Assembly (NCBI GenBank): GCA_017609915.1
Contig: JAFCDA010000001.1
Span: 5,033-69,032, forward strand
Direction: 5' to 3'
DNA from: Candidatus Pacearchaeota archaeon
GTDB lineage: Archaea; Nanobdellota; Nanobdellia; Pacearchaeales; GW2011-AR1
Length of the DNA stretch: 64,000 nucleotides
The translations under genes were made by a program, and so were the position numbers. Each line of letters starts with the position of its first letter. The first letter of the stretch is position 1. Under the pieces are notes generated by a model, which had not been told where the DNA came from, searched no databases, and saw only the letters and a list, made by a program, of their open reading frames with translations. This document shows, piece after piece, positions 1 to 64,000 of this stretch.

Positions 1-2
1 TT

Positions 3-557
3 CAGGGGACTAGAAATCTAATTAATGCATGTGAAAAAAATAAAGTTAAAAAAATAATTTTTATGAGTTCATTAGATATTAAATTTAATACACCTTATGG
101 AAAATCTAAATTAAAAGCAGAAGAGATTATTAAAAACTCTAAATTAAAATATGTATTTTTAAGGCCTACTGCAATATATGGTGAAGGATTTAAAACAGGA
201 GTAAACTCTCTTGTTAAACTTGTAAAAAAAACACCTGTTTTTCCAATACCTGGTTCTGGAAAAAATCTATATCAACCACTTTATGTTAAAGATCTGATTT
301 TATTAATAAAACAAATTCTTGATAAAAATAAATTTAATAATAAAGTTTATTTTTTAGGTGGAAGTAAGATTATGAATTTAAATCAATTAGTAAATTTGAT
401 AAGTTTTAATCTTGGAAAGAAAACAATTAAAATTCATTTGCCAATTAAATCTAAAAACTTTAAATTTAATAAGATCTGCAGTAATGATAAGATCAAAAAA
501 GATTTTGATTTTGATCCTCTTCCGATAACAAAGGGGGTTCAGAAGATATTATGCTAG
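3..557 (+). CDS. NAD-dependent epimerase/dehydratase (extended SDR) family protein, C-terminal part; 5' end outside window
   Basis: Frame of the 63..557 ORF stays open back to nt 3 (QGTRNLINACEKNKVKKIIFMSS). PYGKSK is the SDR catalytic YxxxK. Lies at the edge of the sugar island. Confidence 0.7.
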   Translation, partial: QGTRNLINACEKNKVKKIIFMSSLDIKFNTPYGKSKLKAEEIIKNSKLKYVFLRPTAIYGEGFKTGVNSLVKLVKKTPVFPIPGSGKNLYQPLYVKDLILLIKQILDKNKFNNKVYFLGGSKIMNLNQLVNLISFNLGKKTIKIHLPIKSKNFKFNKICSNDKIKKDFDFDPLPITKGVQKILC

Positions 558-2100
558 AATAATCTGATCTATCAAACCTATAAATTATCAAACTTGGTTG
601 AGAGTTTTGTGCATCTACAAAATAAATCTTAAGAGGGTTTAAATTATTTTCTTGAGGATAAGTATAAGCCCAATCTTGATGAGGTTCATATATTGAAATC
701 ATTAAAAGAGTTATATTAGGATTAGATGCTACTAATTCTTCAAATTCTTCTTTTGTATTTGGAAGCCTTAGGGCTGTTATTTCACCATAAAATTGAATAT
801 GTGGCCAACTTTTTGTTACTATTACATCTTCTGGTTGAGAATTCTCTTTTATCCATAATCCTGCTTGTTTTACTTGCAAATAAGAATCTTTCTTTAATTT
901 AATTAAATTATCTGCGTCTTGTAATTGTAAATACCCAACTGTGCCTAAAAGAACTATTAAAAACAAAACTGCTATGAATTTGCCTTTTTTCCTTATGATC
1001 TCATATAAACTTATTATAAAAGCCCCAGCCATAGCAAAAACTACTGGAAAAATATTTATGATATATCTATCTTCGTTAAAAGCAACTGAAAAACTAACCA
1101 CAAGAATTGGTATTATTATTAATAAAATTAAAAATAAATCTTTTTTTAATTTAAAATCCTTTCCTTTAATTAACATATCAACCCCTATAAATATCTTATA
1201 TAAGGAGAATAATCCTAAGATAAAAAATATTAAAAGAGGCCATGAAAGAAGGGTTGGAAACATATGGATATAAGCCTTAAGATTAGTATATCCATTTGAA
1301 AAATATTCTCCTTCTGCAGGCGCATTCCATCCTCCTGCCTGAGTTATTACAAATCCTCCAAACTCAAAATAACCCCAAATAAGATATGGTGAAAGAATCA
1401 ATGCAAAGATTAATGCAGCTATCCATAATTCCTTTTTCTTAATAAATCTTAATCTTTCTGTTATTAAAAGATAAATTAAAAGAGAAAATAAGATTGTTGC
1501 TGTTGGTAATTTAAATAAGGTTCCGATTGCAACCATTACTGCTGCCCAGTATAATGATTTAACTGAGCCATCTTTAATATACTTATAAAGAAAAAAAGCA
1601 GAAAAAGTATAAAATGCTAAGGAAGGCACTTCAACTAAAAGTCTAAAACTGTAAAAAATATTAAGGTAAAAAACAGACATTAAAAATGTAGCTACTAAAG
1701 CTGCTTTTTTGTTATACAATTCTTTTGTAAAATAATATATTCCAAAAACAGAAGCCATTGATATAATCAACAAGAATAATCTTGGTAAAAACTCATTATA
1801 AGCTAATCTTAAAAATAATGACATGATAAAAGGAAAAAAAGCAGGCCTTACTACAAGAAATTCATATTCTAAGCCTAATGCCCAGGCTCTTGCCATACTC
1901 ATATATTCTGCCCCATCCCACCATAAAGGCTGGTTTTGGGTCATTAGAAAATAATATAAACGAATTATAAGAGCAAAGGCAATGATTAATGTAAAAATCA
2001 AATTGTGTGGTTTTTTTATCCAGTTAATTATTTTATCTGTTCTTTTTTCTATTGTTTTTTCTACATCTCCTACATCTTTTAAAAGTTCTTGTGCATCCAT
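493..2100 (-). CDS. GT-C fold membrane glycosyltransferase (PMT/ArnT-like, GT39/GT83-type)
   Basis: 535 aa with many TM helices by eye. Acidic first loop WWDGAEY as in PMT/ArnT-type enzymes, plus a C-terminal soluble domain. Call rests on architecture only. Confidence 0.55.
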   Translation of the reverse strand: MDAQELLKDVGDVEKTIEKRTDKIINWIKKPHNLIFTLIIAFALIIRLYYFLMTQNQPLWWDGAEYMSMARAWALGLEYEFLVVRPAFFPFIMSLFLRLAYNEFLPRLFLLIISMASVFGIYYFTKELYNKKAALVATFLMSVFYLNIFYSFRLLVEVPSLAFYTFSAFFLYKYIKDGSVKSLYWAAVMVAIGTLFKLPTATILFSLLIYLLITERLRFIKKKELWIAALIFALILSPYLIWGYFEFGGFVITQAGGWNAPAEGEYFSNGYTNLKAYIHMFPTLLSWPLLIFFILGLFSLYKIFIGVDMLIKGKDFKLKKDLFLILLIIIPILVVSFSVAFNEDRYIINIFPVVFAMAGAFIISLYEIIRKKGKFIAVLFLIVLLGTVGYLQLQDADNLIKLKKDSYLQVKQAGLWIKENSQPEDVIVTKSWPHIQFYGEITALRLPNTKEEFEELVASNPNITLLMISIYEPHQDWAYTYPQENNLNPLKIYFVDAQNSQPSLIIYRFDRSDYSSIISSEPPLLSEEDQNQNLF

Positions 2101-2156
2101 TTTTTTATTTTATTCTTTTTCTATTATCTCTATAAACATTTAAGTTTAATTATCTA

Positions 2157-2237
2157 GCAAGGGCACATCCCTTCCGTAACCCTATCTTTAAGCTTATCTT
2201 CTCAGCTGAGCATCTCTCCCTATGCTTATAAGATATT
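2157..2237. repeat. ~80-nt intergenic element, copy 1 (second copy 34171..34244)
   Basis: gcaagggcacatcccttccgtaaccc...tcttctcagctgag...ctatgcttataagatatt. About 88% identical, with small indels, to 34171..34244. Contains the hairpin AAGGG-CACAT-CCCTT. Confidence 0.8.
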
Positions 2238-2289
2238 GATATTCTTTTTATCTCTTAAATGAGATTCCTTTCTATTTAAAAATTATTGT

Positions 2290-2601
2290 TTAACTAAGTA
2301 AACTAAAAATTCCTTTTTGAACTAAGAAAAGAGTCACTATAATCACCATAAATCTTGGCATTATCATCATTGTACTTAAAATAATAACTCCTGCTGAAAG
2401 AATATCTAAAACACTTGTTATATTTATTTTAATTGAAAAAATAAGTCCTTTTACTAATAAGAACAAACCTAAAAATAAAATAAATTTGTCAGAAATTATA
2501 TTAAAAATACCAAATATCCAAAAACATATTGCAATAAAAATATCCATTACTCCTAATATTTTAATTATCATCTTTATTAAGAGCCTCCAAAACCTGTTCA
2601 A
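2290..2601 (-). CDS. small membrane protein (3 TM), function unknown
   Basis: Hydrophobic 103-aa ORF. Start uncertain: the internal Met at 2547 would remove the 41-nt overlap with the upstream GT9 gene. Confidence 0.4.
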   Translation of the reverse strand: MNRFWRLLIKMIIKILGVMDIFIAICFWIFGIFNIISDKFILFLGLFLLVKGLIFSIKINITSVLDILSAGVIILSTMMIMPRFMVIIVTLFLVQKGIFSLLS

Positions 2602-3676
2602 TAGAAATACTTTCTTCTAACTCAGGGACATATTGATTAATAAGAAAATATTTTTCTAATAAAGGAGAAGTTAATTTTTTAAGATTATCATAATCTTCTA
2701 TTTCCCAATCAGGAGTTGAAAAAAACAAAGAAATTATTTTTTTATTTAATGCTGAAGCAAGATGTAGTGCCATTGTGTCTCCACATATAATTGTATCACA
2801 AATATTTACAACAGAAGCAAATTCTCTTAAAGAATTATTTGGGTCATTACTCATTAAAGAAATTCCTTGTTCTTTCATTTCTTTTATTAAATTTTCTTGT
2901 TTTTCAATTTCATTTGGACCTGCTAAAATAATTATCTTATTTCCTTGCAATCTTCTTATTAATTGTTTTATTTTTTCATTATTCCAAAATTTAACCCATC
3001 TATCTGAAGAACCTATATTTATCCCAATTATTTTATCATTATCAGAAAGATTATTTTGTAGTTTAAATTTTTCTGAAAACTCAATCTCTTTATTAGTTAA
3101 ATTAAAAACAGGTCTTTCTTTAGAATAATAAGATTCTAATTCACAAGCTTCTATAGTAAGTTGCTGATAAGTTTTTCTATTCTTTATCTTAACATGATTT
3201 AAAAAAGCTGTTTCTAAATAAGGTTCTGCAAATTCATTAAAATATGAGGTTGTTCCATTATCAAAAAAATAACCTAACTTTTCATTTGCTTTTACTAAAT
3301 TTGCCAATAATGTTGCAGGAGTGTCTATTTCTAGGGCAAATAAAATATCAAATTCTTCTTGTTGAATCCTTAAAATATTTTCAGGGTTATATGCAAGAAC
3401 TTTATCTACTAAAGGATTATTTTTAAGTAAATCAACAGATTCTGGATTAGTCATCCAATAAACTAAAATATCTGGCCCATATTTTTTCTTTAGAGCTGGT
3501 AAAATGCATGTTGTTCTTAAAACATCTCCCATTTCTCCAAGTTTTATAATCAAGATTTTTTTTGAGTATTCTTGTGCAAATTTGCATTCTTCACAAGACT
3601 TGTAATTTTCAGTAGATAATGTATCACAAGCATATTTTTCATTGAAAAACCTGCATTTTTTATTCCATTTTATCAT
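2561..3676 (-). CDS. glycosyltransferase family 9 (heptosyltransferase-like) with Cys-rich N-terminus
   Basis: ILIIKLGEMGDVLRTTCILPALKKKYG and C-terminal ICGDTMALHLASAL are GT9 hallmarks. There is an extra N-terminal CRFF..C..CEEC. Confidence 0.75.
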   Translation of the reverse strand: MIKWNKKCRFFNEKYACDTLSTENYKSCEECKFAQEYSKKILIIKLGEMGDVLRTTCILPALKKKYGPDILVYWMTNPESVDLLKNNPLVDKVLAYNPENILRIQQEEFDILFALEIDTPATLLANLVKANEKLGYFFDNGTTSYFNEFAEPYLETAFLNHVKIKNRKTYQQLTIEACELESYYSKERPVFNLTNKEIEFSEKFKLQNNLSDNDKIIGINIGSSDRWVKFWNNEKIKQLIRRLQGNKIIILAGPNEIEKQENLIKEMKEQGISLMSNDPNNSLREFASVVNICDTIICGDTMALHLASALNKKIISLFFSTPDWEIEDYDNLKKLTSPLLEKYFLINQYVPELEESISIEQVLEALNKDDN

Positions 3677-4080
3677 TTTAATTTTTCTAATTCTATTTTT
3701 AACTTTTCAATTGAGTCTATGATATGAACTTTTCCAACTATTATCACACTAATATCACTAATAGATTCTTTAATATCTCTATCTGTTTTTAATCCAATTA
3801 CTTTTTTTCCTATAGCTTGTGCATAACCCATTTCCCAAGCAGTTCCTGCTCCAACATAAATTCCATTTAAAACTCCAACCATAATCTCACATTTATTTAT
3901 CTCTTCTAAATCTCTTTCAGAAATTTCTTTAATTTTGTTTAAATCTCCATCATATAATCCAGCATCTCTATGAGGTAAAAATGTTTCAAAACCTAAATCT
4001 TTACAGATTTTATCTATTTGCTCTAAAAAATTTCTGTTTTTTTGTTCACACAAAGGGCCTGCAATATAAATCTTCACCAT
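3673..4080 (-). CDS. nucleoside 2-deoxyribosyltransferase-like protein
   Basis: IYIAGPL ... GAGTAWEMGYAQAIGKKVIGL signature. 4-nt overlap with the GT9 gene suggests one operon. Confidence 0.6.
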   Translation of the reverse strand: MVKIYIAGPLCEQKNRNFLEQIDKICKDLGFETFLPHRDAGLYDGDLNKIKEISERDLEEINKCEIMVGVLNGIYVGAGTAWEMGYAQAIGKKVIGLKTDRDIKESISDISVIIVGKVHIIDSIEKLKIELEKLK

Positions 4081-4133
4081 AATTTTAAATAATTTAGGGC
4101 TTCTTAAAGATTATTAAGGTTGGATAGGGTATC

Positions 4134-5054
4134 TTAATCCAAACTCCTAGTGCTCTTTGTTTCTTGTTTTCTCCAACCATCTACATATTTTTGTTTTTTG
4201 AACTTTAGCTCATAAAAAGCTCTTAAATAAATGTAAAATCTTGTTGAAAAAAGAGGTATTGTGAAAAAAACTTCTCGAAGGTTTTTTGGGTAAGTTAAAG
4301 CAAAAATAGCTCCTTGTTTTATTTCATTGAAAAAAGATTTGGTTCTTGGCATATCTGGAGCAATTTTATTCAAACTTTCATGTCCTTTTATGTTTCTTAT
4401 TTTTTGTATTTTAAAATCTTTCCAGTTTTGAGGATTTATAACATAAACTTCTACTTTTGGTAAATATTTTATTTTATATCCTTGCTTATGAAATAAATAA
4501 GAAATAACACCATCTTCAGAAGATTCTAAAGGGAATCCTTGTAAAACTCCGTTTCTAATCGCAAATAAATAACCTGAACATTCAAAAAACTTTTTCTGAT
4601 TTGAAAATCTTAATCTTGTTTTATGAATCCCATCAAAGGCTACATGAGAAGCATAGCCCCAAAACTTTTCTCTAGGATTTAATAAAACAGGTCTTCCAGT
4701 TATACATCCAACTTCTTTGTCTTTAAATGCTTTCATGATTTCATTTACTGTGTTTTGTGAAACATAAACATCTCCATCAGTAAGGATGATAATGTCATCT
4801 TTGTTCTGAGAATAAATTCTTTCTAAGAAAATGTTTAAAGCATAACTTTTACCTTCTCCTGGATCTAAGAAAAAGTCTATTTTGTTTTTCTTAAACTCTT
4901 TTTTATACTTTTTATTTAGAAATTCCTCTGTTTTTAGAAAAGGGTCTATTATTGTTATTTTAAATTCTTGCTTAATATTTTGATTAAGAAAACAATCAAT
5001 TGCCCTTGAAGTTGCTTTTGGTTCTCCATAAGAGGTTATAATTATGTTAATCAT
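4134..5054 (-). CDS. glycosyltransferase family 2
   Basis: GT-A pattern: IIITSYGEPK at the N-terminus and the TDGDVYV acidic motif. 306 aa. Confidence 0.65.
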   Translation of the reverse strand: MINIIITSYGEPKATSRAIDCFLNQNIKQEFKITIIDPFLKTEEFLNKKYKKEFKKNKIDFFLDPGEGKSYALNIFLERIYSQNKDDIIILTDGDVYVSQNTVNEIMKAFKDKEVGCITGRPVLLNPREKFWGYASHVAFDGIHKTRLRFSNQKKFFECSGYLFAIRNGVLQGFPLESSEDGVISYLFHKQGYKIKYLPKVEVYVINPQNWKDFKIQKIRNIKGHESLNKIAPDMPRTKSFFNEIKQGAIFALTYPKNLREVFFTIPLFSTRFYIYLRAFYELKFKKQKYVDGWRKQETKSTRSLD

Positions 5055-5254
5055 TCTGTTTCAATCATATCTTCTGCTAATCTTATAACAACCACTGGCT
5101 TGTTATCTTTTAGAGATTCTGCTTCTATTCTACATTTAACTCTTCCTTGTTTAATTCCTTTTCCAGAAGTCTCTATTTTTTTAACAACTGCTTTATCTCC
5201 ATAAACAAGAATTATATCACCTTGTTTTATTTCTGAAGCTTTTTTCTGTGCCAT
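5051..5254 (-). CDS. aIF5A N-terminal (SH3-like) domain-only protein
   Basis: IKQGDIILVYGDKAVVKKIETSGKGIKQGRVKCRIEA aligns by eye with the archaeal aIF5A region KVGxYVxIDGxPCxIVDISxSKPGKHGxAKARV. Only 67 aa, with no C-terminal OB domain. Confidence 0.45.
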   Translation of the reverse strand: MAQKKASEIKQGDIILVYGDKAVVKKIETSGKGIKQGRVKCRIEAESLKDNKPVVVIRLAEDMIETE

Positions 5255-5344
5255 ACAAAAATACTACAAGCTCATTATATAAAGTTTTTTATACTCCCAA
5301 CCCTTTAAAAAAGGCTTGACCTAAATTTTAAAATCATAGAAAAT

Positions 5345-6037
5345 ATGGCTAATGCAATCATATTATGTTCTGGTGGATTAGATAGTGTTGTTTTAGCACA
5401 TTATTTGAAGAAGGTTCAAAAAATTGAAAAAATTAGGTTGGTTTTCTTAGATTATAATCAAAAAGCTTTAGAAGAGGAAAAATTTTGTGTTGAGAAATTA
5501 GCTAAAGATTTGGATGCTGATTTAAAAATTATTAATGTTAAATGGCTTGGAGAAATTAGTACTTCTTTGATTAATAAAGATGCTGATAAAAATGAAATTG
5601 ATTCTGAAGAATTAATTTCATGGTATGTTCCTTGTAGGAATTCCTTGTTTTTATTAATAGGATTATCATTAGCAGAATCTGAATTTATTTCTAAAAATGA
5701 AAAATATGATGTTTATCTTGGAATAAAATATGAAGGAGAACTTCAATTTAAAGATACTACTCCTGAATTTCTTGAACAAATGAATAAAATAACCAATTTT
5801 TCAACTCAAACAGGAGATTATAAGTTTATTGCTCCTTTTTTAAACAAAGATAAAGAAAAGGTTATTGAATTAGGTTTGGAGTTAGGAGTTGATTTAAAGA
5901 ACACTTATAGTTGTTATATTGGAAAAGGTTTTGAAAATGAGGTTCCTGTTCATTGTGGAGTTTGTAGTGCTTGTAAATCAAGAAAAAAAGCTTTTAAGTT
6001 TTCAAATAATAATGATGTTAGTGTTTATGGGTGTTAA
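5345..6037 (+). CDS. queC: 7-cyano-7-deazaguanine synthase QueC
   Basis: PP-loop ILCSGGLDS and C-terminal zinc site CGVCSACKSRKKAF. 230 aa. Confidence 0.85.
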   Translation: MANAIILCSGGLDSVVLAHYLKKVQKIEKIRLVFLDYNQKALEEEKFCVEKLAKDLDADLKIINVKWLGEISTSLINKDADKNEIDSEELISWYVPCRNSLFLLIGLSLAESEFISKNEKYDVYLGIKYEGELQFKDTTPEFLEQMNKITNFSTQTGDYKFIAPFLNKDKEKVIELGLELGVDLKNTYSCYIGKGFENEVPVHCGVCSACKSRKKAFKFSNNNDVSVYGC

Positions 6038-6462
6038 ACAAGATCTAAGTCACCATATACACGTAAAGACCCTGGCCCCTCATTAAGAGGGTCATATTTA
6101 TTTACATGTTCTATTAAACGTCTCTTAATCTCATATAATTTTTTTATAGGAATATTTGCCCCTATTATCTGTTTAGAATCTATTAGCTGTATTGATGGTA
6201 TTGGTTTTTCTTGATAATATCTCACATACATATTTACATCATCCATTAATCCACTAATTTCTCTTTTTAAACTATTTGTTTTAATTGCTTCATCCCAATC
6301 TTTATTATATTCACATACTTGATTAGTTTTATTTTCTCTAGAATTTTCTGAAGATTTTCCAAAAATAGTAGATGAAGTAATACCTAAGGTAGCTCCTACA
6401 AGTCCTGTTCCTTTCATAAAACTTCTTCTTGTTATATTTTGTGGTTTTTTCATATTTATCAA
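6034..6462 (-). CDS. secreted protein with twin-arginine-like signal, function unknown
   Basis: N-terminus TRRSFMKGTGLVGATLG resembles a Tat signal. Its stop codon overlaps the queC stop (convergent). Confidence 0.5.
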   Translation of the reverse strand: MINMKKPQNITRRSFMKGTGLVGATLGITSSTIFGKSSENSRENKTNQVCEYNKDWDEAIKTNSLKREISGLMDDVNMYVRYYQEKPIPSIQLIDSKQIIGANIPIKKLYEIKRRLIEHVNKYDPLNEGPGSLRVYGDLDLV

Positions 6463-6492
6463 TGATATATTGGGTTTTTAAGGTTTATTGTT

Positions 6493-8037
6493 TTAAACCC
6501 TATACCTAACTTTATCATACCAGACTTTAAAATCTAAAGGAAGGCTTCTATAAGTTGGTTTTAATATTCTTTCTCTTATTAAATCATAAATACTCACGAA
6601 TTTTAAAATAAATAATGTATTAGAGGGGTTTGTTAGATTTTTTTTAATTCTTTCTGGTTTAAGAAGATGGTTAATCAAAGAATTTGATATTATTCCAAAT
6701 CTTTTTTCTGTTACAACTCCCCTCATTAAATTTAAAATTAAAACTAAATACATGTTTTTTCTTTTTAATAAAATATGCGCTCCTCTGTCCCAATAATTAA
6801 GAGTAACTGCTGAATCTTTTGGAGTTTTTATTATGCCTTCATTTACAGCTCTTTCATGAAGTTTAGATCCATGAAAAAAAACTAAGTTATTAACAGATAA
6901 AAAATAAGGTTTTGGAAGCTTTTGCAATAATCTTATCATATTTATTATATCTTCTGGTTTTTCATAAGGATTGCAAGTTATGACATCATACATAACAGCT
7001 AATTTGTCCTTGTACTTGTTTAAGATTTTTGCTGCATTAATTACTTCTTTATTTGTTTGATTCCTGTGATAAACTTCTTTATTAACTCTTTCTTCTCCTT
7101 GAATTCCCATAATTATATCTGTACACCCTGCATTTACAAGAAGTTTTATTTTTTCATCTGAAACAGTATGGGGATCTGTAAGACATTTAAACCTAAGATT
7201 AACTTTTTCTTTGTATTTTTTTGTGAATTCTCTTATTTGCTCAATAGGTCTTAAAGAAAAAGTGTCATCTCTTATATCAAAATAACTTAAACTTGGAAAT
7301 TTTTCTTTTAATTTTAAAATCCCTTTAATTATATAATCCACACTATGCCATCTTACTATTTTTTTTCTTTTTCCCTTGTAAAGTTCATTTAATAAACTAT
7401 TACTACAATAATCACACCCATAAGGGCATCCTCTTCCTGTTAAGAAAAATATTGCTCCATCTAAATCTTGTTCTCTAAATCTTCTTAATCTATGATTGTC
7501 AAGAATATAATGTGTTTTTGTATCATAATCTGGAAGAGGAATAGAATCTAAATTATCTATTAAAAGTCTTACAGGGTTTTTAATTATCTTTTCCGTTTCT
7601 TTGTTTTTAATCCAAAGATTTTTTATTTTTTTAATTGATTTATTTTTTTCTATTGCATTAACTAAATCAAGAATTGTTTCTTCTCCTTCTCCAACACATA
7701 CAATATTACAATATTTAATACATTCTTTTGGTGAAATTGTTGCATGAATTCCTCCCCAAACAATTGGGATTTTTACACATGTTTTTTCTAAATATTTTAT
7801 TATCTGAATAGCTCTTGGTGCAGTTGAAACAAAAGAACTAATTCCAATTAATTCTGAATCTTTGCAAATTTGATAAAGTTGTCTTAATTCCTGTCTTTTG
7901 TAAAACTTAGAATAATCTTCACTTAGGTTCATAAAAACTAATTTAACATCATGTCCTGCTTTTTTTAAAACAGCAGAAATTGTCCTTATTCCTTGATCTG
8001 AAGGATATGTTGCTGCAGAAATTAAAGTTATTTTCAT
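6493..8037 (-). CDS. B12-binding-domain radical SAM protein (1 of 3)
   Basis: N-terminal Rossmann/B12-like domain (MKITLISAATYP, CVGEGEE). Radical SAM cluster motif CPYGCDYC. 514 aa. Confidence 0.8.
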   Translation of the reverse strand: MKITLISAATYPSDQGIRTISAVLKKAGHDVKLVFMNLSEDYSKFYKRQELRQLYQICKDSELIGISSFVSTAPRAIQIIKYLEKTCVKIPIVWGGIHATISPKECIKYCNIVCVGEGEETILDLVNAIEKNKSIKKIKNLWIKNKETEKIIKNPVRLLIDNLDSIPLPDYDTKTHYILDNHRLRRFREQDLDGAIFFLTGRGCPYGCDYCSNSLLNELYKGKRKKIVRWHSVDYIIKGILKLKEKFPSLSYFDIRDDTFSLRPIEQIREFTKKYKEKVNLRFKCLTDPHTVSDEKIKLLVNAGCTDIIMGIQGEERVNKEVYHRNQTNKEVINAAKILNKYKDKLAVMYDVITCNPYEKPEDIINMIRLLQKLPKPYFLSVNNLVFFHGSKLHERAVNEGIIKTPKDSAVTLNYWDRGAHILLKRKNMYLVLILNLMRGVVTEKRFGIISNSLINHLLKPERIKKNLTNPSNTLFILKFVSIYDLIRERILKPTYRSLPLDFKVWYDKVRYRV

Positions 8038-8146
8038 TTTATATTGTTTATCTGGAATTTGATAAGCTCAATTTAGTTTTGAAGATGATTTGTTTAACTT
8101 AATCTTATCTTCTCCAAAGCTCTAGGTTTAATAAGATATTGATATT

Positions 8147-9307
8147 TCATTTATTGTTTTTATTGTTTATTGAGGATTCATACTCTTCCATATATCTTTT
8201 TGAAATAAGATCCCAAGCATAATCTTTAGATTTTTTAAAATTGTTTTTAGATATTTGTTTTGCTAATTTTGGATTATCTAGAATTTTTAAAATGTTTTTT
8301 TCAAGGTTTTTTATATCTCCATACTTTACTAAAAATCCATTTTCAGGCTCTTTTACCTCATATGGGACACCATTTACAGGAGATGCTACAATAGGTAAAC
8401 CAGAAGCCATTGCTTCAAATAATGTTAAAGGAAGCCCTTCTCTATAACTTGGTAAAACATAAACATCTGCTGCTTGATACATTTCTGCTATTTTTTCTTT
8501 TCCTCTAATTGCTCCAAGATATTTCATATTTTTGTGCGATTTAATTAATCTTTCTACTTCTTGTGCTTTTCCTTCATCTGGACCAACCCAAATAAAAGCT
8601 ATATCTTTTCTTTTTTTAGAAATATTAATTGCTGCTAATGCTAATTTTTCTGCTCCTTTTGTTGGATTTAATCTACCAAAAAATAAAACTAATTTTTTTT
8701 CTTTTATTTTGTGTTGTTTTTTAAAATTATTTTTCTTTACTTTTTTGTAAAGAATTTTATCTGTTCCATTTGGAATAACTTTAATCTTATTTTTGTTTTT
8801 AATATATTTATTAAGAATATCTAATTCCCAAGGAGTTATTGCTATTACTTTGTCAACTAATTTAAAAGATATTTTATTAAAAATTAGATTATTTAAAAAT
8901 AAAAATGGGCGTAAGATTAATGGGCGGAATTCTGCTCCTGTCCATGAACAATGTGTTGTATGTATATGTTTACTTTTGTTTAATTTAGAGAGTATTCCTG
9001 CAAACAAAATATAAGCATGTCCTGATACATGTGTATGGATAATATCAAATTTTCCTTTAAATCTCCAAAGTAAGGAAGGCCAAATAAACGTGCTTAAAGA
9101 TAATCTAAACCAATAAGGAAACCTATGAATATGAACTCCTTGTATAATTTCTTTTTTTAATTTTATTCTTTTGTTTTTATCAGAATCACAACAAAAAACA
9201 TGAACTTCATGCCCTTGTTTAACTTGTCTTTGAGCTAGTTCATACATTACCTGCTCAACACCTCCAAAAGTTGGTAAATAAAACATATTAATGTGAGCTA
9301 TTTTCAT
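8147..9307 (-). CDS. glycosyltransferase family 4 (GT-B)
   Basis: MKIAHINMFYLPTFGGVEQ start and REGLPLTLFEAMASGLPIVAS. I prefer the Met at 9307 over the ORF-track start 9517, which would overlap the divergent gene at 9414. Confidence 0.8.
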   Translation of the reverse strand: MKIAHINMFYLPTFGGVEQVMYELAQRQVKQGHEVHVFCCDSDKNKRIKLKKEIIQGVHIHRFPYWFRLSLSTFIWPSLLWRFKGKFDIIHTHVSGHAYILFAGILSKLNKSKHIHTTHCSWTGAEFRPLILRPFLFLNNLIFNKISFKLVDKVIAITPWELDILNKYIKNKNKIKVIPNGTDKILYKKVKKNNFKKQHKIKEKKLVLFFGRLNPTKGAEKLALAAINISKKRKDIAFIWVGPDEGKAQEVERLIKSHKNMKYLGAIRGKEKIAEMYQAADVYVLPSYREGLPLTLFEAMASGLPIVASPVNGVPYEVKEPENGFLVKYGDIKNLEKNILKILDNPKLAKQISKNNFKKSKDYAWDLISKRYMEEYESSINNKNNK

Positions 9308-9413
9308 GATTTTTTTGAGAAGTTGATTGTTTATAAAGTTATATTGGATATACTTAATAAATTGTTTTTTTGTTCTAGTAACATTTATATAGTTTTCCAA
9401 AGGTATTTTACTT

Positions 9414-10829
9414 ATGGCTAATAAAATAAGGAAACTCATCATTATTGGGATAGATGGGGGGACCTTTAATGTTTTAAATCCTTTATTCCAAAAAGGGTTA
9501 TTGCCTAATTTAAACAAATTTAAGAATAAACTAATACTTGAATCAACAATTCCTCCTGGAACTGCTGTTTCTTGGGCAAGTTTCTCAACAGGAAATCTAC
9601 CTGATAAAACAAATATTTATGATTTTACAATTGTTAGTGAAAATTCTTGGAAAATAAATTTTGTTAATAGGAAAATAGCTAAAGGTAAAAAATTATGGAA
9701 CTATCTTGATGAGGCAGGATTAAAAAGCTGTTTTATTAATCTTCCTTTGACTTATCCTGTTGAGGAAATAAATGGGGTTATGATTTCTGGAATTGATACA
9801 CCAAGCAAATTAAGCAATTATACTTATCCTAAAGAGATTAAAGAAGAATTAAATAAAATAGGATACGAAATAGAAGTTTCTGGTTTAAAAGAAAAATCAG
9901 AAGTAAGTGATGAAGCACTTGCAGTTTTGGATAAAAGAATAATAATTGCAAGGAAATTTTTAAAAGAAAACTTTGATTTTTTTATTGTTTTATTTAGAGG
10001 AAGTGATGTTGTTCAACATTATGCTTGGGGAGAAAATCAAGTTGAAGATGCTTACAAAAAAATAGATAAATTTATTGGAGAGGTTCAAGATTATTGTGGA
10101 AAAAATAATGCTGACTTAATGGTTATATCAGATCATGGTGAAGAAAAAGTCAATAAAGCTTTTAATATAAATTCTTGGTTAGAAAAAGAAGGATATCTTA
10201 AAACTCATATAAAGAAAAAGAATGTTCTTTCTTATCTTGGAGTTAATAGGGAAAGAATTTTCAAAATTTTAGAAAAATTACAATTACAATTTTTAGTAAG
10301 AGTTATTCCAAGAAATATTGGTAAAAAAATACCTACAAAACAAATTAATTTTGAAGAAGCAATAATTACTAAACAAATAGATTTTAATCAAACAAAAGCC
10401 ATTGCTAAACGAGCTGTTAAAACAGCACAAATTTTCATAAGTAGTGAAAAAAGAAAAGGAATTGTTAAGAAAGAGGAAATAAAAGAACTTAAACAAGAAA
10501 TTAAGAACAAATTAAAAAGATTTTTTGAAAAAGAAAAATTAGATGTTATAATTAAGACTAAAGAAGAATTATATCCAAATAGTGAAAATTTTGCTCCAGA
10601 TATTAATTTATATTTTAAAGAAAAAGGTTATGATATCACTGCTTCTTTTTCATCAAATAAGGGCTTATGGAATAATCCTCGAGAAAAAGCAACTCATAAT
10701 AGTGAAGGAATTTTATTTACAGATATAAATATAAAATCAAAATCCCAAAAAATTATTGATTTAGCACCTACAATTTTGAAATATTTTAATATAAAAAAGA
10801 AAAATTTTGATGGAGAAAGTTTAATTTAA
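9414..10829 (+). CDS. alkaline-phosphatase superfamily protein (type I phosphodiesterase/nucleotide pyrophosphatase-like)
   Basis: IIIGIDGGTF, PPGTAVSWASFSTG, ISDHGE motifs. Confidence 0.7.
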   Translation: MANKIRKLIIIGIDGGTFNVLNPLFQKGLLPNLNKFKNKLILESTIPPGTAVSWASFSTGNLPDKTNIYDFTIVSENSWKINFVNRKIAKGKKLWNYLDEAGLKSCFINLPLTYPVEEINGVMISGIDTPSKLSNYTYPKEIKEELNKIGYEIEVSGLKEKSEVSDEALAVLDKRIIIARKFLKENFDFFIVLFRGSDVVQHYAWGENQVEDAYKKIDKFIGEVQDYCGKNNADLMVISDHGEEKVNKAFNINSWLEKEGYLKTHIKKKNVLSYLGVNRERIFKILEKLQLQFLVRVIPRNIGKKIPTKQINFEEAIITKQIDFNQTKAIAKRAVKTAQIFISSEKRKGIVKKEEIKELKQEIKNKLKRFFEKEKLDVIIKTKEELYPNSENFAPDINLYFKEKGYDITASFSSNKGLWNNPREKATHNSEGILFTDINIKSKSQKIIDLAPTILKYFNIKKKNFDGESLI

Positions 10830-10830
10830 A

Positions 10831-11592
10831 CTAAGTATATCCTAAATCTCTTAGTCTTTGCATGATTTCTTCTCTTACTATTCCTCTTCCAGCCCTTTCA
10901 TGGGCATTTGGATCATCATTTATCTCAGTACAATGGGTACATCCCAAAGAAGTATATCCTTTAGCATAAAGGGGATTACATTTTATATCAAATTCTTTAA
11001 CATAATTTAAAACATCTTCCTGTGTCCAAAATAATAAAGGATGAATTCTAAAATGTGTATCTCTTGGTGAAACAATTGTTTCTTTTGCTCTTTCTTCATG
11101 TTCTACTCCTCTAATTCCTGCCATAAATGCTGATAATTTCAAATCTTCAATAGCTTTTTTTAAAGGAGCGATTTTATGATATCCACAACAGATTTCAGTA
11201 AAATCTGGGGTTTTCCATCCAAATTTTTCTTTTATACTTTCTAATCTATTTTCAGGAGCTTTAACTTCATGGAAATTAGTTAATCCCCATCCCTTGATAA
11301 TTTCATCAATATACTTGTAAGTTTCTTCAAATTGATGTTGAGTATTAACAAAAATTATTGGTAAATCTTTAGGGATTATTGGTAAAGCTACATGCAATAA
11401 AACAACACTATCTGTTCCACCACTAAACCCTAACCCTGTAGTAGGATATCTTTCAATAGTTTCTCTTATTATTTCTTGAGATTTTCTTATTTTTTTATGC
11501 AAAGGCAATTCTGTAAGTTTTTTAATTTCTTCACTCATTAAATCTATACATCTTTGAGTTCTATTAGCTTTTGTATATTTTTCATCTACCAT
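10831..11592 (-). CDS. PAPS reductase / CysD-fold (PP-loop) protein
   Basis: GLGFSGGTDSVVLLHV PP-loop and SLGCTHCT. C-terminal tail EEIMQRLRDLGYT. Confidence 0.75.
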   Translation of the reverse strand: MVDEKYTKANRTQRCIDLMSEEIKKLTELPLHKKIRKSQEIIRETIERYPTTGLGFSGGTDSVVLLHVALPIIPKDLPIIFVNTQHQFEETYKYIDEIIKGWGLTNFHEVKAPENRLESIKEKFGWKTPDFTEICCGYHKIAPLKKAIEDLKLSAFMAGIRGVEHEERAKETIVSPRDTHFRIHPLLFWTQEDVLNYVKEFDIKCNPLYAKGYTSLGCTHCTEINDDPNAHERAGRGIVREEIMQRLRDLGYT

Positions 11593-11665
11593 TTTTTTAT
11601 TGATTAGATTTAATTAAATATAATGACTATTTAAAGATTATTATGTTTAGATATAGATGAATCAT

Positions 11666-12874
11666 CTATTCTAAAAATTTCATAAGGTAACTATCTCCAG
11701 AATAAATATTAATAGATTCTTCAGGGTCTTTTTCTAAATCATATTCTTCTATTTTCTCATGATGGCTTGCCTTACACAAATTACAAAAATTATTTTTTGC
11801 TAAAATTAATTTTCTGTTTTTGGTTCTTACAGTTTTAATATCTTCACAAAGCCCATCAAATGAAAAAATCTTATCCCTAATTGGCTGATTAGTTTTTATT
11901 AAAGGTAAAAAAGATTTTCCATCAAATTCTTCTTGTGTTTCTAATTGAAGATAATCTAAAATACTTGGGACAATATCAATGTCTTGAACAAATTCTGTTA
12001 TTTTTTTAGATTCAAGTCCTGGAAAATGCATTACAGAGGGAATATGTATTGAATCTTCATATAATCCTGAAGAACTAAAATAAATTCCCTGCTCTGTTAA
12101 ATTTGTTCCATGATCTCCTACAATTATTAATATAGTGTCTTCCCATAAATTTTGTTCTATTAAAACCTCTTTAATCCTTTTTATTTCATTATCTATATCT
12201 TTTATTGAAGTGTCATATTTATTTATCATATCTTGGATAGTGTAAAGTTTTTTTCCTTCAATTCTCTTTTTCAAATATTCTCTCTGACTTTCATCTTTAA
12301 TATTTTCTAATGTTTTTTGAAAATCTGTTTCATTATTTTCTGATTCATATTTTGTATTTGGAAAAGGAAAATGAGTATCCCATATATGCATAAACAAGAA
12401 AAAAGACTTGTCTGTGTTTTGATTTTCTTTTATTTTAGAAATAGCTAAATCTGTCATTTCGTTTATTGGAGCAAATGGTGCTGGAGATTTTTTAAAATCA
12501 AAATTTTCTCCTTCCCCATAATAATTAAATCCTCGTTTAAACCAAAGTCCAATCCAATCTACACAAATTGTCTCATATCCTTTATTTTTCAAATATTCAG
12601 GAAACCAGAATTTTACTTTTTGAACTTTATCAATTTCTTCTTGCTTAGTATATGGGAGTTGATGAATTACTCCATGATTATTTGGATATTTTCCAGTAAA
12701 TATAGAGCTTAATGCAGGAGCAGTAGAATTTGATGCTGAAAAATAATTATCAAACCAGAGATTTTCTTTTGCAATTTCTTTTATGTTTTTATCTGTTTCC
12801 TTATGATAACCATATAAACTTAGATTTTTTCTTCTAAAAGCATCTACAAGGATGATAATTATATTCTTTTTCAT
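11666..12874 (-). CDS. sulfatase-like hydrolase/transferase (alkaline-phosphatase superfamily)
   Basis: IIILVDAFRRKNLSLYGY and VGDHG. The nucleophile region SNSTAPALSS lacks the CxPxR formylglycine motif, so it is probably a Ser/Thr-nucleophile transferase type. Confidence 0.7.
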   Translation of the reverse strand: MKKNIIIILVDAFRRKNLSLYGYHKETDKNIKEIAKENLWFDNYFSASNSTAPALSSIFTGKYPNNHGVIHQLPYTKQEEIDKVQKVKFWFPEYLKNKGYETICVDWIGLWFKRGFNYYGEGENFDFKKSPAPFAPINEMTDLAISKIKENQNTDKSFFLFMHIWDTHFPFPNTKYESENNETDFQKTLENIKDESQREYLKKRIEGKKLYTIQDMINKYDTSIKDIDNEIKRIKEVLIEQNLWEDTILIIVGDHGTNLTEQGIYFSSSGLYEDSIHIPSVMHFPGLESKKITEFVQDIDIVPSILDYLQLETQEEFDGKSFLPLIKTNQPIRDKIFSFDGLCEDIKTVRTKNRKLILAKNNFCNLCKASHHEKIEEYDLEKDPEESINIYSGDSYLMKFLE

Positions 12875-12922
12875 TTTACTTAATTAAATTTAATTACTGT
12901 ATTTAAAGATTTATGAGTAAAA

Positions 12923-13150
12923 CTAGTCTAAATAACCTAGGGCTTTTAATCTCTTTCTTATTGCCTCTTCTTCTTCCTTAGAAAATCCTTCTCCTTTAGT
13001 TTCTGGAGATTCAGATAATAATTGCCTTAAAATAAAGGTCACATATGCTGAAGGAGAATGCATCCCAGTTCCTTTTATCTTTTCTTTTATTTTATCTACT
13101 AATTGGGTTGGTAGAGAGATTGTACTAAATTTTGATTTTTTATTTTTCAT
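12923..13150 (-). CDS. ribbon-helix-helix (CopG/Arc-like) protein with RLKALGYLD tail
   Basis: FSTISLPTQLVDKIKEKI (beta strand plus helix) is typical of RHH. C-terminus is EEEEAIRKRLKALGYLD. Confidence 0.55.
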   Translation of the reverse strand: MKNKKSKFSTISLPTQLVDKIKEKIKGTGMHSPSAYVTFILRQLLSESPETKGEGFSKEEEEAIRKRLKALGYLD

Positions 13151-13197
13151 AATTTACTTAAGAATATAGAGATTTTAAAACTTTCTTAATTAAGCAT

Positions 13198-13211
13198 ATC
13201 TTTAAAAATAT
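13198..13211 (+). promoter_or_regulatory. putative TATA box for small acidic ORF
   Basis: atctttaaaaatat lies ~20-30 nt upstream of the ATG at 13230, consistent with a leaderless or short-leader archaeal mRNA. Confidence 0.35.
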
Positions 13212-13229
13212 GAGGTAGATTTAATTAAT

Positions 13230-13346
13230 ATGACTGAAGAAAACAATAATGAAGATAATAAAGATAAAGAAGAAGATAATGCATATACTCCTGAAGAAGA
13301 ATTAGAAGTAAAAAAAAGACTTGAGAGCTTGGGGTATTTGGATTAA
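13230..13346 (+). CDS. 38-aa highly acidic peptide ending RLESLGYLD (not in ORF track)
   Basis: MTEENNNEDNKDKEEDNAYTPEEELEVKKRLESLGYLD. The tail is conserved at protein level with the two neighbours, but the DNA has diverged. Confidence 0.35.
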   Translation: MTEENNNEDNKDKEEDNAYTPEEELEVKKRLESLGYLD

Positions 13347-13442
13347 ATATAACTTTCTTAGTGTCTCTAATCATAATTAGGACTTAAACTTCTCTTCTTT
13401 AAAGCATTATATTTTATAATATATAGATTAGAATTTTGGTTT

Positions 13443-15155
13443 TCACATTCTCTTTTTTAACAAATTGTCTCTGATTAATAAATAATTTCTTCTCAAAAAA
13501 TCTAATTTTTCATAATGATAAACTTCTATTTTGTATAAAAAACTTGTAATCCAAAACTGCATTCCGCATTTTCTACATGGCAACATAAATTGGTAACGAA
13601 ATTTGTTTTTAATTAAACAATTTTCATACTGAATTTTTTCATGGCAAAAAGGACATTTAACCTTAACCCTGTATCTATCTTTATTTGTTTTTTTAATTTT
13701 GAGGGGAATAACATAACGAGCATATTTTCTTCTTGCATCTACTATATCTTTTTTTAATTTCAGAATTTCATTATCTGTCATTTTATCAGTCATATTTATC
13801 CAATTAGTATGGGCTATTTTGTTTTTAATAAAAGATAATTTATCTTTAATAATTCCTTTTTTAATACAATGGTGATAAATAGCACTTCCAGGATATGGTT
13901 GAATAAATCCTATTCTAATTGAAGAATCTAAAGGAATATAACCAATGCCTTTTGTTATTTTTTTCCAATAATTAAGAGTTTTATAAGCAGTTTCTTTTGT
14001 TTCAGCAACATCTCCAAAAATAAAATTTCCTTGAATACCTATACCTACTTCTCTTGAAAGTTTTATAACATTATCAATTTGTTGAGGGGTTATTGGTTTT
14101 TTCATACTTTTAAGTACTTTTTCACTATAACTTTCAAAACCAAAACCAACAACAGTACATCCTGCATCTTTTAATGTTTTTAATAATTTTTTATCTACTC
14201 CAGCCACTACTAGTTGACAAGTCCATTTAATTTTCCAAGGTGTGTTTTTAATAAGTTTTTTTATTTTTTTACAAAACTCATATACTCTTTCTTTATTAAC
14301 TGAAAATAAATCATCATAAATTTCAATAGCATTGATTTTATATTTTTTTATTGCTATTTCAAGTTCTTTAATAACTGAATCAATTTGCCTTTCCCTATAT
14401 TTTCTTCCAATACTATGATAACAAAAAGTGCATTGAAAAGCACACCCTCTGCTGGCAAGTATTGGGTAAGACCTTGGATAATCAAATTCTCCATAGAGAA
14501 AATAAGAATTACTTTGATTTTTTAATTTTTCTTCATATCCAAATCCTTCAAAATCTGGCAAAGGCAAGGAATCTAAATCCATTATAAGCTCTCTTGGTTT
14601 TGTGAAAAAAGGTTTTTTATTTTTTGGTTTTGTGAAAAAAGGTTTTTTATTTTTTATATAACCTATTCCATTTATTTTGCTTAAGTTTCTTTTTTTTTCT
14701 AAACATTTTAATAACTCGATTATTGTTGTTTCTCCTTCACCAACTACTACAAAATCTGGGTGTAATGATTTAAGCATTAATTCTGGTTCGCTTGTTATTA
14801 ATGCTCCTCCCACAATAGTTTTTGGTTTAGAAGGATGATTTTTAGCTGCTTTTAATATTTTCTCTATTACCACATAACCTATTCCAGTATGTCCTGAACA
14901 AACAATATCATATTTCTTTTTATTTAATTGTCGAAAAACTAATTCTTCTGTTTTTCCATTTAAATGATTTAAATTTAGGCAATCTACATCATATTTTGCT
15001 TTTTTTAAAACAGCAGAAATATAACCCAATCCTAAAGGAAAATTATACTGATAATTTGTTTTATTGCTCAAATTATATCTTGGAATTACAAGCAATATTT
15101 TCATATTTTCTTTTGTATTTTTTTTAGTGTGTTTTATTAATTTTTGTTTTATCAT
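13443..15155 (-). CDS. B12-binding-domain radical SAM protein (2 of 3) with C-terminal zinc-ribbon extension
   Basis: N-terminal B12-like domain (VVGEGE), CAFQCTFC cluster motif, C-terminal CPFC...CRKC. 570 aa. Confidence 0.8.
   Translation of the reverse strand: MIKQKLIKHTKKNTKENMKILLVIPRYNLSNKTNYQYNFPLGLGYISAVLKKAKYDVDCLNLNHLNGKTEELVFRQLNKKKYDIVCSGHTGIGYVVIEKILKAAKNHPSKPKTIVGGALITSEPELMLKSLHPDFVVVGEGETTIIELLKCLEKKRNLSKINGIGYIKNKKPFFTKPKNKKPFFTKPRELIMDLDSLPLPDFEGFGYEEKLKNQSNSYFLYGEFDYPRSYPILASRGCAFQCTFCYHSIGRKYRERQIDSVIKELEIAIKKYKINAIEIYDDLFSVNKERVYEFCKKIKKLIKNTPWKIKWTCQLVVAGVDKKLLKTLKDAGCTVVGFGFESYSEKVLKSMKKPITPQQIDNVIKLSREVGIGIQGNFIFGDVAETKETAYKTLNYWKKITKGIGYIPLDSSIRIGFIQPYPGSAIYHHCIKKGIIKDKLSFIKNKIAHTNWINMTDKMTDNEILKLKKDIVDARRKYARYVIPLKIKKTNKDRYRVKVKCPFCHEKIQYENCLIKNKFRYQFMLPCRKCGMQFWITSFLYKIEVYHYEKLDFLRRNYLLIRDNLLKKRM
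14596..14655. repeat. perfect 30-bp tandem duplication inside CDS
   Basis: ggttttgtgaaaaaaggttttttatttttt x2. Encodes KNKKPFFTKP twice in the linker between the B12 and radical SAM domains. Confidence 0.9.
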
Positions 15156-15241
15156 TTTATTTAGTTTAATTTAGAATATTTAAGATTTATTAATGTATAA
15201 TCATACCTTATTGCCCCCATATTTCTAAGAATTTTACTGGT

Positions 15242-15728
15242 TCACTTTATAACTCTTAATTCAACATGAACTTGAGATACTAAACCACCAAAAAACAAAG
15301 CTAATTTTTCTCTAAGTGGTTTGAATATAAATTTTCCAATTCTTGTGGGTATTAATTCTAATTTGATTATCTCAAACTTTTTTTATTTTTTTATTTTATT
15401 TGGTCCTTCTACAAATACTTTAAATGTCGCATCTGAAAAATAATGTAAATGTTCCATATCATTAAAAGCTCCTTTACTATTATAATAGGGCACTTCAATA
15501 ATAATTACTGCATTTTGCTTACATATTCGATATAACTCATTTAATACTTTTTTGGTTTTAAATAAGATAATATTTGATTCATTAAAACATAATCATAACA
15601 ATCTGCATTTAAGGGATAAGGAAATTTATTAAAATCAAAGCTCTTGAAGATTTTTGGATTTTTTGTATATCTACATTATCCCATCCTTCTCTTATATCTG
15701 GCCCACATCCAAAATTAAGTTTTCTCAT
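15242..15728 (-). pseudogene. class I SAM-dependent methyltransferase pseudogene (frame broken 3 times)
   Basis: Minus strand reads MRKLNFGCGPDIREGWDNVDI / FDFNKFPYPLNADCYDYVLMNQILSYLK / VLNELYRICKQNAVIIIEVPYY... / FEIIKLELIPTR...VIK* in shifting frames. All breaks fall in poly-A runs. No ORF of 60 aa or more in the track here. Confidence 0.6.
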
Positions 15729-15813
15729 GATTATAATCACTTCTTATTTTAAAAATTTTTTAGAGTAAAAAGAACGCAATAATGTTTAAAAAGCTTCTTA
15801 TAAAATAAAGTAT

Positions 15814-16686
15814 ATGTTAAAAAGAATAAAAAAAAGAATAAAAAAAAGAATAAGAAAGATAATGAAAGGGTCTTTTTTACATCTAATATTTGAGTATAAA
15901 TGGTATCTTATCAATAGGGCGGCATTAAGAAGATTATTAAAAAAGAATTATAAAAAAAATTTCAAACAACTTCAACCTTCTTCAAAAGTTGCTATTCTTT
16001 TTTTAGGAACCAGGACATATGTTAATCTTTTTCCAAATTATTATAAAAATATAAAAAAATATTTTTTACCAAATATAAAAAAATATTTTTTTGTTTATAC
16101 AGACCAAGTAGATTATCCTTTTTTGTCAAAAAAAGATGTTATTGTTGTTCCTATTAAACATAGAAAATATCCTTTGCCTATGCTTTATACATTTAAATCA
16201 ATAAATAAAGCAGCTGATAAATTAAAAAAATATGACCATATAATCTGGTTTGATGCAGATATGATTGTCAATAGGGTGGTTAAAGAAGAAGAGTTTTTTT
16301 GCCATGATAAACAATTATTTGGGGTCAGACATCCAAATTTTTTAGCTAGAAAAGGAACTTTTGATAATAATCCTAAATCATTAGCTTATGTTCGACCTGA
16401 AGATAATTCTTCTATTTATTATCAAGCTTGTCTTTGGGGAGGTCAATCTAAACCTTTTCTTAAACTATTAAAAGAATTAGAAAAAAGAGTAGATATTGAC
16501 TTATCAAAGAATATTCGTTCAAGAATTTTAGATGAATCTTATTTAAATAAATATTTTATAGAAAAAAAAGATATCACACATGCATATGACCCAACCTATG
16601 CTTATCCTAAAAATCAACCTATTCCCCAACCTTTTAAAAAAAAGATTTTGCATGTTGATTTTAAAAAACATAAAATAATTAAGTGA
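15814..16686 (+). CDS. glycosyltransferase family 6 (ABO / alpha-1,3-Gal(NAc) transferase-like)
   Basis: HIIWFDADMIV (DxD), SSIYYQACLWGG and ILDESYLNKYF align by eye with vertebrate GT6 FCMDVDQVF, GDFYYHAAIFGG and WHDESHLNKYF. Confidence 0.75.
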   Translation: MLKRIKKRIKKRIRKIMKGSFLHLIFEYKWYLINRAALRRLLKKNYKKNFKQLQPSSKVAILFLGTRTYVNLFPNYYKNIKKYFLPNIKKYFFVYTDQVDYPFLSKKDVIVVPIKHRKYPLPMLYTFKSINKAADKLKKYDHIIWFDADMIVNRVVKEEEFFCHDKQLFGVRHPNFLARKGTFDNNPKSLAYVRPEDNSSIYYQACLWGGQSKPFLKLLKELEKRVDIDLSKNIRSRILDESYLNKYFIEKKDITHAYDPTYAYPKNQPIPQPFKKKILHVDFKKHKIIK

Positions 16687-16749
16687 TGTGGAATTTAATA
16701 CATATTTTAACTACATAAAAGCTTTTAAATTAAAAAGATAGTCAAAAAT

Positions 16750-17823
16750 ATGGAAGAGTATGAAAAAGAGTTTGAAAATAAAAAGATTCTTATTACTGGG
16801 GGTTTGGGTTTTATAGGAAGTAATTTAGCTCATAAATTAATTCAACTAAATCCTCAAAGAATAGTTGTTGTAGATTCTCTTATTCCAGAATGTGGAGGAA
16901 ATGAGCATAATTTAGATAAAATTAAAGAGGAAATTGATATTTTTAATGTAGATATAAGACAGACTAAAACAATGGATGCTATTATAAGATCATTAAAACC
17001 TGATTTTATATTTAATTTAGCAGGATTATTAAGTCATACAGAAAGTTTAAAAGATCCAAAAAAAGATGCAGAAATAAATGCATGGGCACAATACAATATA
17101 TTAGAACCTTGTAAAATAAATAAGAATAAAGTTAAAATAATTTATGCAGGAACCAGAGGACAATATGGAAAAGATATAAAAATAATGCCTATTACTGAGA
17201 ATTTATCTACTTTAAAACCTGCAGACCCTAATGGAATAAGTAAAAATTCAGGAGAACAAAGTTGTTTATTTTATGGTGAAAAATTTGAAAATATAAGTGT
17301 CTGTTCTTTGAGAATGACTAATACTTATGGTCCAAAACATCAAATGATTTCACCTAAACAAGGATTTTTAAATTGGTTTATAAGGTTAGCTATGGATAAT
17401 AAAGAAATTTCAGTTTATGAACCTGGAAGTCAATTAAGAGATTTTAATTATGTTGATGATGTTGTTAGAGCTTTATTAATGGCTATGGCTTCTAATAAAA
17501 CAAATAATGAGGTTTACAATCTAGGAAGTTGTTTAAATGATGGATATGAACTAAAAGAGTTATGTGGGAATATAATCTCAGTAAAAGATGTTGCAAAAAA
17601 GATAACTGAAATTTGTCATGAAGAACTTGGAGAGTCTGGCAAATTAATAATGATGCCTTATCCTGAAGAAATGAAAAAAATAGAAGTGGGAAATATTAAA
17701 ATGGACTTTACAAAATTTAATAGGGACACTGGTTGGAAGCCTTTAATTAATTTAGATGAAGGATTAAGAAAAACCATAAGATTTTACAATCAAAATAAAG
17801 AAAAATACTGGGGATTAAAATGA
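16750..17823 (+). CDS. extended-SDR NDP-sugar epimerase/dehydratase family protein (atypical active site)
   Basis: ILITGGLGFIGSNL (GxxGxxG) and RMTNTYGP. The expected PYxxSK reads PNGISK, i.e. Tyr to Asn. Confidence 0.7.
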   Translation: MEEYEKEFENKKILITGGLGFIGSNLAHKLIQLNPQRIVVVDSLIPECGGNEHNLDKIKEEIDIFNVDIRQTKTMDAIIRSLKPDFIFNLAGLLSHTESLKDPKKDAEINAWAQYNILEPCKINKNKVKIIYAGTRGQYGKDIKIMPITENLSTLKPADPNGISKNSGEQSCLFYGEKFENISVCSLRMTNTYGPKHQMISPKQGFLNWFIRLAMDNKEISVYEPGSQLRDFNYVDDVVRALLMAMASNKTNNEVYNLGSCLNDGYELKELCGNIISVKDVAKKITEICHEELGESGKLIMMPYPEEMKKIEVGNIKMDFTKFNRDTGWKPLINLDEGLRKTIRFYNQNKEKYWGLK

Positions 17824-18911
17824 TTCCTTTTGGAAATTTAAAAAAACATTATAGTTTAATAAAATCTAATATTGATAAAGCTATATCTGATGTTTTGCAA
17901 GGAGGGTGGTTTATTTTAGGAGAAACATTAAAATCATTTGAAAAAGAATTTGCAGAGTATTGTGGCAAGAAATATGGGGTTGGTGTTGGAAATGGGACAG
18001 ATGCTTTATTATTAGCATTAAAAGCGTACGGAATCAAGCAAGGTGATGAGGTGATAAGTGTTCCAAATACAGCTATTCCAACAATTTCGGCTATTGTTAG
18101 TTCTGGGGCAAAGCCTGTTTTTGTAGATGTTGGTGAAGATTATTTAATAGATGTTAATAAAATAGAGGCAGCTATAACTGAAAAAACAAAAGCAATTATG
18201 CCTGTGCATTTATATGGTCAAGTTTGTGATATGGAACCTATATTAAAAATAGCTGAAAAATATAATCTTCATGTTATAGAAGATTGTGCACAATCTCATG
18301 GAGCAGAATATAAAGAAAAAAAATCTCCTATTGGAGAAACTGGATGTTTTAGTTTTTATCCAAGTAAAAACTTAGGTGCTTTTGGAGATGCAGGAATGAT
18401 TGTGACAGATAATGAAGACTTAGCAAAAAAATTAAGAATGTTAAGAGATTATGGAAAATCAGAAAGAAATAGTGCTAAACTTCATGGATATAATAGCAGA
18501 TTAGATGATATTCAAGCAGCAATATTAAGTGTTAAATTAAAATATCTTGATATGTGGAATAATGAAAGAAGAAAAATTGCTTTTATATATGATATTTTAT
18601 TAAAAAATAATTTTAAAATCCCTATAGAAAACAAAAATAACAAACATGTTTATCATTTGTATGTTATAAAAACAGATAAAAGAGATGAATTACAAAATTT
18701 TTTGAAAAATAAAGGAATTGGAAGTGTGATCCATTACCCAATACCAATCCATTTACAACCTGCTTATGAATATTTAGGATATAAAGAAGGAGATTTTCCA
18801 AAAGCTGAGCAATATGCAAGTGAAATTCTTTCATTACCTATTTTTCCTGAATTAGAAAATGAAGAAATTCAGGAAGTTGTTAAGGTAATTAAAGAGTTTT
18901 TTGAAAATTAG
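17820..18911 (+). CDS. DegT/DnrJ/EryC1/StrS family PLP-dependent sugar aminotransferase
   Basis: GNGTDALLLAL, HLYGQ, EDCAQSHGA, SFYPSKNLGAFGDAG (PLP lysine). 4-nt overlap with the upstream SDR gene. Confidence 0.85.
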   Translation: MIPFGNLKKHYSLIKSNIDKAISDVLQGGWFILGETLKSFEKEFAEYCGKKYGVGVGNGTDALLLALKAYGIKQGDEVISVPNTAIPTISAIVSSGAKPVFVDVGEDYLIDVNKIEAAITEKTKAIMPVHLYGQVCDMEPILKIAEKYNLHVIEDCAQSHGAEYKEKKSPIGETGCFSFYPSKNLGAFGDAGMIVTDNEDLAKKLRMLRDYGKSERNSAKLHGYNSRLDDIQAAILSVKLKYLDMWNNERRKIAFIYDILLKNNFKIPIENKNNKHVYHLYVIKTDKRDELQNFLKNKGIGSVIHYPIPIHLQPAYEYLGYKEGDFPKAEQYASEILSLPIFPELENEEIQEVVKVIKEFFEN

Positions 18912-19023
18912 AAGGTGAATAAACTAATATCTTATAAGTATAGGAAAGATATTCAATGAGGAGCTTAAACTTATCAGATAATAAAACTTAAGATTTATAG
19001 AGATATTTAAAATAAAATATAAA

Positions 19024-19932
19024 ATGAATGGAGAAAATTTTTTTAAAAAAAGCTTAATAAAGTCTTATAAAATAGTTAGGGATAGATTTAGTAAATATGG
19101 TTTTGGGAATTTTTATTTTGTTAGAAAAATTAATGCAACTTTTTTAAAATATGTGACGCCTAATTTAATAATAATTAAAGGACATAAAATGTTTTTAGAC
19201 CCCTCAGATTCTTTAAGGCTATCAATATATGGTAATCATGAGACAAATGAAAAAGAGATTTATAAAAAATATATTAAAAAAGGAGATGTTGTTTTAGATG
19301 TTGGAGCCAATATAGGGTATGATACTTTGATTCTTGCAAAACTTGTTGGTAAAAATGGCAGGGTTTTTGCTTTTGAACCAGGCCCGATTAATTTTCAATT
19401 ACTTGAAAAGAATATTAAAATTAATGAATATAATAATGTAACTTTAGTAAATAAAGCAGTTTCAAAAGATAATAAATCGATTAAATTATATTTAAATGAA
19501 ACTAATGGGACAGGACATAAAATAGATGATATAAGTAATTTAGGTGTTAAACTTAACAGAAAATCAATCGATATAGAGTCAATTAAATTAGATGATTTTT
19601 TAAAGAATAAAAAAATTAAAAAAATTGATTTTGTTAAAATAGATGTTGAAGGTTCAGAAAGTGAAGTAATTAAGGGAATGAATAATATTTTTAAAAACAA
19701 TAAATCTTTAAAAATGATATTAGAATTTACTCCTGGTGCACTTAAAAACTATGGAAAAGACCCTAAAAAATATTTAAAAGAATTTATTTCTAAAGGATTT
19801 AAATTATATGAGATACCAGATAAAGGTTCTTTTGATAAAGATAAAATACCAATAAATAATGATAAAGATATTCATGATTTATTAAAAAGATGGGGCAAAA
19901 GTGGAACAAATCTGTTTTGTATAAGGGATTGA
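19024..19932 (+). CDS. FkbM family methyltransferase
   Basis: VLDVGANIGYDTL, VFAFEP, DFVKIDVEGSE motifs. Confidence 0.7.
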   Translation: MNGENFFKKSLIKSYKIVRDRFSKYGFGNFYFVRKINATFLKYVTPNLIIIKGHKMFLDPSDSLRLSIYGNHETNEKEIYKKYIKKGDVVLDVGANIGYDTLILAKLVGKNGRVFAFEPGPINFQLLEKNIKINEYNNVTLVNKAVSKDNKSIKLYLNETNGTGHKIDDISNLGVKLNRKSIDIESIKLDDFLKNKKIKKIDFVKIDVEGSESEVIKGMNNIFKNNKSLKMILEFTPGALKNYGKDPKKYLKEFISKGFKLYEIPDKGSFDKDKIPINNDKDIHDLLKRWGKSGTNLFCIRD

Positions 19933-20001
19933 GATGTATAAACGAAAAACATATATTGCTCCTAAGATAAATTTTTAAACCATTATATTTACTAACTAAT
20001 C

Positions 20002-20973
20002 ATGAAAAAAAAGGAAATTCCTGTTTCATTGGTTATGCTTACTTTTGAGATAGATAAAACTGAACCAGCAATTAGAAATGCTCTTGAACAAGATTATCCT
20101 AATAAAGAAATAATTGTTGTAAATGACAATCCAAAATTAAAAATTCCTGATTCTATACTTAAATTAGAAAAACAACGTAAAATTAAAATTGTAAATAATG
20201 TAAAAAATCTTGGTATGGCAGGAAGTTTAAATGCAGGAATCAAGGCTTCAAAAACTAATACAATATTATTTACTTGTCATGATTATTTTTTTGAAAGTAA
20301 TCAATGGATTAGACATATTGTAGAAAAACTTTATTCTGATAAAAAACTAGGAACTATTGGTTCTGTTGTTAGATTGCCTATAGAAGAATGGAAAAATTAT
20401 AGTTTCTTAAACAAACTTTTTACATTTAGGCATATGCTTAAACCATCACGTAATTTACATAGTTGTTATAAAAGAGAGGTATTTAATAAATTAGGATTAT
20501 TTGATTCAAAAAATTTTAAGCGTGGTGGAGAAGATGGAGATTTTTATTCTAAGGTTATAAAAGCCGGGTATAAAACAGGGTGTATTGAAGATAGCCTAAT
20601 CCATAAACATTATAATAAAGATGATAGTTTATTAAAAATACTTAGAAAAGAATATGAGTATGGAAGATCTCATGGAGCACGTAAAAGAAAAGATGGTCTT
20701 TTTTCAAGACTGGGTTTATTTGATTTTGAAATTCGTATTTTACTTATACTAGGATTTATAATGGGTTTATTTATTCATCCTATAATAAGTTTTCTTTATT
20801 TTTTGCCTTTCTTTTTTGTAGCTTTATTTAAGTGCATTAAAGCATATCCTCAAACAAAATGGATTCCTGGATTAATTCTTTCTCCTTTTGCAGGAGTACT
20901 TATTTTATTAATCCAAACTATTGGGGCAACAAAAGAATATTTAGTCCTTCCTAAAACTAAAAGCAAAAAATAA
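20002..20973 (+). CDS. glycosyltransferase family 2 with C-terminal TM helices
   Basis: VSLVMLTFE..., IIVVNDNP, GEDGDFY. Hydrophobic C-terminus. Confidence 0.65.
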   Translation: MKKKEIPVSLVMLTFEIDKTEPAIRNALEQDYPNKEIIVVNDNPKLKIPDSILKLEKQRKIKIVNNVKNLGMAGSLNAGIKASKTNTILFTCHDYFFESNQWIRHIVEKLYSDKKLGTIGSVVRLPIEEWKNYSFLNKLFTFRHMLKPSRNLHSCYKREVFNKLGLFDSKNFKRGGEDGDFYSKVIKAGYKTGCIEDSLIHKHYNKDDSLLKILRKEYEYGRSHGARKRKDGLFSRLGLFDFEIRILLILGFIMGLFIHPIISFLYFLPFFFVALFKCIKAYPQTKWIPGLILSPFAGVLILLIQTIGATKEYLVLPKTKSKK

Positions 20974-21051
20974 AAGTGTTAAAATTATCTAGATCCTAGA
21001 TATAGATTTCACAACAATAAATCTTTTAAAGGGTTTAAACAAACTTAATCT

Positions 21052-22473
21052 ATGAAAAAAGTGATATTAATGTATCCTAATTGTAGGTGGAAAAAAGGGT
21101 TTGAAAATAAAACCATATGGAACCTTCATCCTTATAATCTTTGTTTACTTTCTGCAATGATAGAACAAGATTATGAAACTAAAATAGTAGATACTAATAT
21201 TGATGATATATCTAAAGAAGATTTTGTAAAGATTATAGAAGAATATAAACCAGATATAGTTGGAATTTCAGTTCTTACAAATGAATATTTAGATTCTGGT
21301 TTAATTGCTGCAGAAATAGTTAAATCAATAAATTCTGAAATAAAAACAGTTATAGGAGGGGTTGCAACTTTTGATCCTGAATCTATAATTAAAAATGAAA
21401 ACATTGATTATGTTGTAGTGGGTGAAGGAGAATTTACTTTTAAAAAATTATGTAATCATATTTTTAGTGATGGAGATTTGCCATCTAAAGGCCTTGTTTT
21501 TAAAAAAGATGGAGAAATAATAAATCTTGGTCGTTCAGATTTTATAGAAGATTTAGATAGTCTTCCTTTTCCATCATATGATAAAGTTGATTATTTAAAA
21601 TATGCTAATTCAATTCAAAGAGAAAGTGTAGATAGCCCAAGAGAAATGCCTTATGCAAACATAATAACATCAAGAGGCTGTCCTTATAATTGTTGTTTTT
21701 GCCAGGCTGGAAAAATTTCTGGTAAAAAACCAAGGTTTCGTAGTGTAGAAAATATTCTTAAGGAAATTAGTTGGTTAAAAGAAAAATATGGAATAAAAGC
21801 TCTTATTTTTGATGATGATAATCTTCTTGTTGATAAAGAAAGAGCTAAAAATTTATTTAGGGGAATGATTGATAGAGGATTTAATCTAAAATGGAATGCT
21901 ATTGCTATGGCTGCATTTAAATTAGACGAAGAAATGATAGATTTAATGAAAAAAAGTGGATGTCAATATGTAGATATTGCTATTGAATCAGGTGTTGAAA
22001 GAGTACTTCATGATATTATTCATAAACCTTTAAATTTAGAACATGCAAGAGAAGTTCGAGATTTATTAAAAAAATATGAGATTGATTTTGCTGCAAATTT
22101 TATTATGGGATTTCCAGGAGAAACCTGGGATGAAATTAGAAAAACAATTAAATTTGCAGAAGAATTTGATGCAGATTATACTAAAATATTTATTGCAACA
22201 CCTTTACCAAACACAGAATTATATGAAGTTGCCAGAGAAAAAGGTTATTTAAAAGAAAATTTTAGTTTTGATAAACACTTATGGACTGATGGATGGATAG
22301 AAACTGAAGAATTTCGTCCAGAAGATCTAAAAATCTTAAGGGCATATGAATGGGATAGGATAAATTTCTCAAGCCCAGAAAAAATAAAAAAAATTATCTC
22401 TATGATGGACATTAGTGTAGAAAGACTTAATGAGATAAGAAAAAATACACGCAAGAGGGCAAACCCTCAATAA
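21052..22473 (+). CDS. B12-binding-domain radical SAM protein (3 of 3)
   Basis: N-terminal B12-like domain (VVGEGE) and CPYNCCFC cluster motif. 473 aa. Confidence 0.8.
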   Translation: MKKVILMYPNCRWKKGFENKTIWNLHPYNLCLLSAMIEQDYETKIVDTNIDDISKEDFVKIIEEYKPDIVGISVLTNEYLDSGLIAAEIVKSINSEIKTVIGGVATFDPESIIKNENIDYVVVGEGEFTFKKLCNHIFSDGDLPSKGLVFKKDGEIINLGRSDFIEDLDSLPFPSYDKVDYLKYANSIQRESVDSPREMPYANIITSRGCPYNCCFCQAGKISGKKPRFRSVENILKEISWLKEKYGIKALIFDDDNLLVDKERAKNLFRGMIDRGFNLKWNAIAMAAFKLDEEMIDLMKKSGCQYVDIAIESGVERVLHDIIHKPLNLEHAREVRDLLKKYEIDFAANFIMGFPGETWDEIRKTIKFAEEFDADYTKIFIATPLPNTELYEVAREKGYLKENFSFDKHLWTDGWIETEEFRPEDLKILRAYEWDRINFSSPEKIKKIISMMDISVERLNEIRKNTRKRANPQ

Positions 22474-22483
22474 ACTTTATAAA

Positions 22484-23134
22484 ATGAGTCCAAATTTAAA
22501 AAATCTTTCAGATGAAGAAAAAGAAATTAAGATGATTGAGTTTGTAAAAGAGATTGTTGAATTATGGGAAGCTGCAAAAATACCTTATCCTATTCATTTT
22601 AGTGGGGGAAATGAAAAAGAATTAATTAAAATCTTTTCTGAAATTAAAGAAGGAGATTATGTTTTTTCTACGCATAGGGGGCATTATCATTATTTATTAA
22701 AAGGTGGAGATTTTGAAAAGTTAAAAGAATTTATTTTAAGAGGAGATAGTATGCATATTTTTGATAAAGATTTAAAATTTCTTACATCTGCTATTGTTGC
22801 TGGAACTCCCTCTATTGCTGCAGGAGTTGCTTATGCTTTAAAAAAGAAAAATAGTGAAAATAAAGTATGGTGTTTTATTGGAGATGGGGCAGAAGATGAA
22901 GGGCATTTTTATGAAGCAGTTAGGTATGTTGATGGATGGGATTTGCCATGCACATTTATTATAGAAGATAATGATCGGTCTGTTGAAACTCCAAAAAGTG
23001 AAAGATATGGAAAATCTCAAATTCAGTGGCCATCATGTGTTAGAAGATATATGTACAAGCCAAAATATCCTCATGTAGCAACTGAAAATTGGGTTGATTT
23101 TTCAGGAATGAAAGCTGGAGGTCCTTCTTTTTAA
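22484..23134 (+). CDS. TPP-dependent dehydrogenase E1 alpha-like protein (short form)
   Basis: TPP motif IGDGAEDEGHFYEAVRYVDGWDLPCTFIIEDND (GDG...N). 216 aa versus ~320 aa for typical E1 alpha. Confidence 0.6.
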   Translation: MSPNLKNLSDEEKEIKMIEFVKEIVELWEAAKIPYPIHFSGGNEKELIKIFSEIKEGDYVFSTHRGHYHYLLKGGDFEKLKEFILRGDSMHIFDKDLKFLTSAIVAGTPSIAAGVAYALKKKNSENKVWCFIGDGAEDEGHFYEAVRYVDGWDLPCTFIIEDNDRSVETPKSERYGKSQIQWPSCVRRYMYKPKYPHVATENWVDFSGMKAGGPSF

Positions 23135-24774
23135 TGAAATATAAAGAATTAATTAGTGAAGAAATGAAAAAATTAGCAAAAAATGATAAAACTGTCTTTA
23201 TAGGATATAATATTAAAAGAGGTTCAAAAGCTTATGGGACCTTAACAGATGTTCAAGATAAATGTATTGAAATGCCCCTTGCAGAAAATTTAATGACAAG
23301 TTTTGCTATTGGCATGTCTTTAGAAGGCTATAAACCAGTAGTTTTCTTTGAGAGACAAGATTTTATTTTAAATGCCTTAGACTCTATTGTTAATCATTTA
23401 GATAAAATTAAAGAAATGTCTAAAGGAGAATTTGAAACTCCTATAATAATCAGAGCCCCTGTAGGCGGCAAAAAACCTTTAGATCCTGGGATGCAGCATA
23501 CTCAAGATTTTAGTGAGGTATTGAAAAAAATTATTAAATTTCCAGTTTATGAATTAAAAACTGAAGAAGATTTTGCTAATTATTCTAAAATTATTCAAAA
23601 TATAAAAGAACCAACCCTTTTTATAGAGTATAAGGACCTTTATGGAAAAGAAATTGAGCAAAAAGAAAAAATAATTCTTGATAGTCATAAATTAATCTGG
23701 CATACAGAAAGAGTTAATGCATGGTTAAGAGGAGAAAGAATTGCTCCTATAACAATAGATTGCGCATTAACCAGGAGATGTAATTATAGATGTACTTATT
23801 GTTATGGACAATTACAAGCAAATGATGAAAAAAAGATGACTTTAGAGGTAATTCAAAGATTTTTAAAAGATGCTTCTGAAATAGGGGTAAAAGCTGTAAG
23901 TTTTGTAAGTGATGGAGAAAGTTCATGCTCTCCTCATCTTTATGATTCAATAATTTATGGGAAAAAACAAGGACTAGATATGGCTCTTGGAACAAATGGG
24001 TCTTTGCTTAAAAAAGAAGGGCTTAAAGAAGCAATAGAGTGCTTAACCTATCTTAGATTTAATATTTCTGCTGGAGAAAAAGAACGATATAAAGAAATAC
24101 ATGGATGTTCTGATTTAGATTATGATAAAACAATTGAAAATATTAAAGAATGTGTAAAAATAAAAAAAGAAAATAATTTAGATGTTACAATTGGTTTACA
24201 AATGGTTCTCATGTCTGAATTTAAAGACCAAATAATTCCTTTAACAAAATTAGGAAAAGAACTAGGAGTTGATTATTTAGTTATTAAACATTGTAGTGAT
24301 GATGAAGAAGGTAGTTTAGGAATAGATTATGATAAATATTTTGATAAAGATTTAATTGAAAAAATAAAAGAAGCTGAATCTTATTCAGATGAAAATTACT
24401 TAGTTAAAGCAAAATGGTCAAAAATCTTAAGTGGGGGAAAAAGAAATTATTCACGATGTTTTGGACCTCCTTTTATCTTACAGATGTCTGGTTCTGGATT
24501 AGTTGCTCCTTGCGGAATGTTTTTTAATGATAAATATGAAAAATATCATATTGGAAATATAGCTGAAAAATCTTTTAAAGAGATTTGGGAAAGCGATAGA
24601 TATTGGGAAGTTATGGATTTAATTGCTTCTGAAGATTTTGATGCAAAAACAATGTGTGGAACTTTATGCTTGCAGCATAAAGTAAATGAATATCTCTGGG
24701 ATTTAAAAGATAAAGGGGTAACTAATATAGATGTACCAGAAGGAGAAGCTCCAATGCATCTTAATTTTATTTGA
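23134..24774 (+). CDS. fusion protein: E1 beta-like (transketolase pyrimidine-binding) N-domain + radical SAM domain
   Basis: aa 1-~175 carry MPLAENLMTSFAIGMSLEGYKPVVFFERQDFILNALDSIVNH (E1-beta/Transket_pyr-like). aa ~185-546 are radical SAM with C216NYRC220TYC223. Confidence 0.65.
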   Translation: MKYKELISEEMKKLAKNDKTVFIGYNIKRGSKAYGTLTDVQDKCIEMPLAENLMTSFAIGMSLEGYKPVVFFERQDFILNALDSIVNHLDKIKEMSKGEFETPIIIRAPVGGKKPLDPGMQHTQDFSEVLKKIIKFPVYELKTEEDFANYSKIIQNIKEPTLFIEYKDLYGKEIEQKEKIILDSHKLIWHTERVNAWLRGERIAPITIDCALTRRCNYRCTYCYGQLQANDEKKMTLEVIQRFLKDASEIGVKAVSFVSDGESSCSPHLYDSIIYGKKQGLDMALGTNGSLLKKEGLKEAIECLTYLRFNISAGEKERYKEIHGCSDLDYDKTIENIKECVKIKKENNLDVTIGLQMVLMSEFKDQIIPLTKLGKELGVDYLVIKHCSDDEEGSLGIDYDKYFDKDLIEKIKEAESYSDENYLVKAKWSKILSGGKRNYSRCFGPPFILQMSGSGLVAPCGMFFNDKYEKYHIGNIAEKSFKEIWESDRYWEVMDLIASEDFDAKTMCGTLCLQHKVNEYLWDLKDKGVTNIDVPEGEAPMHLNFI

Positions 24775-24938
24775 ATAAAAAATAATCTTAAAATATTAAA
24801 AGGTAACTAAATAATATCCATATCTTGATAAGAATAACGAGTGAGAAAAAGATTTGTAAAGCTTTAAAATGAGTAGAGATTCAAGATGGTTTGCATAACT
24901 TAAAGATATAATAAGATTCCAGTAAATAATATAAAAAA

Positions 24939-25997
24939 ATGGCAGTAGATAGTAAAATTGACGGGCATAAATTAATCCTGCATCCAAAAAGGGTGGCTGA
25001 ATGGAAAGAAAAAGGAGATTGTTATCCAATATATATTGAGATAGGTCCTACAAATATATGTAATCATAGATGTATTTTTTGTGCTTTAGATTATCTTGGA
25101 CATGAAGGATTTAATATAGACACAGAACTTATGATTAATACCTTAAAAGAAATCGGGGAAAAGGGTGTTAAATCTATAATGTTTGCCGGAGAAGGAGAAC
25201 CTCTTGCGCATAAAGATATTGGATTATTTGTTCAAACAGCAAAACAATCTGGAATAGATGTTTCTATTACAACAAATGGGGTATTATTTAATAAAGAAAA
25301 AGCAGAACAATTTCTTCATCATTTATCTTGGATAAGGTTTAGTATTGATGCTGGAACTTCTGAAACTTATAATAAAGTTCATAGAGGGGGAGAAAATGAT
25401 TTTAACAAAGTTATAGAAAACATAAAAAATGCTGTTGAAATTAAAAAAGCAAAAAATCTAAACACTGTGATTGGAATTCAGTTTTTAATGATTCCTGATA
25501 ATCTAAATGATGTTCTTAAACTTGCTCAAATAGCAAAAGATATTGGGGCAGATAATTTGCAAATAAAACCTTATTCTCAGCATCCAAAAAGTGAAAATAG
25601 TTTAGTACTATATTATGAAGATTATGCGCATTTAGAAAAAGAACTTGAAAAGTTTAATTCACCTGATTTTAAAATCTTCTTTAGAAAACAGACAATGCAA
25701 AGAGTTGAACAAGGAATCAATTATTCTGGATGTCATGGGCTTCCATTTTTTGCTCTAATAGATGCAAAAGGAAACATAATTCCATGCAATCTTTTTTATG
25801 ATATTCCAGAATTTACATATGGAAATTTACATGAAAACAGTTTTTCAGAAATTTGGAAAAGTGAAAAAAGACAACAAGTTTTACAAAGAATAAGAGAAAA
25901 AGGAATTGAAGATTGCAGACATGCATGTAGATTAGATGTTATTAACAGATATTTACAAAGATTAAAAAATCCTCAATCACATGATAATTTTGTGTGA
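24939..25997 (+). CDS. radical SAM protein, paralog of the C-terminal domain of 23134..24774
   Basis: HKLILHPKRVAEWKEK...CNHRCIFC parallels HKLIWHTERVNAWLRG...CNYRCTYC. Collinear similarity runs to the C-terminus (HDNFV vs HLNFI). Confidence 0.75.
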   Translation: MAVDSKIDGHKLILHPKRVAEWKEKGDCYPIYIEIGPTNICNHRCIFCALDYLGHEGFNIDTELMINTLKEIGEKGVKSIMFAGEGEPLAHKDIGLFVQTAKQSGIDVSITTNGVLFNKEKAEQFLHHLSWIRFSIDAGTSETYNKVHRGGENDFNKVIENIKNAVEIKKAKNLNTVIGIQFLMIPDNLNDVLKLAQIAKDIGADNLQIKPYSQHPKSENSLVLYYEDYAHLEKELEKFNSPDFKIFFRKQTMQRVEQGINYSGCHGLPFFALIDAKGNIIPCNLFYDIPEFTYGNLHENSFSEIWKSEKRQQVLQRIREKGIEDCRHACRLDVINRYLQRLKNPQSHDNFV

Positions 25998-26067
25998 TTG
26001 AGTTAACAAATCATAACTACGGAAAATTTTTAAATGAGGTATCAATTAAATAAAAATAATAAAAAAG

Positions 26068-27015
26068 ATGATGAATAAAGTATTAATTATAAAAACTGGG
26101 TATTCTGAGGTTTTAGATAGAAGAAATAATTCAAGAGTAGTAAGTTTTGGAGATGTATTAAGAACAACTCCATTATTACATCTTTATAAAGACAATCATA
26201 TAACTTGGGTCACAGATGAAAAAGCGATTCCATTACTTAAACACAACCATTTAATTAATCGTCTACTCGTTTTAGATTTTATTTCAATATCTCAATTACA
26301 AACAGAAGAATTTGATGTTGTGATAAATCTTGAAAAAATTCCTGGAATATGTGCACTTGCAGACAAAATAAGAGCAAGAAGAAATAGATATGGATTTACT
26401 TTTAATAGTCAAACTGGAGAAGCAGAAGCATATGATAAATCCCATGATATCCTTAGCCTGAGTACAAATCAAGAATTAAAAAGAAGTAATAAAAAAACTG
26501 CCCAAGAACTTTTATTTGAAATAGTTGGGGAAGAATGGAAAGGGGAAGAATATGTTCTTGGATATCAACCTAAAACAGAGGAAAAATACACTGTTGGTTT
26601 AAACAGCATTGTAGGACTTAAATGGCCAACTAAAGCCTGGCCAGCAGAAAATTGGGATGAATTAACTGAAATATTAAAAAATGGAGGGATAGTAGTAAGC
26701 AGACAAGACCAACAACCTAAAGAAACATTAACAGACCTCTTTAAGTATATGGATTGGATAAATTCTTGTAAATTAATTGTTAGCAATGATAGTCTTGGAA
26801 TGCATTTGGGAATAGCATTAAAGAAAAAAATTTTAGGATTATTTGGAGCAACATCTCCTTATGAAGTGCATTTTTATGGTGATGGAAAACCAATTATGCC
26901 AAATCCTATCCCAAGTTGTTTACCTTGTTTTAGAGGTTCTTGTGAAAGAAGAAAAAATTGTATAAATGAGATTACTCCTGAAAAAGTATATCAAGAGATT
27001 AGGAAGCTTATATAA
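26068..27015 (+). CDS. glycosyltransferase family 9-like protein (second copy) with Cys-rich C-terminus
   Basis: VLIIKTGYSEVL...FGDVLRTTPLL, SNDSLGMHLGIAL. C-terminal CLPCFRGSCERRKNC. Confidence 0.65.
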   Translation: MMNKVLIIKTGYSEVLDRRNNSRVVSFGDVLRTTPLLHLYKDNHITWVTDEKAIPLLKHNHLINRLLVLDFISISQLQTEEFDVVINLEKIPGICALADKIRARRNRYGFTFNSQTGEAEAYDKSHDILSLSTNQELKRSNKKTAQELLFEIVGEEWKGEEYVLGYQPKTEEKYTVGLNSIVGLKWPTKAWPAENWDELTEILKNGGIVVSRQDQQPKETLTDLFKYMDWINSCKLIVSNDSLGMHLGIALKKKILGLFGATSPYEVHFYGDGKPIMPNPIPSCLPCFRGSCERRKNCINEITPEKVYQEIRKLI

Positions 27016-27066
27016 AATATATTCAATAAGAATCATCTTTAAAAACAAATCTTTTTTGCAATAAGA

Positions 27067-28032
27067 ATGAATAAAAAAGATTTAGAAACATATGGTTCTG
27101 GTTTATTAGATTTTCATACTCATTCAACTTTCTCTGATGGGGGAGATACCCCAACACAACTTGTAGAAAGAGCTAAAAAACAGGGGGTTACTGCAATGGC
27201 TTTAACAGACCATCATGGTCATAAAGGATTACCTGAATTTATAGCTGCATGTAAGCAATATGATATATTTCCAATACCTTTTGGAGTTGAAATTGCTGCA
27301 GAACTTCCTGAAAAAGTTTTAACACCACAAGATATGTCTTCTCCTGATTTAATTATTCTTGGAAAAAATCCAAATGTAAAACCTATGAAAGGATATCAAG
27401 AAATATATTTTAATGATTTGGAAAAAAGGCATTTACCTGAAATATTAGCTGGATTAAGAAAGGTTGGTTTTGAATTACCTGTTGTAAATCTAAAAGAACA
27501 ATGTGCTTCTTTTCATGCTCCTCCAGATATACTTCATGATTTTGTTCATTATAAAAAAAATATGCAAGTTTTAAAAAATTATGTTAAAACAAAGGATTCA
27601 AATGTTAGTGATGCAGACATTGAAAAAAAACCAATAGCATTTGCTAATAGATGGTTATATGCTGTAGGTATGCCTGCTTATACAGCAAGATTTAAAGGTT
27701 TTAGCCTTGATAGTGCACTTCAATTAGTTGAAGAGATGAACTGTAAACTATTTATTGCACACCCTGGAGGAGATTATGGGTTTTTAACAGATGCTATGTT
27801 AAATTATTTTACTGAGAAGAAAATCCATGGAATTGAGATAAGAAGTTATCTTAACAGCCCTGAACAAAATGCTAAATTTGATAAATTAGCTAAAGAACAC
27901 AATCTAATAAGATCTGGAGGTTCTGATTGTCATGGTGCCAAGGGGCCTTTTAGAATGGGAATATATGATCGTCCACAAAATCAACTTCCTAAAGATGTTT
28001 TAGAAGAGCTTATGGACTGGTTGCCTTCTTAA
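27067..28032 (+). CDS. PHP-domain metal-dependent phosphoesterase
   Basis: DFHTHSTFSDGGDTP, ALTDHH, GGSDCHG. Confidence 0.75.
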   Translation: MNKKDLETYGSGLLDFHTHSTFSDGGDTPTQLVERAKKQGVTAMALTDHHGHKGLPEFIAACKQYDIFPIPFGVEIAAELPEKVLTPQDMSSPDLIILGKNPNVKPMKGYQEIYFNDLEKRHLPEILAGLRKVGFELPVVNLKEQCASFHAPPDILHDFVHYKKNMQVLKNYVKTKDSNVSDADIEKKPIAFANRWLYAVGMPAYTARFKGFSLDSALQLVEEMNCKLFIAHPGGDYGFLTDAMLNYFTEKKIHGIEIRSYLNSPEQNAKFDKLAKEHNLIRSGGSDCHGAKGPFRMGIYDRPQNQLPKDVLEELMDWLPS

Positions 28033-28224
28033 TTATTAGTTTAAATTCTTTCTTCAACATTATTCTCTAAAATATATATCTTTCCTACAATAGTTTTTTT
28101 AAAGGAGTTTTTATAATCTTTAATATCCTTAATTTAAAACTATCACATATAAAACTTAAAGTTCCACACCTCAATTGTGTATAACTTGATTATGTAAAGA
28201 TATTGAATTAATAAAATAAAAAAG

Positions 28225-29136
28225 ATGGACCCAATACAAATCCCTCAAGGTTACAATTATATATCTGCATTTTTAACAATGAGATGCAATCTTAATTGTA
28301 GTTTTTGCTTAAATTCAATTGACAAAAGCAGAGAATTTAATAGGACAAAATTTAAAGAGCTTTCTGGAGAGCAATGGGTTAAAGCATTAAATAGGATTGA
28401 ATCACGTCCAGAAGTTCCAGTAACCTTTTCAGGAGGAGAGCCTTTTTTACATCCAGATTTTCTTTATATCCTTAAGAATCTTAAAAAAGATTTAAACATA
28501 GATATTTTAACTAATTTATCTTTTGAAGTAGCTGTTGAAAAATTTTTAAAAGAAATAGACCCAGAAAGAATAAAGAGAAATGTTCCTTATGCTTGTATTC
28601 GTGTTTCTTATCATCCAGAACAAATGGGAAATGGTGCAGAACTTATTGAAACAGTTAAAAAACTAAAAGATGCTGGATTTAGTATTGGTGTATGGAGTGT
28701 TTTATATCCTTCTTTTGAAAATCTCTCTGCAATAAATCAAATGCAATTTAGATGTATAGATGCAGGAATTGATTTTAGATTAAAAGAATATACTGGAACC
28801 TATAAGGGAGACTTATATGGAGATTATTCTAAATATTCTAACTCAGTTTTATCAAATAAATTAAAAAAATGCTTATGTAAGGGCTCTGAATTATTAATAG
28901 CTCCAAATGGAAATATTTACAAATGTCACAGTGATTTATTTAGTGAAGAATTTCCTATAGGAAATATTCTTGACCCTAATTTCCAAATTAAAAACGAATT
29001 TAGAAAATGTGAGAAATATGGTCAGTGCCATCCATGTGATGTAAAACTTAAGACAAATTATAAACAAGAATTAGGGAATACCTCTGTTGAAATAAAAGAA
29101 ATAGAAGATAATTCTCAACCGAAAGTTATAGTTTAA
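28225..29136 (+). CDS. radical SAM protein (small, C-terminal Cys-rich)
   Basis: CNLNCSFC cluster motif, FSGGEPFLHPDF, C-terminal CEKYGQCHPCD. Confidence 0.75.
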   Translation: MDPIQIPQGYNYISAFLTMRCNLNCSFCLNSIDKSREFNRTKFKELSGEQWVKALNRIESRPEVPVTFSGGEPFLHPDFLYILKNLKKDLNIDILTNLSFEVAVEKFLKEIDPERIKRNVPYACIRVSYHPEQMGNGAELIETVKKLKDAGFSIGVWSVLYPSFENLSAINQMQFRCIDAGIDFRLKEYTGTYKGDLYGDYSKYSNSVLSNKLKKCLCKGSELLIAPNGNIYKCHSDLFSEEFPIGNILDPNFQIKNEFRKCEKYGQCHPCDVKLKTNYKQELGNTSVEIKEIEDNSQPKVIV

Positions 29137-29223
29137 ATTTTTTGGTATTTATAAAAATATGATGAGATAAAGAAGAGGGATTAAGTTATTCAGATAATAT
29201 CTCTTGATTGAGCTTATAAAATA

Positions 29224-30840
29224 TTAAAATGTTTTTTTTATAGATTTTTTAACTAATTTTAAATCCTTAAATAATTTTTTTATAACTGATTTTATCACCA
29301 TTAAATCCTCTTTATCAAGAGAATGTGAAATAATTATTAAAGACAAGTAAAGTAAAATAAACAAAGAGGTTAAAATTATAATTGAAAAAACATTAATTGT
29401 AACTTTTTCTATTAAATAAAATAAAACTCCTGTTGGGATTATTGAAACTAAGATTATAGTAAACATCTTTCTTTTTAAAGGTATAAATGAAAGATGTTTT
29501 TTTGTTTGTATAATCAAAAGGGTATTTAAAAAGATTATAGATAAAACAGTTGCAAGAGAAGCTCCGATTAAACCATTTGAATTATCTAAAGAAAACAAAA
29601 CAGGTATTGGAACTAATATTGAATTTAATATTAAATTAACAATTGCAGATATAGATATATTAAACAAGATTAACTTAGATTTACCTAACATTGAAATAAG
29701 ATTTGTTGAAATCATAAATAATGCAGAAATAAATGTTCCAATTAGCAAAAATTTAAGGGCAATTTGTGCAATAACATATTGACTTCCAAAAAGGATATTT
29801 AATGATGCTCCTGAAAAAAAGAATATTAAAATAAAAATTGGAAGAATTGCCATAAATATCCATTTATTTACTTGTTTACTAAGCTGTTTGATTAAAGCAT
29901 TATTTTTTGCAGAATATTGTCTTGTTATAAGTGGAAAAAATAACTGCATAAATAATTGTGGGACAATCATTATAAGCATTGCAATTGGCACAGCTGCATT
30001 ATAAAACCCAACTTCTACTGCAGATTTATAATAACCTAAAGAAATAGTATCAATCCAATGAAAAATAATAGATATAGCTGCAAAAAATAATAATGGCCAG
30101 GAATATTGAAAAAACTCTTTACTAATCTTTGAATAATCTTTTTTCTCATAAGAACCAAAGATTTTATTTATTTTATTTTTACAAACTAAATAAGCAGCAA
30201 ATAATGTAAGAATTGAACCAGATATGTAAGACCAAACAACAGCATTTCCTCCTGAATTAAAACCTATGAAAATAAGAATTATAAGCACACCTACACGGAC
30301 TAAATTTTGAAAAATATTAAAAATAAAAGAATACCATCCAATCTTTTCAAACCCTCTAAGCACTGTGAGAAATATACTTGCAAGCATTACAGCAAGAATT
30401 GAAAAACTCATTATTTTTAGAAAAATAGAAAGGCTTGGATTATGAAATATTTGTATTGAAATAAAATCTGATAAACCAATTAAAACTATTGAAGCAATTA
30501 TCCCAGAGATTAAATAAAATCTCAGTGTTTTTCTAAATAAATACCTCATCTCATTAATCTTTTTTCTCTCTCTTAATAATGGGACAAATCTTAATAATCC
30601 ATCTACAAAACCAAAAGAAGCAATTGTGATAAAAAGAGGGATTACAGATAAAACAAGAGAAAATAATCCATAAATTTCTGGGCCATAATAACGAGCAATA
30701 ATTATCCTATAAGCATACATTAAAACTTTTGATAAAAAAAGTCCAATAAAAACAATAAAAGAAGATTTCATAATTAGTTTAAGAGATTTATTAAGCTGAT
30801 TTTCTCTTGTAATATGTTCCTGATTTTTCAAATGTTCCAT
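29224..30840 (-). CDS. oligosaccharide/polysaccharide flippase (MOP superfamily, Wzx-like)
   Basis: 538 aa with ~14 TM helices by eye. N-terminal pattern typical of polysaccharide biosynthesis (Wzx) proteins. Closes the glycan island. Confidence 0.7.
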   Translation of the reverse strand: MEHLKNQEHITRENQLNKSLKLIMKSSFIVFIGLFLSKVLMYAYRIIIARYYGPEIYGLFSLVLSVIPLFITIASFGFVDGLLRFVPLLRERKKINEMRYLFRKTLRFYLISGIIASIVLIGLSDFISIQIFHNPSLSIFLKIMSFSILAVMLASIFLTVLRGFEKIGWYSFIFNIFQNLVRVGVLIILIFIGFNSGGNAVVWSYISGSILTLFAAYLVCKNKINKIFGSYEKKDYSKISKEFFQYSWPLLFFAAISIIFHWIDTISLGYYKSAVEVGFYNAAVPIAMLIMIVPQLFMQLFFPLITRQYSAKNNALIKQLSKQVNKWIFMAILPIFILIFFFSGASLNILFGSQYVIAQIALKFLLIGTFISALFMISTNLISMLGKSKLILFNISISAIVNLILNSILVPIPVLFSLDNSNGLIGASLATVLSIIFLNTLLIIQTKKHLSFIPLKRKMFTIILVSIIPTGVLFYLIEKVTINVFSIIILTSLFILLYLSLIIISHSLDKEDLMVIKSVIKKLFKDLKLVKKSIKKTF

Positions 30841-30904
30841 AAAGAAGATAAGAATTTGTTTTTTTTAAAGCTATATGTAGGAATTATATGTTTTTTAATC
30901 TAAT

Positions 30905-31333
30905 TCAAAAATATTTGTTTGGATATTTTTCTCTTAATACTAAATGTCTTATTAAACTAAATTCCCTAACATAAAGCATATTTTTATGCCCAAAGTATAA
31001 TAAATCTAATATTGAATGAAATATCATTCCAATTAAAGCAAAATAAAATCCTCTCCAGAAAAAAGATAAAATAAAAACAAGAATTAAAAATTCTATTGTG
31101 TGGAAAACCATCATTATTGGTTTTTTTAAATTTTTACTTAGTTTTTCAAGATAATTATAAGAATTTTTTAAATCCCAATCTTTTTTTCTTGCTACATACC
31201 ATAAGTAATGGTCAAAGTCTATTAAAATAGAACTTAAAAAAACTAAAAGAGTTTGGAAGATAGTTAATGAAAATAACCAATATAATAATGCTGAAAATAT
31301 TGCTCCTAATATGATGTGGTGTTTTGGCAGCAT
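30905..31333 (-). CDS. small membrane protein (possibly DUF457/YdjM-like metal-dependent hydrolase)
   Basis: MLPKHHIILGAIF...LIDFDHYLWY. 4 TM helices. Confidence 0.35.
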   Translation of the reverse strand: MLPKHHIILGAIFSALLYWLFSLTIFQTLLVFLSSILIDFDHYLWYVARKKDWDLKNSYNYLEKLSKNLKKPIMMVFHTIEFLILVFILSFFWRGFYFALIGMIFHSILDLLYFGHKNMLYVREFSLIRHLVLREKYPNKYF

Positions 31334-31556
31334 TTTTACCTCTTTTTTATGTTTCTTTTTTTATCTCTATAATCTTAGGTTTAATTATCTGAGTTTTTCT
31401 TAATCCCAGTAGAACAAATCTCCCTATACTTATAAATTATTTGTATAAAATATTTATATTCTTATTGTATTTTTAAGCTATGCTCTTCTTTTCTTTAAAT
31501 CTTAATCTCATCATAACATCTTTTCTTATGCTTATAAGATATTTGTTTTTAATAGA

Positions 31557-33062
31557 TTAATCTCTCAAAATCTTTTTTACCATTTCTGAGAATGCAGGAC
31601 GAGTAATAAATACTCCTGCTGAGATTCCAATTATTGTTGTGATTGCAAATCCTTTTAATAAACCTGCTCCTGCCCACATAAGAGGAAGCAAAGCAAATAA
31701 TGTAGTTACATATGTTCCTAAAATAATAAACAAAGCTCTTTTAATTCTCTGTTTTAATGAAAGAATATGACTCATTTGAGATTCATCTAAGATAATTATT
31801 TGTGAATCAACCCCTGTTCCAATTGCTGCTATAATTCCTGCAATTGCTGGTAAATCTAAATTTCTTTTAAATAATGCTGAAATTCCTAAAATTATTAAAA
31901 CTTCACACAAACTTGTTAATAAAACTGCTAAAGATAATTTTATTTTTCTATATCTTAAAAAAATCATTAAACCTACTGCAAGAATTGCAGCAGCTCCTGC
32001 AATTAAAATTGTGTTAATAAATTTTTTCCCAAGTAATGGAGAAATTGTATCTAATTTTTCTATTTGTAATTTAAAAGGTAGAGAGCCTGTTTTTAGAACT
32101 GTTTGTAATCTATTCATCTCAATTTTAGTATTTTCTATTGCTTCATTCCTTGTTTCTCCAGACCCAGATCCGCTAATTTGAATCTGAGTTGTTGTACTCC
32201 CCCTCAATCCTTCAGAAATAGATAAAGAACTAAATAATTCATCATCTAAATATAAATCTATTTTTTTATCTAATGATTGTGGATTTTCAGGGTCTAATCC
32301 CAACCCTTTTGTTATCTTTGCAAATCTTTCTGCAGCTTCTGGGCTTAAGGTTATTCCAAATCTAAAGTTACAAAATTCTTCTTCTTGAGTGGTTCTACAA
32401 TCATAAATTCCTGCCTGTTCTCCTGTTTTTGCAACATAAGTTATATCCCTATTCCCACCAATAAATACAGTTTTGTTTCCGATTTTTGCTTCAAATTTTC
32501 CTTGTTGAGAAATTAAATTTCCAAGTTCTTCACGGGTTGAACCAGCTATTTCAATTAACATATAATTATTTCCAGAAAGGTCTGTAACAGGCCTAATTAT
32601 AATATCTTTTAGTCCATAAACATTTAATCTCTGGCTTGTTATGTCTATAAGATCTTGCAACTCCTGAACATTTAATTTTTTATCCTTAGCTACAACTAAT
32701 GCTCTTGATCCACCTGATAAATCTAATCCTGTTTTGATTCTTGTTTTATCTATATTTGCAACACTTATTTGTGGAGCTTTATTTGTAAATAAAATAAATT
32801 CTCCTTTTTTAGTTGTTATTGTTATTTTTTGATTTTCACTTAAAAAAACTTTTGAATTAATTATTTCTTTATAATCTTCAAAACTTAATATTTTTTGCCC
32901 ATCAATATGGGTAATTATCTGTCCTTGCCTTAATCCTTGTTCATAAGCTGTTGAATTTTGTTCTATTGAAATAATTTCAACTCCTTTTTCAAAATTTAAA
33001 GGAACCATAGCTAATATAGAACCTAAAACTACAAATATTAATAACCAAATTTTCCAGTTCAT
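31557..33062 (-). CDS. secD: protein-export membrane protein SecD with N-terminal PDZ-like segment
   Basis: GLDLSGGSRALV motif and a C-terminal 5-6 TM bundle. Directly downstream of secF. Confidence 0.75.
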   Translation of the reverse strand: MNWKIWLLIFVVLGSILAMVPLNFEKGVEIISIEQNSTAYEQGLRQGQIITHIDGQKILSFEDYKEIINSKVFLSENQKITITTKKGEFILFTNKAPQISVANIDKTRIKTGLDLSGGSRALVVAKDKKLNVQELQDLIDITSQRLNVYGLKDIIIRPVTDLSGNNYMLIEIAGSTREELGNLISQQGKFEAKIGNKTVFIGGNRDITYVAKTGEQAGIYDCRTTQEEEFCNFRFGITLSPEAAERFAKITKGLGLDPENPQSLDKKIDLYLDDELFSSLSISEGLRGSTTTQIQISGSGSGETRNEAIENTKIEMNRLQTVLKTGSLPFKLQIEKLDTISPLLGKKFINTILIAGAAAILAVGLMIFLRYRKIKLSLAVLLTSLCEVLIILGISALFKRNLDLPAIAGIIAAIGTGVDSQIIILDESQMSHILSLKQRIKRALFIILGTYVTTLFALLPLMWAGAGLLKGFAITTIIGISAGVFITRPAFSEMVKKILRD

Positions 33063-33168
33063 TTTTTGTTTTTCATTTTTATTTAATTTTTAATTATCTT
33101 ATATCCTTAATCTTCTCATCTGAATCTCGTTCTATGCTTATAAGATATTAATTATTTTCCTCCATAAT

Positions 33169-34122
33169 TTAATCCCTCTCCTTCTTTTCCAAATACCATT
33201 TTAATATTGAAGCATTTGTAATCCATGTATTAAGAATATCAAAACCTAAACCAATTAACAAGATAGTGAATATTTGTTTTAAAACAGGTGAAAATGATTG
33301 AGTGATAATTAAAGCTACACTAAGTGCAATTATAGAAGTTAGAGTCATTGTTATCCCTGTTTTAAATGCATCTTTAAGTTTTGTGTTTATTTGCCCTTGT
33401 CTTTTTAATAGACGTGTTGTAAGCATAATATCAGTATCTACACTATAACCAATTAACATTAAAAATGCAATAATTCCTGCACTTGAAACTCTTATTCCTA
33501 ATATATTTACTAAAGCTAAAGTCATCATAATATCTGCAAAAGCAGAAAGAACAACTGCCATACTTGGTGCAAAAGTTCTAAAAATAATAAAAACAACTAT
33601 TGCCATTAAAATAAAAGATATTAAAATTGCAAATTGTAATTGTTTGTAAAAAGACTCTCCTAAAGTTGAGCCTGTTGAGACCACGCTTGAATTTTCACTT
33701 GTTAAGTCATAACCTAAGAAATCTTCTATTGAAGAAGTTATGGTTTTATACTCTTCAGAAGTTGATTCTATTGGAATTTCAATAATAATTGCTTCTTGTT
33801 TTCCTGTTCTAAAATTAGATAGTTCTCTGATATTAAAATCATCTATTTTCTGAGATAATCTGTTTGTTAAATCATTTATATTTATTTCTTCTTGTTCAGA
33901 AAAAATAGTTATTGTTGTTCCTCCTGTTAAAGAAACATCTCTTTTTATGAAGTCGTTGTTTTGCTGGTGGAAATATGCTATATAACCTAATGATAGGATT
34001 AATAAAATTAAGGGGATTAAAAGTAGTAACTTATAGTTTTTATTATAAAATTTTAGGGCTTTTCTTCCTAATTTCTTTTCTTCTTGTTCTATTTCATTGA
34101 GGATGTTGTTTTCTTGTTCCAT
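33169..34122 (-). CDS. secF: protein-export membrane protein SecF
   Basis: LMLIGYSVDTDIMLTTRLLKR and the TM pattern. Met at 34122 (MEQENN) preferred over ORF-track start 34182, which runs into the repeat element. Confidence 0.8.
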   Translation of the reverse strand: MEQENNILNEIEQEEKKLGRKALKFYNKNYKLLLLIPLILLILSLGYIAYFHQQNNDFIKRDVSLTGGTTITIFSEQEEININDLTNRLSQKIDDFNIRELSNFRTGKQEAIIIEIPIESTSEEYKTITSSIEDFLGYDLTSENSSVVSTGSTLGESFYKQLQFAILISFILMAIVVFIIFRTFAPSMAVVLSAFADIMMTLALVNILGIRVSSAGIIAFLMLIGYSVDTDIMLTTRLLKRQGQINTKLKDAFKTGITMTLTSIIALSVALIITQSFSPVLKQIFTILLIGLGFDILNTWITNASILKWYLEKKERD

Positions 34123-34170
34123 ATTTTGTTTTATCTGGTATCTTAATATCTTAAGCTGAATTGATGAGTG

Positions 34171-34244
34171 GCAAGGGTACATCCCTTCCGTAACCCTTTT
34201 CTTAATCTTCTCATCTGAGTATCTCTCTATGCTTATAAAATATT
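34171..34244. repeat. ~80-nt intergenic element, copy 2 (first copy 2157..2237)
   Basis: gcaagggtacatcccttccgtaaccc...tcttctcatctgag...ctatgcttataaaatatt. Same orientation relative to the downstream (minus-strand) gene as copy 1. Confidence 0.8.
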
Positions 34245-34272
34245 AGTTTTTTATTTGATTTTTATTATTAAA

Positions 34273-34343
34273 TGCGCGGACTGGGAATCGAACCCAGGTT
34301 TTCTGGTTGGAAGCCAGAAGTTCTACCACTAAACTATCCACGC
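34273..34343 (-). tRNA. tRNA-Gly (anticodon UCC)
   Basis: Minus strand GCGTGGA TA GTTT..GAAC T TCTGG CTTCCAA CCAGA ... CTGGG TTCGATT CCCAG TCCGCGC A. Cloverleaf folds by hand. Confidence 0.9.
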
Positions 34344-34392
34344 ATGATTTCACTAATTTCTAAGGGTTTTTAAAGATTATTAAGCCTTATGA

Positions 34393-34466
34393 TGCTCCTG
34401 ACAGGACTCGAACCTGCGACCCCTTCCTTAGGAGGGAAGTGCTCTATCCAACTGAGCTACAGGAGC
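34393..34466 (-). tRNA. tRNA-Arg (anticodon CCU)
   Basis: Minus strand GCTCCTG TA GCTC AGTTGGATA GAGC A CTTCC CTCCTAA GGAAG ... GCAGG TTCGAGT CCTGT CAGGAGC A. Confidence 0.9.
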
Positions 34467-34539
34467 TTACTTGAGTAATACATTACATTATACCAATTAT
34501 CTTTATAAACTTTAAATATTCGGATAATATATTACAAAA

Positions 34540-35223
34540 ATGGCGGCACAAACAAAATGGCAAAGTTTTGAGGAATTTTTAGTTAATCAACCAATCCAAG
34601 TAGATTATTTTTATTTGATAATTGCTTTACTAATAGCTGCATTACTTTCATTTATATTAGGTAAACTTTATGTGAAATATGGGACTTCTATTTCAAATAG
34701 GAGAAAATTTTCATCTAATTTTGTCTTGGTTACAACTACTACTACTTTAATTATAATGATTGTTAAATCATCTCTTGCACTTTCATTAGGGCTTGTTGGA
34801 GCATTATCAATTGTAAGATTTAGGGCAGCAATAAAAGAACCTGAAGAACTAGCTTTCTTGTTTCTCACAATTTCAATTGGATTAGGATTAGGTGCAGGAC
34901 AATTATTAACAACAATTATAGCTTTTTTTATAATTTCTTTATTAATTTGTGGGCGTCATTTTTATTATAAAAAAGAAGAAAATCAAAATCTATATTTAAC
35001 TGTTTCTGGAAAAAATATTAAACTAAAAGATATAGTTGATGCATTAAACAAACATTGCTCATCTGTTCATTTAAAACGTTTTGACCAATTAGAAGAAGGA
35101 TTAGAAGCCTCTTTTTTAGTTGATTTTGATTCTTTCCAAAAATTAGAAAAAACAAAAAGAGAGTTAAATTCTCTTTCAAAAGAAGTTAATATAACATACC
35201 TTGATAAATCGGGCTTAGATTAA
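34540..35223 (+). CDS. DUF4956-like membrane protein
   Basis: LVGALSIVRFRAAIKEPEELAFLFLTISIGLGLGAG resembles the DUF4956 core. 4 TM helices plus a soluble C-terminal domain. Confidence 0.6.
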   Translation: MAAQTKWQSFEEFLVNQPIQVDYFYLIIALLIAALLSFILGKLYVKYGTSISNRRKFSSNFVLVTTTTTLIIMIVKSSLALSLGLVGALSIVRFRAAIKEPEELAFLFLTISIGLGLGAGQLLTTIIAFFIISLLICGRHFYYKKEENQNLYLTVSGKNIKLKDIVDALNKHCSSVHLKRFDQLEEGLEASFLVDFDSFQKLEKTKRELNSLSKEVNITYLDKSGLD

Positions 35224-35225
35224 AA

Positions 35226-37982
35226 ATGAAATTAAAAGAAAGGAAAGAAGGTAATTTTTTTTATTATTTAAAGAAAAGTTTAAAATTTATTTCTAGAGGT
35301 ATATTTAATAAAAAAACAAAAATCATTTTCTGGATTTTAATTCTGATTGTTCTTTTTTCAATGGGAACGCTTTTTGGATTATTAATTTCTGGTTTTTTTG
35401 GGACATTTGATGAGCCCTCACAAAGAGTTATAGATTTATTGCATTCTAAAGGCATAATAGGGCTTAAAAATATTAAACGCCAAATGGAAGGGGTTATTAG
35501 TGAAAATTTCAAGATTCCAATTAATTACATAGCAGGCCAATTTTCAAAACCTAAGAAAATCTTTATTGATATTGGTCTTGATAATTATAAAAGAATAGAG
35601 TATAAACGTGAACAAGCATTAGATATTGGGGTGCTTGTTACTTCTGGAGAAGATTATGTTCCTGCAGAGATTAGATATAAAGACCAGGTAGTTAATGTAA
35701 ACTTAAGATTAAAAGGAGATTGGGTGGATCATCTTGAAGGAGATAAATGGTCTTTTAGAATTAAAACAAAAGGAGATACGCTTTTTGGAATGAAAACTTT
35801 TTCAATACAAGACCCAAAAACTAGAAATTATTTAAATGAATGGTTGTATCATCAGGCTCTTGAAAGAGAAGATGTCTTATCTCTTAAGTATGATTTTGTA
35901 GAGGTTGTTATAAATGGAGAAAATAAAGGCATATATGCTTTAGAAGAACATTTTGAAAAACAATTAATTGAACGAAATAATAGGAGAGAAGGATTGATTA
36001 TTAAATTTAATGAAGATCCTATGTGGGATGAAATTGTAAAAATAAATAATTATTATACTCATCCTCTTGAATTAATTAGTGCTTTAGATAATAAATCTTT
36101 AGATTGGTTTTATAGTAGCAGTATAGAAACTTTTACTAATGAAAAATCTTTAAAAGATCCTTATTTAGCTAAACAATTTGAAGAAGCTAGTAGTTTATTA
36201 GAATCTTTTAGAAGAGGTTCATTAGGAGTTTCAGAAGTTTTTGATACAGATAAACTTGCAAAATATTTTGCTATTAATACATTAATGGGAACTGGACATG
36301 CTTCTACATGGAATAATATTAGATTTTATTATAATCCTATAACTTCCCGTTTAGAACCAATTGGTTTTGATGCAAATTGTGATGTTGAGGCCCCATATAA
36401 TGTTATCGGAGATTATATTCCTCCTTGTTTATCTAATGAAAACAATTGTTCTCAAAAAATAGAATCTTTTTCTGATTTATTTCTCAGGGATAAAGAATTT
36501 TTTGAAAAATATATGAAAGAATTAGATAAATTTTCTCAAAAATCTTATTTAGATAGCTTATTTTTAGATTTGGGTGATGACCTTGAAAAAAATTTAAACA
36601 TTATTCATAAGAATTATCCCTTTTATTGTTTTTCCATCCAATCTTTTTATGAAAGACAGAAACGAATAAGAGAAGGATTAACCCCTTTGAAAAGTATAAA
36701 TGCATATTTTCAGAAAAGTTTACCTTCTCAAAATGAACTTGTTTTATATATTGGAAATGTGAAGTTCATCCCTTTAGAAATTGAAAATTTAGTTTATAAT
36801 GATTCTGTTATCTTTCACTTAATTGAAGGTGATAAACTTCTTCAACCAAAAATAGCTTCTGAGCCTGTAGATTATCAAAAGTTTAATTTTAAAATTCCTG
36901 CTGGTTTTTCATGGAATGACAGCTTTGCTTCAGATTTAAAGATTAATTATAAAATCTTGGGAATTGAGGGGATAAAAGAAGAGATTGTTTCTCCCTGGTC
37001 TTATGTTGAAGAAAACTTCTTAGAAGAAGATTTTATAAGGCAAGAAACAAATATTAGTTCTTTTGAATTATTAATAATAGAAGAAGATACTAAATCAATA
37101 TTTATTCAAAAAGGGTCGTGGATTTTAAATCAAAGTATGACTATTCCTCCAGGATTTAGTGTGTATTGTAATGAAGGAACAAGTATTAATCTTATGAATG
37201 GTGCAACAATACTTTCTTATTCAGACTTACAATTTTCTGGATCAGACGAAAATCCAATTAAAATCTTTTCATCTGATAGAACTGGGCAAGGCCTTACATT
37301 ATTAAATGTCGAACGTGTTTCTAATCTTAAACATGTTATTTTTAATGATTTGACAAGTCCAATTAAAAAAGGCTGGGAACTTTCTGGAGCAATCAACTTT
37401 TATAAATCTCCTGTTAAATTAGAGAATATTATTATCAAAGATATTAATTCAGAAGATGGTTTAAATATAATTGACTCTGAATTTGAAATTAGAGATTCTC
37501 ATTTTGAAAATTGTATTTCAGATTGTTTTGATGGTGATTTTGTAGAAGGTCCTATAAAATCTTCTTCATTTATTGGTTGTGGAAATGATGGTTTAGATTT
37601 TTCAGGAAGTTTTGTTGATATAGAAAATATTGATATTTTAAATGTAGGAGACAAAGGGATAAGTGTTGGAGAAGATAGTAATGTAACAATAGAGAATGCA
37701 AAGATAAATGGAGATAAGTTAAATAAAGGTTATATTGGAATTGCAAGTAAGGATAAATCACAAGTTTTTATTAAAAATAGTGAAATTTCAAATGTTGAGT
37801 ATGGTCTTGCAGTTTATGAAAAAAAATCTGAATTTGGAGCTGCTTCAATAAATGCTATCAATATTAATTTTTCTAATATAAATAATAGTTATATTATTGA
37901 AAAAGAATCATCTCTTTTAATTGATGATGTTATGATGCTTAATAAAGAAGAAGAAGTTTATAAAAAATTATATGAATTATGA
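35226..37982 (+). CDS. CotH kinase-like protein with C-terminal beta-helix repeats, N-terminal TM anchor
   Basis: GDWVDHLEGDKWSFRIKTKGD...FSIQDPKTRNYLNEWLYHQALERE...VVINGENKGIYALEEHFEKQLIE matches the CotH family pattern. The C-terminal ~300 aa look like a right-handed beta-helix. Confidence 0.65.
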   Translation: MKLKERKEGNFFYYLKKSLKFISRGIFNKKTKIIFWILILIVLFSMGTLFGLLISGFFGTFDEPSQRVIDLLHSKGIIGLKNIKRQMEGVISENFKIPINYIAGQFSKPKKIFIDIGLDNYKRIEYKREQALDIGVLVTSGEDYVPAEIRYKDQVVNVNLRLKGDWVDHLEGDKWSFRIKTKGDTLFGMKTFSIQDPKTRNYLNEWLYHQALEREDVLSLKYDFVEVVINGENKGIYALEEHFEKQLIERNNRREGLIIKFNEDPMWDEIVKINNYYTHPLELISALDNKSLDWFYSSSIETFTNEKSLKDPYLAKQFEEASSLLESFRRGSLGVSEVFDTDKLAKYFAINTLMGTGHASTWNNIRFYYNPITSRLEPIGFDANCDVEAPYNVIGDYIPPCLSNENNCSQKIESFSDLFLRDKEFFEKYMKELDKFSQKSYLDSLFLDLGDDLEKNLNIIHKNYPFYCFSIQSFYERQKRIREGLTPLKSINAYFQKSLPSQNELVLYIGNVKFIPLEIENLVYNDSVIFHLIEGDKLLQPKIASEPVDYQKFNFKIPAGFSWNDSFASDLKINYKILGIEGIKEEIVSPWSYVEENFLEEDFIRQETNISSFELLIIEEDTKSIFIQKGSWILNQSMTIPPGFSVYCNEGTSINLMNGATILSYSDLQFSGSDENPIKIFSSDRTGQGLTLLNVERVSNLKHVIFNDLTSPIKKGWELSGAINFYKSPVKLENIIIKDINSEDGLNIIDSEFEIRDSHFENCISDCFDGDFVEGPIKSSSFIGCGNDGLDFSGSFVDIENIDILNVGDKGISVGEDSNVTIENAKINGDKLNKGYIGIASKDKSQVFIKNSEISNVEYGLAVYEKKSEFGAASINAININFSNINNSYIIEKESSLLIDDVMMLNKEEEVYKKLYEL

Positions 37983-38015
37983 AATATCAGATTAAAAACT
38001 AATATCTTGATTGAG

Positions 38016-38027
38016 CTTATAAAATAT
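38016..38027 (+). promoter_or_regulatory. putative TATA-like box (CTTATAAAATAT)
   Basis: Lies 23-34 nt upstream of the ATG at 38050. Same box recurs upstream of 45200 and 46416. Confidence 0.4.
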
Positions 38028-38049
38028 AGGTTAATAGAATAACACAAAA

Positions 38050-38736
38050 ATGAAAAATAATGATTTAAAGAGATTTAGATATGAAAGAAAATTTGTTATA
38101 TCTGAATTAAATTCTTATGAAATAGAACATTTAATCAGACATAATCCTGCAATTTTTTCTGAAATATTTTATGAAAGAATGGTTAATAATATTTATTTAG
38201 ATTCTATAGATTTGAAAAATTATAATGAAAATTTAATTGGAATTTCTAATAGAATAAAAATTAGAATTAGATGGTATGGGGGTGTTTTTGGAATTATTAA
38301 AAAGCCTGTATTAGAATTAAAAGTAAAAAATAATGAATTAGGGAGAAAACTATCTTTTCCATTAAAGGGATTTATTTTAGATAAAAAATTTTCCTTAAAT
38401 TTATTACAAAAAGTTTTCTCAAAATCAAATCTTCCAAAGTGGTTAGTTGAAAGATTAAAATTATATTCTCCAAGTCTTCTTAATTCTTATAAGAGAAAAT
38501 ATTTTATTTCTGCTAATAAAAAATATAGGATTACTTTAGATAAAGATCAAATTTTTTATAAAATAAAAAATAGAAATAATTTCTTTAAGGAAAAAATTAC
38601 AAATAAAAAAATCTGTATTTTAGAAATAAAATATGCTTTAGAAGATTATAAAAGAGCAGCCAATATAACTAGATATTTTCCATTTAGATTAATAGCAAAC
38701 TCCAAATATGTTAATGGAATGGATTTGTTTGGTTAG
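38050..38736 (+). CDS. VTC-domain (polyphosphate polymerase / triphosphate-tunnel-like) protein
   Basis: RFRYERKFVI, NNIYLDS, RIKIRIRWYG, VLELKVKNN. Alternating basic beta-strand pattern of VTC/CYTH-like tunnel proteins. Confidence 0.6.
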   Translation: MKNNDLKRFRYERKFVISELNSYEIEHLIRHNPAIFSEIFYERMVNNIYLDSIDLKNYNENLIGISNRIKIRIRWYGGVFGIIKKPVLELKVKNNELGRKLSFPLKGFILDKKFSLNLLQKVFSKSNLPKWLVERLKLYSPSLLNSYKRKYFISANKKYRITLDKDQIFYKIKNRNNFFKEKITNKKICILEIKYALEDYKRAANITRYFPFRLIANSKYVNGMDLFG

Positions 38737-38764
38737 TTTGTTTAATCACTAAGGTAGATTTCAT

Positions 38765-39592
38765 TTAACTTAAATTTATTCTCATTTTAGAGAGGCCTAA
38801 TCTTAAAGCAAAATAAAATGCGTGTTTTGTAAAACCACTATAAGAAATTTCTTGTTTATCATTTAACCAATCGTTGTGTTCTCTAATTTTTTCATCAAGA
38901 GATTTATTTAGTTTTTCAGGATTTTGATTACAATCAATTTCAGATAAAACAGAATAAGAACGTCCAATTTCAAAAGGAGAATGAGCATCAGAAGATGAAA
39001 GGGCCCCAATATTTTTATTTTCACAGAATTTTTTATAAAATTTCTGGGCTTTTTTATTTCCTACAATAGCTTCTCCATCATGAACCATTATTGCAGAAAA
39101 AAAATCTAATATTTCTGGATTTTTTAATAAATAATCTCCAAGTTTTGACATAAAAAAGATGTGACTTGCTTCAGCAGGGCACCCTTTAGCTTTTGTTTCT
39201 CTAAGAGACTCTGTTATTTTTCTTTGTTTAAGATTTGTTCCATAAGGAAGTCCTAAAACTAAAATATGTCCTTCAGGAAATTCCATTTCCTGGGTTTTTA
39301 ATATATGAACTCCATAGGGATTAACATGAAACATATTGCTTTTATCAATAGAAGGTCCATTAACTTCAATTTTTCTATATCCAAATTCTTTTAAGCAAGT
39401 TTTAAAAAATAATTCATATCTATAATCATAATCTGGTTTTCTATCAAAAGTTTTTCCCCATTGACTATTTGCAATTCCAAAAACCCCATTAGGCCCTAAC
39501 CTTTGTTCAGCAATTTCTAAAATATGCTTGGCACTAGTTGGGCAATGTTGTCTTTCATATGCATGATTATGTAAATCTGCTCTTATTTCCAT
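38765..39592 (-). CDS. PHP-like metal-dependent phosphoesterase
   Basis: MEIRADLHNHAY at the N-terminus, SSSDAHSPFEIG near the C-terminus. Confidence 0.5.
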   Translation of the reverse strand: MEIRADLHNHAYERQHCPTSAKHILEIAEQRLGPNGVFGIANSQWGKTFDRKPDYDYRYELFFKTCLKEFGYRKIEVNGPSIDKSNMFHVNPYGVHILKTQEMEFPEGHILVLGLPYGTNLKQRKITESLRETKAKGCPAEASHIFFMSKLGDYLLKNPEILDFFSAIMVHDGEAIVGNKKAQKFYKKFCENKNIGALSSSDAHSPFEIGRSYSVLSEIDCNQNPEKLNKSLDEKIREHNDWLNDKQEISYSGFTKHAFYFALRLGLSKMRINLS

Positions 39593-39625
39593 TTTAATTT
39601 ATTATCAGAACTCTTTTTAAATTTA

Positions 39626-39709
39626 TGCAGAGGATAGGATTCGAACCTATGAAGGCACTAAGCCACAAGATCTTGAGTCTTGCCCGTTTGACCACTCCGG
39701 AACCTCTGC
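39626..39709 (-). tRNA. tRNA-Leu (anticodon CAA), long variable arm
   Basis: Minus strand GCAGAGG TT CCGG AGTGGTCAAA CGGG CAAGA CTCAAGA TCTTG TGGCTTAGTGCCTTC ATAGG TTCGAAT CCTAT CCTCTGC A. Confidence 0.9.
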
Positions 39710-39751
39710 TTAAATATTATGAAAAAGCCAATAATTGTTTATATAAAAACC

Positions 39752-39761
39752 TTTATAAAGA
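39752..39761 (+). promoter_or_regulatory. putative TATA box for 5S rRNA
   Basis: ctttataaag is centred ~25 nt upstream of the inferred 5S 5' end (39781). Confidence 0.5.
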
Positions 39762-39780
39762 GTTATTTTTAAGTTATATT

Positions 39781-39894
39781 GGAGACGACCATAATAATCT
39801 GGTCACACCTGATCCGATTTCCAACTCAGAAGTTAAGCAGATTATGTTTAAGGTATTAGTTTCAGAGATGAAGTGAAGCCATAAAGTTGTCTTC
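39781..39894 (+). rRNA. 5S ribosomal RNA (stand-alone)
   Basis: GGAGACGACCATA...CACACCTGATCCGATTTCCAACTCAGAAGTTAAGC... matches conserved 5S loop/helix signatures. The 5' GGAGACGAC pairs with the 3' GTTGTCTTC. Confidence 0.8.
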
Positions 39895-39964
39895 TTTATA
39901 TTCCAAACAACTTTATATAAAAAGCCAGTATCTTATAAAATATAAATAAACATAAAAATAAAAA

Positions 39965-40162
39965 ATGATAATACCTCTTCGTTGCATATCTTGTGGAAAG
40001 CCAATTGGTCATTTGTGGCAGGATTTTAAAGAAAGAACTGAAAAAGGAGAAGATTCTAAAAAAGTCTTAGATGAATTAGGTTTAGAAAGATATTGCTGCA
40101 GAGCTATGTTTTTAGGGCAAGTTGATATATTAGAGTTAGTTAATAAGTTTAAGAAGTTCTGA
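39965..40162 (+). CDS. rpoN: DNA-directed RNA polymerase subunit N (Rpo10)
   Basis: MIIPLRCISCGKPIGHLWQDF...LGLERYCCRAMFLGQVD. Canonical Rpo10/RpoN zinc bundle. Confidence 0.9.
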   Translation: MIIPLRCISCGKPIGHLWQDFKERTEKGEDSKKVLDELGLERYCCRAMFLGQVDILELVNKFKKF

Positions 40163-40332
40163 TATTTCATTATATTAATAGCCTATAAGCTTAATTAAGA
40201 GATTATCTGAGTAGCTTAAAAAACTCCTCTTCTAAACTTCAAATTTTATAGAGATATTAATATATTGTATTAACTCCTTAGAAGTAACAAACAAGAAACA
40301 TTTATAAGGGGGTTTTTCTTGGGGAAATTAAG

Positions 40333-40659
40333 ATGAAAACAAAGAAACATATCCAAAAAGTTAGAAATGCAATCAATAAATTTGATATAGTTACTACTGA
40401 TTTATTTGCTCAAAGCGTGATACAAAGAGCTAAGGCCTTAGAGGAATCTGTGGATGAGGGTTGGTTTATACCTTTTCTTAAAATATCTGAGGTAACTGGA
40501 GCAAGCGTAGCTACCTATGGAGCTTTAACAAATAAACCTTATGTGATTGGGGCTGGGGCAGGATTTGCTTTAATGGCAGGAATTTATCATTTATTAATAA
40601 ATAGAGTTGTGAAAAAACAAAATGAAACAGACAATAATTCAATTAAAAAACGTACATAA
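40333..40659 (+). CDS. small protein with C-terminal Gly-zipper TM helix
   Basis: 108-aa ORF with VIGAGAGFALMAGIYHLL. Overlaps the ABC ATPase start by 38 nt. Confidence 0.4.
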   Translation: MKTKKHIQKVRNAINKFDIVTTDLFAQSVIQRAKALEESVDEGWFIPFLKISEVTGASVATYGALTNKPYVIGAGAGFALMAGIYHLLINRVVKKQNETDNNSIKKRT

Positions 40660-41296
40660 AGACTATAAAATAGGGGATACTATAATCCCTGCTGTTGATG
40701 GTGTAGATTTAGAAATAAAACAAGGAGATTTTATTGCTATTGTTGGACCTTCTGGAAGTGGTAAAAGTACCATGATGAATCTTGTTGGGGCATTAGATTT
40801 AGCTACAAAAGGAGATATTTTTCTAGATGATGTTAATATTGAACATTTACATGAATCTGAATTAGCTCAACTAAGAGGAAAGAAAATAGGATTTGTATTT
40901 CAAACATTTAATTTAATTCCTACACTTACAGCACTTGAAAATGTTATGTTACCTATGATTTTTCAAAATGTTGAATTAGAAGAAAGAAAAGAAAGAGCTA
41001 CTAAGCTTTTAGCAGATTTGGGATTAGGTGAAAGATTAAAACACCTTCCAAGTGAATTATCAGGTGGAGAAAGACAAAGAGTTGCACTTGCTCGTGCACT
41101 TGCAAATGATCCTGAAGTTATTTTAGCTGATGAACCTACAGGTAATCTTGATTCAAAAAGAAGCAAAGAAATTGCTGAAATGTTTGTTAAATTAAGCAAA
41201 CAAGGAAAGACAATAATCCTTGTTACACATGATTTAGATATAGCAAAGTATGCTAGTAAAGTTTATAAACTAAAAGATGGGAGGATAAGTAAGTAA
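40622..41296 (+). CDS. ABC transporter ATP-binding protein (MacB/LolD type)
   Basis: Walker A GPSGSGKST, signature LSGGERQRVALARAL, Walker B ILADEPTGNLD. Confidence 0.9.
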   Translation: MKQTIIQLKNVHKDYKIGDTIIPAVDGVDLEIKQGDFIAIVGPSGSGKSTMMNLVGALDLATKGDIFLDDVNIEHLHESELAQLRGKKIGFVFQTFNLIPTLTALENVMLPMIFQNVELEERKERATKLLADLGLGERLKHLPSELSGGERQRVALARALANDPEVILADEPTGNLDSKRSKEIAEMFVKLSKQGKTIILVTHDLDIAKYASKVYKLKDGRISK

Positions 41297-41297
41297 A

Positions 41298-41501
41298 ATG
41301 GAATATAGACAAAATAAATTAGGATCTTTGTTAACTACAATGGGATTACTTATGGTAGTTGCTTTTGGAACAGTGAGGGGTTATAAAAGATGCCAAAGAG
41401 AATGCGAACAAATTACAAGAAATTTTGAAGTATCAGATATAAATGTTAAAGATATTGATAAAGGTGGTTTAAACGATATTATTAAATTTGGAAATAGATA
41501 A
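41298..41501 (+). CDS. small single-TM protein
   Basis: 67 aa with LLTTMGLLMVVAFG. Tightly packed in the ABC operon. Confidence 0.4.
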   Translation: MEYRQNKLGSLLTTMGLLMVVAFGTVRGYKRCQRECEQITRNFEVSDINVKDIDKGGLNDIIKFGNR

Positions 41502-41721
41502 AATGACAGAAAAATTAACTGAAAAATTGAACTTTTCATTTACAACAGATCATAATGGGAAAACATATGGAGTTATACCTAAAGGCAATGAAGGACATCT
41601 TGATTGGAGCAAGAGTGATGTTTATGAAATAATTAATGAAAAAACAAACCAGTATGTTGAAGTAATGGGCCCTATAAAATCTCAAATAATGGAAAAATTT
41701 GATAATGCAAGGAAAAAATAA
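41488..41721 (+). CDS. small soluble hypothetical protein
   Basis: 77-aa ORF overlapping the upstream ORF by 14 nt. Confidence 0.35.
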   Translation: MEIDKMTEKLTEKLNFSFTTDHNGKTYGVIPKGNEGHLDWSKSDVYEIINEKTNQYVEVMGPIKSQIMEKFDNARKK

Positions 41722-41766
41722 AATGAAAACTAAAATAATTGTTAAATTGGATGATAAGTAAGTAAA

Positions 41767-42117
41767 ATGGGAATAAAAACAGTAAAAAACTTTTTAAATC
41801 CTATATATCATATGATCAATTATATTGATCTTGACAATAGAGGGTTGTCTGATGCAAAATTTGTTGTAAAAGGCTGTGCATCTATTTTATTAGGGGGTTT
41901 AGAATCTGTATTATACGGAAGTTTATTAGGTGGAGTAAGTGTAGCTGTTTTTGGTGGAGATTCTAAAAAAATAATTATAGGCTCTGCTGTGGGGGCAGTT
42001 GCTGGGGTCGGTGCTTGGGCAACTAAAGGAATACAATTAGGAATCATGGAAAATGAAAATCCTAAGAAATATAAACAATATTTAGCAAAAATAAAATACA
42101 AAACAAAATTAAAATGA
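41767..42117 (+). CDS. small Gly-zipper membrane protein
   Basis: GGLESVLYGSLLGGVSVAVFGG...GSAVGAVAGVGAWA. Confidence 0.4.
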   Translation: MGIKTVKNFLNPIYHMINYIDLDNRGLSDAKFVVKGCASILLGGLESVLYGSLLGGVSVAVFGGDSKKIIIGSAVGAVAGVGAWATKGIQLGIMENENPKKYKQYLAKIKYKTKLK

Positions 42118-43031
42118 AAACTCAAACACTAACACTAATAACCGCATTATTCATCATTCTTAGTTTAGCAAGTATTCAAGCTTTAGTAATTGATTCTGTA
42201 AAAATGTATCCTAGTGAAATAGCACCTGGTGAAACAGCTGTTATAACTGTGGGTATTGAAAATGATGGAGATGAAGATGTTACAAATGTTGCAGTTATTT
42301 TAGATTTAACAGGGATTATTGAATCAGACATTCCTGGAGCACCTTTAACAGCTTTAGATATCCCTTTTGCGCCTTATGAATCAAGTTCAGAACATAGTTT
42401 TGATGAAATTGAAGAAGATGAAACAGATTATGCTGAATTTGAAATCATAGCATTAGGTGATGCTAAATCAGGAGTATATAAAATTCCTTTAAGAATAAGT
42501 TATACAGAAGATGATGAATTAAAAACTAGAAATTCTTTAATTGGGGTTACTGTTAATTCAAAACCTATAATTGGAGTTAATATTGAAGATGGCTTATTGT
42601 TAAAACCTCAAGAAAATGAAATAGATATTAAAGTAATAAATAAAGGATTATCAGATGTAAGATTTTTAGAAGTTGAAATTGGAAGCTCTACTTATTTTGA
42701 TGTATTATCTAATAAACAAGTTTATATTGGAGATATTGATAGTGATGATTTTGATACTGCTGATTTTAAGATTTATTTTAAGAGCAATGCTCCAAGTACT
42801 TTAACTCTTCCTATAAGTATTACATATAAAGATGCTGTTAATAATGAATATAATGAAGATTTTGATATACAAGTAAAAGTTTATACAAGAGATAAAGCTA
42901 TTGAGCTTGGTTTATTGGAAAGAAGTTATACTAGTATATATGTGGGTGTTGTTGTTGGTGTTATAATCCTTTGGATAATTTATAGGAAAATAAAGAAAAG
43001 AAGAAAGTTGAAAAAGAGGAAGGAGGGTTAA
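42114..43031 (+). CDS. secreted beta-rich (CARDB/COG1361-like) protein with C-terminal TM anchor
   Basis: Signal-like N-terminus, two Ig-like repeats by eye (PGETAVITVGIENDGDEDVTNV; IDIKVINKGLSDVRF). C-terminal TM plus a KKRRKLKKRKEG tail. Confidence 0.45.
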   Translation: MKTQTLTLITALFIILSLASIQALVIDSVKMYPSEIAPGETAVITVGIENDGDEDVTNVAVILDLTGIIESDIPGAPLTALDIPFAPYESSSEHSFDEIEEDETDYAEFEIIALGDAKSGVYKIPLRISYTEDDELKTRNSLIGVTVNSKPIIGVNIEDGLLLKPQENEIDIKVINKGLSDVRFLEVEIGSSTYFDVLSNKQVYIGDIDSDDFDTADFKIYFKSNAPSTLTLPISITYKDAVNNEYNEDFDIQVKVYTRDKAIELGLLERSYTSIYVGVVVGVIILWIIYRKIKKRRKLKKRKEG

Positions 43032-43034
43032 AAG

Positions 43035-43307
43035 ATGGGATTCGATTGTTATATTACCATTTTAAGAGATAATAGAGGTTTAATTGATTGGTTGAGAAAG
43101 GATTATAATCAAGAAGAAATAGATAAATTTGGTGATTTGGATGTTATCGAAATATTTAGAGGTGATTTAAAGAGTGTTCAAGAAAAAGCACATGATTATA
43201 TAGAACAACATAAAGGAAAAGAGAAAGATTTAAAGGCATTAAATAGAATAGAAATTTCAAGTAGATTAGAACAATTATCTAAAACGCAAGCAGAAGTGTC
43301 TGCTTAG
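43035..43307 (+). CDS. small hypothetical protein
   Basis: 90-aa ORF within the operon. Confidence 0.35.
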   Translation: MGFDCYITILRDNRGLIDWLRKDYNQEEIDKFGDLDVIEIFRGDLKSVQEKAHDYIEQHKGKEKDLKALNRIEISSRLEQLSKTQAEVSA

Positions 43308-43316
43308 GAGCTCAAA

Positions 43317-43568
43317 ATGAAAGATGAAAAATATATAGATCATATAAAAAAATTTGTCGCTGAAAAACAAGGAGGATATAATAAAATAGGCTTAGTTAAA
43401 GAATTAAGAACCTATGGATTAATAAAAGATTCAAGAGATCCAGGACTTATACCTGCTAAAAATATTGTAGAAAGAATGATTCAAGAGGGGATATTAGAAA
43501 TGAAAACTCAAGAAGTAGGGGCATTTTTACAAATGAATTTACCTAAAAGGGCATTTGTTGGGTGGTAA
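43317..43568 (+). CDS. small hypothetical protein
   Basis: 83-aa ORF overlapping the permease start by 7 nt. Confidence 0.35.
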   Translation: MKDEKYIDHIKKFVAEKQGGYNKIGLVKELRTYGLIKDSRDPGLIPAKNIVERMIQEGILEMKTQEVGAFLQMNLPKRAFVGW

Positions 43569-44785
43569 TCAAAATGATTAAAGATTTCTTTGTATTGGGT
43601 TTAAACAATTTGAAAAGGCGTAGACTTAGAAGCTGGCTTACTATGATTGGAATTTTTATTGGAATTGCTGCTGTTGTTGCGCTGATATCATTAGGGCAAG
43701 GACTTCAAGATTATATTTCAGAGGAATTTGAAAAATTAGGTGCTGATAAAATAATTATTCAACCAAGAGGTATGGGGCCTCCTGGAACAGCAGGACCCAG
43801 CTTAATTTTGACGAGTGATGATTTAGAAACTATTGAAAAAGTTCGGGGTGTTAAATGGGCTATAGGTTTCTTAATTAAACAAGGACAAGCTATGTATAAA
43901 GATGAAGCAGGAATTGGTTTTGCAATTGGTTCTAATCCAGAAGATTTAGAACTTATGTCTGAAATACAAAGTTTTGAAATCTTTGATGGAAGAGATTTAA
44001 AACATGGAGACAAGTACAAATTAGTTGTAGGTTATAATCATATTTATGGAGATATTTGGGAAAAACCAATGCAAATAGGAAGCACAATAGAGGTTGAAGG
44101 TTATGATTTTAAAGTTATTGGAGTTTTAGATAAAATAGGAAATCCTATTGATGATAGTTCTCTTTATATGTCAAAAGATGTTTTAAAAGAAATTTTAGAC
44201 ATAGAAGATGAGGAAAGTCAAATTATGGTTAAAACAGCAGAAGGATTTAATCCTGAAGAAGTTGCAGATACAATTGAAAGAAAATTAAGAAAATCAAGAG
44301 GAGAAAAAGAAGATCAAGAAACATTTAATGTTCAAACTTCTGAACAATTATTAGAAACTTTTCAAAGTATTTTTGCTGTTGTTCAAGGAGTTTTAGTTGG
44401 AATAGCTGCTATTTCTCTTTTAGTTGGAGGAATAGGGATTATGAATACAATGTATACTTCTGTAATAGAAAGAACAAAAGAGATTGGAACTATGAAAGCT
44501 ATTGGTGCTAAAAATTCTCATGTTTTATTATTATTCTTATTAGAATCAGGATTATTAGGATTAGTAGGGGGTTTAATTGGTGTTGGAATAGGTGTAGGTT
44601 TAGCTAAAAGTGCAGAATACTTGGCAGCAGTTGCAATTGGAACAGATTTATTACAAGCATCTATGAGTCCTGTAATATTAGGTGGAGCATTAGCATTTTC
44701 ATTTGTAATAGGAACATTATCAGGAATCTTACCTGCATTACAAGCATCAAAACTTAAACCTGCTGATGCATTGAGATTTGAGTGA
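43562..44785 (+). CDS. ABC transporter permease (MacB/FtsX family)
   Basis: N-terminal TM, MacB-like extracytoplasmic domain, FtsX region GIMNTMYTSVIERTKEIGTMKAIGA, C-terminal LKPADALRFE. Confidence 0.85.
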   Translation: MVIKMIKDFFVLGLNNLKRRRLRSWLTMIGIFIGIAAVVALISLGQGLQDYISEEFEKLGADKIIIQPRGMGPPGTAGPSLILTSDDLETIEKVRGVKWAIGFLIKQGQAMYKDEAGIGFAIGSNPEDLELMSEIQSFEIFDGRDLKHGDKYKLVVGYNHIYGDIWEKPMQIGSTIEVEGYDFKVIGVLDKIGNPIDDSSLYMSKDVLKEILDIEDEESQIMVKTAEGFNPEEVADTIERKLRKSRGEKEDQETFNVQTSEQLLETFQSIFAVVQGVLVGIAAISLLVGGIGIMNTMYTSVIERTKEIGTMKAIGAKNSHVLLLFLLESGLLGLVGGLIGVGIGVGLAKSAEYLAAVAIGTDLLQASMSPVILGGALAFSFVIGTLSGILPALQASKLKPADALRFE

Positions 44786-44833
44786 ATTTTTTAGAAAAAT
44801 ATTTAAACCAAAGTAATTGTATATTATTTTAAA

Positions 44834-45031
44834 ATGAAGCGGTGTATTTATTGTAAATGTGGTTTATCTGAAGAATCTGTTATTGATTTTTGTGAAAGAT
44901 GTGGACATGGTGCTTTTGGAGAAAAAATGTTTAAGGTGATTGTTCAAAACATGAAAGACGCCAAGGAAAGAGGGGACTTACATCAATAAGAAACCTTTTT
45001 AAAGCTCTTATTTTTAAGGATTTTATATTAA
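44834..45031 (+). CDS. small zinc-ribbon protein (not in ORF track; 3' end uncertain)
   Basis: MKRCIYCKCGLSEESVIDFCERCGHGAFGEKMFKVI... contains two CxxC pairs. After the T-run at 44940-44942, another frame encodes a more protein-like tail (VQNMKDAKERGDLHQ*). Confidence 0.35.
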
Positions 45032-45043
45032 ACTAAACTAATA

Positions 45044-45071
45044 CCCAAAAAAATCAAATAGATTTTTTGGG
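45044..45071 (+). terminator. hairpin with T-tract after ABC/zinc-ribbon unit
   Basis: CCCAAAAAA-tcaaataga-TTTTTTGGG, a 9-bp perfect stem. A second imperfect hairpin follows immediately: CCTAGAAAA...TTTTCTTAGG. Confidence 0.45.
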
Positions 45072-45164
45072 CCTAGAAAACCATAAAAATTTTCTTAGGT
45101 CTTATAAAACTTTAAGTTATGCCCCATTAAGATTTAACTACTCAGATAATCAAAATCTCATGAG

Positions 45165-45176
45165 CTTATAAGATAT
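45165..45176 (+). promoter_or_regulatory. putative TATA-like box (CTTATAAGATAT) for L21e operon
   Basis: Lies 24-35 nt upstream of the ATG at 45200. Part of the recurring palindromic box. Confidence 0.45.
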
Positions 45177-45199
45177 AGATAAACAAATTAAAACAAAAA

Positions 45200-45463
45200 A
45201 TGATAAAAAGAAAAAGACAAAGAGAACACGGGAAAATTAAACTTGGAAGATATTTTCAAGATTTTAAAAAAGGAGACAAAGTAGGTGTTATAAGAGAATT
45301 ATCTGTTCAACCTAAGTTCCCTAAACAGCTCCAAGGGAGATCTGGAGTTATAGAAGGTAAAAGAGGGAATAGTTATGTTGTTAAAATAAAGGATTTAAAT
45401 AAGGAAAAGACTTATATAATACATCCTGTACACTTAAAAAGATTAAAACAAACTAAAAAATGA
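45200..45463 (+). CDS. rpl21e: 50S ribosomal protein L21e
   Basis: KGDKVGV...LQGRSGVIEGKRGNSYVVKI...IIHPVHLKRL. Conserved archaeal synteny L21e-RpoF-DUF655. Confidence 0.8.
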   Translation: MIKRKRQREHGKIKLGRYFQDFKKGDKVGVIRELSVQPKFPKQLQGRSGVIEGKRGNSYVVKIKDLNKEKTYIIHPVHLKRLKQTKK

Positions 45464-45762
45464 TATTAGAAAGAACGCCCTTAAATTTAGAAGAAGTAAA
45501 AGAAATACTTGAGAGTATTGAAGATAGTGATAAAAAAGAAGAAATGAAAACATACTTGAAGAAGTTTTTAAAAACCAAACCAGAAAAAGTAAAAAAGATT
45601 AAAGAAGAACTAAGAAAATTAGATTTATTAAAAATGAAAAGGGAACACCTAGTCAAAATTGTTGATTTAGTCCCAGAAGATGCAACAGATTTAAATAAAA
45701 TTTTTACTGATGTTAGTTTAAACGAAGAAGAAACTAATAAAATACTCAATGTCGTTAAATAG
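45460..45762 (+). CDS. rpoF: DNA-directed RNA polymerase subunit F (Rpo4)
   Basis: 100 aa, helical. LVKIVDLVPEDATDLNKIF fits the Rpo4 pattern. 4-nt overlap with L21e, plus synteny. Confidence 0.65.
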   Translation: MILERTPLNLEEVKEILESIEDSDKKEEMKTYLKKFLKTKPEKVKKIKEELRKLDLLKMKREHLVKIVDLVPEDATDLNKIFTDVSLNEEETNKILNVVK

Positions 45763-45770
45763 GAAAAACA

Positions 45771-46310
45771 ATGGAAAAAGAAGAATATTCAATAATCTTA
45801 GATTCCCTGCCTTATGGTTATCCTTTAGAACAGAAAATGATGCCTATAGCTCAAGCTATAGGGCTTAAGAATTTTACATTGCTTCAATTAGTTCCTAGGA
45901 GGGGGATAAAACTAGAAGTTGGAGAAAAAGTATATATTGGAGAAGGTAAAAGGGATAAAATATATTATATTCTTGGAAAACTTCAGGAAGAAAAGCTTAC
46001 TGAAACTACAAAAGAACAATTACAAGAATTTATTAGGGAACAGATTAAAGAAACCGAAGAAAAATTCATTGATTTTTTTAATAAAGCAGAAGCGATAAAT
46101 ACTAGATTACATCAATTTGAACTTCTTCCAGGATTTGGAAAAAGACATACAGAAGCAATTTTAGAAGAAAGAAATAAAACACTTTTTAAATCTTTGGAAG
46201 ATTTAAAGAAAAGAGTTTCTAACCTTCCAGACCCTAAAAAAGCAATTGAAAAAAGAATTTTTGATGAAATAATTGGTAAGGAAAGATATTATTTATTTAT
46301 AAATAAATAA
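45771..46310 (+). CDS. DUF655 / COG1491-type nucleic-acid-binding protein (HhH)
   Basis: HQFELLPGFGKRHTEAILEERNK (helix-hairpin-helix), N-terminal OB-like part, plus synteny. Confidence 0.7.
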   Translation: MEKEEYSIILDSLPYGYPLEQKMMPIAQAIGLKNFTLLQLVPRRGIKLEVGEKVYIGEGKRDKIYYILGKLQEEKLTETTKEQLQEFIREQIKETEEKFIDFFNKAEAINTRLHQFELLPGFGKRHTEAILEERNKTLFKSLEDLKKRVSNLPDPKKAIEKRIFDEIIGKERYYLFINK

Positions 46311-46388
46311 AATGTGTTATCAGAACCAAATATCTAAAAAAATAAAGATTTAAAAACCCAATTATTGATTATTTAATAAGCTCAATGC

Positions 46389-46400
46389 CTTATAAAATAT
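46389..46400 (+). promoter_or_regulatory. putative TATA-like box (CTTATAAAATAT) for S13 operon
   Basis: Lies 16-27 nt upstream of the ATG at 46416. Confidence 0.4.
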
Positions 46401-46415
46401 TATATAGATAAAAAA

Positions 46416-46958
46416 ATGCAAGAACAAACACAAGAAATCAAAGAAAATAACATTTCTTCTTTAGAAAAGAAGACAAGATTGAACAAAGAAGAAACTAAGG
46501 AAGAATACTTTTCTATAATTAGGATTCTACAAACAGATATTCCTGGGAATAAAAAAACTTTGGTTGGTTTAACATATATTAAAGGAGTTTCTTGGGCTAT
46601 TTCTAATGCTTTATGTAAAATTCTTAATTTAGATCCTGAAAAAAAAATTCTAGATTTAGATAAAAAAGAAATAAAAATAATAGAGGATTTTTTAAAAAAT
46701 CCTCAAAACTTGCCTGAATTTTTAAAAAATAGAAGAAATGAATTTGAAACAGGAGAAGATTCTCATTTAGTTGGAGCTGAACTTGATATGAAAAAAGAGT
46801 TTGATATTAGAAGATTAAAAAAAATAAGATCTTACAGGGGATTAAGACATGCTTTTGGACATCCTACAAGAGGGCAAAGAACAAGAAGCCATTTTAGGGC
46901 TAAAGGAAAGAAAAAAGCAATTGGAGTTAAAACAAAGAAAGTAGGAAAGAAAGGATAA
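46416..46958 (+). CDS. rps13: 30S ribosomal protein S13 (uS13) with N-terminal extension
   Basis: IIRILQTDIPGNKK...IRSYRGLRHAFGHPTRGQRTRSHFR. Confidence 0.9.
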   Translation: MQEQTQEIKENNISSLEKKTRLNKEETKEEYFSIIRILQTDIPGNKKTLVGLTYIKGVSWAISNALCKILNLDPEKKILDLDKKEIKIIEDFLKNPQNLPEFLKNRRNEFETGEDSHLVGAELDMKKEFDIRRLKKIRSYRGLRHAFGHPTRGQRTRSHFRAKGKKKAIGVKTKKVGKKG

Positions 46959-47020
46959 AAACAACCCCTTAAAAAAGGCTTGACCCAAACCAATAAAAAT
47001 AAACCATCAAAATATTAAAA

Positions 47021-47668
47021 ATGCCAAAAAGAAAACGTAAAAAATATTCAAGACCGCAAAGGCCTTTTGATAAAGCAAGAATACAAGAAGAAAATCTTCT
47101 TAGAGACAAATATGGACTTAAAAATAAAAAAGAAATATGGAAAGCAGATGCTGCAATAGCAAGGATTAGAAATCTTGTAAAACAATTAATTACAAAACCT
47201 GAAGAAGAGAAAAAAGCATTTGTTAAAAAACTCCAAACAAAAGGATTTAAAGTTAATAATATTGCAGATTCTTTAGCTTTAGATAAAGAAGATTGGTTAA
47301 AAAGAAGATTACAAACAATAGTGTTTAGTAAAAAATTAGCAAGAACACCTAAACAAGCAAGACAATTAGTTGCTCATAAACAAGTATCTATTGGAAATAA
47401 AACAATTAATATTCCTTCATACCAAGTTAGTTTAGAACAAGAGCCTGAAATAAAATTAAATATTGTATTAAAAAAACCTAAAAATTCTAAAAAAGATTCT
47501 AAAGAAAAAATAGAAGAAGCTAAAAGTGAAGAGATTAAACCTGTTGAAGAGATTGCTGAAAAAACTGAAACTAAAGAACAAACCCCTAAACCTATAGAAA
47601 AACAACCTGAACAACCAATAACAAATACTAATAAAATAGAAAAAGTTAAAGAGAAAGAAAATGCCTAA
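47021..47668 (+). CDS. rps4: 30S ribosomal protein S4 (uS4) with K/E-rich C-terminal extension
   Basis: KKYSRPQRPFDKARIQEE...LARTPKQARQLVAHKQVSIGNKTINIPSYQV. Confidence 0.9.
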   Translation: MPKRKRKKYSRPQRPFDKARIQEENLLRDKYGLKNKKEIWKADAAIARIRNLVKQLITKPEEEKKAFVKKLQTKGFKVNNIADSLALDKEDWLKRRLQTIVFSKKLARTPKQARQLVAHKQVSIGNKTINIPSYQVSLEQEPEIKLNIVLKKPKNSKKDSKEKIEEAKSEEIKPVEEIAEKTETKEQTPKPIEKQPEQPITNTNKIEKVKEKENA

Positions 47669-47897
47669 AAATCTTAAAAAAATAATCGGAACAGGAATAC
47701 TCTTATTAGCTTTAGGTGGAAATATGAATAAAAACCTTAATCCTATTCAAACAGGGGTTGCTCAAAAAAGATATATTAAACAACCAAATAATGTTGAAAA
47801 AGCAATCTATATGGGGGCTTTTGTAGGAACTTCCCTATTAGCAACTTTAGGAATTCATAAACTTCTAACTAAATATAGAACTAATGAAAATGCCTAA
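47661..47897 (+). CDS. 78-aa 2-TM protein inserted between rps4 and rps11
   Basis: IIGTGILLLALGG and AIYMGAFVGTSLLATLGI. Bounded by the 15-bp direct repeats 47657..47671 and 47886..47900. Confidence 0.45.
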   Translation: MPKNLKKIIGTGILLLALGGNMNKNLNPIQTGVAQKRYIKQPNNVEKAIYMGAFVGTSLLATLGIHKLLTKYRTNENA

Positions 47898-48444
47898 AAA
47901 AGAAACTAAAGAAAAAATTGAGAAAGAAAAACCAAAGGTAGAAGTTAAAAAAAATAAATCAACTAATATCTCTCAAAAATCTGAAGAAAAGCCTATTGAA
48001 GATAAAAAATTAATGGGTAAAGATCCTGAAGAGAAAAAAGAGACAAAAATTGAAAAAAGAAAAGAGAAAAAAGATAGAATAGGTATTCTTAATATTTATA
48101 CTACTTTTAATAATACAATTATGAATCTAACAGACTTATCTGGAAAAAGTATTGCTAAATTTGGTGGAGGACAATCAACAAAACAAGATAGATTAAAAGC
48201 TAATCCAACAATAGCAATGTTTGTTTCTCAAAGAATAGCTGAAGAAGCAAGAGACAATGGAATAACAGGGTTTTATGTTAAAGTAAGGGCTAAAACAGGG
48301 CAAAACAACCCTGGACCAGGAGCTCATGCAGCAATTAAATCACTTACAAGAGCAGGGTTTAGAATTTTAAGTATTATGGATACTACAAAGATTCCTAGAG
48401 GAGGGCCTAAAAAGAAAGGAGGAAGAAGAGGAAGAAGACCATAA
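47884..48444 (+). CDS. rps11: 30S ribosomal protein S11 (uS11) with long K/E-rich N-terminal extension
   Basis: GILNIYTTFNNTIMNLTDLSGK...GPGAHAAIKSLTRAGFRILSIMDTTKIPRGG. Start may be 47884 or 47890, or the internal Met (MGKD). Confidence 0.85.
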   Translation: MKMPKKETKEKIEKEKPKVEVKKNKSTNISQKSEEKPIEDKKLMGKDPEEKKETKIEKRKEKKDRIGILNIYTTFNNTIMNLTDLSGKSIAKFGGGQSTKQDRLKANPTIAMFVSQRIAEEARDNGITGFYVKVRAKTGQNNPGPGAHAAIKSLTRAGFRILSIMDTTKIPRGGPKKKGGRRGRRP

Positions 48445-48478
48445 ATAGGTTTAAAAATGATAAAAATTACTCAATAAA

Positions 48479-49144
48479 ATGATAAAAATACAAAATTATG
48501 ATAAAGAAAAGCAAAAGATGGGTTTTATAACAGACATGTCTTTTAATCTAGCTAATGCTATTAGGCGGAGTGTTTTAGAAATTCCAACCATGGCAATTGA
48601 TGAAGTTCAAATCTCTAAAAATGATTCTGCATTATATGATGAAATAATCGCTCATAGAATTGGTTTGGTTCCCATAAAAACAAATAAAATATCTAAAGAA
48701 ACAAAATTCAAATTAAAAGAAAAAGGACCAAAAACAGTTTATTCAACAGATATAAGCCCATCTATAGGTGTAGATTATAAATTGCCTATTGTGATTTTAG
48801 ATGAAGGGCAAGAAATTGAGATGGTTATAAATGCAAAATTAGGTAAGGGAATTGAACATATTAAATATTCTCCTGGCTTACTTTATTATTCTTATAATTT
48901 AGAACCTGAAGTTTTAGATTTCACTAATGTGAATGAAAAAGGGAAAATTAGTTATGATGAAAAAGAAATAAGAAAAGATAAATTATCAGAAGAGCAAATA
49001 AATAAAATAAAAAAATTAGATAATGTTAAAGAATTAATCATAAATATTGAATCTTGGAAACAAATAGAAGTTAAGGATATTTTTCTAAGAGCTATTGAAG
49101 TTTTAGATAGTAATTTAAGTGAATTAGGTAAGGCTGTAAAATAG
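48479..49144 (+). CDS. rpoD: DNA-directed RNA polymerase subunit D (Rpo3), Cys-free form
   Basis: FNLANAIRRSVLEIPTMAIDEV...DEIIAHRIGLVPIK. No cysteines, so no Fe-S domain. Confidence 0.8.
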   Translation: MIKIQNYDKEKQKMGFITDMSFNLANAIRRSVLEIPTMAIDEVQISKNDSALYDEIIAHRIGLVPIKTNKISKETKFKLKEKGPKTVYSTDISPSIGVDYKLPIVILDEGQEIEMVINAKLGKGIEHIKYSPGLLYYSYNLEPEVLDFTNVNEKGKISYDEKEIRKDKLSEEQINKIKKLDNVKELIINIESWKQIEVKDIFLRAIEVLDSNLSELGKAVK

Positions 49145-49191
49145 TAAAATAATAACAATTATAAACCAAATTCTCTGCTTAATTCATATAA

Positions 49192-49275
49192 GCGGAGATG
49201 CCGGAGCGGTCAAACGGGCTTGGTTAAGGTCCAAGTGGCTTAGTGCCTACGAGGGTTCGAATCCTTCTCTCCGCA
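49192..49275 (+). tRNA. tRNA-Leu, anticodon reads AAG (unusual A34)
   Basis: GCGGAGA TG CCGG AGCGGTCAAA CGGG CTTGG TTAAGGT CCAAG TGGCTTAGTGCCTAC GAGGG TTCGAAT CCTTC TCTCCGC A. A perfect 5-bp anticodon stem fixes the loop as UUAAGGU. Confidence 0.8.
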
Positions 49276-49281
49276 TAAAAA

Positions 49282-49644
49282 ATGAGAATCACAAAAACAC
49301 AACTCAGCAAAAGAATAAAGAAAAAAACAAATCCAGAATTAGTTGAAACTATTAAATTAGCTAAGAAAAATAATCTTTTAGAATTAGGAAAAAGACTTTC
49401 TAAACCTACAAGATTACAAAAAAAAATCAATTTAGATGAACTTAATAAATTAAAAGAAGAAAAAGTTCTTATTGTTGGCAAAGTTCTTAGTAAAGGAGAG
49501 ATTAATAAAAAAATGAAGATTGCTGCATTGGGTTTTTCAGAAAAAGCTAAAGAAAAACTAGAAAAAGCAGGATGTAAAATATTTACAATAAAACATGCAA
49601 TTGAAAAAAATAATAATTTAGATGGTGTTAAAATATTAGATTAA
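49282..49644 (+). CDS. rpl18e: 50S ribosomal protein L18e (eL18)
   Basis: NPELVETIKLAKKN...VLIVGKVLSKGEINKKMKIAALGFSEKAKEKLEKAG. Synteny rpoD-L18e-L13-S9. Confidence 0.8.
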   Translation: MRITKTQLSKRIKKKTNPELVETIKLAKKNNLLELGKRLSKPTRLQKKINLDELNKLKEEKVLIVGKVLSKGEINKKMKIAALGFSEKAKEKLEKAGCKIFTIKHAIEKNNNLDGVKILD

Positions 49645-49645
49645 A

Positions 49646-50056
49646 ATGGCAGACAAAAAAATAATAATTGATGGAAATGGAGCAATTTTTGGAAGAATAT
49701 GTAGTTTTGCTGCTAAAAAAGCATTAGAAGGAAATGAGATAGTGATTATTAATTCTGAAAAAGTTATTATTAGTGGGAATAAAAAAGATGTTCTTAAAAA
49801 ACACAAGAGAATTAGAGAGGTTGGAGGACATTCTTTAAAGGGCCCAAAATATTCAACAATTGCTTATAAAATATTAAAAAGAGGAGTAAAAGGCATGCTC
49901 CCTGATTTTAGAAAAGGAATTGGAAAACAAACTCTTTTAAGAATCAAATGTTATAATGGAGTTCCTAAAGAATTTGAAAATGAAAAAATGATTAAATCAA
50001 AAAAAACAAAACCTGGAAAATATATTAGATTAAAAGAATTAAGTGAAAAGCTTTAA
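49646..50056 (+). CDS. rpl13: 50S ribosomal protein L13 (uL13)
   Basis: IIDGNGAIFGRICSFAAKKALEG...KRGVKGMLP. Confidence 0.85.
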   Translation: MADKKIIIDGNGAIFGRICSFAAKKALEGNEIVIINSEKVIISGNKKDVLKKHKRIREVGGHSLKGPKYSTIAYKILKRGVKGMLPDFRKGIGKQTLLRIKCYNGVPKEFENEKMIKSKKTKPGKYIRLKELSEKL

Positions 50057-50193
50057 AAATAAATAATAATATAAACCCATATCTTATAAGGCCGTCTTTT
50101 AGAAAAAGATGGTGACAAAAATTATAGAGATGTTATGAGAAGATTAAGTAATTCATCTTCAAAACTCAAGATTAAGAGATATCAAATAAAAAA

Positions 50194-50607
50194 ATGCCGA
50201 AAATTGATAAAAATTTAACAGTAAGTGGAAAAAGAAAAACAGCAATAGCAAAAGCTACAATAAAAAAAGGTGAAGGGAAAATTTTGGTTAATAAAAAACC
50301 TTATGAAAACTTAGATTTTTTTAAAAAATTGACAATAAAAGAACCTATTGAAATTGCTAAAAAGGTTTTAGGAGTGTTTGATTTTGATATTAGTATTAAT
50401 ATTAAAGGAGGGGGAAGTGAAAGTCAAATTTTTGCTGCAAGATTAGCTCTTGCTAGAGCTTTAGTTAAATTTACAAAATCTGATGAATTAAAAACAGCTT
50501 TTACTAAATATGATAAAAACCTATTAGTTGCCGATACTAGAAGAAAAGAACCTAATAAGCCAGGAGATAGTAAGGCTAGAAAAAAGAGACAAAAAAGTTT
50601 TAGATAA
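50194..50607 (+). CDS. rps9: 30S ribosomal protein S9 (uS9)
   Basis: VSGKRKTAIAKATIKKGEGKILVN...GGGSESQIFAARLALARAL...DTRRKE...KARKKRQKSFR. Confidence 0.9.
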   Translation: MPKIDKNLTVSGKRKTAIAKATIKKGEGKILVNKKPYENLDFFKKLTIKEPIEIAKKVLGVFDFDISINIKGGGSESQIFAARLALARALVKFTKSDELKTAFTKYDKNLLVADTRRKEPNKPGDSKARKKRQKSFR

Positions 50608-50774
50608 AAGTATATTTTATTTTTTAGTATCTTATTGTATTTTTAAGATATGCTAAACTGTTCTTTATCTCTCATCTTCAAAACTTAATATTTTACAAGA
50701 TATGGAGAAAATCCATAACATTTATTAATTCTTAATTATAATCATTAATATAAAAAGAGGTAAAGTTTTGTAAA

Positions 50775-51431
50775 ATGCTATTTGAATCAGTTGTAAGTTT
50801 TTTTGAAGGATTAATAAATTCAGTTCCTACAGAATATCGAATATTAGTGAGTCTTTTTATTTACACCTTTTTTATTGCAATATATGCTATCTTTATTTGG
50901 AAATTTTATAAATTTCTTGCAAGTAGAGATATTATTGAACTAAATCTAAAACAATATAATCATTCAAAATATCCTGGATTAGAGAAATTTTTTGCAGTTC
51001 TTCTTTATACTGTTGAATATATGATTATTTTGCCTTTTTTAGTATTATTTTGGTTTGCAATCTTTTCTATGTTTTTATTAATCTTATCTGAATCACAAAG
51101 TGCTCAACAAATACTTTTAATTTCTGCAGCAATTATTGCCTCAACAAGAATAAGTGCTTATATTAGTGAAGATTTATCAAAAGATATTGCAAAAATTCTT
51201 CCATTTACTGTTTTAGCAATGTTTATTTTAGGTAATCAATTTTTTAATTTAGAAACTATCTTCTTAAAAATCTATCAAATTCCTTCATTGTTTAATAATG
51301 TTGTAATGTTTATTATATTTATTTTTATAACAGAGTTTGTTCTTAGAGGAATTCATTCTATTATTCAATTAATTTATTCTTCTTCAGGAAGCTCTGGAAC
51401 TGGTGGAGGAACTTCAGTTAAGGAAGGTTGA
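50775..51431 (+). CDS. polytopic membrane protein, function unknown
   Basis: 218 aa, ~6 TM helices, Gly/Ser-rich tail SSSGSSGTGGGTS. Confidence 0.45.
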   Translation: MLFESVVSFFEGLINSVPTEYRILVSLFIYTFFIAIYAIFIWKFYKFLASRDIIELNLKQYNHSKYPGLEKFFAVLLYTVEYMIILPFLVLFWFAIFSMFLLILSESQSAQQILLISAAIIASTRISAYISEDLSKDIAKILPFTVLAMFILGNQFFNLETIFLKIYQIPSLFNNVVMFIIFIFITEFVLRGIHSIIQLIYSSSGSSGTGGGTSVKEG

Positions 51432-52210
51432 GAATTAAATAAATCACAATTACTTCTAAATTCACACCATTTACATAATTTACTTGGTGTTGGAGGAAAC
51501 TCTGTTGTAGATTCAATTTTATCAATTAACCTTATGATTTCTTGTTTTAAGTTTTCAAGCTCTTGCTCTGTTCTTTTTGAGACTATTTTCTTATTAAAAG
51601 CAAGAAAATGCCAAACCAGATGCACATCATTAACATTATCAAAACTGTTTTTTATACCAATTGCATATAATGCTAATTGCCTATCTTTATCTAATTCTTC
51701 TTGAGATTTTAGAAATCCTCCTGTCTTATAGTCATGAATCTCATAAATGTTGTTATCTTTATTGTGAACTAATCTATCAATATATCCTTGAAGTTTATAT
51801 TTTCCTTCAGAATCTAAATTAATAATTATTCTTTTTTCTGTTGCAATAGTATTATCTTTGAATGGGGAATGTTTTAAAAAATAATCTATTAAAAACTTGA
51901 TTCCTTGATTAAAATAATGTTCTGCATTATATTCTTTTTTTGTTATTTGGATTTTATTATTAAAATCTTTATTCCAAAGATCAATAAAATATCTAAGAAC
52001 ATCATCTAACTGGAAGATTCTTCCTATAATAACTTGGTCATAAATAAATCTTAGAGTTTCATGGACTTTGTGCCCAAGAAAAGCTTCTATTGTCTCTTCT
52101 ATATCTGGTCTAATTCTATCAATATATCTAAATTTAAATTTAAGAGCACATTGTTCAAATGAAGCTAATCTTGAATGAGAGTAAATCACCATTTTTAAGT
52201 ATAAACTCAA
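51374..52210 (-). CDS. PD-(D/E)XK nuclease (Cas4/RecB-like) with Fe-S cysteines
   Basis: YSHSRLASFEQCALKFKFRYI (N-terminal Cys), GYIDRL...IHDYKTG (D..D/E-x-K core), C-terminal CKWCEFRSNC. Confidence 0.7.
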   Translation of the reverse strand: MSLYLKMVIYSHSRLASFEQCALKFKFRYIDRIRPDIEETIEAFLGHKVHETLRFIYDQVIIGRIFQLDDVLRYFIDLWNKDFNNKIQITKKEYNAEHYFNQGIKFLIDYFLKHSPFKDNTIATEKRIIINLDSEGKYKLQGYIDRLVHNKDNNIYEIHDYKTGGFLKSQEELDKDRQLALYAIGIKNSFDNVNDVHLVWHFLAFNKKIVSKRTEQELENLKQEIIRLIDKIESTTEFPPTPSKLCKWCEFRSNCDLFNSQPSLTEVPPPVPELPEEE

Positions 52211-52323
52211 ATAAATAGTCTATTAAAAAGATTTCTGTGGTGGAAATCGAGAAATCTTTTTTGTTTTTTTAGTATCTAAAAATTTTCAGTTAAGTTTTTA
52301 AAAATCATTTTCCTAATCCTTGT

Positions 52324-52590
52324 ATGGTAAATTTTGTTATGTTAAAAAATGGGTTAGGTTTTGGTCTTAAAGGATTTGGATTTTTTTGGGGGATTGCAGA
52401 TAGGTTTTTATGTAATTGGTTATGTATTGGAAATTCTTGCTCAACAAATCAGCCAGGAACATGTTCATTTTTATTTCTTCTTGTAGCTATTATTTTTGTT
52501 GTATGTGGATATGCAATAGTCCATTTACCTAAGAAAGAAAGAGAAAAAGTACAAAAAGTTGTAGAAACAGACATAGAAAAAGAGAAGTGA
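52324..52590 (+). CDS. small membrane protein
   Basis: 88-aa ORF with 2 hydrophobic segments. Confidence 0.3.
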   Translation: MVNFVMLKNGLGFGLKGFGFFWGIADRFLCNWLCIGNSCSTNQPGTCSFLFLLVAIIFVVCGYAIVHLPKKEREKVQKVVETDIEKEK

Positions 52591-52599
52591 ACATAATCT

Positions 52600-53343
52600 T
52601 TACTCATTTTTAATATCTAAAATATCTGCATAAGTTACTATCTCCTTATTTTGCCTTAGCTCATTAATAGCATTTAAGGTTAATTGAAAAAATCCAGATT
52701 CTATGTCTTGAGGGTGGATTGCAACACGTGCGATTCTTTGATTTTTAAATTTTCTTTTGATTAAGTGTTGATTATACCATTCAAATCCTTTATTAATCAA
52801 ACCGCCTCCAGAAGTAAAAACAACTATATTTGAAGATTCTTTTTTGTATGGTGAAAAAAATTCAATATTACTAAAACTTGTAGTATATTGAAAATCTTCT
52901 TTTAATGCTTTTTCTGATTCTGGGTTTAATAACCAGGCAGGTGCAACAAAACCTACTGCTCCAAATCCATTAGCTTTAAAAATTTCTTTTCCTTTCCAAA
53001 TTTTTTCTTTTGCTTCTTTATAAGAAATATTTTGAAATTCCCCACAACCCTGAGCTATTTGTTCTCCAATAAATTTTTCTAAAAAAGAAGGATAATTATG
53101 ATTTGTTGAAATATGCTCAAGCCCATGTTGAACAATTTCATTTCCTTTATCTTGCAAAGAATGCAACCATTCAATAAATTCACCAGATTGGGAAATACTG
53201 TTTTTTCCAAGATAATCTGGAATAACTAAAATACTTTTTTTATTTACTCCTATTTTATCTAACTCAGATATAATTTTTGTTAATTGACTATTGAAATTAG
53301 GTGTAACATCATGAATTGAAACCACTAAATATTTATTTTTCAT
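52600..53343 (-). CDS. DUF2334-like (polysaccharide deacetylase-fold) protein
   Basis: YLVVSIHDVTPNF...ILVIPDY...VQHGLEH pattern. Met at 53343 preferred because it abuts the upstream stop. Confidence 0.5.
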   Translation of the reverse strand: MKNKYLVVSIHDVTPNFNSQLTKIISELDKIGVNKKSILVIPDYLGKNSISQSGEFIEWLHSLQDKGNEIVQHGLEHISTNHNYPSFLEKFIGEQIAQGCGEFQNISYKEAKEKIWKGKEIFKANGFGAVGFVAPAWLLNPESEKALKEDFQYTTSFSNIEFFSPYKKESSNIVVFTSGGGLINKGFEWYNQHLIKRKFKNQRIARVAIHPQDIESGFFQLTLNAINELRQNKEIVTYADILDIKNE

Positions 53344-53344
53344 T

Positions 53345-54058
53345 TTATTGAACTTTTTCCCCAATATATAAGAATTGTTTTGGATTTTTTCCCCAAGGAG
53401 TTTGAATTTCATAAGATACTAAGTCTAATTCTTTTAACCCTAAGCTCTCAAAAATTTCAAGGTAATCTTTTCTTCCAAGGGCTGTGTGATTTTTTATACA
53501 GTTCACTTCAATCACAGTATTATCTCTTTTATTTTTTATTAAATCTATTCCATTTTCCATTCCTAAAACTGCACACTCATTATCTTCTATAAATAAATAC
53601 TTTGAGAAATTTTCTCTAATAGTTGAAACGTTCCAATTTTTTTCCTTAGCTAAATCTAAAAACCAAGGCAAATCATAATCTACACAACAAAACTTTCCTC
53701 CAACACTTACTTTTTCAAGTGATTTCCTTAGGCTTCTTTTTGGACCTTTTAGTTCATGTAATGTGAAAAGAGCAAGTGCAAAATCGTAAGGAGGCCTTAA
53801 TTTTTTATGTGAAGTAATAACATCTAAATTATTAATTCTTTCTACTTCTGGACTTACTTTATCAATCCTAATACTATCTTCTCTAAAATGATCAAATTGT
53901 GAATTTGGATACCACTTAGCAAGTCTTTCAACAGCTTTTGGAGGTTTGTATCCTGCAAGATCTAAAACATTATTTGGTTCAGAACCTAAACGAAATCTAA
54001 CTATTTTTATCATATCTAATAAACTTTCTCCTTTTCTACCATATTTTTTAGTTTTCAT
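53345..54058 (-). CDS. hypothetical protein (possible methyltransferase-fold)
   Basis: NVLDLAG...FDFALALFTLHEL is only weakly reminiscent of class I MTases. Confidence 0.3.
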   Translation of the reverse strand: MKTKKYGRKGESLLDMIKIVRFRLGSEPNNVLDLAGYKPPKAVERLAKWYPNSQFDHFREDSIRIDKVSPEVERINNLDVITSHKKLRPPYDFALALFTLHELKGPKRSLRKSLEKVSVGGKFCCVDYDLPWFLDLAKEKNWNVSTIRENFSKYLFIEDNECAVLGMENGIDLIKNKRDNTVIEVNCIKNHTALGRKDYLEIFESLGLKELDLVSYEIQTPWGKNPKQFLYIGEKVQ

Positions 54059-54109
54059 CCTAATGTAATTTTTAAAACTTATTTAATAAATTTAATCATG
54101 ATGGGATAG

Positions 54110-54877
54110 TTATTTTTTATTGTTTTTTGAGAGCTCAGGGTATAGATTAACCATATAAATTTCATAGTCTTTTAAAACATTTCTTTTTATTTTATCTAAT
54201 ATTCCTCTTCCAAAAAGCCATTCAAAAGGTCCAAGAGTTCCTTTTAATGAACCATAGTATGCTGTTATGGCCTTACAATGTTTGTCATGATATTCTTTAT
54301 ATTCTTTAGATGAAAAAGTATTTTTAACTAAACTATTAACAGATTGCTCTACATTTATTGTTGGATAAGTCTTTAAATTATTTTTTAATAATTTAATGTA
54401 ATATAGTGTGTTTGTTTTAATAATTTCTGCTTGTGTTTTAAGAACTTTTTTTGCTGTAGGGTTTACTGCGCTTTTATCAAATTTTTTACTTTCTGTACCT
54501 AATTTCTTTGCAATAGTAAGATAATTTTTATTTGAAATTAACTCTGGTTTTTGTGTTTTCAGATATTTTTGAGCTAAATCAATACAATATAATCTTTCTG
54601 TTATATTATGTTCAAGAGTTTTTTGAAATCCGTGTTTTTTAATTTGCTCTTTAAATGGTGTTCCTGACTTATGTTTTTTTATAAAACTTGAGGTTGATCT
54701 TAAAATATCTAATTTAAAAAGTTCTGAAGCAGAAACTTTTTGTTCTAAAGAAACTTGTTTTGTAAGGGTAGATTTTTTAGGGGCTTCTTGTGCTTTTGAA
54801 ATAGCATTTAAATTTTGAAATGTTAAACTAGTAACTAATAAACTTGTCAACAATTTATATTTAAATTTTGATTTCAT
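54110..54877 (-). CDS. secreted hypothetical protein
   Basis: Signal-like N-terminus LLTSLLVTSLTFQNLNA. 4-nt overlap with the upstream gene. Confidence 0.4.
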   Translation of the reverse strand: MKSKFKYKLLTSLLVTSLTFQNLNAISKAQEAPKKSTLTKQVSLEQKVSASELFKLDILRSTSSFIKKHKSGTPFKEQIKKHGFQKTLEHNITERLYCIDLAQKYLKTQKPELISNKNYLTIAKKLGTESKKFDKSAVNPTAKKVLKTQAEIIKTNTLYYIKLLKNNLKTYPTINVEQSVNSLVKNTFSSKEYKEYHDKHCKAITAYYGSLKGTLGPFEWLFGRGILDKIKRNVLKDYEIYMVNLYPELSKNNKK

Positions 54878-55707
54878 CTTTTATTTAAAATTTGATTTAT
54901 ACTTCTAATATATTGTGGGGCAAATCTATTTTCAAGAGGGGTTAAATGATGACCTCTAAGATGATGATTTCTAAACGTTGTTTTAAAATTAGCAAAATCA
55001 CTTTTCCTAAGTTTTCTCCCTTCATAAGGTCCATCTGTGACATAGTTTTCAACATGAATAACATTAGAAGGAATTGTAAAATTATTAAACAATCCATCAA
55101 CAATTGGGGGGAAATATTCTTCTGATTTCAAGTGGGTTGAATCAACAAGCATAAGCCCAACAGGCACATTTACTTTTTCTAAAACTTTTGTTGCTTTAAT
55201 TGCATTACTTCCTCCACCACTATGACCTATTAAAATTATTGGACTTTGTTTAAAATATTGGTGTTTAATTTTTTCCAAAGAATCCCTCCAATCCTCAAAA
55301 TTAAAAACCTGATAATCTGAATGTTCTATGTTTAAGGCTATATTATCTGTCATTCTAAAAATTTGATTGTTATTATTTAAATCCCATCCTCCAAAACAAT
55401 AAAAAGCAGGATTAAAATCAAAATTATTAATTTGAGGTTGTAAATTATGAAAATTTCTTTGGTACGCTTGCCAATTAAAGTTTGTTGGGCTTTGAGAAGG
55501 TTTAGCACCTAATGCAGAAAAGAGTACTATAAAGATGTCTTCAACTGGAGAAGACCCTTTTACCACTTTTTGGTCTTGAGGTGTCTTTAAAAGTCTAGGA
55601 TTTCTTTGGTAAACTGGAGCACAGCCTGTAACAGCCATTAATGCTACTAATCCCATTACTTTTGCTTTATTTTTAAATCTAATTTTTTCCATGTCTAAAA
55701 CTTTCAA
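54874..55707 (-). CDS. lipobox-containing alpha/beta-hydrolase-like protein
   Basis: LVALMAVTGCAP (lipobox-like) and LIGHSGGG (GxSxG nucleophile elbow). Confidence 0.5.
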   Translation of the reverse strand: MKVLDMEKIRFKNKAKVMGLVALMAVTGCAPVYQRNPRLLKTPQDQKVVKGSSPVEDIFIVLFSALGAKPSQSPTNFNWQAYQRNFHNLQPQINNFDFNPAFYCFGGWDLNNNNQIFRMTDNIALNIEHSDYQVFNFEDWRDSLEKIKHQYFKQSPIILIGHSGGGSNAIKATKVLEKVNVPVGLMLVDSTHLKSEEYFPPIVDGLFNNFTIPSNVIHVENYVTDGPYEGRKLRKSDFANFKTTFRNHHLRGHHLTPLENRFAPQYIRSINQILNKR

Positions 55708-56923
55708 ATCCTTTTTTAATATATTTAACTGCTGTTTCTATAGGGTCTGGCTCTGCATTTATTTGTTCTGAAATTCTTTTTGTAACCTTTTTAAACTTGG
55801 GGTCAATTAATAATCTGTAAACTTGTTCCCTAAGTGTTTGTGGATTTCTTTGACTTTTAGATAAACTTAAACCTGCACTTAATCTTTCAAGGGTTATACA
55901 AGTAGCAGCTTGTTCAAGATGGTTAGCCATGCCTAAAATAGGTTTTCCTGCTTTTAATGAAAAATAAGTAGACCCTAAACCCCCTTGAATTACTACTGCA
56001 TCAACTAAAGGCAACACGCTATTAAAATTAAAATAATTTCCACCATAGAAATTTTCAGGCATTTCTTTTGGGATGTTTTTAGTATGCAATGCTACTGCTA
56101 ATCCACTATCTTTAAATGTTTTTATAAAAAAATCAGATTTACTATACTTTCCAGTTGACCCTTCTGAAATAAGAACTTTTTTTTGATTATCATTTTTAAA
56201 ATCTAAAATCCAATCTGGAGCAGCCCCATTATTAGGGATTAATAAGGGACCCATATATTTGTAACTTTCAGGTTTTTCTTTTAATTTAAAGACACTTTCT
56301 GAATCACATAAAAGTGTTAAGTCAGGAGCAACCCCTTCATAACTCCTTTCATTTACCCCTAAACCAAGGTTTCTACATTCAGTATAAAGATTTTTAGATG
56401 TAGATCTCCTAATATTTTTCTCTAAGCTTCCGATTCTATTTAAAATCGATTCAGGTAATCTTTCAAAAAAATTTGCGATTATACTAGGGACATTAGGAGG
56501 GATAAAATCAAATTCAAAAAAAGGGCAAACATTAACTTGACCTAAAAAAACATCAAAAATTCCTTGTTTTTTCGCATGTATTCCTGCTAAATCTCTAAAA
56601 TTATCTCTGATAATTATGTCTGGTTTTTGTGTTTTTAAAAGCTCCTCTTCTATTTTTGAGAAATATTCCACCATTTTTGGAGTATATAATCTTGGGATAA
56701 ATGTGCTCATAGATTTTGAAATAAGTTCTGGTTTAACCCCTGGAGTATAAATAAATTCAAATCCCTGATTCCTTATTAATCCTTCATGATGATTTTCTCC
56801 TGCTATGGTGATATCATGCTCCCCTGTATTTTTTAATCCTTCACAAATTGCAAGAACCCTTACTAAATGGCTTGTCCCTAAATTTCCACTATAAGGCAAA
56901 CCTAAAACTTTCTGTTTTTCCAT
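55679..56923 (-). CDS. GT-B glycosyltransferase (GT1/MGT-like UDP-glycosyltransferase)
   Basis: N-terminal LGLPYSGNLGTSHLVRVLAICEGL and C-terminal VIQGGLGSTYFSLKAGKPILGMANHLEQ. Confidence 0.6.
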   Translation of the reverse strand: MEKQKVLGLPYSGNLGTSHLVRVLAICEGLKNTGEHDITIAGENHHEGLIRNQGFEFIYTPGVKPELISKSMSTFIPRLYTPKMVEYFSKIEEELLKTQKPDIIIRDNFRDLAGIHAKKQGIFDVFLGQVNVCPFFEFDFIPPNVPSIIANFFERLPESILNRIGSLEKNIRRSTSKNLYTECRNLGLGVNERSYEGVAPDLTLLCDSESVFKLKEKPESYKYMGPLLIPNNGAAPDWILDFKNDNQKKVLISEGSTGKYSKSDFFIKTFKDSGLAVALHTKNIPKEMPENFYGGNYFNFNSVLPLVDAVVIQGGLGSTYFSLKAGKPILGMANHLEQAATCITLERLSAGLSLSKSQRNPQTLREQVYRLLIDPKFKKVTKRISEQINAEPDPIETAVKYIKKGFESFRHGKN

Positions 56924-56981
56924 TTTACTAGACTAAACTAATTAAAATTTAGCATATATAAAGACAATACACATTAGATAA

Positions 56982-57425
56982 GTGTTAATAAAAAATATAT
57001 CTACAAAAACATATATCTCTAAGAATAGATTTATTTTTAAACCATGGGATAATTTAAGACATATGAATAAACTAAAAAGAGAATTGATTTGGATTACTTT
57101 ATCCCTTCTTGCCATTTCTGGATGTGAAAATTCAATGATTGGGGGGAAAAATTATGTTTGTTTATGTAAGTCTCGTCATGCAGATTCTTATCTTAAAAAA
57201 TCAAAATTAATTGAGAAAAAATTAGAAGATTTTCCCACTTTAGAAGATAAAAAAGAAGCAGTCCATATTTATGGGCTTTTAGGAAAAACAGAATTAATGG
57301 ATAAATACATTAAAGAAATAATTGAAGAATCAAAGGTTTTAGATGGAGAGCTTTATGATTGGATAGGAGAACAATATCGTAAAGCACACAAGAAATGCGA
57401 TAGTCAAATAAGATTTTTAAGATAA
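56982..57425 (+). CDS. small lipobox-like protein
   Basis: LSLLAISGCENS. A start at the internal Met (MNKLK) is likely. Confidence 0.35.
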   Translation: MLIKNISTKTYISKNRFIFKPWDNLRHMNKLKRELIWITLSLLAISGCENSMIGGKNYVCLCKSRHADSYLKKSKLIEKKLEDFPTLEDKKEAVHIYGLLGKTELMDKYIKEIIEESKVLDGELYDWIGEQYRKAHKKCDSQIRFLR

Positions 57426-57804
57426 ATTCTAAAAATAACTATCACCACTTTGAAATTACTTGTAACTACTTTTAAGATTTGCAGTATTTAAACACTATCA
57501 GACTAAAATATATATTTTAGTATATAAGTTTATATTTAAAAGAATTTTTGCTATTTTTAATGTAAAGTGGTGAAAGACAATGATAATTGAGATATCTTTT
57601 GGATTAGTAGGGGGATTAAATTTTGGATTAGAAAAATCTTTAGGATTAATAAAAAATTTAACTATAAAATATCCTCATGCTGTTTGGAAAAAAGTTGTAG
57701 ATGTAAGACGAGGAATTGGTAAATATATTGTAGAGATTGATTAGTTCTTAATAGAATATTCCTAAAAACAAAAAATCTAAAAACCCTTAGAATTTATATA
57801 TAAA

Positions 57805-58326
57805 ATGGTAAAACTTTATGTTTGTAAAATATGCGGAGAACCTTATATTGGAGGAGAAGCCCCAGATGACTGCCCTTTTTGTGGAGCCCCTAAAAATTAT
57901 TTAAGGCCTGTAGAGGAATTTAATGAATTGTGGAAACAAGAATTAAATGAACAAGAAAAAAAAGATATGCAAGAAACTCTTGATTTAGAGATTAATGCTA
58001 CAGCATATTATCAAAAAGTAAGCGACAATCATGAAAAATATTCAAAACAAAATAGGTTATTTAAACAACTAACTAGGGTTGAAAAAGAACATGCAGAAAT
58101 AGCAGCAAAATTTCTTAATATAGAAATGCCTGAAATTAAAGGAGAAGATCCAAAAGGTTCTGTTGAAAAAGATTTAGAAAGAACAAAAGAACTTGAAAAA
58201 GGATCTATTGAAAAATATCAACAATTTCTTAAAAATGCAGATAATAGTGAGGTGAAAAACCTTTATGTTGCATTAATACATGCAGAGCAAGGGCATCATG
58301 ATATTGCTTCAAAAGAACTTGAATAA
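57805..58326 (+). CDS. rubrerythrin family protein with N-terminal rubredoxin-like domain (reverse rubrerythrin)
   Basis: CKICG...CPFCG at the N-terminus. Ferritin-like E..ExxH pairs: EINATAYY / EKEHAEIA and EKGSIEKY / AEQGHHDIA. Confidence 0.75.
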   Translation: MVKLYVCKICGEPYIGGEAPDDCPFCGAPKNYLRPVEEFNELWKQELNEQEKKDMQETLDLEINATAYYQKVSDNHEKYSKQNRLFKQLTRVEKEHAEIAAKFLNIEMPEIKGEDPKGSVEKDLERTKELEKGSIEKYQQFLKNADNSEVKNLYVALIHAEQGHHDIASKELE

Positions 58327-58331
58327 CTTAT

Positions 58332-59150
58332 TTATAAATCATCTAATGGATTTTTAATAGATTTAAGTTGTTCATGACTTATATGAGTATAAATCTGAGT
58401 TGTTGCAATACTTGAATGCCCAAGTAATTCTTGGATTTTTCTTAAATCTGTTCCCTTATCTAAAAGATGTGTGGCAAAAGAATGGCGTAAGGTGTGTGGA
58501 TGGACTGATTTATCAATACCTGCTCTTTGAGCTGTTTTTTGAACAATTTTTTGAATATTTCTTGTAGTCAAGGGTTTATTTTTTGAAAAAACATATATCC
58601 AATCTGAATTTTTTTTAATAAATTTATCAAGTTTTTTTGATAGTTTTTTTGATAAAATAAGCATCCTATCTTTTCCCCCTTTACCAGAACGAACCCAACC
58701 AATATTTTCATTAAAATCTAAATTTGTTGGTTTTAAATTAACTATTTCAGAAACCCTAAGTCCAGAAGAATATAATAATTGAATAATTAATTTGCTTTTT
58801 AGATTATTTGAACTTTCAATTAAGTCAGTTGTTTCTTGTCTAGTTAAAACAATTGGTATTTTATTTTCTTTTTTTGGGCGTTTAACTCCTGCTGTAGGAT
58901 CTTTTCCTAAAACATTAGAATATGCAAATTTAATTGAAGCTAAAAATAAAATAATTGAACTTGAAGCCCTATCTGTCATTTTATCTGCAAGAAAATATTT
59001 TACATCTTGTTGCTCAATTTGTTCTGGTTGTTTTTTTGCATGATTTAATAATTGATTATTAAGTTCTAAATAGTTTTTCAAAGTATAAGGTGATAATTTA
59101 GAAATTTTAATTTCTGTTTCAAGATGTTTTAGAAATTCTTGCTTATCCAT
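58332..59150 (-). CDS. xerA: tyrosine recombinase (XerA/XerC-like)
   Basis: GLRVSE, HTLRHSFATHLL, LLGHSSIATTQIYTH catalytic signature. Met at 59150 preferred because it removes the overlap with the VIT gene. Confidence 0.8.
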   Translation of the reverse strand: MDKQEFLKHLETEIKISKLSPYTLKNYLELNNQLLNHAKKQPEQIEQQDVKYFLADKMTDRASSSIILFLASIKFAYSNVLGKDPTAGVKRPKKENKIPIVLTRQETTDLIESSNNLKSKLIIQLLYSSGLRVSEIVNLKPTNLDFNENIGWVRSGKGGKDRMLILSKKLSKKLDKFIKKNSDWIYVFSKNKPLTTRNIQKIVQKTAQRAGIDKSVHPHTLRHSFATHLLDKGTDLRKIQELLGHSSIATTQIYTHISHEQLKSIKNPLDDL

Positions 59151-59191
59151 GATATAGATAGTGCGAACTTCTTTAAAAGGTTTTTTATAAT

Positions 59192-59671
59192 TTAAGAAAA
59201 AATACTTGCTATCCAAATTCCAGTATAATGTGTTGCAAAAATAACCAAAACAGTTATAACCAAATGCTCTGAAATAGCCTTAAAAGCAGAGGTTTTTTTC
59301 CATTTAGAAGTATAATAACTTAAGATAGTTATTAATAATAATCCCCAGATTATACTAATAATTATTGCGCTTCTTAGATTTAAAAATATAAATGGAATTA
59401 AAAAAGTTAAGGAAAATAAAAGTTTAGATAAAAAAGTTGCACCTGTTGATTCCCAAATTTCTTTTTTAGTTGTTTTCCTATTTCCTGATTCTTCAGAAAT
59501 ATGAATCCCTAATGAATCTGAAAAAGCATCTGCAATTGCAATTGTTAAAATTCCTCCAAGAATAATCATTTTAGAATGTGTGCTTGAATTTAACCCTATA
59601 ATTAATCCAAGAGTTGTTATTATTCCAGAAGTTAATCCAAAGCTCATCCCTTTTCTTATTGATATCTTCAT
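59192..59671 (-). CDS. VIT1/CCC1 family membrane protein (short form)
   Basis: GLTSGIITTLGLIIGL, IAIADAFSDSLGIHISEES. Confidence 0.6.
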   Translation of the reverse strand: MKISIRKGMSFGLTSGIITTLGLIIGLNSSTHSKMIILGGILTIAIADAFSDSLGIHISEESGNRKTTKKEIWESTGATFLSKLLFSLTFLIPFIFLNLRSAIIISIIWGLLLITILSYYTSKWKKTSAFKAISEHLVITVLVIFATHYTGIWIASIFS

Positions 59672-59790
59672 AAGTTCTTTAAGGTTTTTTATATTATAAA
59701 CCTATTTAATCTAACTAGTATCTTATAAAATATAGATAAAAATAAGTTTAAAAACAAAAACTTAATAAATATTACTTCCTTTTATATGAA

Positions 59791-60018
59791 ATGGTAAAAA
59801 GGTGGATTCAAAAAACTAAAATTAAAAAAGGAGCATTACATAAACAATTAGGGGTTCCTGAAGAGAGAAAAATTCCCATTACATTATTAAACAAAATTAT
59901 ATCTGCAGAAGTAGGAAAGGTTATTAAAAACTCTTCTAAATCAAGTAAAAAAATGATTAAGGTTACATCTTTACTTAAAAAAAGAGCTAATTTAGCTAAA
60001 AACTTAAAGAAGATATAA
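59791..60018 (+). CDS. small basic hypothetical protein
   Basis: 75-aa Lys-rich ORF (KGALHKQLGVPEE). Confidence 0.35.
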   Translation: MVKRWIQKTKIKKGALHKQLGVPEERKIPITLLNKIISAEVGKVIKNSSKSSKKMIKVTSLLKKRANLAKNLKKI

Positions 60019-60430
60019 CTAGGCCCTATTGAAGTTATGGACTGCCTTAAACCATTATAAATAGCATCCTATCCAATAAAGGCCTAGTTTAATTCTTCCT
60101 ATCTGTTAGGGAGGGTCTTGATCTTTCATTTTACAGCGGTTTAATTTTAATGTTTTTGAATAATGGATTAGTTTTGGAAAAAGAGTTTTAAAGGGAAGTT
60201 ATCAGCAAGATATTTGAAAAATCAGCCATCATATTGTGATAACCTTTTTGCATTATCAAAAACAAAAAATATGAAATTGGGTTCCTCCTTTTTTATTATT
60301 AAATTTATAAATATATTAAAGAAAAGTTATTTATAAACAGTCAGAAGTAAACATAAATATATTAGATATATAGCAATCCTCTATATTATTGAATATAAAA
60401 CCTTAAATAAACAAAAAAAATTCCAATAAT

Positions 60431-61102
60431 ATGTACTCTGAAATATATACCTTCCTCTCACAAAATAGAGAATTATTTAGATTCTTATACTCTATTTTAA
60501 TAGCATTTATTTGCCTTATTATTGTGTTAAAAACAGATAGATTATTTAGAATTAGTTCTCATCAAGGGATTAGGTATTTTAGAAATGCTTTCTTTTTTTA
60601 TGGTATTGCATTTGTTTTTAGATATCTTCTTGGGAACCCTATTTATTTTAATGAAATGCGGGTAGTATTTGAATTTTTCATGATTATTGGAGGATTTTGT
60701 TTATTTTATAGTTTAATATGGAAAAAATTTGAAAAATTTAATGAAACAAGTTCATTGTTTAATCCTAGAATAATCATCCTTTATGTTTTAGCATTTATAA
60801 TTGCTTTTTTAGATTATTTATGGATTTGTTATAATTTTCTATTTTTCTCACAGATTATCATATTCTTTTTTGCAACTATAATAAGCTATAATAATTATAA
60901 AAAAGGCGGGAAACAGCATAAATTCTTAAAACTATATTTTGTTATAATGTTGTTAAATCTTATTGCGTGGGTCCTAAATTATGCTTTTGTGCTCTTCTTA
61001 GACTGGAGATTAAGATGGGTAGCAAATATTTATATTATTAATGTTGTTGTATTCTTAATCTTTTTATATGGGGTTGTTAAATTAACAAAAAGAGGCAGAT
61101 AA
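60431..61102 (+). CDS. polytopic membrane protein, function unknown
   Basis: 223 aa, ~6-7 TM helices. Confidence 0.45.
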   Translation: MYSEIYTFLSQNRELFRFLYSILIAFICLIIVLKTDRLFRISSHQGIRYFRNAFFFYGIAFVFRYLLGNPIYFNEMRVVFEFFMIIGGFCLFYSLIWKKFEKFNETSSLFNPRIIILYVLAFIIAFLDYLWICYNFLFFSQIIIFFFATIISYNNYKKGGKQHKFLKLYFVIMLLNLIAWVLNYAFVLFLDWRLRWVANIYIINVVVFLIFLYGVVKLTKRGR

Positions 61103-61113
61103 TAAAATAAAAA

Positions 61114-61386
61114 ATGGCTAAAAAAAGAGAAAGATTAAAGGTAATAAAAGATATTCTTAATTCAATTAAAGATAATAGAAATATTAAACCTACAAGATTA
61201 TTATATGCTTCTAATCTGTCTCCTCAAATGTTTAAAGATTATATTAATGAACTAATCTCTAAAGGATTTATTAGTTTAGATATTGATAAAAAAGATAAAA
61301 AAACTTTTTCATTGACTTCAAAAGGTTATGAGTTTTTAGAAGAATATAAAGTAATTGAAAACTTTGTTGAAAACTTTGGGTTATAA
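61114..61386 (+). CDS. winged-helix DNA-binding protein (HTH_45-like)
   Basis: RLKVIKDILNSIKDN..IKPTRLLYASNLSPQMFKDYINELISKGFI is typical of small archaeal wHTH regulators. Confidence 0.6.
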   Translation: MAKKRERLKVIKDILNSIKDNRNIKPTRLLYASNLSPQMFKDYINELISKGFISLDIDKKDKKTFSLTSKGYEFLEEYKVIENFVENFGL

Positions 61387-61521
61387 CACAAAACTTTGAA
61401 CAGTGTAATTCTATTTTAATAAATAATATCGCTATCTTATTAAGAATTCAGCTACACAATAAAAGACTAATCTCCTCATAGCAAAGCTTAAGATTTATCA
61501 AGATATTAAAAGACATTAAAA

Positions 61522-61623
61522 AAGCCTTATTTGAGTTTTACAGCAGTACCATATGCTAACATCTCTTCTCGATGCACATAAGCCTTATTTGAGTTTTACA
61601 GCAGTACCATATGCTAACATCTC
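61522..61623. repeat. 44-nt direct repeat (period 58 nt) duplicating the 3' end of the YbjQ-like gene
   Basis: aagccttatttgagttttacagcagtaccatatgctaacatctc occurs at 61522..61565 and 61580..61623. Confidence 0.9.
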
Positions 61624-61908
61624 GGCTGCACCTTGCATTATCATTGATGTTGCAAATCTTATAGTGATAATTGCATCTGCCTTAAGTTCAATAGCTTGAT
61701 TAACCATTCTATTAAATGCTTCTTCTCTTGCATGAGTAGTCATATCTGTATAGCTTTTTATTTCTCCACCAACAATGTTTTTGAATCCTGCTGCAATATC
61801 TCTTCCAACATGTCGTGCTCTTATTGTGTTTCCTTTTACAACCCCTAAAATCTCTACTACTTTTTTTCCAGGTATTTCAGATGTTGTACTGGTTATTATT
61901 TCTACCAT
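61585..61908 (-). CDS. YbjQ/UPF0145 family protein
   Basis: TTSEIPGKKVVEILGVVKGNTIRARHVGRDIAAGFKNIVGGEI...ADAIITIRF. Confidence 0.75.
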   Translation of the reverse strand: MVEIITSTTSEIPGKKVVEILGVVKGNTIRARHVGRDIAAGFKNIVGGEIKSYTDMTTHAREEAFNRMVNQAIELKADAIITIRFATSMIMQGAAEMLAYGTAVKLK

Positions 61909-61909
61909 G

Positions 61910-62119
61910 TTATTTCTTTGATTTCTTTTCTTTTAAATCTTTTCTTTGTTCAATTTTATCTTCTGCCTTATACATAAGAACTAATGCAATTCCAATTCCT
62001 ATTGAGAATAAAGGATAAATTAATACCCAAATAGGAGTTTCTGAAGAAAGTGTTTTAAAAATGCCCCAAGCACCTAATAAAATAAGTGCTATTCCAATAT
62101 AAATTGCGCCTTTTCCCAT
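61910..62119 (-). CDS. small 2-TM protein
   Basis: 69-aa ORF placed 1 nt upstream of the ybjQ-like start. Confidence 0.4.
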   Translation of the reverse strand: MGKGAIYIGIALILLGAWGIFKTLSSETPIWVLIYPLFSIGIGIALVLMYKAEDKIEQRKDLKEKKSKK

Positions 62120-62125
62120 TTTGAT

Positions 62126-62287
62126 TTATTCCTCACATTCATCTGCAGTTATCAGATAAATTTTTTCATATTCTTTTTTTCTCTGAGCAGAACATTTCTC
62201 ACAATATTTTCTAGGATATCTTGTATTTGTTTTTGCTTCAAACCCTTTTCCACAGTCCTTACATTTTTTTTTGATTGTTTTAGGCAT
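62126..62287 (-). CDS. small zinc-ribbon protein
   Basis: MPKTIKKKCKDCG...YCEKCS. Met at 62287 preferred over the ORF-track start 62335. Confidence 0.4.
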   Translation of the reverse strand: MPKTIKKKCKDCGKGFEAKTNTRYPRKYCEKCSAQRKKEYEKIYLITADECEE

Positions 62288-62475
62288 AATTAAAATAAAT
62301 ATAAGCACTTTATAAGATTTTCTCCATCTCTTCAAACAACAAAGTTATAGCCCTGTTCTTTAAAGCTATACTCGCCTCATCTTCAAAAGCTATTATTGAG
62401 CTTTTAAGATAATATTAAACTTATTAAAAAAATAAAAAATAAAAAAATAAGGCTAAAGCCAATTATATTGCTTTA

Positions 62476-62880
62476 TTAAAATTCTTCGTTAGATTCATCA
62501 GAATTATCTTCTTTAGGTTTTTCAGATCCTCCAAAGTTTCCTTGTTTTTGGTCTTGAAAACATTCATTACAAAAAACATCTCTGCCTTCTGTTGGTCTAA
62601 AAGGAACCTCGCAATCTTTCTTACATTTAGCACAAACTGCTTTATGCTTTTCTTGCGGTCTTCTATCAAATCTTCGTCCACCAAAACCTCCTCTATTAAA
62701 GCCTCCTCTATTGCTTCTTTGAGGTCTGTTTTTTCTAAAACAATCTTGACATCTGACATCTTTACCTGGTGTTGGCTTAAAGGGAACTGTACATTCAGCT
62801 CCACAATCAGAACAAATTGCTTTATGCTTTTCTCTATCGTCCATATTATCGTCCATATTCTCGCTGTTCTTATCCTCCAT
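62476..62880 (-). CDS. tandem CxxC-x17-CxxC zinc-ribbon protein with RGG-like linker
   Basis: HKAICSDCGAECTVPFKPTPGKDVRCQDCF and HKAVCAKCKKDCEVPFRPTEGRDVFCNECF, separated by RSNRGGFNRGGFGGRRFDRR. Confidence 0.7.
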   Translation of the reverse strand: MEDKNSENMDDNMDDREKHKAICSDCGAECTVPFKPTPGKDVRCQDCFRKNRPQRSNRGGFNRGGFGGRRFDRRPQEKHKAVCAKCKKDCEVPFRPTEGRDVFCNECFQDQKQGNFGGSEKPKEDNSDESNEEF

Positions 62881-62923
62881 TCTACTATTCTTCTTTCCTA
62901 ATTTCTAGGTAAATTGAGGAGAT

Positions 62924-63403
62924 TTAGAAGGTATTTAAAGGTATGTTTTTACCAGGAATAAATCTTATTAGCATGGGTTTCCCTTTACTCATAACAACTT
63001 CTCCAAGAAATGGTTGTTCAGAATTTGCTACTTTTATCAAAACATTGCAAATACGTATTGCTTCTTTTCTTGCTTTTGCTAAAGCATAAGTTTTTCCTAA
63101 AGTATTTCCACTTTCAGGCAGAGGTTTTCCTGCATTTTTTTTATTACAAATTATTTTAATTAATTTAGAAGTTCTTGGGCCTCCTCCAAAAGTATGCTTA
63201 GTTACAGTATAATGATGTGGTTGTTTTAATTTATTTTCTTCTGATCCATAAAGAGCGTCTGTTGCATAAGATACCTCCCATGTAGCACCCATAACCCCGT
63301 TTTGATGATATTGAACTTCATAATCACCACTAATAGACGCTTCTGGAGAAAATAATAAAAGTCCTGTTTCTTTTTCTCTTGTTGTAGTAACTAGTTCTTC
63401 CAT
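62924..63403 (-). CDS. hypothetical protein
   Basis: 159-aa ORF with no recognisable motif. Confidence 0.4.
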   Translation of the reverse strand: MEELVTTTREKETGLLLFSPEASISGDYEVQYHQNGVMGATWEVSYATDALYGSEENKLKQPHHYTVTKHTFGGGPRTSKLIKIICNKKNAGKPLPESGNTLGKTYALAKARKEAIRICNVLIKVANSEQPFLGEVVMSKGKPMLIRFIPGKNIPLNTF

Positions 63404-63489
63404 AGTAAATCAAAATTTGATGCCTATTTAAGGTTTATGATGATTAAATAAATAAATTTAAAATAAAGAGATGTATAAAATTATAGAAA

Positions 63490-63696
63490 ATGAGTGTAAT
63501 TCAAATAGGGAAAGGTTTAAGTGTTAGACTTTTTTATAATTTTTTTGATTGTCCTTTGAGGGGGAATTGTGATGGTCAAGAAGCTAGGGAGGCTGGGTTA
63601 ATGAAACATCGTTGCTCTTTTAATCCTAGTATATATAAATGTAAATACTACCCAGAATTTAATTCAAAAAAAATGCTTCAAAAGTTTATTCCTTAA
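63490..63696 (+). CDS. small Cys-containing hypothetical protein
   Basis: 68-aa ORF. Weak support. Confidence 0.25.
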   Translation: MSVIQIGKGLSVRLFYNFFDCPLRGNCDGQEAREAGLMKHRCSFNPSIYKCKYYPEFNSKKMLQKFIP

Positions 63697-63756
63697 ATTG
63701 TTTATAGATTGTTTATTAAAAGATAAATTTAAATAAGTTTTTTTCTTAAGTTAAAA

Positions 63757-64000
63757 ATGAAATTCACAACATTAATCTTAATAATTCTTTTAATTTCTTT
63801 TGGGGCTGTGTTAATTGTTTATACTTTAGAAGGCAAACCTAAACAAACAGCATGTACAGAAGAAGCTAAATTATGTCCTGATGGTTCTGCTGTTGGTAGA
63901 ACAGGGCCTGATTGTGAATTTGAACCCTGCCCTGTTAGCAAGAGATGTATTAGAAATAGCGATTGTGTTGTTTTTGGACAAGATGGGGATTGTAATTGTG
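63757..64000 (+). CDS. secreted Cys-rich protein, 3' end outside window
   Basis: MKFTTLILIILLISFGAVLIV signal/anchor, then CTEEAKLCPDGSAVGRTGPDCEFEPCP. Frame is open to the window end. Confidence 0.5.
   Translation, partial: MKFTTLILIILLISFGAVLIVYTLEGKPKQTACTEEAKLCPDGSAVGRTGPDCEFEPCPVSKRCIRNSDCVVFGQDGDCNC

Follow-up and report, generated by a model that had tools for sequence, protein, structure and literature searches.

In the window, by which the whole stretch of 64,000 nucleotides is meant, a predicted glycosyltransferase gene of family 6 (GT6) stands first in a co-directional array of 13 genes, within a surface-glycan island of about 30 kb. This family, which includes the human ABO and alpha-Gal enzymes, occurs in vertebrates, some bacteria and cyanophages, and its odd spread has been used to argue for gene transfer from prokaryotes to vertebrates. 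The features of the locus are as follows.

493 to 15155, listed on the minus strand, strands mixed: upstream half of the island, with GT-C/PMT_2, GT9, GT2, QueC, B12-radical SAM, GT4, phosphodiesterase, PAPS-reductase-like, sulfatase, RHH and B12-radical SAM genes (Pfam)
15814 to 16686, plus strand: GT6 glycosyltransferase gene, ATG start, 290 amino acids plus stop, with PF03414 and BoGT6a/ABO matches
15814 to 15981, plus strand: N-terminal extension, amino acids 1-56; basic (2-18), hydrophobic/aromatic (20-33) and basic (35-51)
15819 to 15857, plus strand: 12-nt tandem repeat (AAAAAGAATAAA, 3.2 copies) coding for KRIK repeats (repeat scan)
15985 to 16677, plus strand: GT-A catalytic domain, amino acids 58-288 (Pfam envelope 59-288; about 233 columns aligned with BoGT6a by Foldseek)
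16180 to 16191, plus strand: M123...T126, at the donor-sugar contact sites BoGT6a T70 and R73 (ABO S185 and R188), on which phmmer and MAFFT agree
16252 to 16260, plus strand: D147-A148-D149, the DxD metal-binding motif, aligned to ABO DVD 211-213 and BoGT6a NAN 95-97
16423 to 16431, plus strand: Q204-A205-C206, equivalent by alignment to ABO codons 266-268 (choice of Gal or GalNAc donor)
16525 to 16536, plus strand: I238-L239-D240-E241, with Ile for W300 and Leu for H301; D240 and the catalytic Glu, E241, unchanged
16750 to 17823, plus strand: extended SDR of the NDP-sugar epimerase/dehydratase family (PF01370, 1.9e-48), directly 3' of GT6
17820 to 18911, plus strand: DegT/PseC-like PLP sugar aminotransferase (PF01041, 1.7e-120; PseC-like, 268 bits, below cutoff)
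19024 to 29136, plus strand: rest of the co-directional glycan array, with FkbM methyltransferase, GT2, B12-radical SAM, ThDP E1, transketolase/radical-SAM-SPASM, radical-SAM-SPASM, GT9, PHP and radical SAM genes
29224 to 30840, minus strand: Wzx-type polysaccharide flippase (Polysacc_synt/MatE; Pfam)
46416 to 50607, plus strand: archaeal marker cluster S13-S4-S11-RpoD-tRNA-Leu-L18e-L13-S9, matched best by archaeal equivalog models

The first-pass annotation had assigned the frame at 15814-16686 to GT6, and the Pfam search that it recommended confirms this. PF03414 is matched at 57.6 bits against a gathering cutoff of 25 (E 1.1e-15), from amino acid 59 to 288, which corresponds to positions 77-310 of the 313 in the profile. 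Among PDB sequences, phmmer matches the protein to BoGT6a (4ayj) at E 7.4e-16 and to the human ABO transferases at about 5e-13. The three GT6 blocks that had been quoted are all present in the frame, namely (D)HIIWFDADMI(V) at about amino acids 141-152, SSIYYQACLWGG at 199-210 and ILDESYLNKYF at 238-248; the alignment to bovine alpha3GT, the earlier reference, covers amino acids 181-289 only (E about 1e-6), that is, the second and third blocks. A precomputed PF03414 assignment is found on 73 of 73 database homologues. The AlphaFold (AF2) model of the protein (pLDDT 91.6, pTM 0.87) was compared with the PDB by Foldseek; it matches BoGT6a with a TMt of 0.87-0.89 and an rmsd of 2.1 A to 4ayj, and every one of the best 50 matches is either BoGT6a or human GTA/GTB. 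A match to Stealth_CR2 was dismissed as sub-threshold (18.8 bits against a cutoff of 39.4). The frame of the gene is intact, and compared with an 86%-identical homologue (L038), its dN/dS is 0.16 at a dS of 0.50; the gene is under purifying selection.

The claim of an intact DxD motif and catalytic Glu also holds, as D147-A-D149 and E241 align to the corresponding sites of ABO and BoGT6a. In the alignment, D240-E241-S242 lies over the catalytic DES of both enzymes, E241 being the catalytic Glu. To our knowledge, this Glu, which follows an Asp, is kept in all known GT6 (ABO E303, alpha3GT E317, BoGT6a E192). Among the homologues collected here, it is kept in 36/36 of the long type, 8/8 of the short DxD and 30/30 of the NxN proteins, and the DxD is unchanged in all 36 long-type homologues. 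Conserved in the window's protein are H173 (ABO H233), T182 (T245), Y202 (Y264), D240 and E241, while across the subfamily little or no change is seen in the DxD, the Asp-Glu pair, the GG motif, H173 or Y202. A C-terminal Lys that touches the UDP diphosphate (alpha3GT K359, BoGT6a K231) is, as far as we know, likewise kept in all GT6; at the expected place there is a K275-K276-K277 cluster followed by an invariant H280, with K275 at least 90% conserved and the pairwise alignments ending at amino acid 277. The roles of BoGT6a W189, H190, D191 and E192 are known from the literature (PMC3516806).

The GT6 of Parachlamydia is the sole characterised bacterial DxD GT6, and it requires Mg2+ or Mn2+ (PMC3516806, PMC3961637). 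By analogy with this enzyme, and because the DxD is intact, it is reasonable to expect that the window's GT6 would depend on Mg2+ or Mn2+, as had been suggested earlier. The DxD is, however, not the special feature it was taken for, since the prokaryotic DxD clade was defined in 2012 and the motif is present in 145 of the 225 nearest catalytic domains collected for this count.

Four substrate-contact residues are replaced. The set that hydrogen-bonds the donor sugar (BoGT6a T70, R73, H190 and D191, or ABO S185, R188, H301 and D302; the donor-sugar contacts of T70 and R73 are described in PMC3516806) reads M123, T126, L239 and D240, the Asp alone being kept. The Trp that stacks on the acceptor (ABO W300, BoGT6a W189) is described as touching the acceptor in every GT6 of characterised structure (PMC3516806); its equivalent is Ile238 in the window and Trp in 22 of the 36 long-type homologues. 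In the 13-member sub-clade of the window's protein, W300 is replaced by I, L or H, and H301 by L, Q, F or E. The canonical WHDES is retained by many relatives of the same subfamily. As the equivalents of W300, H301, R188 and S185/T70 are all replaced, the enzyme probably departs, in its acceptor and in its exact donor, from the characterised transfer of Gal or GalNAc to beta-Gal. The four substitutions could stand for a quite different reaction or for a reduced activity. In the human enzyme backbone, the tripeptides QGC, QGA and MAA lead to Gal (B) specificity (Table 2, PMC5377540); QAC is absent from the tested set, and by analogy it argues for a donor without the 2-acetamido group, hence of Gal type and not GalNAc. 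For the subfamily as a whole, we infer donor, acceptor and metal use by homology.

On account of these replacements, no ABO- or alpha-Gal-type epitope is predicted, and the blood-group-like epitope of the first-pass annotation is not upheld. It may still be argued that the protein is a true histo-blood-group-type synthase, which would transfer alpha-1,3-Gal/GalNAc onto Fuc-alpha-1,2-Gal (H-type) or beta-Gal so that an A/B- or alpha-Gal-like epitope is displayed. GT6 is the sole family known for such epitopes, H173, T182, Y202, D240 and E241 are kept, QAC is near the Gal-specific QGC, and WHDES is canonical in many subfamily relatives. Nevertheless, with Ile in the place of the acceptor-stacking Trp (PMC3516806) and with Leu, Thr and Met at the H301, R188 and T70/S185 contacts, such a synthase is very improbable. 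Moreover, a Pfam search of about 56 window ORFs, which are most but not all of those of at least 100 amino acids, found no GT11 or GT10 fucosyltransferase; in contrast, an NxN GT6 in locus L019 adjoins both a GT11 and a GT10.

Two neighbours of the gene are altered. The SDR downstream, whose best NCBIfam match is dTDP-glucose 4,6-dehydratase (below cutoff), has Asn for its catalytic Tyr, and the methyltransferase next to GT6 is a pseudogene, frameshifted and with an internal stop. For these two reasons, part of the local glycan pathway may be decaying. Together with the four replaced contacts, such neighbours would suit a GT6 that is itself a decaying or catalytically dead relic, i.e., a pseudo-enzyme or lectin-like protein in an eroding glycan cluster. 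Against this speak the intact frame, the dN/dS of 0.16 and the (nearly) invariant DxD, Asp-Glu, GG motif, H173 and Y202 of the subfamily. Further, the W/H replacements are common to the 13-member sub-clade, which points to another specificity that is stably kept and not to random decay. A dead relic is, therefore, very improbable.

The archaeal context that had been claimed is borne out by marker proteins which score best against archaeal equivalog models. S13, S4, S11, RpoD, L18e, L13 and S9 lie at 46.4-50.6 kb in archaeal gene order with DUF655 adjoining, about 30 kb from GT6 on the same contig. The GC of the GT6 gene (0.242) and its GC3 (0.131) are the same as those of the neighbouring and ribosomal genes. 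A scan for sigma-70 promoters and terminators gave fewer sites than shuffled sequences, this bacterial-type model being uninformative for an archaeon.

About 35 public homologues are 45-86% identical to the protein, all with the DxD, and homologues occur in at least ten DPANN species genomes (six Pacearchaeota, three Woesearchaeota and one Nanoarchaeota), as counted by a genome scan that used two peptide patterns only. The DPANN homologues often lie within the same glycan island. The islands of L017 and L018 resemble that of the window, and L038 has the same local order as the window, rSAM-MTase-GT6-next gene. The SDR follows GT6 directly in four of the seven non-His-variant loci with a downstream flank (the window and, as an orthologue, L006, L013 and L017), and in none of the four WHDES loci. 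The SDR and DegT neighbours were also considered as proof of an amino-deoxy-sugar donor; with few loci and a window SDR that lacks the catalytic Tyr, this was judged too weak.

The closest labelled relatives (45-86%) are all DPANN archaea. Bacterial homologues are found at 41-45% in Omnitrophota, Acidimicrobiia, Saprospiraceae and one gammaproteobacterial MAG, in loci with a GC of their own (0.43-0.71). The cyanophage GT6 are 31-41% identical (tblastn, phage records). That a virus carried the archaeal subfamily was considered and found unsupported, viral contigs and phage records reaching at most 41% identity. In a neighbour-joining tree of 104 taxa, the DxD sequences are split from the NxN and vertebrate ones at 95% bootstrap, the window's GT6 being on the DxD side. 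The ‘archaeal-type’ clade receives 13-34% bootstrap and the deep nodes are weak; therefore, neither monophyly nor a direction of transfer is claimed.

The first-pass annotation gave vertebrates, bacteria and phages as the known hosts of GT6, and the literature stated in 2014 that the family has ‘not been found in ... archaea’ (PMC3961637); a literature search for archaeal GT6 found no report. The archaeal host range is a new point for GT6. The epithet ‘phylogenetically unusual’ is overstated, as the gene is no singleton and has about 35 homologues. GT6 turning out to be common in related archaea had been named as something that would lower the novelty, and the DPANN genomes show this to be partly the case. 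Horizontal transfer is the accepted explanation of the GT6 spread (PMC3516806), and an ancient inter-domain transfer is likely. As for ‘probably horizontally acquired’, nothing points to a recent event: the GC and GC3 are native and the local synteny is common to relatives.

One further rival holds the gene to be foreign, either gained recently from bacteria or viruses or part of bacterial or viral DNA that an assembly or binning error has put among archaeal sequence. It could appeal to the patchy distribution of GT6, to the horizontal transfer accepted for it (PMC3516806), to the homologues in bacteria and cyanophages and to a tyrosine recombinase at 58.3-59.2 kb, but is highly improbable, as GT6 and the archaeal markers lie on one public contig of 70,449 bp, the GC and GC3 are indistinguishable from those of the ribosomal-protein genes there, the nearest labelled relatives are all DPANN archaea and have the flanking genes in common, viral contigs stay at or below 41% identity, and the bacterial homologues sit in loci of their own GC. 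The preferred reading, to which we give a probability of roughly 80%, is that the gene encodes a predicted functional, retaining GT6 of GT-A fold from the DxD branch of prokaryotes. The gene is, on this reading, native to its host, a tiny-celled DPANN archaeon of low GC, whose label as Pacearchaeota/Woesearchaeota-like is taken from the nearest homologues.

The conserved N-terminal basic-hydrophobic-basic extension of two helices is also a new point for GT6. Its helices are predicted at 2-19 and 22-46 (AF2), its charged residues are 20 K/R against 1 D/E, and amino acids 1-18, strongly cationic and amphipathic, have a hydrophobic moment of 0.8. The N-terminus had been described as a KRIKK-type repeat and not a TM anchor. 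The (K)RIK repeat is indeed present, and no TM helix was found there in Kyte-Doolittle windows of 19 residues (maximum mean 0.71), nor was a signal peptide found in the GT6 protein. The repeat is not kept in the 86%-identical P0002, where it reads MLKWIKNRIRKYMKK. Among 31 homologues, Y31, L42 and Q54 are invariant and Q52 is at least 90% conserved. The extension is missing from phage-type and NxN GT6. From its sequence, it is proposed to be a peripheral membrane-association module; in the predicted model, helix 22-46 (pLDDT >90) may do no more than pack against the catalytic domain.

It is proposed that the extension would hold the soluble catalytic domain on the cytoplasmic side of the membrane. 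There, D147 and D149 would chelate Mg2+ or Mn2+, and through this divalent cation a UDP-hexose would be bound. E241 would stand central in the active site, and the sugar would be transferred with retention (alpha linkage) to an acceptor that may be a lipid-linked oligosaccharide intermediate. The Wzx-like protein would then flip the finished glycan, and a GT-C enzyme would attach it to a surface protein or lipid.

Among the known systems, the prokaryotic DxD ‘minimal’ GT6 (cyanophage P-SSM2 GT6 and Parachlamydia acanthamoebae PaGT6) form clade 1 of Thiyagarajan et al. 2012 (PMC3516806). The window's protein resembles them in its catalytic domain of about 230 amino acids, its prokaryotic type and its intact DxD. 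It differs in the conserved 55-residue N-terminal two-helix extension, the archaeal host and the replaced equivalents of W300, H301, R188 and S185. PaGT6 makes the A-antigen from UDP-GalNAc and H-trisaccharide (PMC3516806), whereas this product is not predicted here.

The best match among solved structures, at 26% identity, is BoGT6a (PDB 4ayj, 4ayl, 4cj8) of the metal-independent NxN clade (NCBIfam NF041524). The two have in common the catalytic Glu and Asp, the equivalents of His122, Tyr153 and Thr10, and, as proposed, the role of a cytoplasmic surface-glycan enzyme with a non-TM membrane-association module. The basic-hydrophobic-basic module is, however, C-terminal in BoGT6a (BHB) and N-terminal here. 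Further, NxN stands against DxD, the donor tripeptide is AGG against QAC, and Trp189 and His190 are not kept. Against NF041524 (cutoff 250), BoGT6a scores 316.6 bits, and the window's protein, at 159.7, falls below. With the vertebrate GT6 (human GTA/GTB and bovine alpha-1,3-galactosyltransferase), it shares PF03414, the GT-A fold, the DxD, the D-E-S-x-L-N-K-Y block and the YY...GG donor loop, at about 20% identity and a TM of about 0.67 for the predicted model. Unlike these Golgi-lumenal enzymes, it is predicted to be cytoplasmic, has no type-II TM anchor or stem, has the acceptor Trp and the donor His/Arg replaced, and has no fucosyltransferase partner found in its window.

A bolder view, which we consider tentative and rather unlikely, goes beyond the preferred reading. 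It would make the protein and its 13-member sub-clade the first GT6 whose specificity is other than UDP-Gal/GalNAc onto beta-Gal, the N-terminal hairpin a third independent membrane attachment in the family (besides the TM-plus-stem of vertebrates and the C-terminal BHB of bacteria), and DPANN a third domain-level reservoir in the story of GT6 horizontal transfer. Within it, the sugar transferred might be a 6-deoxy or amino-deoxy hexose supplied by the SDR and DegT genes, which are apt to lie beside these variants, and a DPANN-specific surface glycan would be the product.

On the preferred reading, the protein adds an unremarkable example to a metal-binding branch already known among prokaryotic GT6, and the understanding of how GT6 enzymes work is unchanged by it. 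It gives experimentalists a compact GT6 to assay, probably dependent on metal and altered at its substrate contacts. For DPANN biology, it offers one concrete, assayable enzyme for surface-glycan clusters that are otherwise largely uncharacterised. A conserved and selected DxD subfamily in surface-glycan islands of the Pacearchaeota/Woesearchaeota type thus extends the GT6 family to the third domain.

The open reading frame at 15814-16686 (+) has an ATG start and codes for 290 aa. Its first-pass annotation as a glycosyltransferase of family 6 (GT6) is borne out by Pfam, by sequence matches in the PDB and by the predicted fold. PF03414 (Glyco_transf_6) scores 57.6 bits (E 1.1e-15; gathering cutoff 25) over residues 59-288, that is, profile positions 77-310 of 313, and the three diagnostic blocks are indeed present at about residues 141-152, 199-210 and 238-248. 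When all PDB chains were searched with phmmer, nothing but GT6 enzymes was matched: BoGT6a of Bacteroides ovatus scored best (7.4e-16), with about 55 entries of human GTA/GTB near 1e-12 and bovine alpha3GT, aligned to residues 181-289, near 1e-6. In pairwise alignments, DAD147-149 lies opposite NAN95-97 of BoGT6a and DVD211-213 of ABO, and ILDES238-242 is aligned with the canonical WHDES, including the catalytic Glu. An AlphaFold2 model built with 31 homologues has a mean pLDDT of 91.6 and a pTM of 0.87. Compared with the PDB by Foldseek, it gave BoGT6a or human GTA/GTB as each of the 50 best matches, the top one with a target-normalised TM of 0.89 and an rmsd of 2.1 Å over about 233 columns.

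Residues 1-56 are predicted in this model to form two helices (2-19 and 22-46); 20 of the residues are Lys/Arg and 1 is Asp/Glu. A basic stretch (2-18) is followed by a hydrophobic/aromatic one (20-33, SFLHLIFEYKWYLI) and a second basic one (35-51), and a hydrophobicity scan of the extension found no window of transmembrane grade. It is similar to the C-terminal basic-hydrophobic-basic (BHB) membrane-association domain of the bacterial NxN enzymes (PMC3516806), though placed at the opposite end of the protein. The extension may serve for peripheral membrane association. The N-terminal KRIKK repeat noticed earlier is real as a triple KRIK repeat; it is a local 12-nt tandem duplication, absent from the 86%-identical homologue.

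A search of 5.8 billion proteins gave 73 matches, each with PF03414, of which about 35 (45-86% identity, 280-317 aa) carry the same N-terminal extension of roughly 55 aa. In an alignment of 31 sequences, D147, D149, E241, Y202, G209 and G210 never vary, nor do Y31, L42 and Q54 of the extension. Conservation is at least 90% at H173, at D240 and, in the extension, at Q52.

The gene lies in a single, large glycan-biosynthesis island, which takes up the first roughly 31 kb of the window, and opens a co-directional block of 13 genes (+):

Island start, in order: GT-C/PMT_2 protein, GT9, GT2, QueC, B12-radical SAM, GT4
After GT4: phosphodiesterase, PAPS-reductase-like protein, sulfatase, small RHH protein, B12-radical SAM
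15245-15728 (-): frameshifted methyltransferase, between the B12-radical SAM gene and GT6
From GT6 (+): extended SDR, DegT/PseC-like aminotransferase, FkbM methyltransferase, GT2, B12-radical SAM
Continued (+): split ThDP E1/transketolase fused to radical-SAM-SPASM, radical-SAM-SPASM, GT9, PHP, radical SAM
Island end (-): Wzx-type flippase

The methyltransferase pseudogene (class-I SAM) matches, in three reading frames, an intact 162-aa Methyltransf_11-like protein (2846-3334, -) at L038, the locus of the 86%-identical homologue, with an in-frame stop in place of a Gln; the gene may truly have decayed, or the assembly may contain homopolymer errors. Immediately 3' of GT6, the extended SDR (16750-17823, +) reads PNGISK at residues 160-165, where its orthologues 3' of GT6 at three other loci (L006, L013, L017) have IYAINK or IYTVHK, so that the catalytic Tyr of YxxxK is Asn in this genome. 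By reading of its sequence, it appears to lack the D-E dyad typical of 4,6-dehydratases. The split E1/transketolase pair (22484-24774, +), with a radical-SAM/SPASM domain fused to its second half (546 aa), is again found next to GT6 at L018, and may point to branched-chain or C-modified sugar chemistry. There are three B12-binding radical-SAM paralogues (6493-8037, -; 13443-15155, -; 21052-22473, +) and three more radical-SAM or SPASM proteins in the island, a density that is unusually high for a small-genome archaeon.

Substrate contacts were mapped through two independent alignments. Those kept are T66 (BoGT6a T10, UDP), D147/D149, H173 (ABO H233), T182 (ABO T245), Y202 (ABO Y264), D240 and E241. 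Four are replaced:

BoGT6a T70/ABO S185: M123
BoGT6a R73/ABO R188: T126
BoGT6a W189/ABO W300: I238
BoGT6a H190/ABO H301: L239

In BoGT6a, the donor Gal/GalNAc is hydrogen-bonded by T70, R73, H190 and D191, and W189 stacks on the acceptor in all solved GT6 structures (PMC3516806). At the donor-selecting tripeptide (ABO positions 266-268), the protein has QAC. Yamamoto et al. 2014 (PMC5377540) tabulate a mutational code in which QGC, QGA and MAA confer activity with Gal (B) but none with GalNAc; QAC is not in the table.

It had been proposed that the enzyme could create a blood-group-like epitope. The four contacts are replaced, and the roughly 56 ORFs scanned in the window (most of those of at least 100 aa) include no GT11/GT10 fucosyltransferase. 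For these reasons, no epitope of A/B/H or alpha-Gal type is predicted, and a genuine blood-group-type synthase is unlikely; relatives that retain WHDES could be nearer to the canonical reaction. Slightly less probable still is an inactive relic. The W/H replacements are common to a 13-member sub-clade (bootstrap 57, neighbour-joining tree) and thus suggest an alternative specificity that is stably kept, not decay. Moreover, dN/dS (Nei-Gojobori) is 0.16 against L038 (dS 0.50) and 0.27 against the homologous locus L001, which indicates a working gene under purifying selection.

The archaeal context is confirmed by an archaeal-type ribosomal/RpoD cluster in the same window:

46.4-50.6 kb: DUF655, then S13, S4, S11, RNA polymerase subunit D, tRNA-Leu, L18e, L13, S9

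Each ribosomal protein scores far higher with the archaeal NCBIfam equivalog than with the bacterial one (S4: uS4_arch 136.5 bits vs rpsD_bact 46.9; S9: uS9_arch 147.3 vs 80.8), and for L18e and RpoD there is no bacterial counterpart. One public contig of 70,449 bp carries the exact GT6 protein together with the ribosomal proteins of the cluster. GC is 24-32% all along the window. The comparison with neighbouring genes puts GT6 (GC 0.242, GC3 0.131) within their range, GC3 being 0.08-0.15 in the ribosomal genes and glycan neighbours. The nearby GT4 is 66-73% identical to genes of Pacearchaeota and Woesearchaeota MAGs. Judged by its nearest homologues, the contig most probably belongs to a Pacearchaeota/Woesearchaeota-like lineage, which is part of Nanoarchaeota in GTDB. 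At L038, the genes around GT6 follow one another as they do here (B12-rSAM, methyltransferase, GT6, next gene); L017 shares the sulfatase, PAPS-reductase-like gene, RHH, GT6 and downstream SDR, and L018 the E1, transketolase-rSAM, GT9 and rSAM-SPASM. In viral contigs and phage genomes, no match exceeds 41% identity. Not connected to the island are a CotH-kinase-like protein of 918 aa (35226-37982, +) and, near the far end of the window, a tyrosine recombinase (58332-59216, -; Phage_integrase, 1.9e-46). Recent horizontal acquisition was overstated, given the ribosomal-like GC3, the synteny with relatives and the purifying selection; recent transfer or mis-assembly is the least probable alternative, fitting composition and synteny more poorly than a native gene.

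The evidence from sequence and gene order points to a native gene of an archaeal contig, and no rival accounts equally well for composition, synteny, selection and residues. Its catalytic domain, DxD and catalytic Asp-Glu included, is intact and under selection, and the surface-glycan island around it also encodes a flippase. The enzyme would act at the cytoplasmic face of the membrane, tethered by its cationic amphipathic N-terminus, and would bind a UDP-hexose via a divalent metal on D147/D149. The sugar, likelier a non-acetamido hexose than GalNAc, would be moved with retention to a lipid-linked oligosaccharide, to be flipped afterwards by Wzx.

The rarity of such a protein had also been overstated. 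One genome per GTDB species was scanned, with two peptide patterns only and hence for lower bounds, and at least 16 loci were found: archaeal ones in Pacearchaeota (6), Woesearchaeota (3) and Nanoarchaeota (1), and bacterial ones in MAGs of Omnitrophota, Acidimicrobiia (2), Spongiihabitans, Saprospiraceae and Ozemobacteraceae. DPANN archaea thus hold at least 10 loci; the closest in the scan is from a Pacearchaeota MAG (71% identity). Bacterial loci have a GC of 0.43-0.71 and archaeal ones 0.25-0.36, each with its own composition, and the occurrences are therefore real in both domains. The two Acidimicrobiia loci (L008, L009; GC 0.69-0.71) encode high-GC actinobacterial homologues of 42% identity with the extension motif Y..W/R...DR.AL..LL....Q.QFP, as in DPANN proteins; the extension is thus older than the catalytic domain or was transferred together with it.

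Among 1.84 billion representatives of 50% clusters, searched exhaustively, 1805 GT6 relatives reached E<=1e-3 and 58 reached E<=1e-30; many of the relatives are multidomain proteins. A neighbour-joining tree built from 104 catalytic domains groups the protein with its homologues P0002 (86% identical) and P0003 (bootstrap 100), within a set of about 43 sequences whose labellable members are all DPANN archaea; bacterial and phage sequences with a label are placed elsewhere. Its deep nodes (bootstrap 13-34%) are too weak to settle monophyly or direction of transfer. DxD sequences are split from NxN plus human ABO with 95% support. Many DxD domains nearest to the archaeal subfamily lie C-terminally or N-terminally in multidomain proteins of 480-1240 aa (P0083-P0106), and examples are found in Spongiihabitans (L011, 921 aa), Saprospiraceae (L015, 940 aa) and Woesearchaeota (L012, 603 aa); the GT6 literature examined makes no mention of such fusions. 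An NxN-type homologue (P0069; WLDES, and QAC as here) lies in a cassette (L019 1-16717 and L020; GCA_013566075.1/GCA_013558355.1) ordered GT2, SDR, GT11, SDR, methyltransferase, GT10-like, GT6, DegT, RmlD-like. About 20 small ORFs without Pfam matches and ClpP follow, and the 160-kb contig looks like a large phage or virus with a complete fucosyl-plus-GT6 glycan module.

Three GT6 clades were described by Thiyagarajan et al. 2012 (PMC3516806): prokaryotic minimal DxD enzymes (cyanophage P-SSM2, marine metagenome homologues and Parachlamydia PaGT6, which has no activity without Mg2+ or Mn2+), multidomain vertebrate enzymes, and the BHB-bearing bacterial NxN enzymes. Given the first clade and the DxD found in 145 of the 225 nearest catalytic domains, this motif is not new in prokaryotic GT6. 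In the public record, one member of the cluster is called 'MAG: hypothetical protein [Nanoarchaeota archaeon]', consistent with the query's score below the cutoff of NF041524, the NCBI GT6 model of BoGT6a type (159.7 bits vs 250; BoGT6a, 316.6). According to PMC3961637, GT6 had not been found in archaea. No report of an archaeal GT6 after Pham et al. was found in the searchable literature; the archaeal host range is unreported there, the sequences being already in public databases, unnamed. The protein is an archaeal member of the prokaryotic DxD clade, and two of its features are worth an experiment: its N-terminal module, which is conserved, and its substrate pocket, which is altered.

Follow-up and report, generated by a model that had tools for sequence, protein, structure and literature searches.

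What would a subunit of a ThDP-dependent enzyme do in one polypeptide with a radical SAM domain? This question is raised by three consecutive genes of a DPANN-type archaeon, which lie in the window, by which we mean the whole 64,000-nucleotide stretch of a Candidatus Pacearchaeota contig (JAFCDA010000001.1) that was analysed. An earlier note, made from the sequence alone, described them as a short E1-alpha-like gene, a fusion of an E1-beta-like domain with a radical SAM domain, and a second radical SAM gene. All three ORFs are found on the plus strand, and Pfam, motif and fold evidence agree with these domain calls. Together the three make up the core of a conserved cassette for sugar tailoring, in which the ThDP pair lies between or beside two radical SAM enzymes, rSAM-B and rSAM-A. 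Their features are as follows.

22484..23134, + strand: ThDP subunit alpha, short E1-alpha-like, PP domain only (216 aa; Pfam E1_dh, GDG-X27-N)
23134..24774, + strand: fusion protein with Pyr, Radical_SAM and SPASM domains (546 aa)
23134..23649, + strand: ThDP subunit beta, pyrimidine-binding (Pyr) domain without Transketolase_C (fusion aa 1-172)
23650..23676, + strand: interdomain linker GKEIEQKEK, the former gene boundary (fusion aa 173-181)
23677..24774, + strand: rSAM-A domain, CX3CX2C and a C-terminal SPASM/twitch-like four-Cys region (fusion aa 182-546)
24939..25997, + strand: rSAM-B, distantly paralogous to rSAM-A and its conserved partner (352 aa; Pfam Radical_SAM and SPASM)

The ThDP subunits and the two radical SAM enzymes

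The Pfam E1_dh match of the alpha subunit (8e-20) is confined to profile positions 7-172 of 300. The full E1_dh domain of heterotetrameric E1 enzymes (~300 profile positions, 320-400 aa) is not found in 22484..23134, and the protein scores 89.8 bits against NCBIfam PDH_E1_alph_y (cut-off 393.85). The gene had been called truncated; it is short, but this is a property of the whole family, as every one of the best 120 of 1,354 homologues has 204-249 aa. The TPP motif is indeed kept, with a spacing that had been given approximately (N25) and is GDG-X27-N (G133, D134, G135 ... E161, D162, N163). It aligns to GDGAANQG...ENN in human E1-alpha, and these six residues are invariant across 22 homologues. 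As the note had seen, the stop of this gene overlaps the next start: its TAA shares one base with the ATG of 23134..24774 (TAATG).

In the fusion protein, Pfam places Transket_pyr at aa 2-171 (profile 4-173 of 174), Radical_SAM at aa 212-363 (PF04055, 61.2 bits, cut-off 29.5) and SPASM at aa 442-509 (PF13186, 32.5 bits, with 38.8 for rSAM-B, cut-off 21.5). The proposed relationship of the N-terminal ~175 aa to TPP enzymes is borne out by the Transket_pyr match and by E51 (PLAEN), which aligns to the cofactor-activating Glu of the solved E1-beta 1um9_B. The ThDP signature of heterotetrameric E1, GDG-X(24-30)-N in alpha and the activating Glu in beta, is present, and both parts are conserved in homologues. 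The Transketolase_C domain that follows Transket_pyr in such enzymes is absent from the fusion protein, where the linker and radical SAM domain stand instead, and none of the 38 window ORFs scanned has a 2-oxoacid_dh or lipoyl domain. For an alpha subunit without the C-terminal half of E1-alpha and a beta subunit without its C-terminal domain, catalytic competence is assumed from motif conservation.

The C216-X3-C220-X2-C223 motif of rSAM-A is invariant in 37 sequences, and rSAM-B matches PF04055 at 84.8 bits (cut-off 29.5). The second radical SAM gene had been described as a paralogue of the fused domain; it is collinear with fusion aa 182-526 (E 2e-56), but is a distinct conserved partner and not a mere copy. 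With just 31% identity to rSAM-A, rSAM-B is an old paralogue from a separate orthologous group and not a recent duplicate. Its auxiliary Cys pattern, C265-X17-C283-X42-C326-X3-C330, is that of rSAM-A. The canonical SPASM domain has a 7-Cys motif and two auxiliary [4Fe-4S] clusters. The SPASM region has four conserved Cys in rSAM-A and in rSAM-B, with C265 and C387 upstream, a pattern as compatible with a single, twitch-like cluster as with a non-canonical SPASM domain.

By structure comparison, the solved folds nearest to the radical SAM domains are BlsE and DesII, at 12-17% sequence identity. This likeness is structural only: rSAM-B scores 47.4 and 54.6 bits against the DesII (TIGR04426) and BlsE (TIGR04466) equivalogs, with cut-offs of 450 and 400, and neither family is among the top 25 NCBIfam matches of rSAM-A. 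The best NCBIfam match, the radical SAM maturase of a tungsten-cofactor oxidoreductase (TIGR04317), was likewise rejected at 96.3 (rSAM-A) and 119.9 bits (rSAM-B) for a cut-off of 380. DesII is a TDP-4-amino-4,6-dideoxyglucose deaminase/dehydrogenase and BlsE a cytosylglucuronate decarboxylase, and we know of no ThDP enzyme partner for either. The twitch/SPASM dehydrogenases BtrN and anSME, which form a carbonyl from an alcohol and use no NAD, are also among the fold matches and similarly carry a Cys-rich auxiliary-cluster region C-terminal to the radical SAM core.

Reality and origin of the fusion

A base lost at the gene boundary during sequencing or assembly could have joined beta and rSAM-A genes that are really separate. 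This exact fusion protein is known from one contig only, and in the closest relatives that are unfused the two genes overlap by 4 bp, so that one single-base error could yield a fusion; in the syntenic archaeal contig L013 this overlap (ATGA; TGA/ATG) lies at the linker position. Set against this, ~11 fused beta::rSAM-A homologues (60-69% identity) exist, as well as further fusion types. The homologues come from independent samples and assemblers, in NCBI, JGI, ENA and Logan assemblies, and their linkers (7-35 aa, E/K-rich) differ in length and sequence; L093 also carries the fused form. The linker of the window copy is in frame and coding-like, and has a pLDDT below 50 at residues 173-180 of the predicted structure. 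Because independent fused homologues with varied linkers exist and the unfused overlap of L013 falls at the same place, the beta::rSAM-A fusion is real; an artefact is extremely improbable, and the cassette and remaining fusions would hold even if the window copy were unfused.

Comparison with the unfused relatives indicates that the beta gene was fused in frame, end to end, with the downstream rSAM-A gene via loss of the 4-bp stop/start overlap. Elsewhere, beta subunits occur as Pyr-only, stand-alone genes of 163-197 aa, and stand-alone orthologues stop right after the Pyr domain. The note had held that the radical SAM domain replaced the C-terminal domain of E1-beta; one such Pyr-only subunit has instead joined its neighbour gene end to end, and no evolutionary replacement took place. 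Split-gene transketolases and DXS are also ThDP enzymes made of PP and Pyr domains, but the known split transketolases, unlike the cassette beta subunits, keep their C-terminal domain. The fused form is a minority, with none among 79 genome loci and one among ~14 adjacent pairs in metagenome loci. Fusions of neighbouring genes are frequent in small genomes, and are no proof of channelling.

The cassette and its glycan setting

The core of rSAM-B, ThDP enzyme and rSAM-A is present in 79 species-level MAG/SAG genomes from many phyla of anaerobes, within glycan clusters. Neighbourhoods were counted within 7 kb for the 49 genome loci seeded on rSAM-A whose flanks were long enough. An E1/TK-type alpha and beta pair was found in 41 of these 49 loci and rSAM-B in 37, its orthologues (39-68% identity) lying beside the ThDP pair. 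Two of the remaining loci have an ALS-type ThDP gene instead, within ~3 kb upstream of rSAM-A and, in L057, directly adjacent to it. Alpha-seeded sampling left the gene order unchanged. One slot is filled by four unrelated ThDP lineages (short E1-like, transketolase-like, full-length E1 and ALS/YerE-like), and what these have in common is the generation of a ThDP-bound two-carbon carbanion. GmhA/HldE-like genes occur in 17 of the 49 loci and adjoin the transketolase-like lineage (1.8e-61).

Several separate fusions join the two enzyme classes: beta::rSAM-A, alpha::beta::rSAM-A (P0012), beta with a different radical SAM domain (P0266, two assemblies) and ALS-type::rSAM-B (seven proteins). Others are linked to sugar nucleotides, namely CTP_transf (nucleotidyltransferase)::rSAM-B, GT9::rSAM-B (L087), GT2::rSAM-A and rSAM-DegT-rSAM. 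On viral contigs the short ThDP pair lies next to radical SAM or ADH/SDR genes, some with a radical SAM gene between beta and alpha; elsewhere, often at viral loci, a single-chain short ThDP module is flanked by Zn-ADH and SDR genes, with no radical SAM gene. A few loci (L061, L062) lack a ThDP enzyme and combine rSAM-A with GT2 and two small genes of unknown type, so that the rSAM-A reaction may be independent of the ThDP step. Conserved synteny, the four lineages in one slot and the several independent fusions argue for a genuine functional tie between ThDP and radical SAM chemistry.

Within the window, the cassette belongs to a surface-glycan island of 30 kb that also encodes glycosyltransferases, a flippase and three B12-radical SAM enzymes, and Pfam scans of the window genes uphold the glycan-island setting that the note had given. 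The neighbouring genes of interest are listed here.

13443..15155, - strand: second B12-binding radical SAM enzyme in this island, conserved together with the cassette (Pfam)
21052..22473, + strand: B12-binding radical SAM enzyme directly upstream, probable C-methyltransferase or rearranging enzyme (Pfam B12-binding and Radical_SAM)
26068..27015, + strand: GT9-family glycosyltransferase (heptosyltransferase family), 'GT9 + rSAM-C' flavour (Pfam Glyco_transf_9, 2.8e-16)
27067..28032, + strand: PHP-domain phosphoesterase, possible sugar-phosphate phosphatase, window-specific (Pfam PHP, 5.1e-14)
28225..29136, + strand: rSAM-C, SPASM type, cassette member (Pfam Radical_SAM and SPASM)
29224..30840, - strand: polysaccharide flippase, Wzx/MOP type, cassette border (Pfam Polysacc_synt, 3e-25)

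Most of these genes recur with the cassette. The enzyme at 21052..22473, whose best NCBIfam matches (HpnJ and P-methyltransferase types) are far under cut-off, has a 59% orthologue within the L013 cassette, and that at 13443..15155 has 51-52% orthologues in L013, L086 and L087. Orthologues of the GT9 gene (62-65%) are found in L013 and L084, and GT9 adjoins rSAM-B in 11 of the 49 loci. It accompanies rSAM-C (52-68% orthologues in L013, L084 and L087) without exception in rSAM-A-seeded loci, and the flippase has syntenic counterparts in L013, in L084 and at the P0012 locus. The PHP gene is a doubtful cassette member, having no counterpart in the 79 related loci or in L013, L084, L086 and L087. 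The window contains no GmhA/HldE-type activation genes.

Proposed chemistry and its alternatives

Attachment of two-carbon branches to sugars by AviB1/AviB2-type pairs had been taken as established. For AviB1/AviB2 (avilamycin) and Pau11/Pau12 (paulomycin), C-4 acetyl branching of a sugar from pyruvate is a proposed role, and the characterised precedent named is YerE, a ThDP-dependent flavoprotein that adds the two-carbon branch of yersiniose onto CDP-4-keto-3,6-dideoxyhexose (PMC4753412). As in the descriptions of AviB1/AviB2 and Pau11/Pau12, the window has a two-subunit pair of E1-alpha/beta homologues in a sugar (deoxysugar/glycan) cluster, outside central metabolism; an E2/E3 partner is likewise missing, here among the 38 ORFs scanned. 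Unlike in AviB1/AviB2, its alpha subunit matches the E1_dh profile over roughly the first half and its beta subunit is the Pyr domain alone; the cassette partners are radical SAM enzymes, with beta fused to one; and instead of actinomycetes, it is uncultured anaerobes, archaea and viruses that carry the genes. Some related loci continue with an SDR ketoreductase, as paulomycin does with Pau7, and the Zn-ADH/SDR-flanked ThDP loci, together with the SDR ketoreductase at the end of the P0266 locus, mirror the keto formation, C2 addition and ketoreduction of branched octoses (PMC4753412). YerE is resembled by the ALS/YerE-type enzymes next to rSAM-A in L057 and fused to rSAM-B, whereas the window enzyme belongs to the E1/transketolase structural family and not to ALS/POX. 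The keto acceptor of the yersiniose pathway comes from NDP-hexose dehydratase-type enzymes, not from radical SAM enzymes.

Our preferred reading, to which we assign a probability of about 0.55, is that the radical SAM enzymes make or reshape a keto-sugar nucleotide to which the ThDP enzyme adds a two-carbon branch; we infer the step order, the identity of the sugar and that of the 2-oxo acid donor. The substrate would be a nucleotide-activated sugar, and a heptose type is indicated because many relatives carry GmhA/HldE-like genes or GT9. One radical SAM enzyme would abstract H and then oxidize or dehydrate the sugar to a keto-sugar in a DesII/BtrN/BlsE-type reaction free of NAD and oxygen; BlsE and DesII, the nearest folds, act on nucleoside- or nucleotide-linked sugars, in favour of such a scheme. 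The ThDP heterodimer would decarboxylate a 2-oxo acid, probably pyruvate, although in the transketolase-like lineage the donor might be a ketose or hydroxypyruvate, and would transfer the two-carbon acyl-anion onto the sugar carbonyl (YerE/AviB1-B2 logic), yielding a sugar with a C-branch or an extended chain. The second radical SAM enzyme may process the branched product further, with methylation by B12-radical SAM enzymes, transfer by GT9/GT2 and export by the flippase.

The note had suggested a coupling of TPP and radical chemistry, which stands as a functional link; as hybrid catalysis it is matched by sequential steps on one sugar, which are equally explanatory. In such catalysis a sugar radical made by the radical SAM enzyme would be captured directly by the ThDP enamine (Breslow intermediate), forming a C-C bond by a radical route. 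Covalent fusions of ThDP modules with radical SAM domains have arisen at least three times, with differing ThDP families and radical SAM paralogues, the radical SAM gene between beta and alpha in viral loci suggests a single tight complex, and one-electron ThDP intermediates are known in pyruvate:ferredoxin oxidoreductase (PFOR). However, most cassettes are unfused, the short module beside plain NAD(P) dehydrogenases without radical SAM genes fits polar carboligation on a ketone, and the radical and polar routes are indistinguishable from sequence; we consider hybrid catalysis unlikely. PFOR is, to our knowledge, the sole well-known enzyme class that joins ThDP, Fe-S clusters and one-electron chemistry, and a PFOR-like oxidative decarboxylation of a 2-oxo acid might instead make the ThDP module a source of low-potential electrons, which would reach and reduce the radical SAM cluster by way of the auxiliary Fe-S cluster. 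This role is given little chance, as carboligation is the known chemistry of the transketolase-like and ALS/YerE-like enzymes that also fill the slot, the same module is found beside ADH and SDR where radical SAM is absent, the association is particular to the rSAM-A and rSAM-B classes and not general to radical SAM enzymes, and no ferredoxin-like domain lies between the ThDP and radical SAM parts. A built-in electron source would suit DPANN cells that have few reductases.

Finally, the ThDP pair could be a mini-transketolase that supplies a ketose phosphate (e.g. sedoheptulose-7-P) for GmhA/HldE-like activation or disposes of 5-deoxyribose derived from 5'-deoxyadenosine, a by-product of the radical SAM reaction. 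The clearly transketolase-like lineage beside GmhA/HldE-like genes would suit this role, as would the transketolase-dependent formation of 7-deoxysedoheptulose from a radical SAM by-product in cyanobacteria (PMC8261047). The window pair is nevertheless E1-like, further lineages are full-length E1 or ALS-like and not transketolases, the pair persists in the GT9 flavour without GmhA/HldE, and the cassette has no conserved 5'-dAdo nucleosidase or phosphorylase. A supply enzyme would also hardly account for fusion to rSAM-A or rSAM-B, and the odds of this explanation appear slim.

Under the preferred reading of keto-sugar formation and two-carbon branching, the fusion is probably a sign of a physical complex in which a labile keto intermediate passes from one active site to the other. 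The architecture had been thought unfamiliar, and we found no published description of a ThDP and radical SAM cassette or fusion in the literature, but it is not a one-off: the fusion in the window is one version of a widespread, uncharacterised ThDP and radical SAM cassette that is mostly unfused.

Genes of the ThDP–rSAM triplet

An earlier note had placed three consecutive same-strand open reading frames in this region, and all three are present at exactly these coordinates (double colons mark domains joined in one protein):

22484-23134, +, alpha, a short E1-alpha-like thiamine diphosphate (ThDP) subunit of 216 aa (Pfam E1_dh, 8e-20, covering only profile positions 7-172 of 300)
23134-24774, +, the fusion beta::rSAM-A, 546 aa, whose Transket_pyr domain is complete (aa 2-171; profile positions 4-173 of 174) and is followed in Pfam by Radical_SAM (212-363) and SPASM (442-509)
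24939-25997, +, rSAM-B, a radical SAM (rSAM) protein of 352 aa with Radical_SAM and SPASM domains

The TAA of alpha and the ATG of the fusion gene share one base (TAATG). Alpha keeps the GDG-X27-N ThDP motif, which aligns with that of human E1-alpha, and E51 of the fusion, the Glu of its PLAEN motif, lines up with the Glu that activates the cofactor in E1-beta subunits of solved structure. The view that alpha is truncated did not survive comparison with its relatives, as such a short length is typical of the large family to which it belongs (1,354 matches, the best 120 of which are all 204-249 aa with an invariant ThDP motif); this common length rules out a truncation or pseudogene. Compared with the E1/transketolase family, the ThDP part appears to work alike but is without the full alpha and the C-terminal domain of beta, which are the E1-defining features. 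Judged from sequence, this minimal enzyme of 216 + 172 residues may be of interest in its own right as the smallest E1-type catalytic core.

Alignment of rSAM-B with aa 182-526 of the fusion is collinear at 31% identity, and the two rSAMs have in common a C-terminal four-Cys pattern (C-X17-C-X42/47-C-X3-C), which fits at least one auxiliary cluster. A recent tandem duplication was ruled out by the low identity and by the distinct orthologous groups to which rSAM-A and rSAM-B belong. The AlphaFold2 model of the fusion (mean pLDDT 83.3, pTM 0.65) placed DesII at the top of a Foldseek search against the PDB (E 9e-15), followed by SPASM/twitch peptide maturases, anSME, BlsE, PqqE, viperin and MoaA. 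E1-beta chains matched the N-terminal part, in agreement with Transket_pyr in Pfam and with the earlier suggestion that this end is TPP-enzyme-like. Pfam assigns the rSAM part to the radical SAM superfamily and its SPASM/twitch group; it falls in no curated equivalog, and its top NCBIfam score (96-120 bits) stays below the cut-off of 380.

The window has a G+C content of ~27%, the nearest homologues of its proteins carry the labels Nanoarchaeota or Pacearchaeota, and its gene order is shared across more than 20 genes with L013, a 375-kb contig labelled 'uncultured archaeon'. These features identify its source as a DPANN-type archaeon.

Distribution of the cassette and its ThDP partners

Stand-alone relatives of rSAM-A form a very large family of ~367 aa proteins with 52-77% identity to the rSAM half of the fusion. 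A scan for rSAM-A with one genome per species gave 79 loci, every one from a MAG or SAG, in more than a dozen phyla and with no cultured host. The bacterial loci include members of Omnitrophota, Elusimicrobiota, Nitrospirota, Desulfobacterota, Planctomycetota (including anammox bacteria), Patescibacteria, Fibrobacter, Lachnospiraceae, Campylobacterota and Dehalococcoidia, and the archaeal loci members of Woese-/Nanoarchaeota, Methanosarcinales and Thermoplasmatota. Mapping of the window proteins onto the 79 loci revealed a recurring gene order of rSAM-B, ThDP-alpha, ThDP-beta, an optional GT2 and rSAM-A. In the 49 loci whose flanks reach at least 5 kb upstream and 2.5 kb downstream, both ThDP subunits were present in 41, an rSAM-B orthologue lay no more than 7 kb away in 37, and a ThDP enzyme of any of four lineages was close to rSAM-A in 43. 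Independent, alpha-seeded sampling of metagenome contigs found the same order in close relatives, and one more beta::rSAM-A fusion (L093) in ~14 adjacent pairs. The three-enzyme core is conserved, lies within glycan clusters and has intact cofactor motifs.

Two mutually exclusive flavours were observed among the 49 loci: one with GmhA-like and HldE-like heptose-activation genes (17 loci), and one with a GT9 glycosyltransferase and rSAM-C, a third SPASM enzyme (11 loci). The window is of the latter type, with GT9 at 26068-27015 (+) and rSAM-C at 28225-29136 (+), and a search of the window for GmhA and HldE homologues found none. Between these genes, in the window alone, lies a PHP-domain phosphoesterase gene (27067-28032, +) that has no counterpart in the related loci; as a guess, it might substitute for a GmhB-type sugar-bisphosphate phosphatase. 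Two small conserved open reading frames (173 and 176 aa) follow rSAM-A in 18 of the 79 loci (e.g. L003, 9237-10292); these genes of the bacterial cassettes have no Pfam or NCBIfam match and are absent from the window.

Non-orthologous ThDP enzymes occupy the slot that lies between the two rSAM genes or next to them. The enzymes comprise (i) the short E1-like pair of the window (alpha 205-216 aa, beta ~174 aa), also found in L007, L013 and L080; (ii) a transketolase-like N-terminal half (263-292 aa; 1.8e-61 to transketolase) with a Pyr-only subunit; (iii) full-length pairs resembling PDH-E1-alpha and -beta (2e-95 and 8e-99); and (iv) an acetolactate-synthase/YerE-type enzyme, immediately upstream of rSAM-A in L057 (a Nanoarchaeota SAG) and also present in L037. 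Single-chain alpha::beta proteins occur inside the cassette in L117, L121, L126 and L127.

Relatives of the short alpha (53-64% identity) are also carried by 121 IMG/VR viral contigs. About 60 of the 80 retrieved (L171-L250) have the order beta-rSAM-alpha or alpha-beta-rSAM, and also carry a GT2 of 561 aa plus several unassigned open reading frames. In ~15, the neighbours of a single-chain alpha::beta are a Zn-dependent alcohol dehydrogenase and, in many cases, an SDR; in two contigs a terminase large-subunit gene immediately follows this single-chain module. rSAM-A proper is nearly missing from viral contigs (two loci). Further alpha relatives were retrieved in L129-L167 (e.g. L150, 5874-10664; L167, 2940-11331).

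Origin of the fusion and its parallels

The beta::rSAM-A fusion is genuine. A public search for such single open reading frames had been advised in the earlier note, and our word-indexed search of 5.8 billion proteins recovered ~11 more (546-577 aa, 65-69% identity) with the architecture Transket_pyr + Radical_SAM (+ SPASM), drawn from NCBI, JGI, ENA and Logan assemblies; in P0012 (802 aa) an E1-alpha-like part is joined to this architecture as well. All four retrieved fused loci (L084-L087) have a short alpha immediately upstream of the fusion and a paralogous rSAM upstream of alpha. That the fusion is an artefact is hardly credible.

The halves belong to two distinct genes in L013, with the end of beta (...KDLYEQE-TGA) carrying a stop that overlaps the ATG of MTNELILDGHKLLWH..., whereas the window reads through the same boundary without interruption (...KDLYGKEIEQKEKIILDSHKLIWH...). 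The linker between the domains is E/K-rich and varies among fused homologues from ~7 aa (window) up to ~35 aa, and residues 173-180 of the window's fusion are the sole long low-confidence stretch of the AlphaFold model. This difference at the boundary and the variable linker show the fusion to be an end-to-end joining of two adjacent, translationally coupled genes. Replacement of the C-terminal domain of E1-beta by an rSAM domain, as originally supposed, did not occur, because a Pyr-only beta (163-197 aa) is already widespread as a stand-alone gene. Fused and unfused proteins were intermixed in a neighbour-joining tree of rSAM-A that carries no support values.

ThDP enzymes have become physically joined to these rSAMs repeatedly and independently, as further fusions showed in an exhaustive search with HMMER (1.84 billion representatives) and in Pfam scans of its long matches. 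P0266 is a Transket_pyr::rSAM::SPASM protein of only 34% identity whose rSAM is another paralogue than rSAM-A; it was found in two assemblies, with a short alpha gene, a methyltransferase and an SDR as neighbours. P0362 represents seven proteins (48-78% identity, on contigs of up to 222 kb) with the architecture TPP_enzyme_N/M/C::rSAM::SPASM, and the rSAM in it is orthologous to rSAM-B, with 56% identity to the window's copy.

The rSAMs are also linked to nucleotidyltransferase, glycosyltransferase and aminotransferase domains. Orthologues of rSAM-B are joined to a cytidylyl/adenylyltransferase domain in P0322 (57%) and P0318, and to GT9 in a 675-aa protein (L087, 6263-8290); rSAM-A is joined to GT2 in proteins of 629-643 aa (P0025; L078, 9203-11134); and a protein of 1,631 aa combines two related rSAM-SPASM units with a DegT sugar aminotransferase between them. 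These unusual fusions of related loci, from L087, L078, P0025, P0341 and P0482, also include an ALS-type ThDP enzyme::DegT aminotransferase protein of 1,015 aa. Three rSAM/SPASM relatives (P0250, P0273 and P0281) contain inteins (Hint/Intein_splicing) near the N-terminal cluster-binding region, one of them with an additional LAGLIDADG homing endonuclease.

Glycan context and predicted chemistry

The first 31 kb of the window is a glycan island encoding glycosyltransferases (a GT-C enzyme, two GT9, two GT2, GT4 and GT6), an NDP-sugar epimerase/dehydratase, a DegT aminotransferase, an FkbM methyltransferase, sulfatase, PAPS-reductase-like and phosphodiesterase genes, and a flippase. Six rSAM genes are present, three SPASM-type and three B12-binding:

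6493-8037, -, B12-binding rSAM gene
13443-15155, -, B12-binding rSAM gene
21052-22473, +, B12-binding rSAM gene

All three B12-binding rSAMs have orthologues in L013, L084, L086 and L087, and their top family matches (HpnJ, P-methyltransferases) are far under the cut-off; hopanoid-like HpnJ/HpnK chemistry was set aside on the weakness of this match. Fosfomycin-type phosphonate pathways combine a ThDP decarboxylase, a B12-rSAM and a cytidylyltransferase; such a pathway was ruled out because the island has no PEP mutase and the ThDP enzyme is E1-type rather than Ppd-type.

Several other genes of the window merit mention. Adjoining type I phosphodiesterase/nucleotide pyrophosphatase, PAPS-reductase-family and sulfatase-family genes (9414-12874) suggest glycan sulfation or phospho-modification. 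The second GT9 overlaps a nucleoside 2-deoxyribosyltransferase-like gene (135 aa), with a QueC-like PP-loop gene nearby (2561-4080, -, and 5345-6037, +); this nucleoside/deazapurine-type pair is odd content for an archaeal glycan island. A unit at 34540-38736 (+) comprises DUF4956, a CotH-kinase-like protein of 918 aa that has a beta-helix, and a VTC-domain protein; DUF4956 (67% identity) and CotH also adjoin the cassette in L087 (1-2675). A PD-(D/E)XK (Cas4-like) nuclease (51374-52210, -) and a tyrosine integrase (58332-59216, -) in the right-hand part of the window may mark an integrated element.

The description that fits best is a fused variant of a sugar-tailoring module that combines ThDP and rSAM enzymes and is widespread but uncharacterised. 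We favour, with a probability of roughly 0.55, sequential keto-sugar formation by an rSAM and C2 addition by the ThDP enzyme on a nucleotide-activated sugar. The substrate would probably be of heptose type in many lineages, with no activation genes in the window. One rSAM would use DesII/BtrN-type chemistry to turn a hydroxyl-bearing carbon into a carbonyl, to which the ThDP enzyme would add a two-carbon acyl-anion supplied by a 2-oxo acid, as YerE does; the other rSAM would remodel the product. This scheme draws support from three sides: formation of a ThDP-bound C2 carbanion is all that the four ThDP lineages share; loci that lack rSAMs carry two NAD(P)-type oxidoreductases, enzymes that usually make and reduce keto-sugars, one on each side of the minimal ThDP module; and related rSAMs are fused to DegT aminotransferases, which likewise consume keto-sugars.

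The earlier note had envisaged a coupling of TPP-carbanion to radical chemistry on a sugar. Its partnership of ThDP and rSAM enzymes is borne out, being conserved and situated in glycan clusters, but sequential chemistry explains a simple fusion of neighbouring genes. A composite active site formed by the ThDP module and the rSAM domain, in which a ThDP-bound enamine directly acylates a SAM-derived sugar radical, is unlikely in our view. If true, it would be a natural radical ThDP carboligase, arisen repeatedly on four ThDP scaffolds and spread over DPANN archaea, many anaerobic bacterial phyla and their viruses; to our knowledge, radical ThDP carboligation is otherwise confined to engineered or photo-driven ThDP enzymes. 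We consider it improbable that the ThDP module is a PFOR-like electron donor, and about equally improbable that the pair is a mini-transketolase for supply or salvage; an explanation of another, unforeseen kind takes the remaining probability.

Precedents for sequential chemistry each represent one half of the system, as none of YerE, AviB1/B2-Pau11/12, DesII, BlsE and BtrN joins both. In yersiniose, YerE attaches a two-carbon acyl-anion that derives from a 2-oxo acid, and AviB1/AviB2 are only proposed to perform the same addition in avilamycin (PMC4753412). Our full-text literature search found no description of the cassette, the fusion or a ThDP–rSAM partnership on sugars, nor of any pathway or enzyme coupling the two on a sugar, and for AviB1 nothing beyond the proposed sugar-branching precedent.

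Anaerobes have in rSAM and ThDP enzymes two main toolkits for C-C and C-H chemistry. We show that their pairing is not confined to one contig but is conserved, convergent, also virus-borne and biochemically unexplored. The conserved pairing, the four unrelated ThDP scaffolds and the several single-protein fusions predict an unknown surface sugar, probably C-branched or chain-extended, made without oxygen or NAD. The natural fusions (beta::rSAM-A and the alpha::beta::rSAM-A protein P0012) provide ready constructs for biochemistry and structure, and the pairing points to possible new enzyme chemistry.

Follow-up and report, generated by a model that had tools for sequence, protein, structure and literature searches.

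The 64,000-nt stretch of DNA that we analysed (the window) carries many copies of a unit of about 45 bp, module M, which appears to have been copied into many intergenic spacers of a narrow lineage, presumably by duplication, recombination or transposition. We read these copies as archaeal promoter modules that have propagated as a lineage-specific family, because they are gained, lost and duplicated between close relatives; on the sequence evidence this is the best reading, with a probability of about 0.55. The host is an AT-rich, Pacearchaeota-like (DPANN) archaeon, tiny and uncultivated. To our knowledge, there is hardly any experimental information on the transcription signals of DPANN archaea. 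The gene calls used below are our own and were made from the list of open reading frames.

The most conspicuous part of the module is a near-palindromic box. Its exact form, CTTATAARATAT, has 13 matches on the two strands of the window against 0.19 expected from dinucleotide shuffles, and none of 100 shuffles reached 13, which bears out the earlier proposal, made from the letters of this DNA (the sequence-only reading), that the box recurs beyond what composition explains. The exact matches start at 2225, 18927 (minus strand), 29213, 31531, 33137, 34232, 38016, 39932, 45165, 46389, 49863, 50079 (minus strand) and 59722. Twelve of the 13 are intergenic, with an intergenic share of the window of 10.3% (binomial P = 1.7e-11). 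Most of the positions previously listed are exact, while those at 8129 and 31429 are variants with two mismatches, and the boxes at 39932 and 49863 had been overlooked. The form given as the full palindrome, ATATCTTATAAGATAT, has no exact copy anywhere in the window; ATATCTTATAAAATAT is found in the relatives L016 and L020. Each genome has its own box variant that recurs across its loci; that of the window lineage is TATAAGCATAG, that of the L016 lineage TATAAAATATAA. Within the clade the density is 0.13-0.20 boxes per kb, and in 172 kb of outgroup loci of like G+C neither a CTTATAARATAT box nor a match to module M was found. The relatives L010 and L012-L015 were retrieved with the motif itself and carry that ascertainment bias.

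Module M consists of the BRE/TATA-like box, (A)ATATCTTATAAG/ATAT, a fixed spacer rich in ATAGAGAGAT, and a GA-rich element, NTGAGRAGATTAAG, with the consensus NTGAG(A/G)AG(A/C)TTAAG. The spacer measures 15-17 nt in the typical module; box and GA-rich element are separated by 17 nt in nearly all copies, including those on five metagenome contigs, and by 16-19 nt in three; the box followed at fixed spacing by TGRKRAG has 4 matches vs 0.30 expected. The sequence-only reading had described an ordered cassette of four separate parts. Its elements and their repetition are real, but they reduce to one module in two orientations, with CAGATAAT and TTATAGAGATA as parts or variants of reversed copies. 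CAGATAAT, once taken for a conserved factor-binding site, is simply the module's ATTATCTGAG variant read on the opposite strand and not a separate factor site. As a bare 8-mer it is weak, because only 5 of its 17 matches (4.6 expected) are intergenic, and the supposed copy at 2149 differs at one position; when it is required to stand in register with a TATA-like box (CAGATWA-N9-22-TTATARA), there are 4 matches vs 0.35 expected. TTATAGAGATA has exact copies at 18995 and 40246 and, on the minus strand, at 2125 and 31362, as had been reported, but 50122 differs by one mismatch; the 9-mer TATAGAGAT has 6 matches vs 1.3 expected. TTATAGAGATA is a variant of the box itself, since it replaces CTTATAAGATAT at the orthologous rpoN promoter, where one position reads CTTATAAAATAT in the window, CTTATAAGATAT in L016 and TTATAGAGATAT in L018.

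Copies in front of unrelated genes are truly homologous. They are 80-87% identical over 50-81 nt, and the homology takes in spacers without apparent function (repeats D9 and D10), which favours a dispersed repeat that donates promoters, one of the options offered before. Alignments that exceed 50 nt, with 80% identity or better, connect regions within about 150 nt upstream of CDSs, and the flanking CDSs are non-homologous, only SecD and SecF being paralogous. The downstream genes encode a PMT_2 glycosyltransferase, SecF, an FkbM methyltransferase, SecD, a 142-aa membrane protein and a radical-SAM enzyme. For example, the composite cassette upstream of the glycosyltransferase gene (assigned by Pfam; 2101..2240, minus strand; repeat D9) and the cassette upstream of secF (34123..34247, minus strand) have both the module and a GC-hairpin spacer in common, with 83% identity over 81 nt between 2157-2237 and 34171-34244 (E = 1e-18). 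The secF cassette consists of a forward M, 41 nt of spacer that include a small GC hairpin, and then CTCATC...CTTAAGATATTAAGATA (fold z = -2.4), and is the same but for 1 nt in L019, a relative represented by a 3.1-kb contig of 99% identity. The glycosyltransferase cassette also matches that of the 142-aa gene (2101-2155 and 31343-31390, 82% over 55 nt), and the composite cassette of the FkbM-type methyltransferase gene (18923..19023, plus strand; nhmmer E = 3e-8) matches the one before secD (18922-18991 and the reverse complement of 33083-33153, 81% over 72 nt). The latter, between secF and secD (33063..33152, minus strand), contains a forward M and a proximal TATA-like ATATAAGA; a mini-uORF, ATGAAAAACAAAAAATGA (33076-33059), overlaps the secD start.

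Upstream of a B12/radical-SAM gene, a composite cassette (8038..8143, minus strand) has its proximal box CTTATCAAATTC 29 nt before the ATG and includes a 30-nt stretch identical to L013 at a non-orthologous locus. The cassette between rpl13 and rps9 (50079..50193, plus strand; fold z = -2.2) has a 32-nt insertion between the box and the remainder of the module. Downstream of rpoN, a forward beta-variant module (CCTATAAG...ATTATCTGAGTAGCTTAA) is accompanied by TTTTATAGAGATA (40175..40258, plus strand), with 84% identity over 38 nt to the reverse complement of 29181-29218 and 95% over 20 nt to that of 45133-45151.

Archaeal core promoters have an AT-rich TATA element of about 8 bp, whose centre precedes the transcription start by about 26-27 nt; initiation involves binding of TBP and TFB, and its direction is set by the BRE. 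In the window, the TATA-like motif YTTWWAWR has a sharp peak 28-30 nt before ATG, and SD-like motifs precede 3 of the 52 genes with a spacer vs 8 of the 26 genes with short gaps. Genes with an upstream spacer are therefore probably expressed from leaderless or very-short-leader mRNAs. A palindromic CTTTATAAAG lies 30 nt upstream of the 5S rRNA gene. The reversed copies of M are most likely core promoters for such mRNAs, because the distance of their box from the start codon is near the TATA-like peak of the genome. A reversed M would set the box, as a putative TBP/TFB site, about 27-35 nt before an SD-less start codon. Proximal boxes are found about 27-38 nt before ATG, among them those of the rpoN, rpl21e, rps13, VTC and radical-SAM genes, and boxes off the sharp 29-nt mode imply leaders of 0-9 nt or a shifted TATA register. 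Start sites and promoters are predictions from position and consensus. A PWM built from 13 canonical promoters did not call the firing direction even for boxes of known direction, and a scan for bacterial promoters and terminators was uninformative, as expected in an archaeon.

Two of the solitary reversed modules precede rpl21e (45133..45199, plus strand, the putative promoter of this gene) and a VTC-domain gene (37988..38049, plus strand; 96% identical to 29199-29223 over 25 nt). Measured from its first base, the box lies 35 nt before the rpl21e ATG at 45200 and 34 nt before the ATG of the VTC-domain gene at 38050. For rps13 (box region 46370..46415, plus strand; ATG at 46416) this distance is 27 nt, and all three values are in line with the short distances noted previously for these genes. 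At rpoN, the box is 33 nt before the ATG at 39965 (39925..39964, plus strand). A reversed module at 29181..29224 (plus strand) is an orphan in a convergent spacer, with no downstream gene in either direction, and a box in a divergent spacer (59714..59735, plus strand) is off promoter distance for both genes, each of which has its own TATA-like motif at about -30. At 50608..50707, a module with an adjoining block lies on the minus strand, opposite to both neighbouring genes (weak nhmmer match, E = 0.4); it may be an orphan, or else a reversed copy that belongs to the gene at 50775.

Forward copies often lie 45-100 nt farther upstream and would form, with a reversed copy, an imperfect inverted pair around a hypervariable spacer. 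On the simplest view, the forward (distal) copy would be another promoter-like module, with a predicted start inside GAGAAG, 29-30 nt from the box. It may be a second promoter of the same gene, and the box might initiate in both directions, as had been proposed; the positional evidence comes entirely from reversed copies and none of it from forward ones.

In the region 31334-31556, upstream of the gene for the 142-aa protein, two tandem forward modules are joined by a putative proximal promoter and by a ribosome-binding site, GAGGT, all on the minus strand. The tandem arrangement had been recognized before, and same-strand module matches agree with it. Unit 1 is a forward M (CAAATATCTTATAAG-CATAAGAAAAGATGTT-ATGATGAGATTAAG; 31501..31545; nhmmer E = 1.6e-7); the copies at 2200-2237 and 18921-18968 match it with 82% identity over 38-49 nt. 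Its spacer (31441..31500; repeat D10) contains the promoter-like block GAAGAGCATAGCTTAAAAATACAATAAGA. The earlier observation of a 25-nt block common to 31460-31484 and 50630-50654 extends to 38 nt at 87% identity with 50630-50667 (E = 1e-8), or to 50 nt at 80%; the block also matches the reverse complement of 24893-24916, and a related block occurs in L016, L018, L020 and L013. Unit 2 is the most diverged forward M (ACAAATAATTTATAAG-TATAGGGAGAT...CTGGGATTAAG; 31399..31444; nhmmer E = 5e-4). Its identity to unit 1 is only 74%, no higher than with copies from other parts of the genome, and this speaks against a recent local duplication. The putative proximal promoter can be read as a reversed module, CTCAGATAAT-N13-TTATAGAGATA (31357..31398), which matches the pattern CAGATWA-N9-22-TTATARA and is 82% identical over 50-55 nt to the corresponding parts at 2101-2155 and 18974-19023. 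An A-rich short leader follows (31334..31356), with GAGGT at 31338-31342, 4 nt before the ATG at 31333; this is one of only 3 SD-like motifs among the 52 genes with a spacer. The 142-aa gene is preceded by the tandem forward modules, then by the putative TTATAGAGATA promoter, and then by an SD-bearing leader with a predicted length of about 10 nt.

Comparison with relatives of 80-99% protein identity reveals gain, loss and differences in copy number at orthologous sites, as expected of a dispersed repeat. Depending on the relative, the interval between tRNA-Gly and secF holds no cassette, a partial one, one, or two in tandem. In the outgroups L002-L008, secF and secD abut without a spacer and secD has a GGAG-type SD, whereas in the clade the two genes are parted by a cassette and secD has a leaderless-style start. 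Between rpl21e and the next gene, there is a cassette of about 75 nt in L016 and an interval of 30 nt in L018, while the genes overlap in the window. The modules split operons, namely secF/secD and L21e/next gene. Because the outgroup secF and secD abut with a GGAG SD where the clade has a cassette, our results suggest that promoter propagation accompanies operon fragmentation as translation turns leaderless.

Modules also affect annotation, and at least one start codon, that of secF, was called wrongly on their account: the longest secF ORF begins at 34182, inside the cassette, and homologs support the ATG at 34122.

The propagated-promoter reading has to be weighed against others, of which a REP/MITE-like palindromic element is unlikely. 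Here the unit would be the inverted pair of about 100-140 bp (forward M, loop, reversed M), spread as a non-autonomous mobile element. Any action it has would come from a cruciform in the DNA or a hairpin in read-through RNA, with a role in stabilisation of mRNA 3' ends, processing, or insulation between co-directional genes; the TATA-like ends would be incidental promoters, as in Correia elements. The two boxes pair in all 14 folds of composite cassettes, and every z is negative (-0.4 to -3.6), so a hairpin- or REP/MITE-type role keeps some probability; these folds are partly trivial, because two copies of any palindromic box pair automatically. GATGAG...CTCATC arms enclose a loop of 12-51 nt that is hypervariable even among close relatives, which also vary in presence, absence and copy number, and the orphan copies (29181-29224, possibly 50608-50707) are more typical of selfish repeats. 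Forward copies in the window and its relatives all lie between co-directional genes, but this bias (8/8 spacers) is not significant (P about 0.09), since 74% of spacers are co-directional anyway. Against such an element, the alignment of the cassette with its own reverse complement is not significant (z at most 2.7), target-site duplications and clean ends were not found, and insertion polymorphisms have blurred boundaries. A Pfam scan of about 50 of the about 80 window ORFs yielded no transposase or integrase, and a viral origin was rejected, as viral contigs gave no match to the module pattern. Moreover, many copies are solitary and reversed, at exact promoter distance. In a rather improbable version, an active archaeal mobile element, non-autonomous and with M as its terminal repeat and outward TATA/BRE promoters, would be breaking up operons as it spreads in one Pacearchaeota lineage. 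If so, the ancestral SD-coupled operons secF-secD, rpl13-rps9, rps13-rps4 and rpl21e-rpoF would have become separately promoted leaderless genes, and mobile promoters would be a mechanism that converts a reduced DPANN genome to leaderless expression.

It is quite improbable, in our analysis, that a dimeric regulator (wHTH, RHH or TrmB-like) uses the near-palindromic 16-mer as its operator to control a regulon, repressing over the TATA position, with the distal copy activating or inert, by analogy with Thermococcales TGM/Tgr. The dyad symmetry of the box and its two position classes relative to start codons would fit an operator, the genome-specific variants would suit co-evolution with a trans factor, and a wHTH protein is encoded in the window (61114-61386). 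However, at solitary proximal copies promoter distance is occupied by no other TATA-like element, and the role of TATA element must then fall to the box. Homology runs through the spacers, which convergent evolution of operators would not give, and distal boxes lie anywhere from 45 to 100 nt away from the proximal promoter. The downstream genes share no function (glycosyltransferase, radical SAM, methyltransferase, SecD/SecF, ribosomal proteins, RNA polymerase subunits); what we found is therefore not a short dyad motif without flank homology in front of related genes. A transcribed RNA element, that is, a cis-regulatory 5' leader, a small ncRNA such as a C/D-box sRNA, or a leaderless mini-ORF, is very improbable. 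About 12 of 16 copies have an ATG 25 nt from the C of the box (mini-ORF ATG AGA AGA TTA AG...), one copy has a perfect C-box-like AUGAUGA, and GATGAG and CTCATC are complementary. Nevertheless, the mini-ORF (MRRL...) runs for only 3-23 codons without conservation of length or peptide, has CTG or TTG for ATG in 4 copies, and starts 4-5 nt upstream of the expected start site; a conserved mini-ORF was rejected. C/D-box sRNAs have a C box (RUGAUGA) and a D box (CUGA) near their ends and a terminal stem or k-turn; they were rejected on either strand, as box-like matches are sporadic, mostly AGAUGAG, most copies lack C and D boxes, and Rfam gave no match. A structured 5' leader or riboswitch was rejected as well: leader folds (z = -1.7 to +1.0; MFE 0 in one copy) do not beat shuffles, the arms are invariant and therefore offer no covariation, and Rfam gave no family at the gathering threshold or E < 0.1.

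As a family of propagated promoters, the modules provide a testable promoter consensus, a palindromic TATA of the CTT(T)ATAAG type that precedes SD-less start codons by about 29-35 nt, together with a set of natural variants of the putative promoter. They would be a clear example of promoter-bearing DNA that is copied, inverted, tandem-duplicated and lost among relatives. Propagated promoters are of interest here, yet they represent no new principle.

Several known systems are similar in part. Correia elements (CREE) of the bacterium Neisseria are distinguished by well-defined TIRs of 26 bp, a duplicated TA at the target and processing by RNase III. Like these elements and similar promoter-bearing MITEs and ERICs, the cassettes are intergenic and about 100-150 bp long, may have inverted-repeat ends with promoter elements, vary between strains, and can divide transcription units or re-wire them; unlike the Correia elements, they reside in an archaeon. 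The palindromic motif at varied positions relative to BRE/TATA in many promoters resembles the Thermococcales glycolytic motif (TGM) and the palindromic operators of the Tgr/TrmBL1 type. However, TGM is a short operator of a coherent regulon without surrounding homology, while the box described here occupies the TATA position itself, is embedded in 50-80 homologous nt and precedes genes of unrelated function. In halovirus HF2, AT-rich intergenic repeats of 58 and 29 bp are experimentally proven promoters whose position is conserved among relatives (Russ, Pfeiffer & Dyall-Smith 2021, PMC8707807). Both cases involve repeated AT-rich intergenic sequence upstream of genes of an archaeal replicon, but the HF2 repeats have stable positions in a haloarchaeal virus, whereas the putative promoters here are unrelated in sequence and show high turnover on a cellular chromosome. 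The modules also resemble putative mobile promoters (PMPs; Matus-Garcia et al. 2012, PMC3488235), whose definition asks for at least 50 nt of at least 80% identity in front of non-homologous genes of one genome, no more than about 150 nt away, in being homologous, lineage-specific non-coding stretches that vary between relatives. PMPs are an operational class, mostly bacterial and sigma-70 dependent; the core here is an archaeal TATA-like palindrome, and M occurs in both orientations, as inverted or tandem pairs, in a reduced DPANN genome with probably leaderless expression.

The feature studied here fills the 223-nt spacer (31334-31556, minus strand) between secD (31557-33062, minus) and a conserved membrane-protein gene of 142 amino acids (30905-31333, minus). 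The window has a G+C content of 25-30% and encodes the archaeal ribosomal proteins L21e, S13, and S9, the RNA polymerase subunit RpoN, SecD/SecF, and many cell-surface glycosylation enzymes, together with four tRNAs and one stand-alone 5S rRNA. The host is a DPANN archaeon, because the MAGs that carry relatives of its SecD are labelled Pacearchaeota, Woesearchaeota, or Nanoarchaeota.

We found that the repeated box and its surrounding module are real and statistically solid. The 12-mer CTTATAARATAT occurs 13 times in the window as compared to 0.19 times expected from shuffling, and 12 of the 13 boxes are intergenic, against an intergenic share of 10.3% (P = 1.7e-11). Relatives provide a better control than shuffling; box and module matches are absent from 172 kb of relatives with similar base composition and 66-81% protein identity, while in the closer clade, with SecF identity of 80% or more, unbiased loci contain 0.13 boxes per kb versus 0.20 per kb in the window. 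Eleven of the thirteen box positions proposed by the sequence-only reading are exact, whereas those at 8129 and 31429 are two-mismatch variants and boxes at 39932 and 49863 had been overlooked; the full 16-nt palindrome that it described has no exact occurrence within the window. The recurrence of TTATAGAGATA was recovered in motif counts and spacer alignments, the shared 25-nt block in our repeat search (repeat D10) and spacer BLASTN, and the tandem arrangement in module profile matches. The proposed CAGATAAT element is, as a bare 8-mer, mostly a coding-sequence word (5 of 17 occurrences intergenic), and is significant only in register with a TATA-like box. The earlier idea of dual promoters or a promoter-donating repeat was largely right in spirit, but its four-part cassette needs restructuring.

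Alignment of the window copies with those of relatives, obtained from five contigs by a metagenome motif scan and from loci via SecF and SecD homologs, resolves to a single module, M, of ~45 nt. M begins with (A)ATATCTTATAAG or ...AAATAT, continues with 15-17 nt that often read CATAGAGAGATAYNC, and closes with NTGAG(A/G)AG(A/C)TTAAG; the distance from TATAAG to (A/C/T)TGAG is 17 nt in nearly all copies. The alpha variant ends in CAGATGAGAAGATTAAG and the beta variant in TTATCTGAGTAGCTTAA, with the copy at 18923 lying between them. M reversed relative to the downstream gene reads CTCATCT.../...CAGATAAT, N14-16, then CTTATAARATAT; CAGATAAT is therefore ATTATCTG of the beta variant seen on the opposite strand, and in the same way the recurring CATCTTCAAAAC is GTTTTGAAGATG reverse-complemented. 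The box exists in three versions at one position of the orthologous rpoN promoter (CTTATAAAATAT in the window, CTTATAAGATAT and TTATAGAGATAT in the related loci L016 and L018), each followed by (A/T)(A/G)ATAAACATAAAA, so TTATAGAGATA is a box variant. The earlier cassette is accordingly a composite of forward M, a variable spacer of 12-51 nt, a reversed and often degenerate M, and the ATG.

On the minus strand, the tandem region comprises a forward M (31545-31501), the promoter-like block GAGCATAGCTTAAAAATACAATAAGA, a second and more diverged forward M (31444-31399), CTCAGATAAT-N13-TTATAGAGATA, and a short leader bearing GAGGT before the ATG. The two M copies share only 74% identity, and the first is nearer to copies elsewhere (up to 81%), which argues against a recent local duplication. 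Upstream of homologs of the 142-aa gene at 68-81% identity (three loci, L021-L023), the promoters are simple and lack the module.

All-against-all BLASTN of the spacers matched the cassettes of a PMT_2 glycosyltransferase and secF (2157-2237 versus 34171-34244, 83% over 81 nt, E = 1e-18), an FkbM methyltransferase and secD (18922-18991 versus the reverse complement of 33083-33153, 81% over 72 nt), PMT_2 and the 142-aa gene (2101-2155 versus 31343-31390, 82% over 55 nt), and secD and secF (33106-33157 versus 34201-34252, 87% over 52 nt). The GC-rich mini-hairpin GGGTTACGGAAGGGATGTRCCCTTGC (repeat D9) is common to the PMT_2 and secF cassettes only, and the radical-SAM cassette shares 30 identical nt with a prefoldin-upstream cassette on the metagenome contig L013. 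The copies are therefore homologous DNA beyond common short motifs; as homology extends into sequence without obvious function, copy-and-paste is favored over convergent evolution of binding sites. Such spacer matches are what the operational definition of putative mobile promoters describes (PMC3488235).

The cassettes also turn over between relatives. Between tRNA-Gly and secF, the spacer of L020 lacks a promoter, its ATG following the tRNA by 13 nt, and that of L018 has a partial cassette from which the box is missing; a single cassette is present in the window and in L019 (99% identical), and two stand in tandem in L016. The secF and secD genes abut in the outgroup loci L002-L008, with GGAG/GAGG-type SD sequences within secF, whereas in all clade members they are separated by a spacer of 106-195 nt that carries a cassette but no SD; the loop from GATGAG to CTCATC measures 10 nt in L016 and 47 nt in L018, although the two are close relatives. 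The gene after rpl21e overlaps it in the window, lies 30 nt away in L018, and follows 108 nt containing a cassette in L016. Between rps13 and rps4 there are 10 nt in L016 and L018, and 62 nt in the window, occupied by a different repeated block. This block, CAACCC(C/T)TTAAAAAAGGCTTGACC, occurs at 46962-46989 and, upstream of queC, at 5298-5325 (both plus; 93% over 28 nt), away from the usual 29-nt promoter distance, and a related block lies within M-cassettes of L014 and L016. Box details are common to copies within one genome and not to orthologous sites (TATAAGCATAG in the window lineage, TATAAAATATAA in that of L016), a pattern that points to recent spread, to gene conversion, or to a binding protein co-evolving with the box. 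The densest case seen is L013 (1-1400, minus), where 1.3 kb contain four to five modules in the order tRNA-Pro, cassette, rpl37ae, cassette, rpoP, cassette, prefoldin-like gene, and two tandem reversed modules; each of the small genes there comes with a cassette of its own.

The position of the box is consistent with a TATA element. Of 52 genes with an upstream spacer, 19 have a YTTWWAWR match beginning 28-30 nt ahead of the ATG (mode 29), and SD-like motifs precede 3 of these 52 genes versus 8 of 26 with short gaps or overlaps, so spacer-bearing genes are probably leaderless and their ATG serves as a proxy for the start site. The stand-alone 5S rRNA gene, divergent from tRNA-Leu(CAA) across 71 nt (39626-39895), has the perfect TATA-like palindrome CTTTATAAAG 30 nt before its 5' end, and ATCTTTAAAAA lies 31 nt before tRNA-Gly. 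CTTATAAG matches the TATA-like consensus of the window and is the sole such element at a suitable distance in solitary reversed modules. In reversed M, the box is located 27-35 nt ahead of the ATG in rpl21e, rpoN, rps13, the VTC-domain gene, and the radical-SAM gene, implying leaders of 0-6 nt; by position, this agrees with the earlier suggestion of leaderless or short-leader mRNAs.

We therefore read M as a putative propagated archaeal promoter module, whose reversed proximal copy would be the working core promoter. The forward distal M could serve as a second promoter, with a leader of 60-110 nt; by the 29-nt rule, its start is predicted at G or A within GAGAAG, 4-5 nt past a frequently conserved ATG. 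It could also act outward, as an antisense promoter towards the 3' end of the upstream gene, and in a PWM test of firing direction the controls themselves failed. Alternatively, it could form half of a hairpin: the distal box pairs with the proximal one in 14 of 14 whole-composite folds (z -0.4 to -3.6). Two palindromic boxes pair trivially, and leader-only folds and direct self-alignments of the cassettes were not significant. An M without a partner gene lies in the convergent spacer at 29181-29224, and possibly another at 50608-50707. We found no Rfam family for the cassettes, no match to the module in viral contigs, and no transposase among the window ORFs scanned.

Several other features were observed. 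A mini-uORF, ATGAAAAACAAAAAATGA (MKNKK*, 33059-33076, minus), whose stop overlaps the secD start codon (ATGA), has the TATA-like ATATAAGA ~28 nt before its ATG and is kept in L016, L018, and L020 (as MKTKK*) and not in L001; this suggests a leaderless uORF with termination-reinitiation replacing the outgroup SD. The longest secF ORF begins at ATG 34182 (minus), within the GC hairpin of the cassette, and homologs (L001, P0001-P0010) place the true start at ATG 34122. The 414-nt spacer that precedes rpl21e holds an unlisted ORF of 51 aa (44834-44989, plus; MKRCIYCKCG...CERCGH...) that contains two CxxC pairs and has the TATA-like ATATTTAAAC ~32 nt before its ATG; it probably encodes a small zinc-ribbon protein. 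A short acidic ORF (MTEENNNEDNKDKEEDNAYTPEEELEVKKRLESLGYLD*, 13240-13356, plus) in the 292-nt spacer 13151-13442 is a candidate gene, omitted from the ORF list with all ORFs below 60 aa. The 658-nt spacer 15156-15813, at a strand switch and cumulative GC skew minimum, has no intact ORF of at least 60 aa and on its minus strand resembles the N-terminal part of a methyltransferase of the class I SAM type (MRKLNFGCGPDIREGWDNVD...), probably a pseudogene. A perfect 44-nt direct repeat (61522-61565 and 61580-61623, 58-nt spacing), overlapping the 3' end of a YbjQ-like gene (61585-61908, minus), reflects either local duplication or misassembly.

This kind of element, a promoter-bearing propagated repeat, is already known. 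The closest concept is promoter propagation by putative mobile promoters (PMC3488235), the closest archaeal precedent the intergenic repeats with promoters in halovirus HF2 (PMC8707807), and the closest structural analogue the Correia element. Within the literature searched, there appears to be no description of the M family, of the use of its modules as inverted and tandem copies, or of its setting in a DPANN chromosome.
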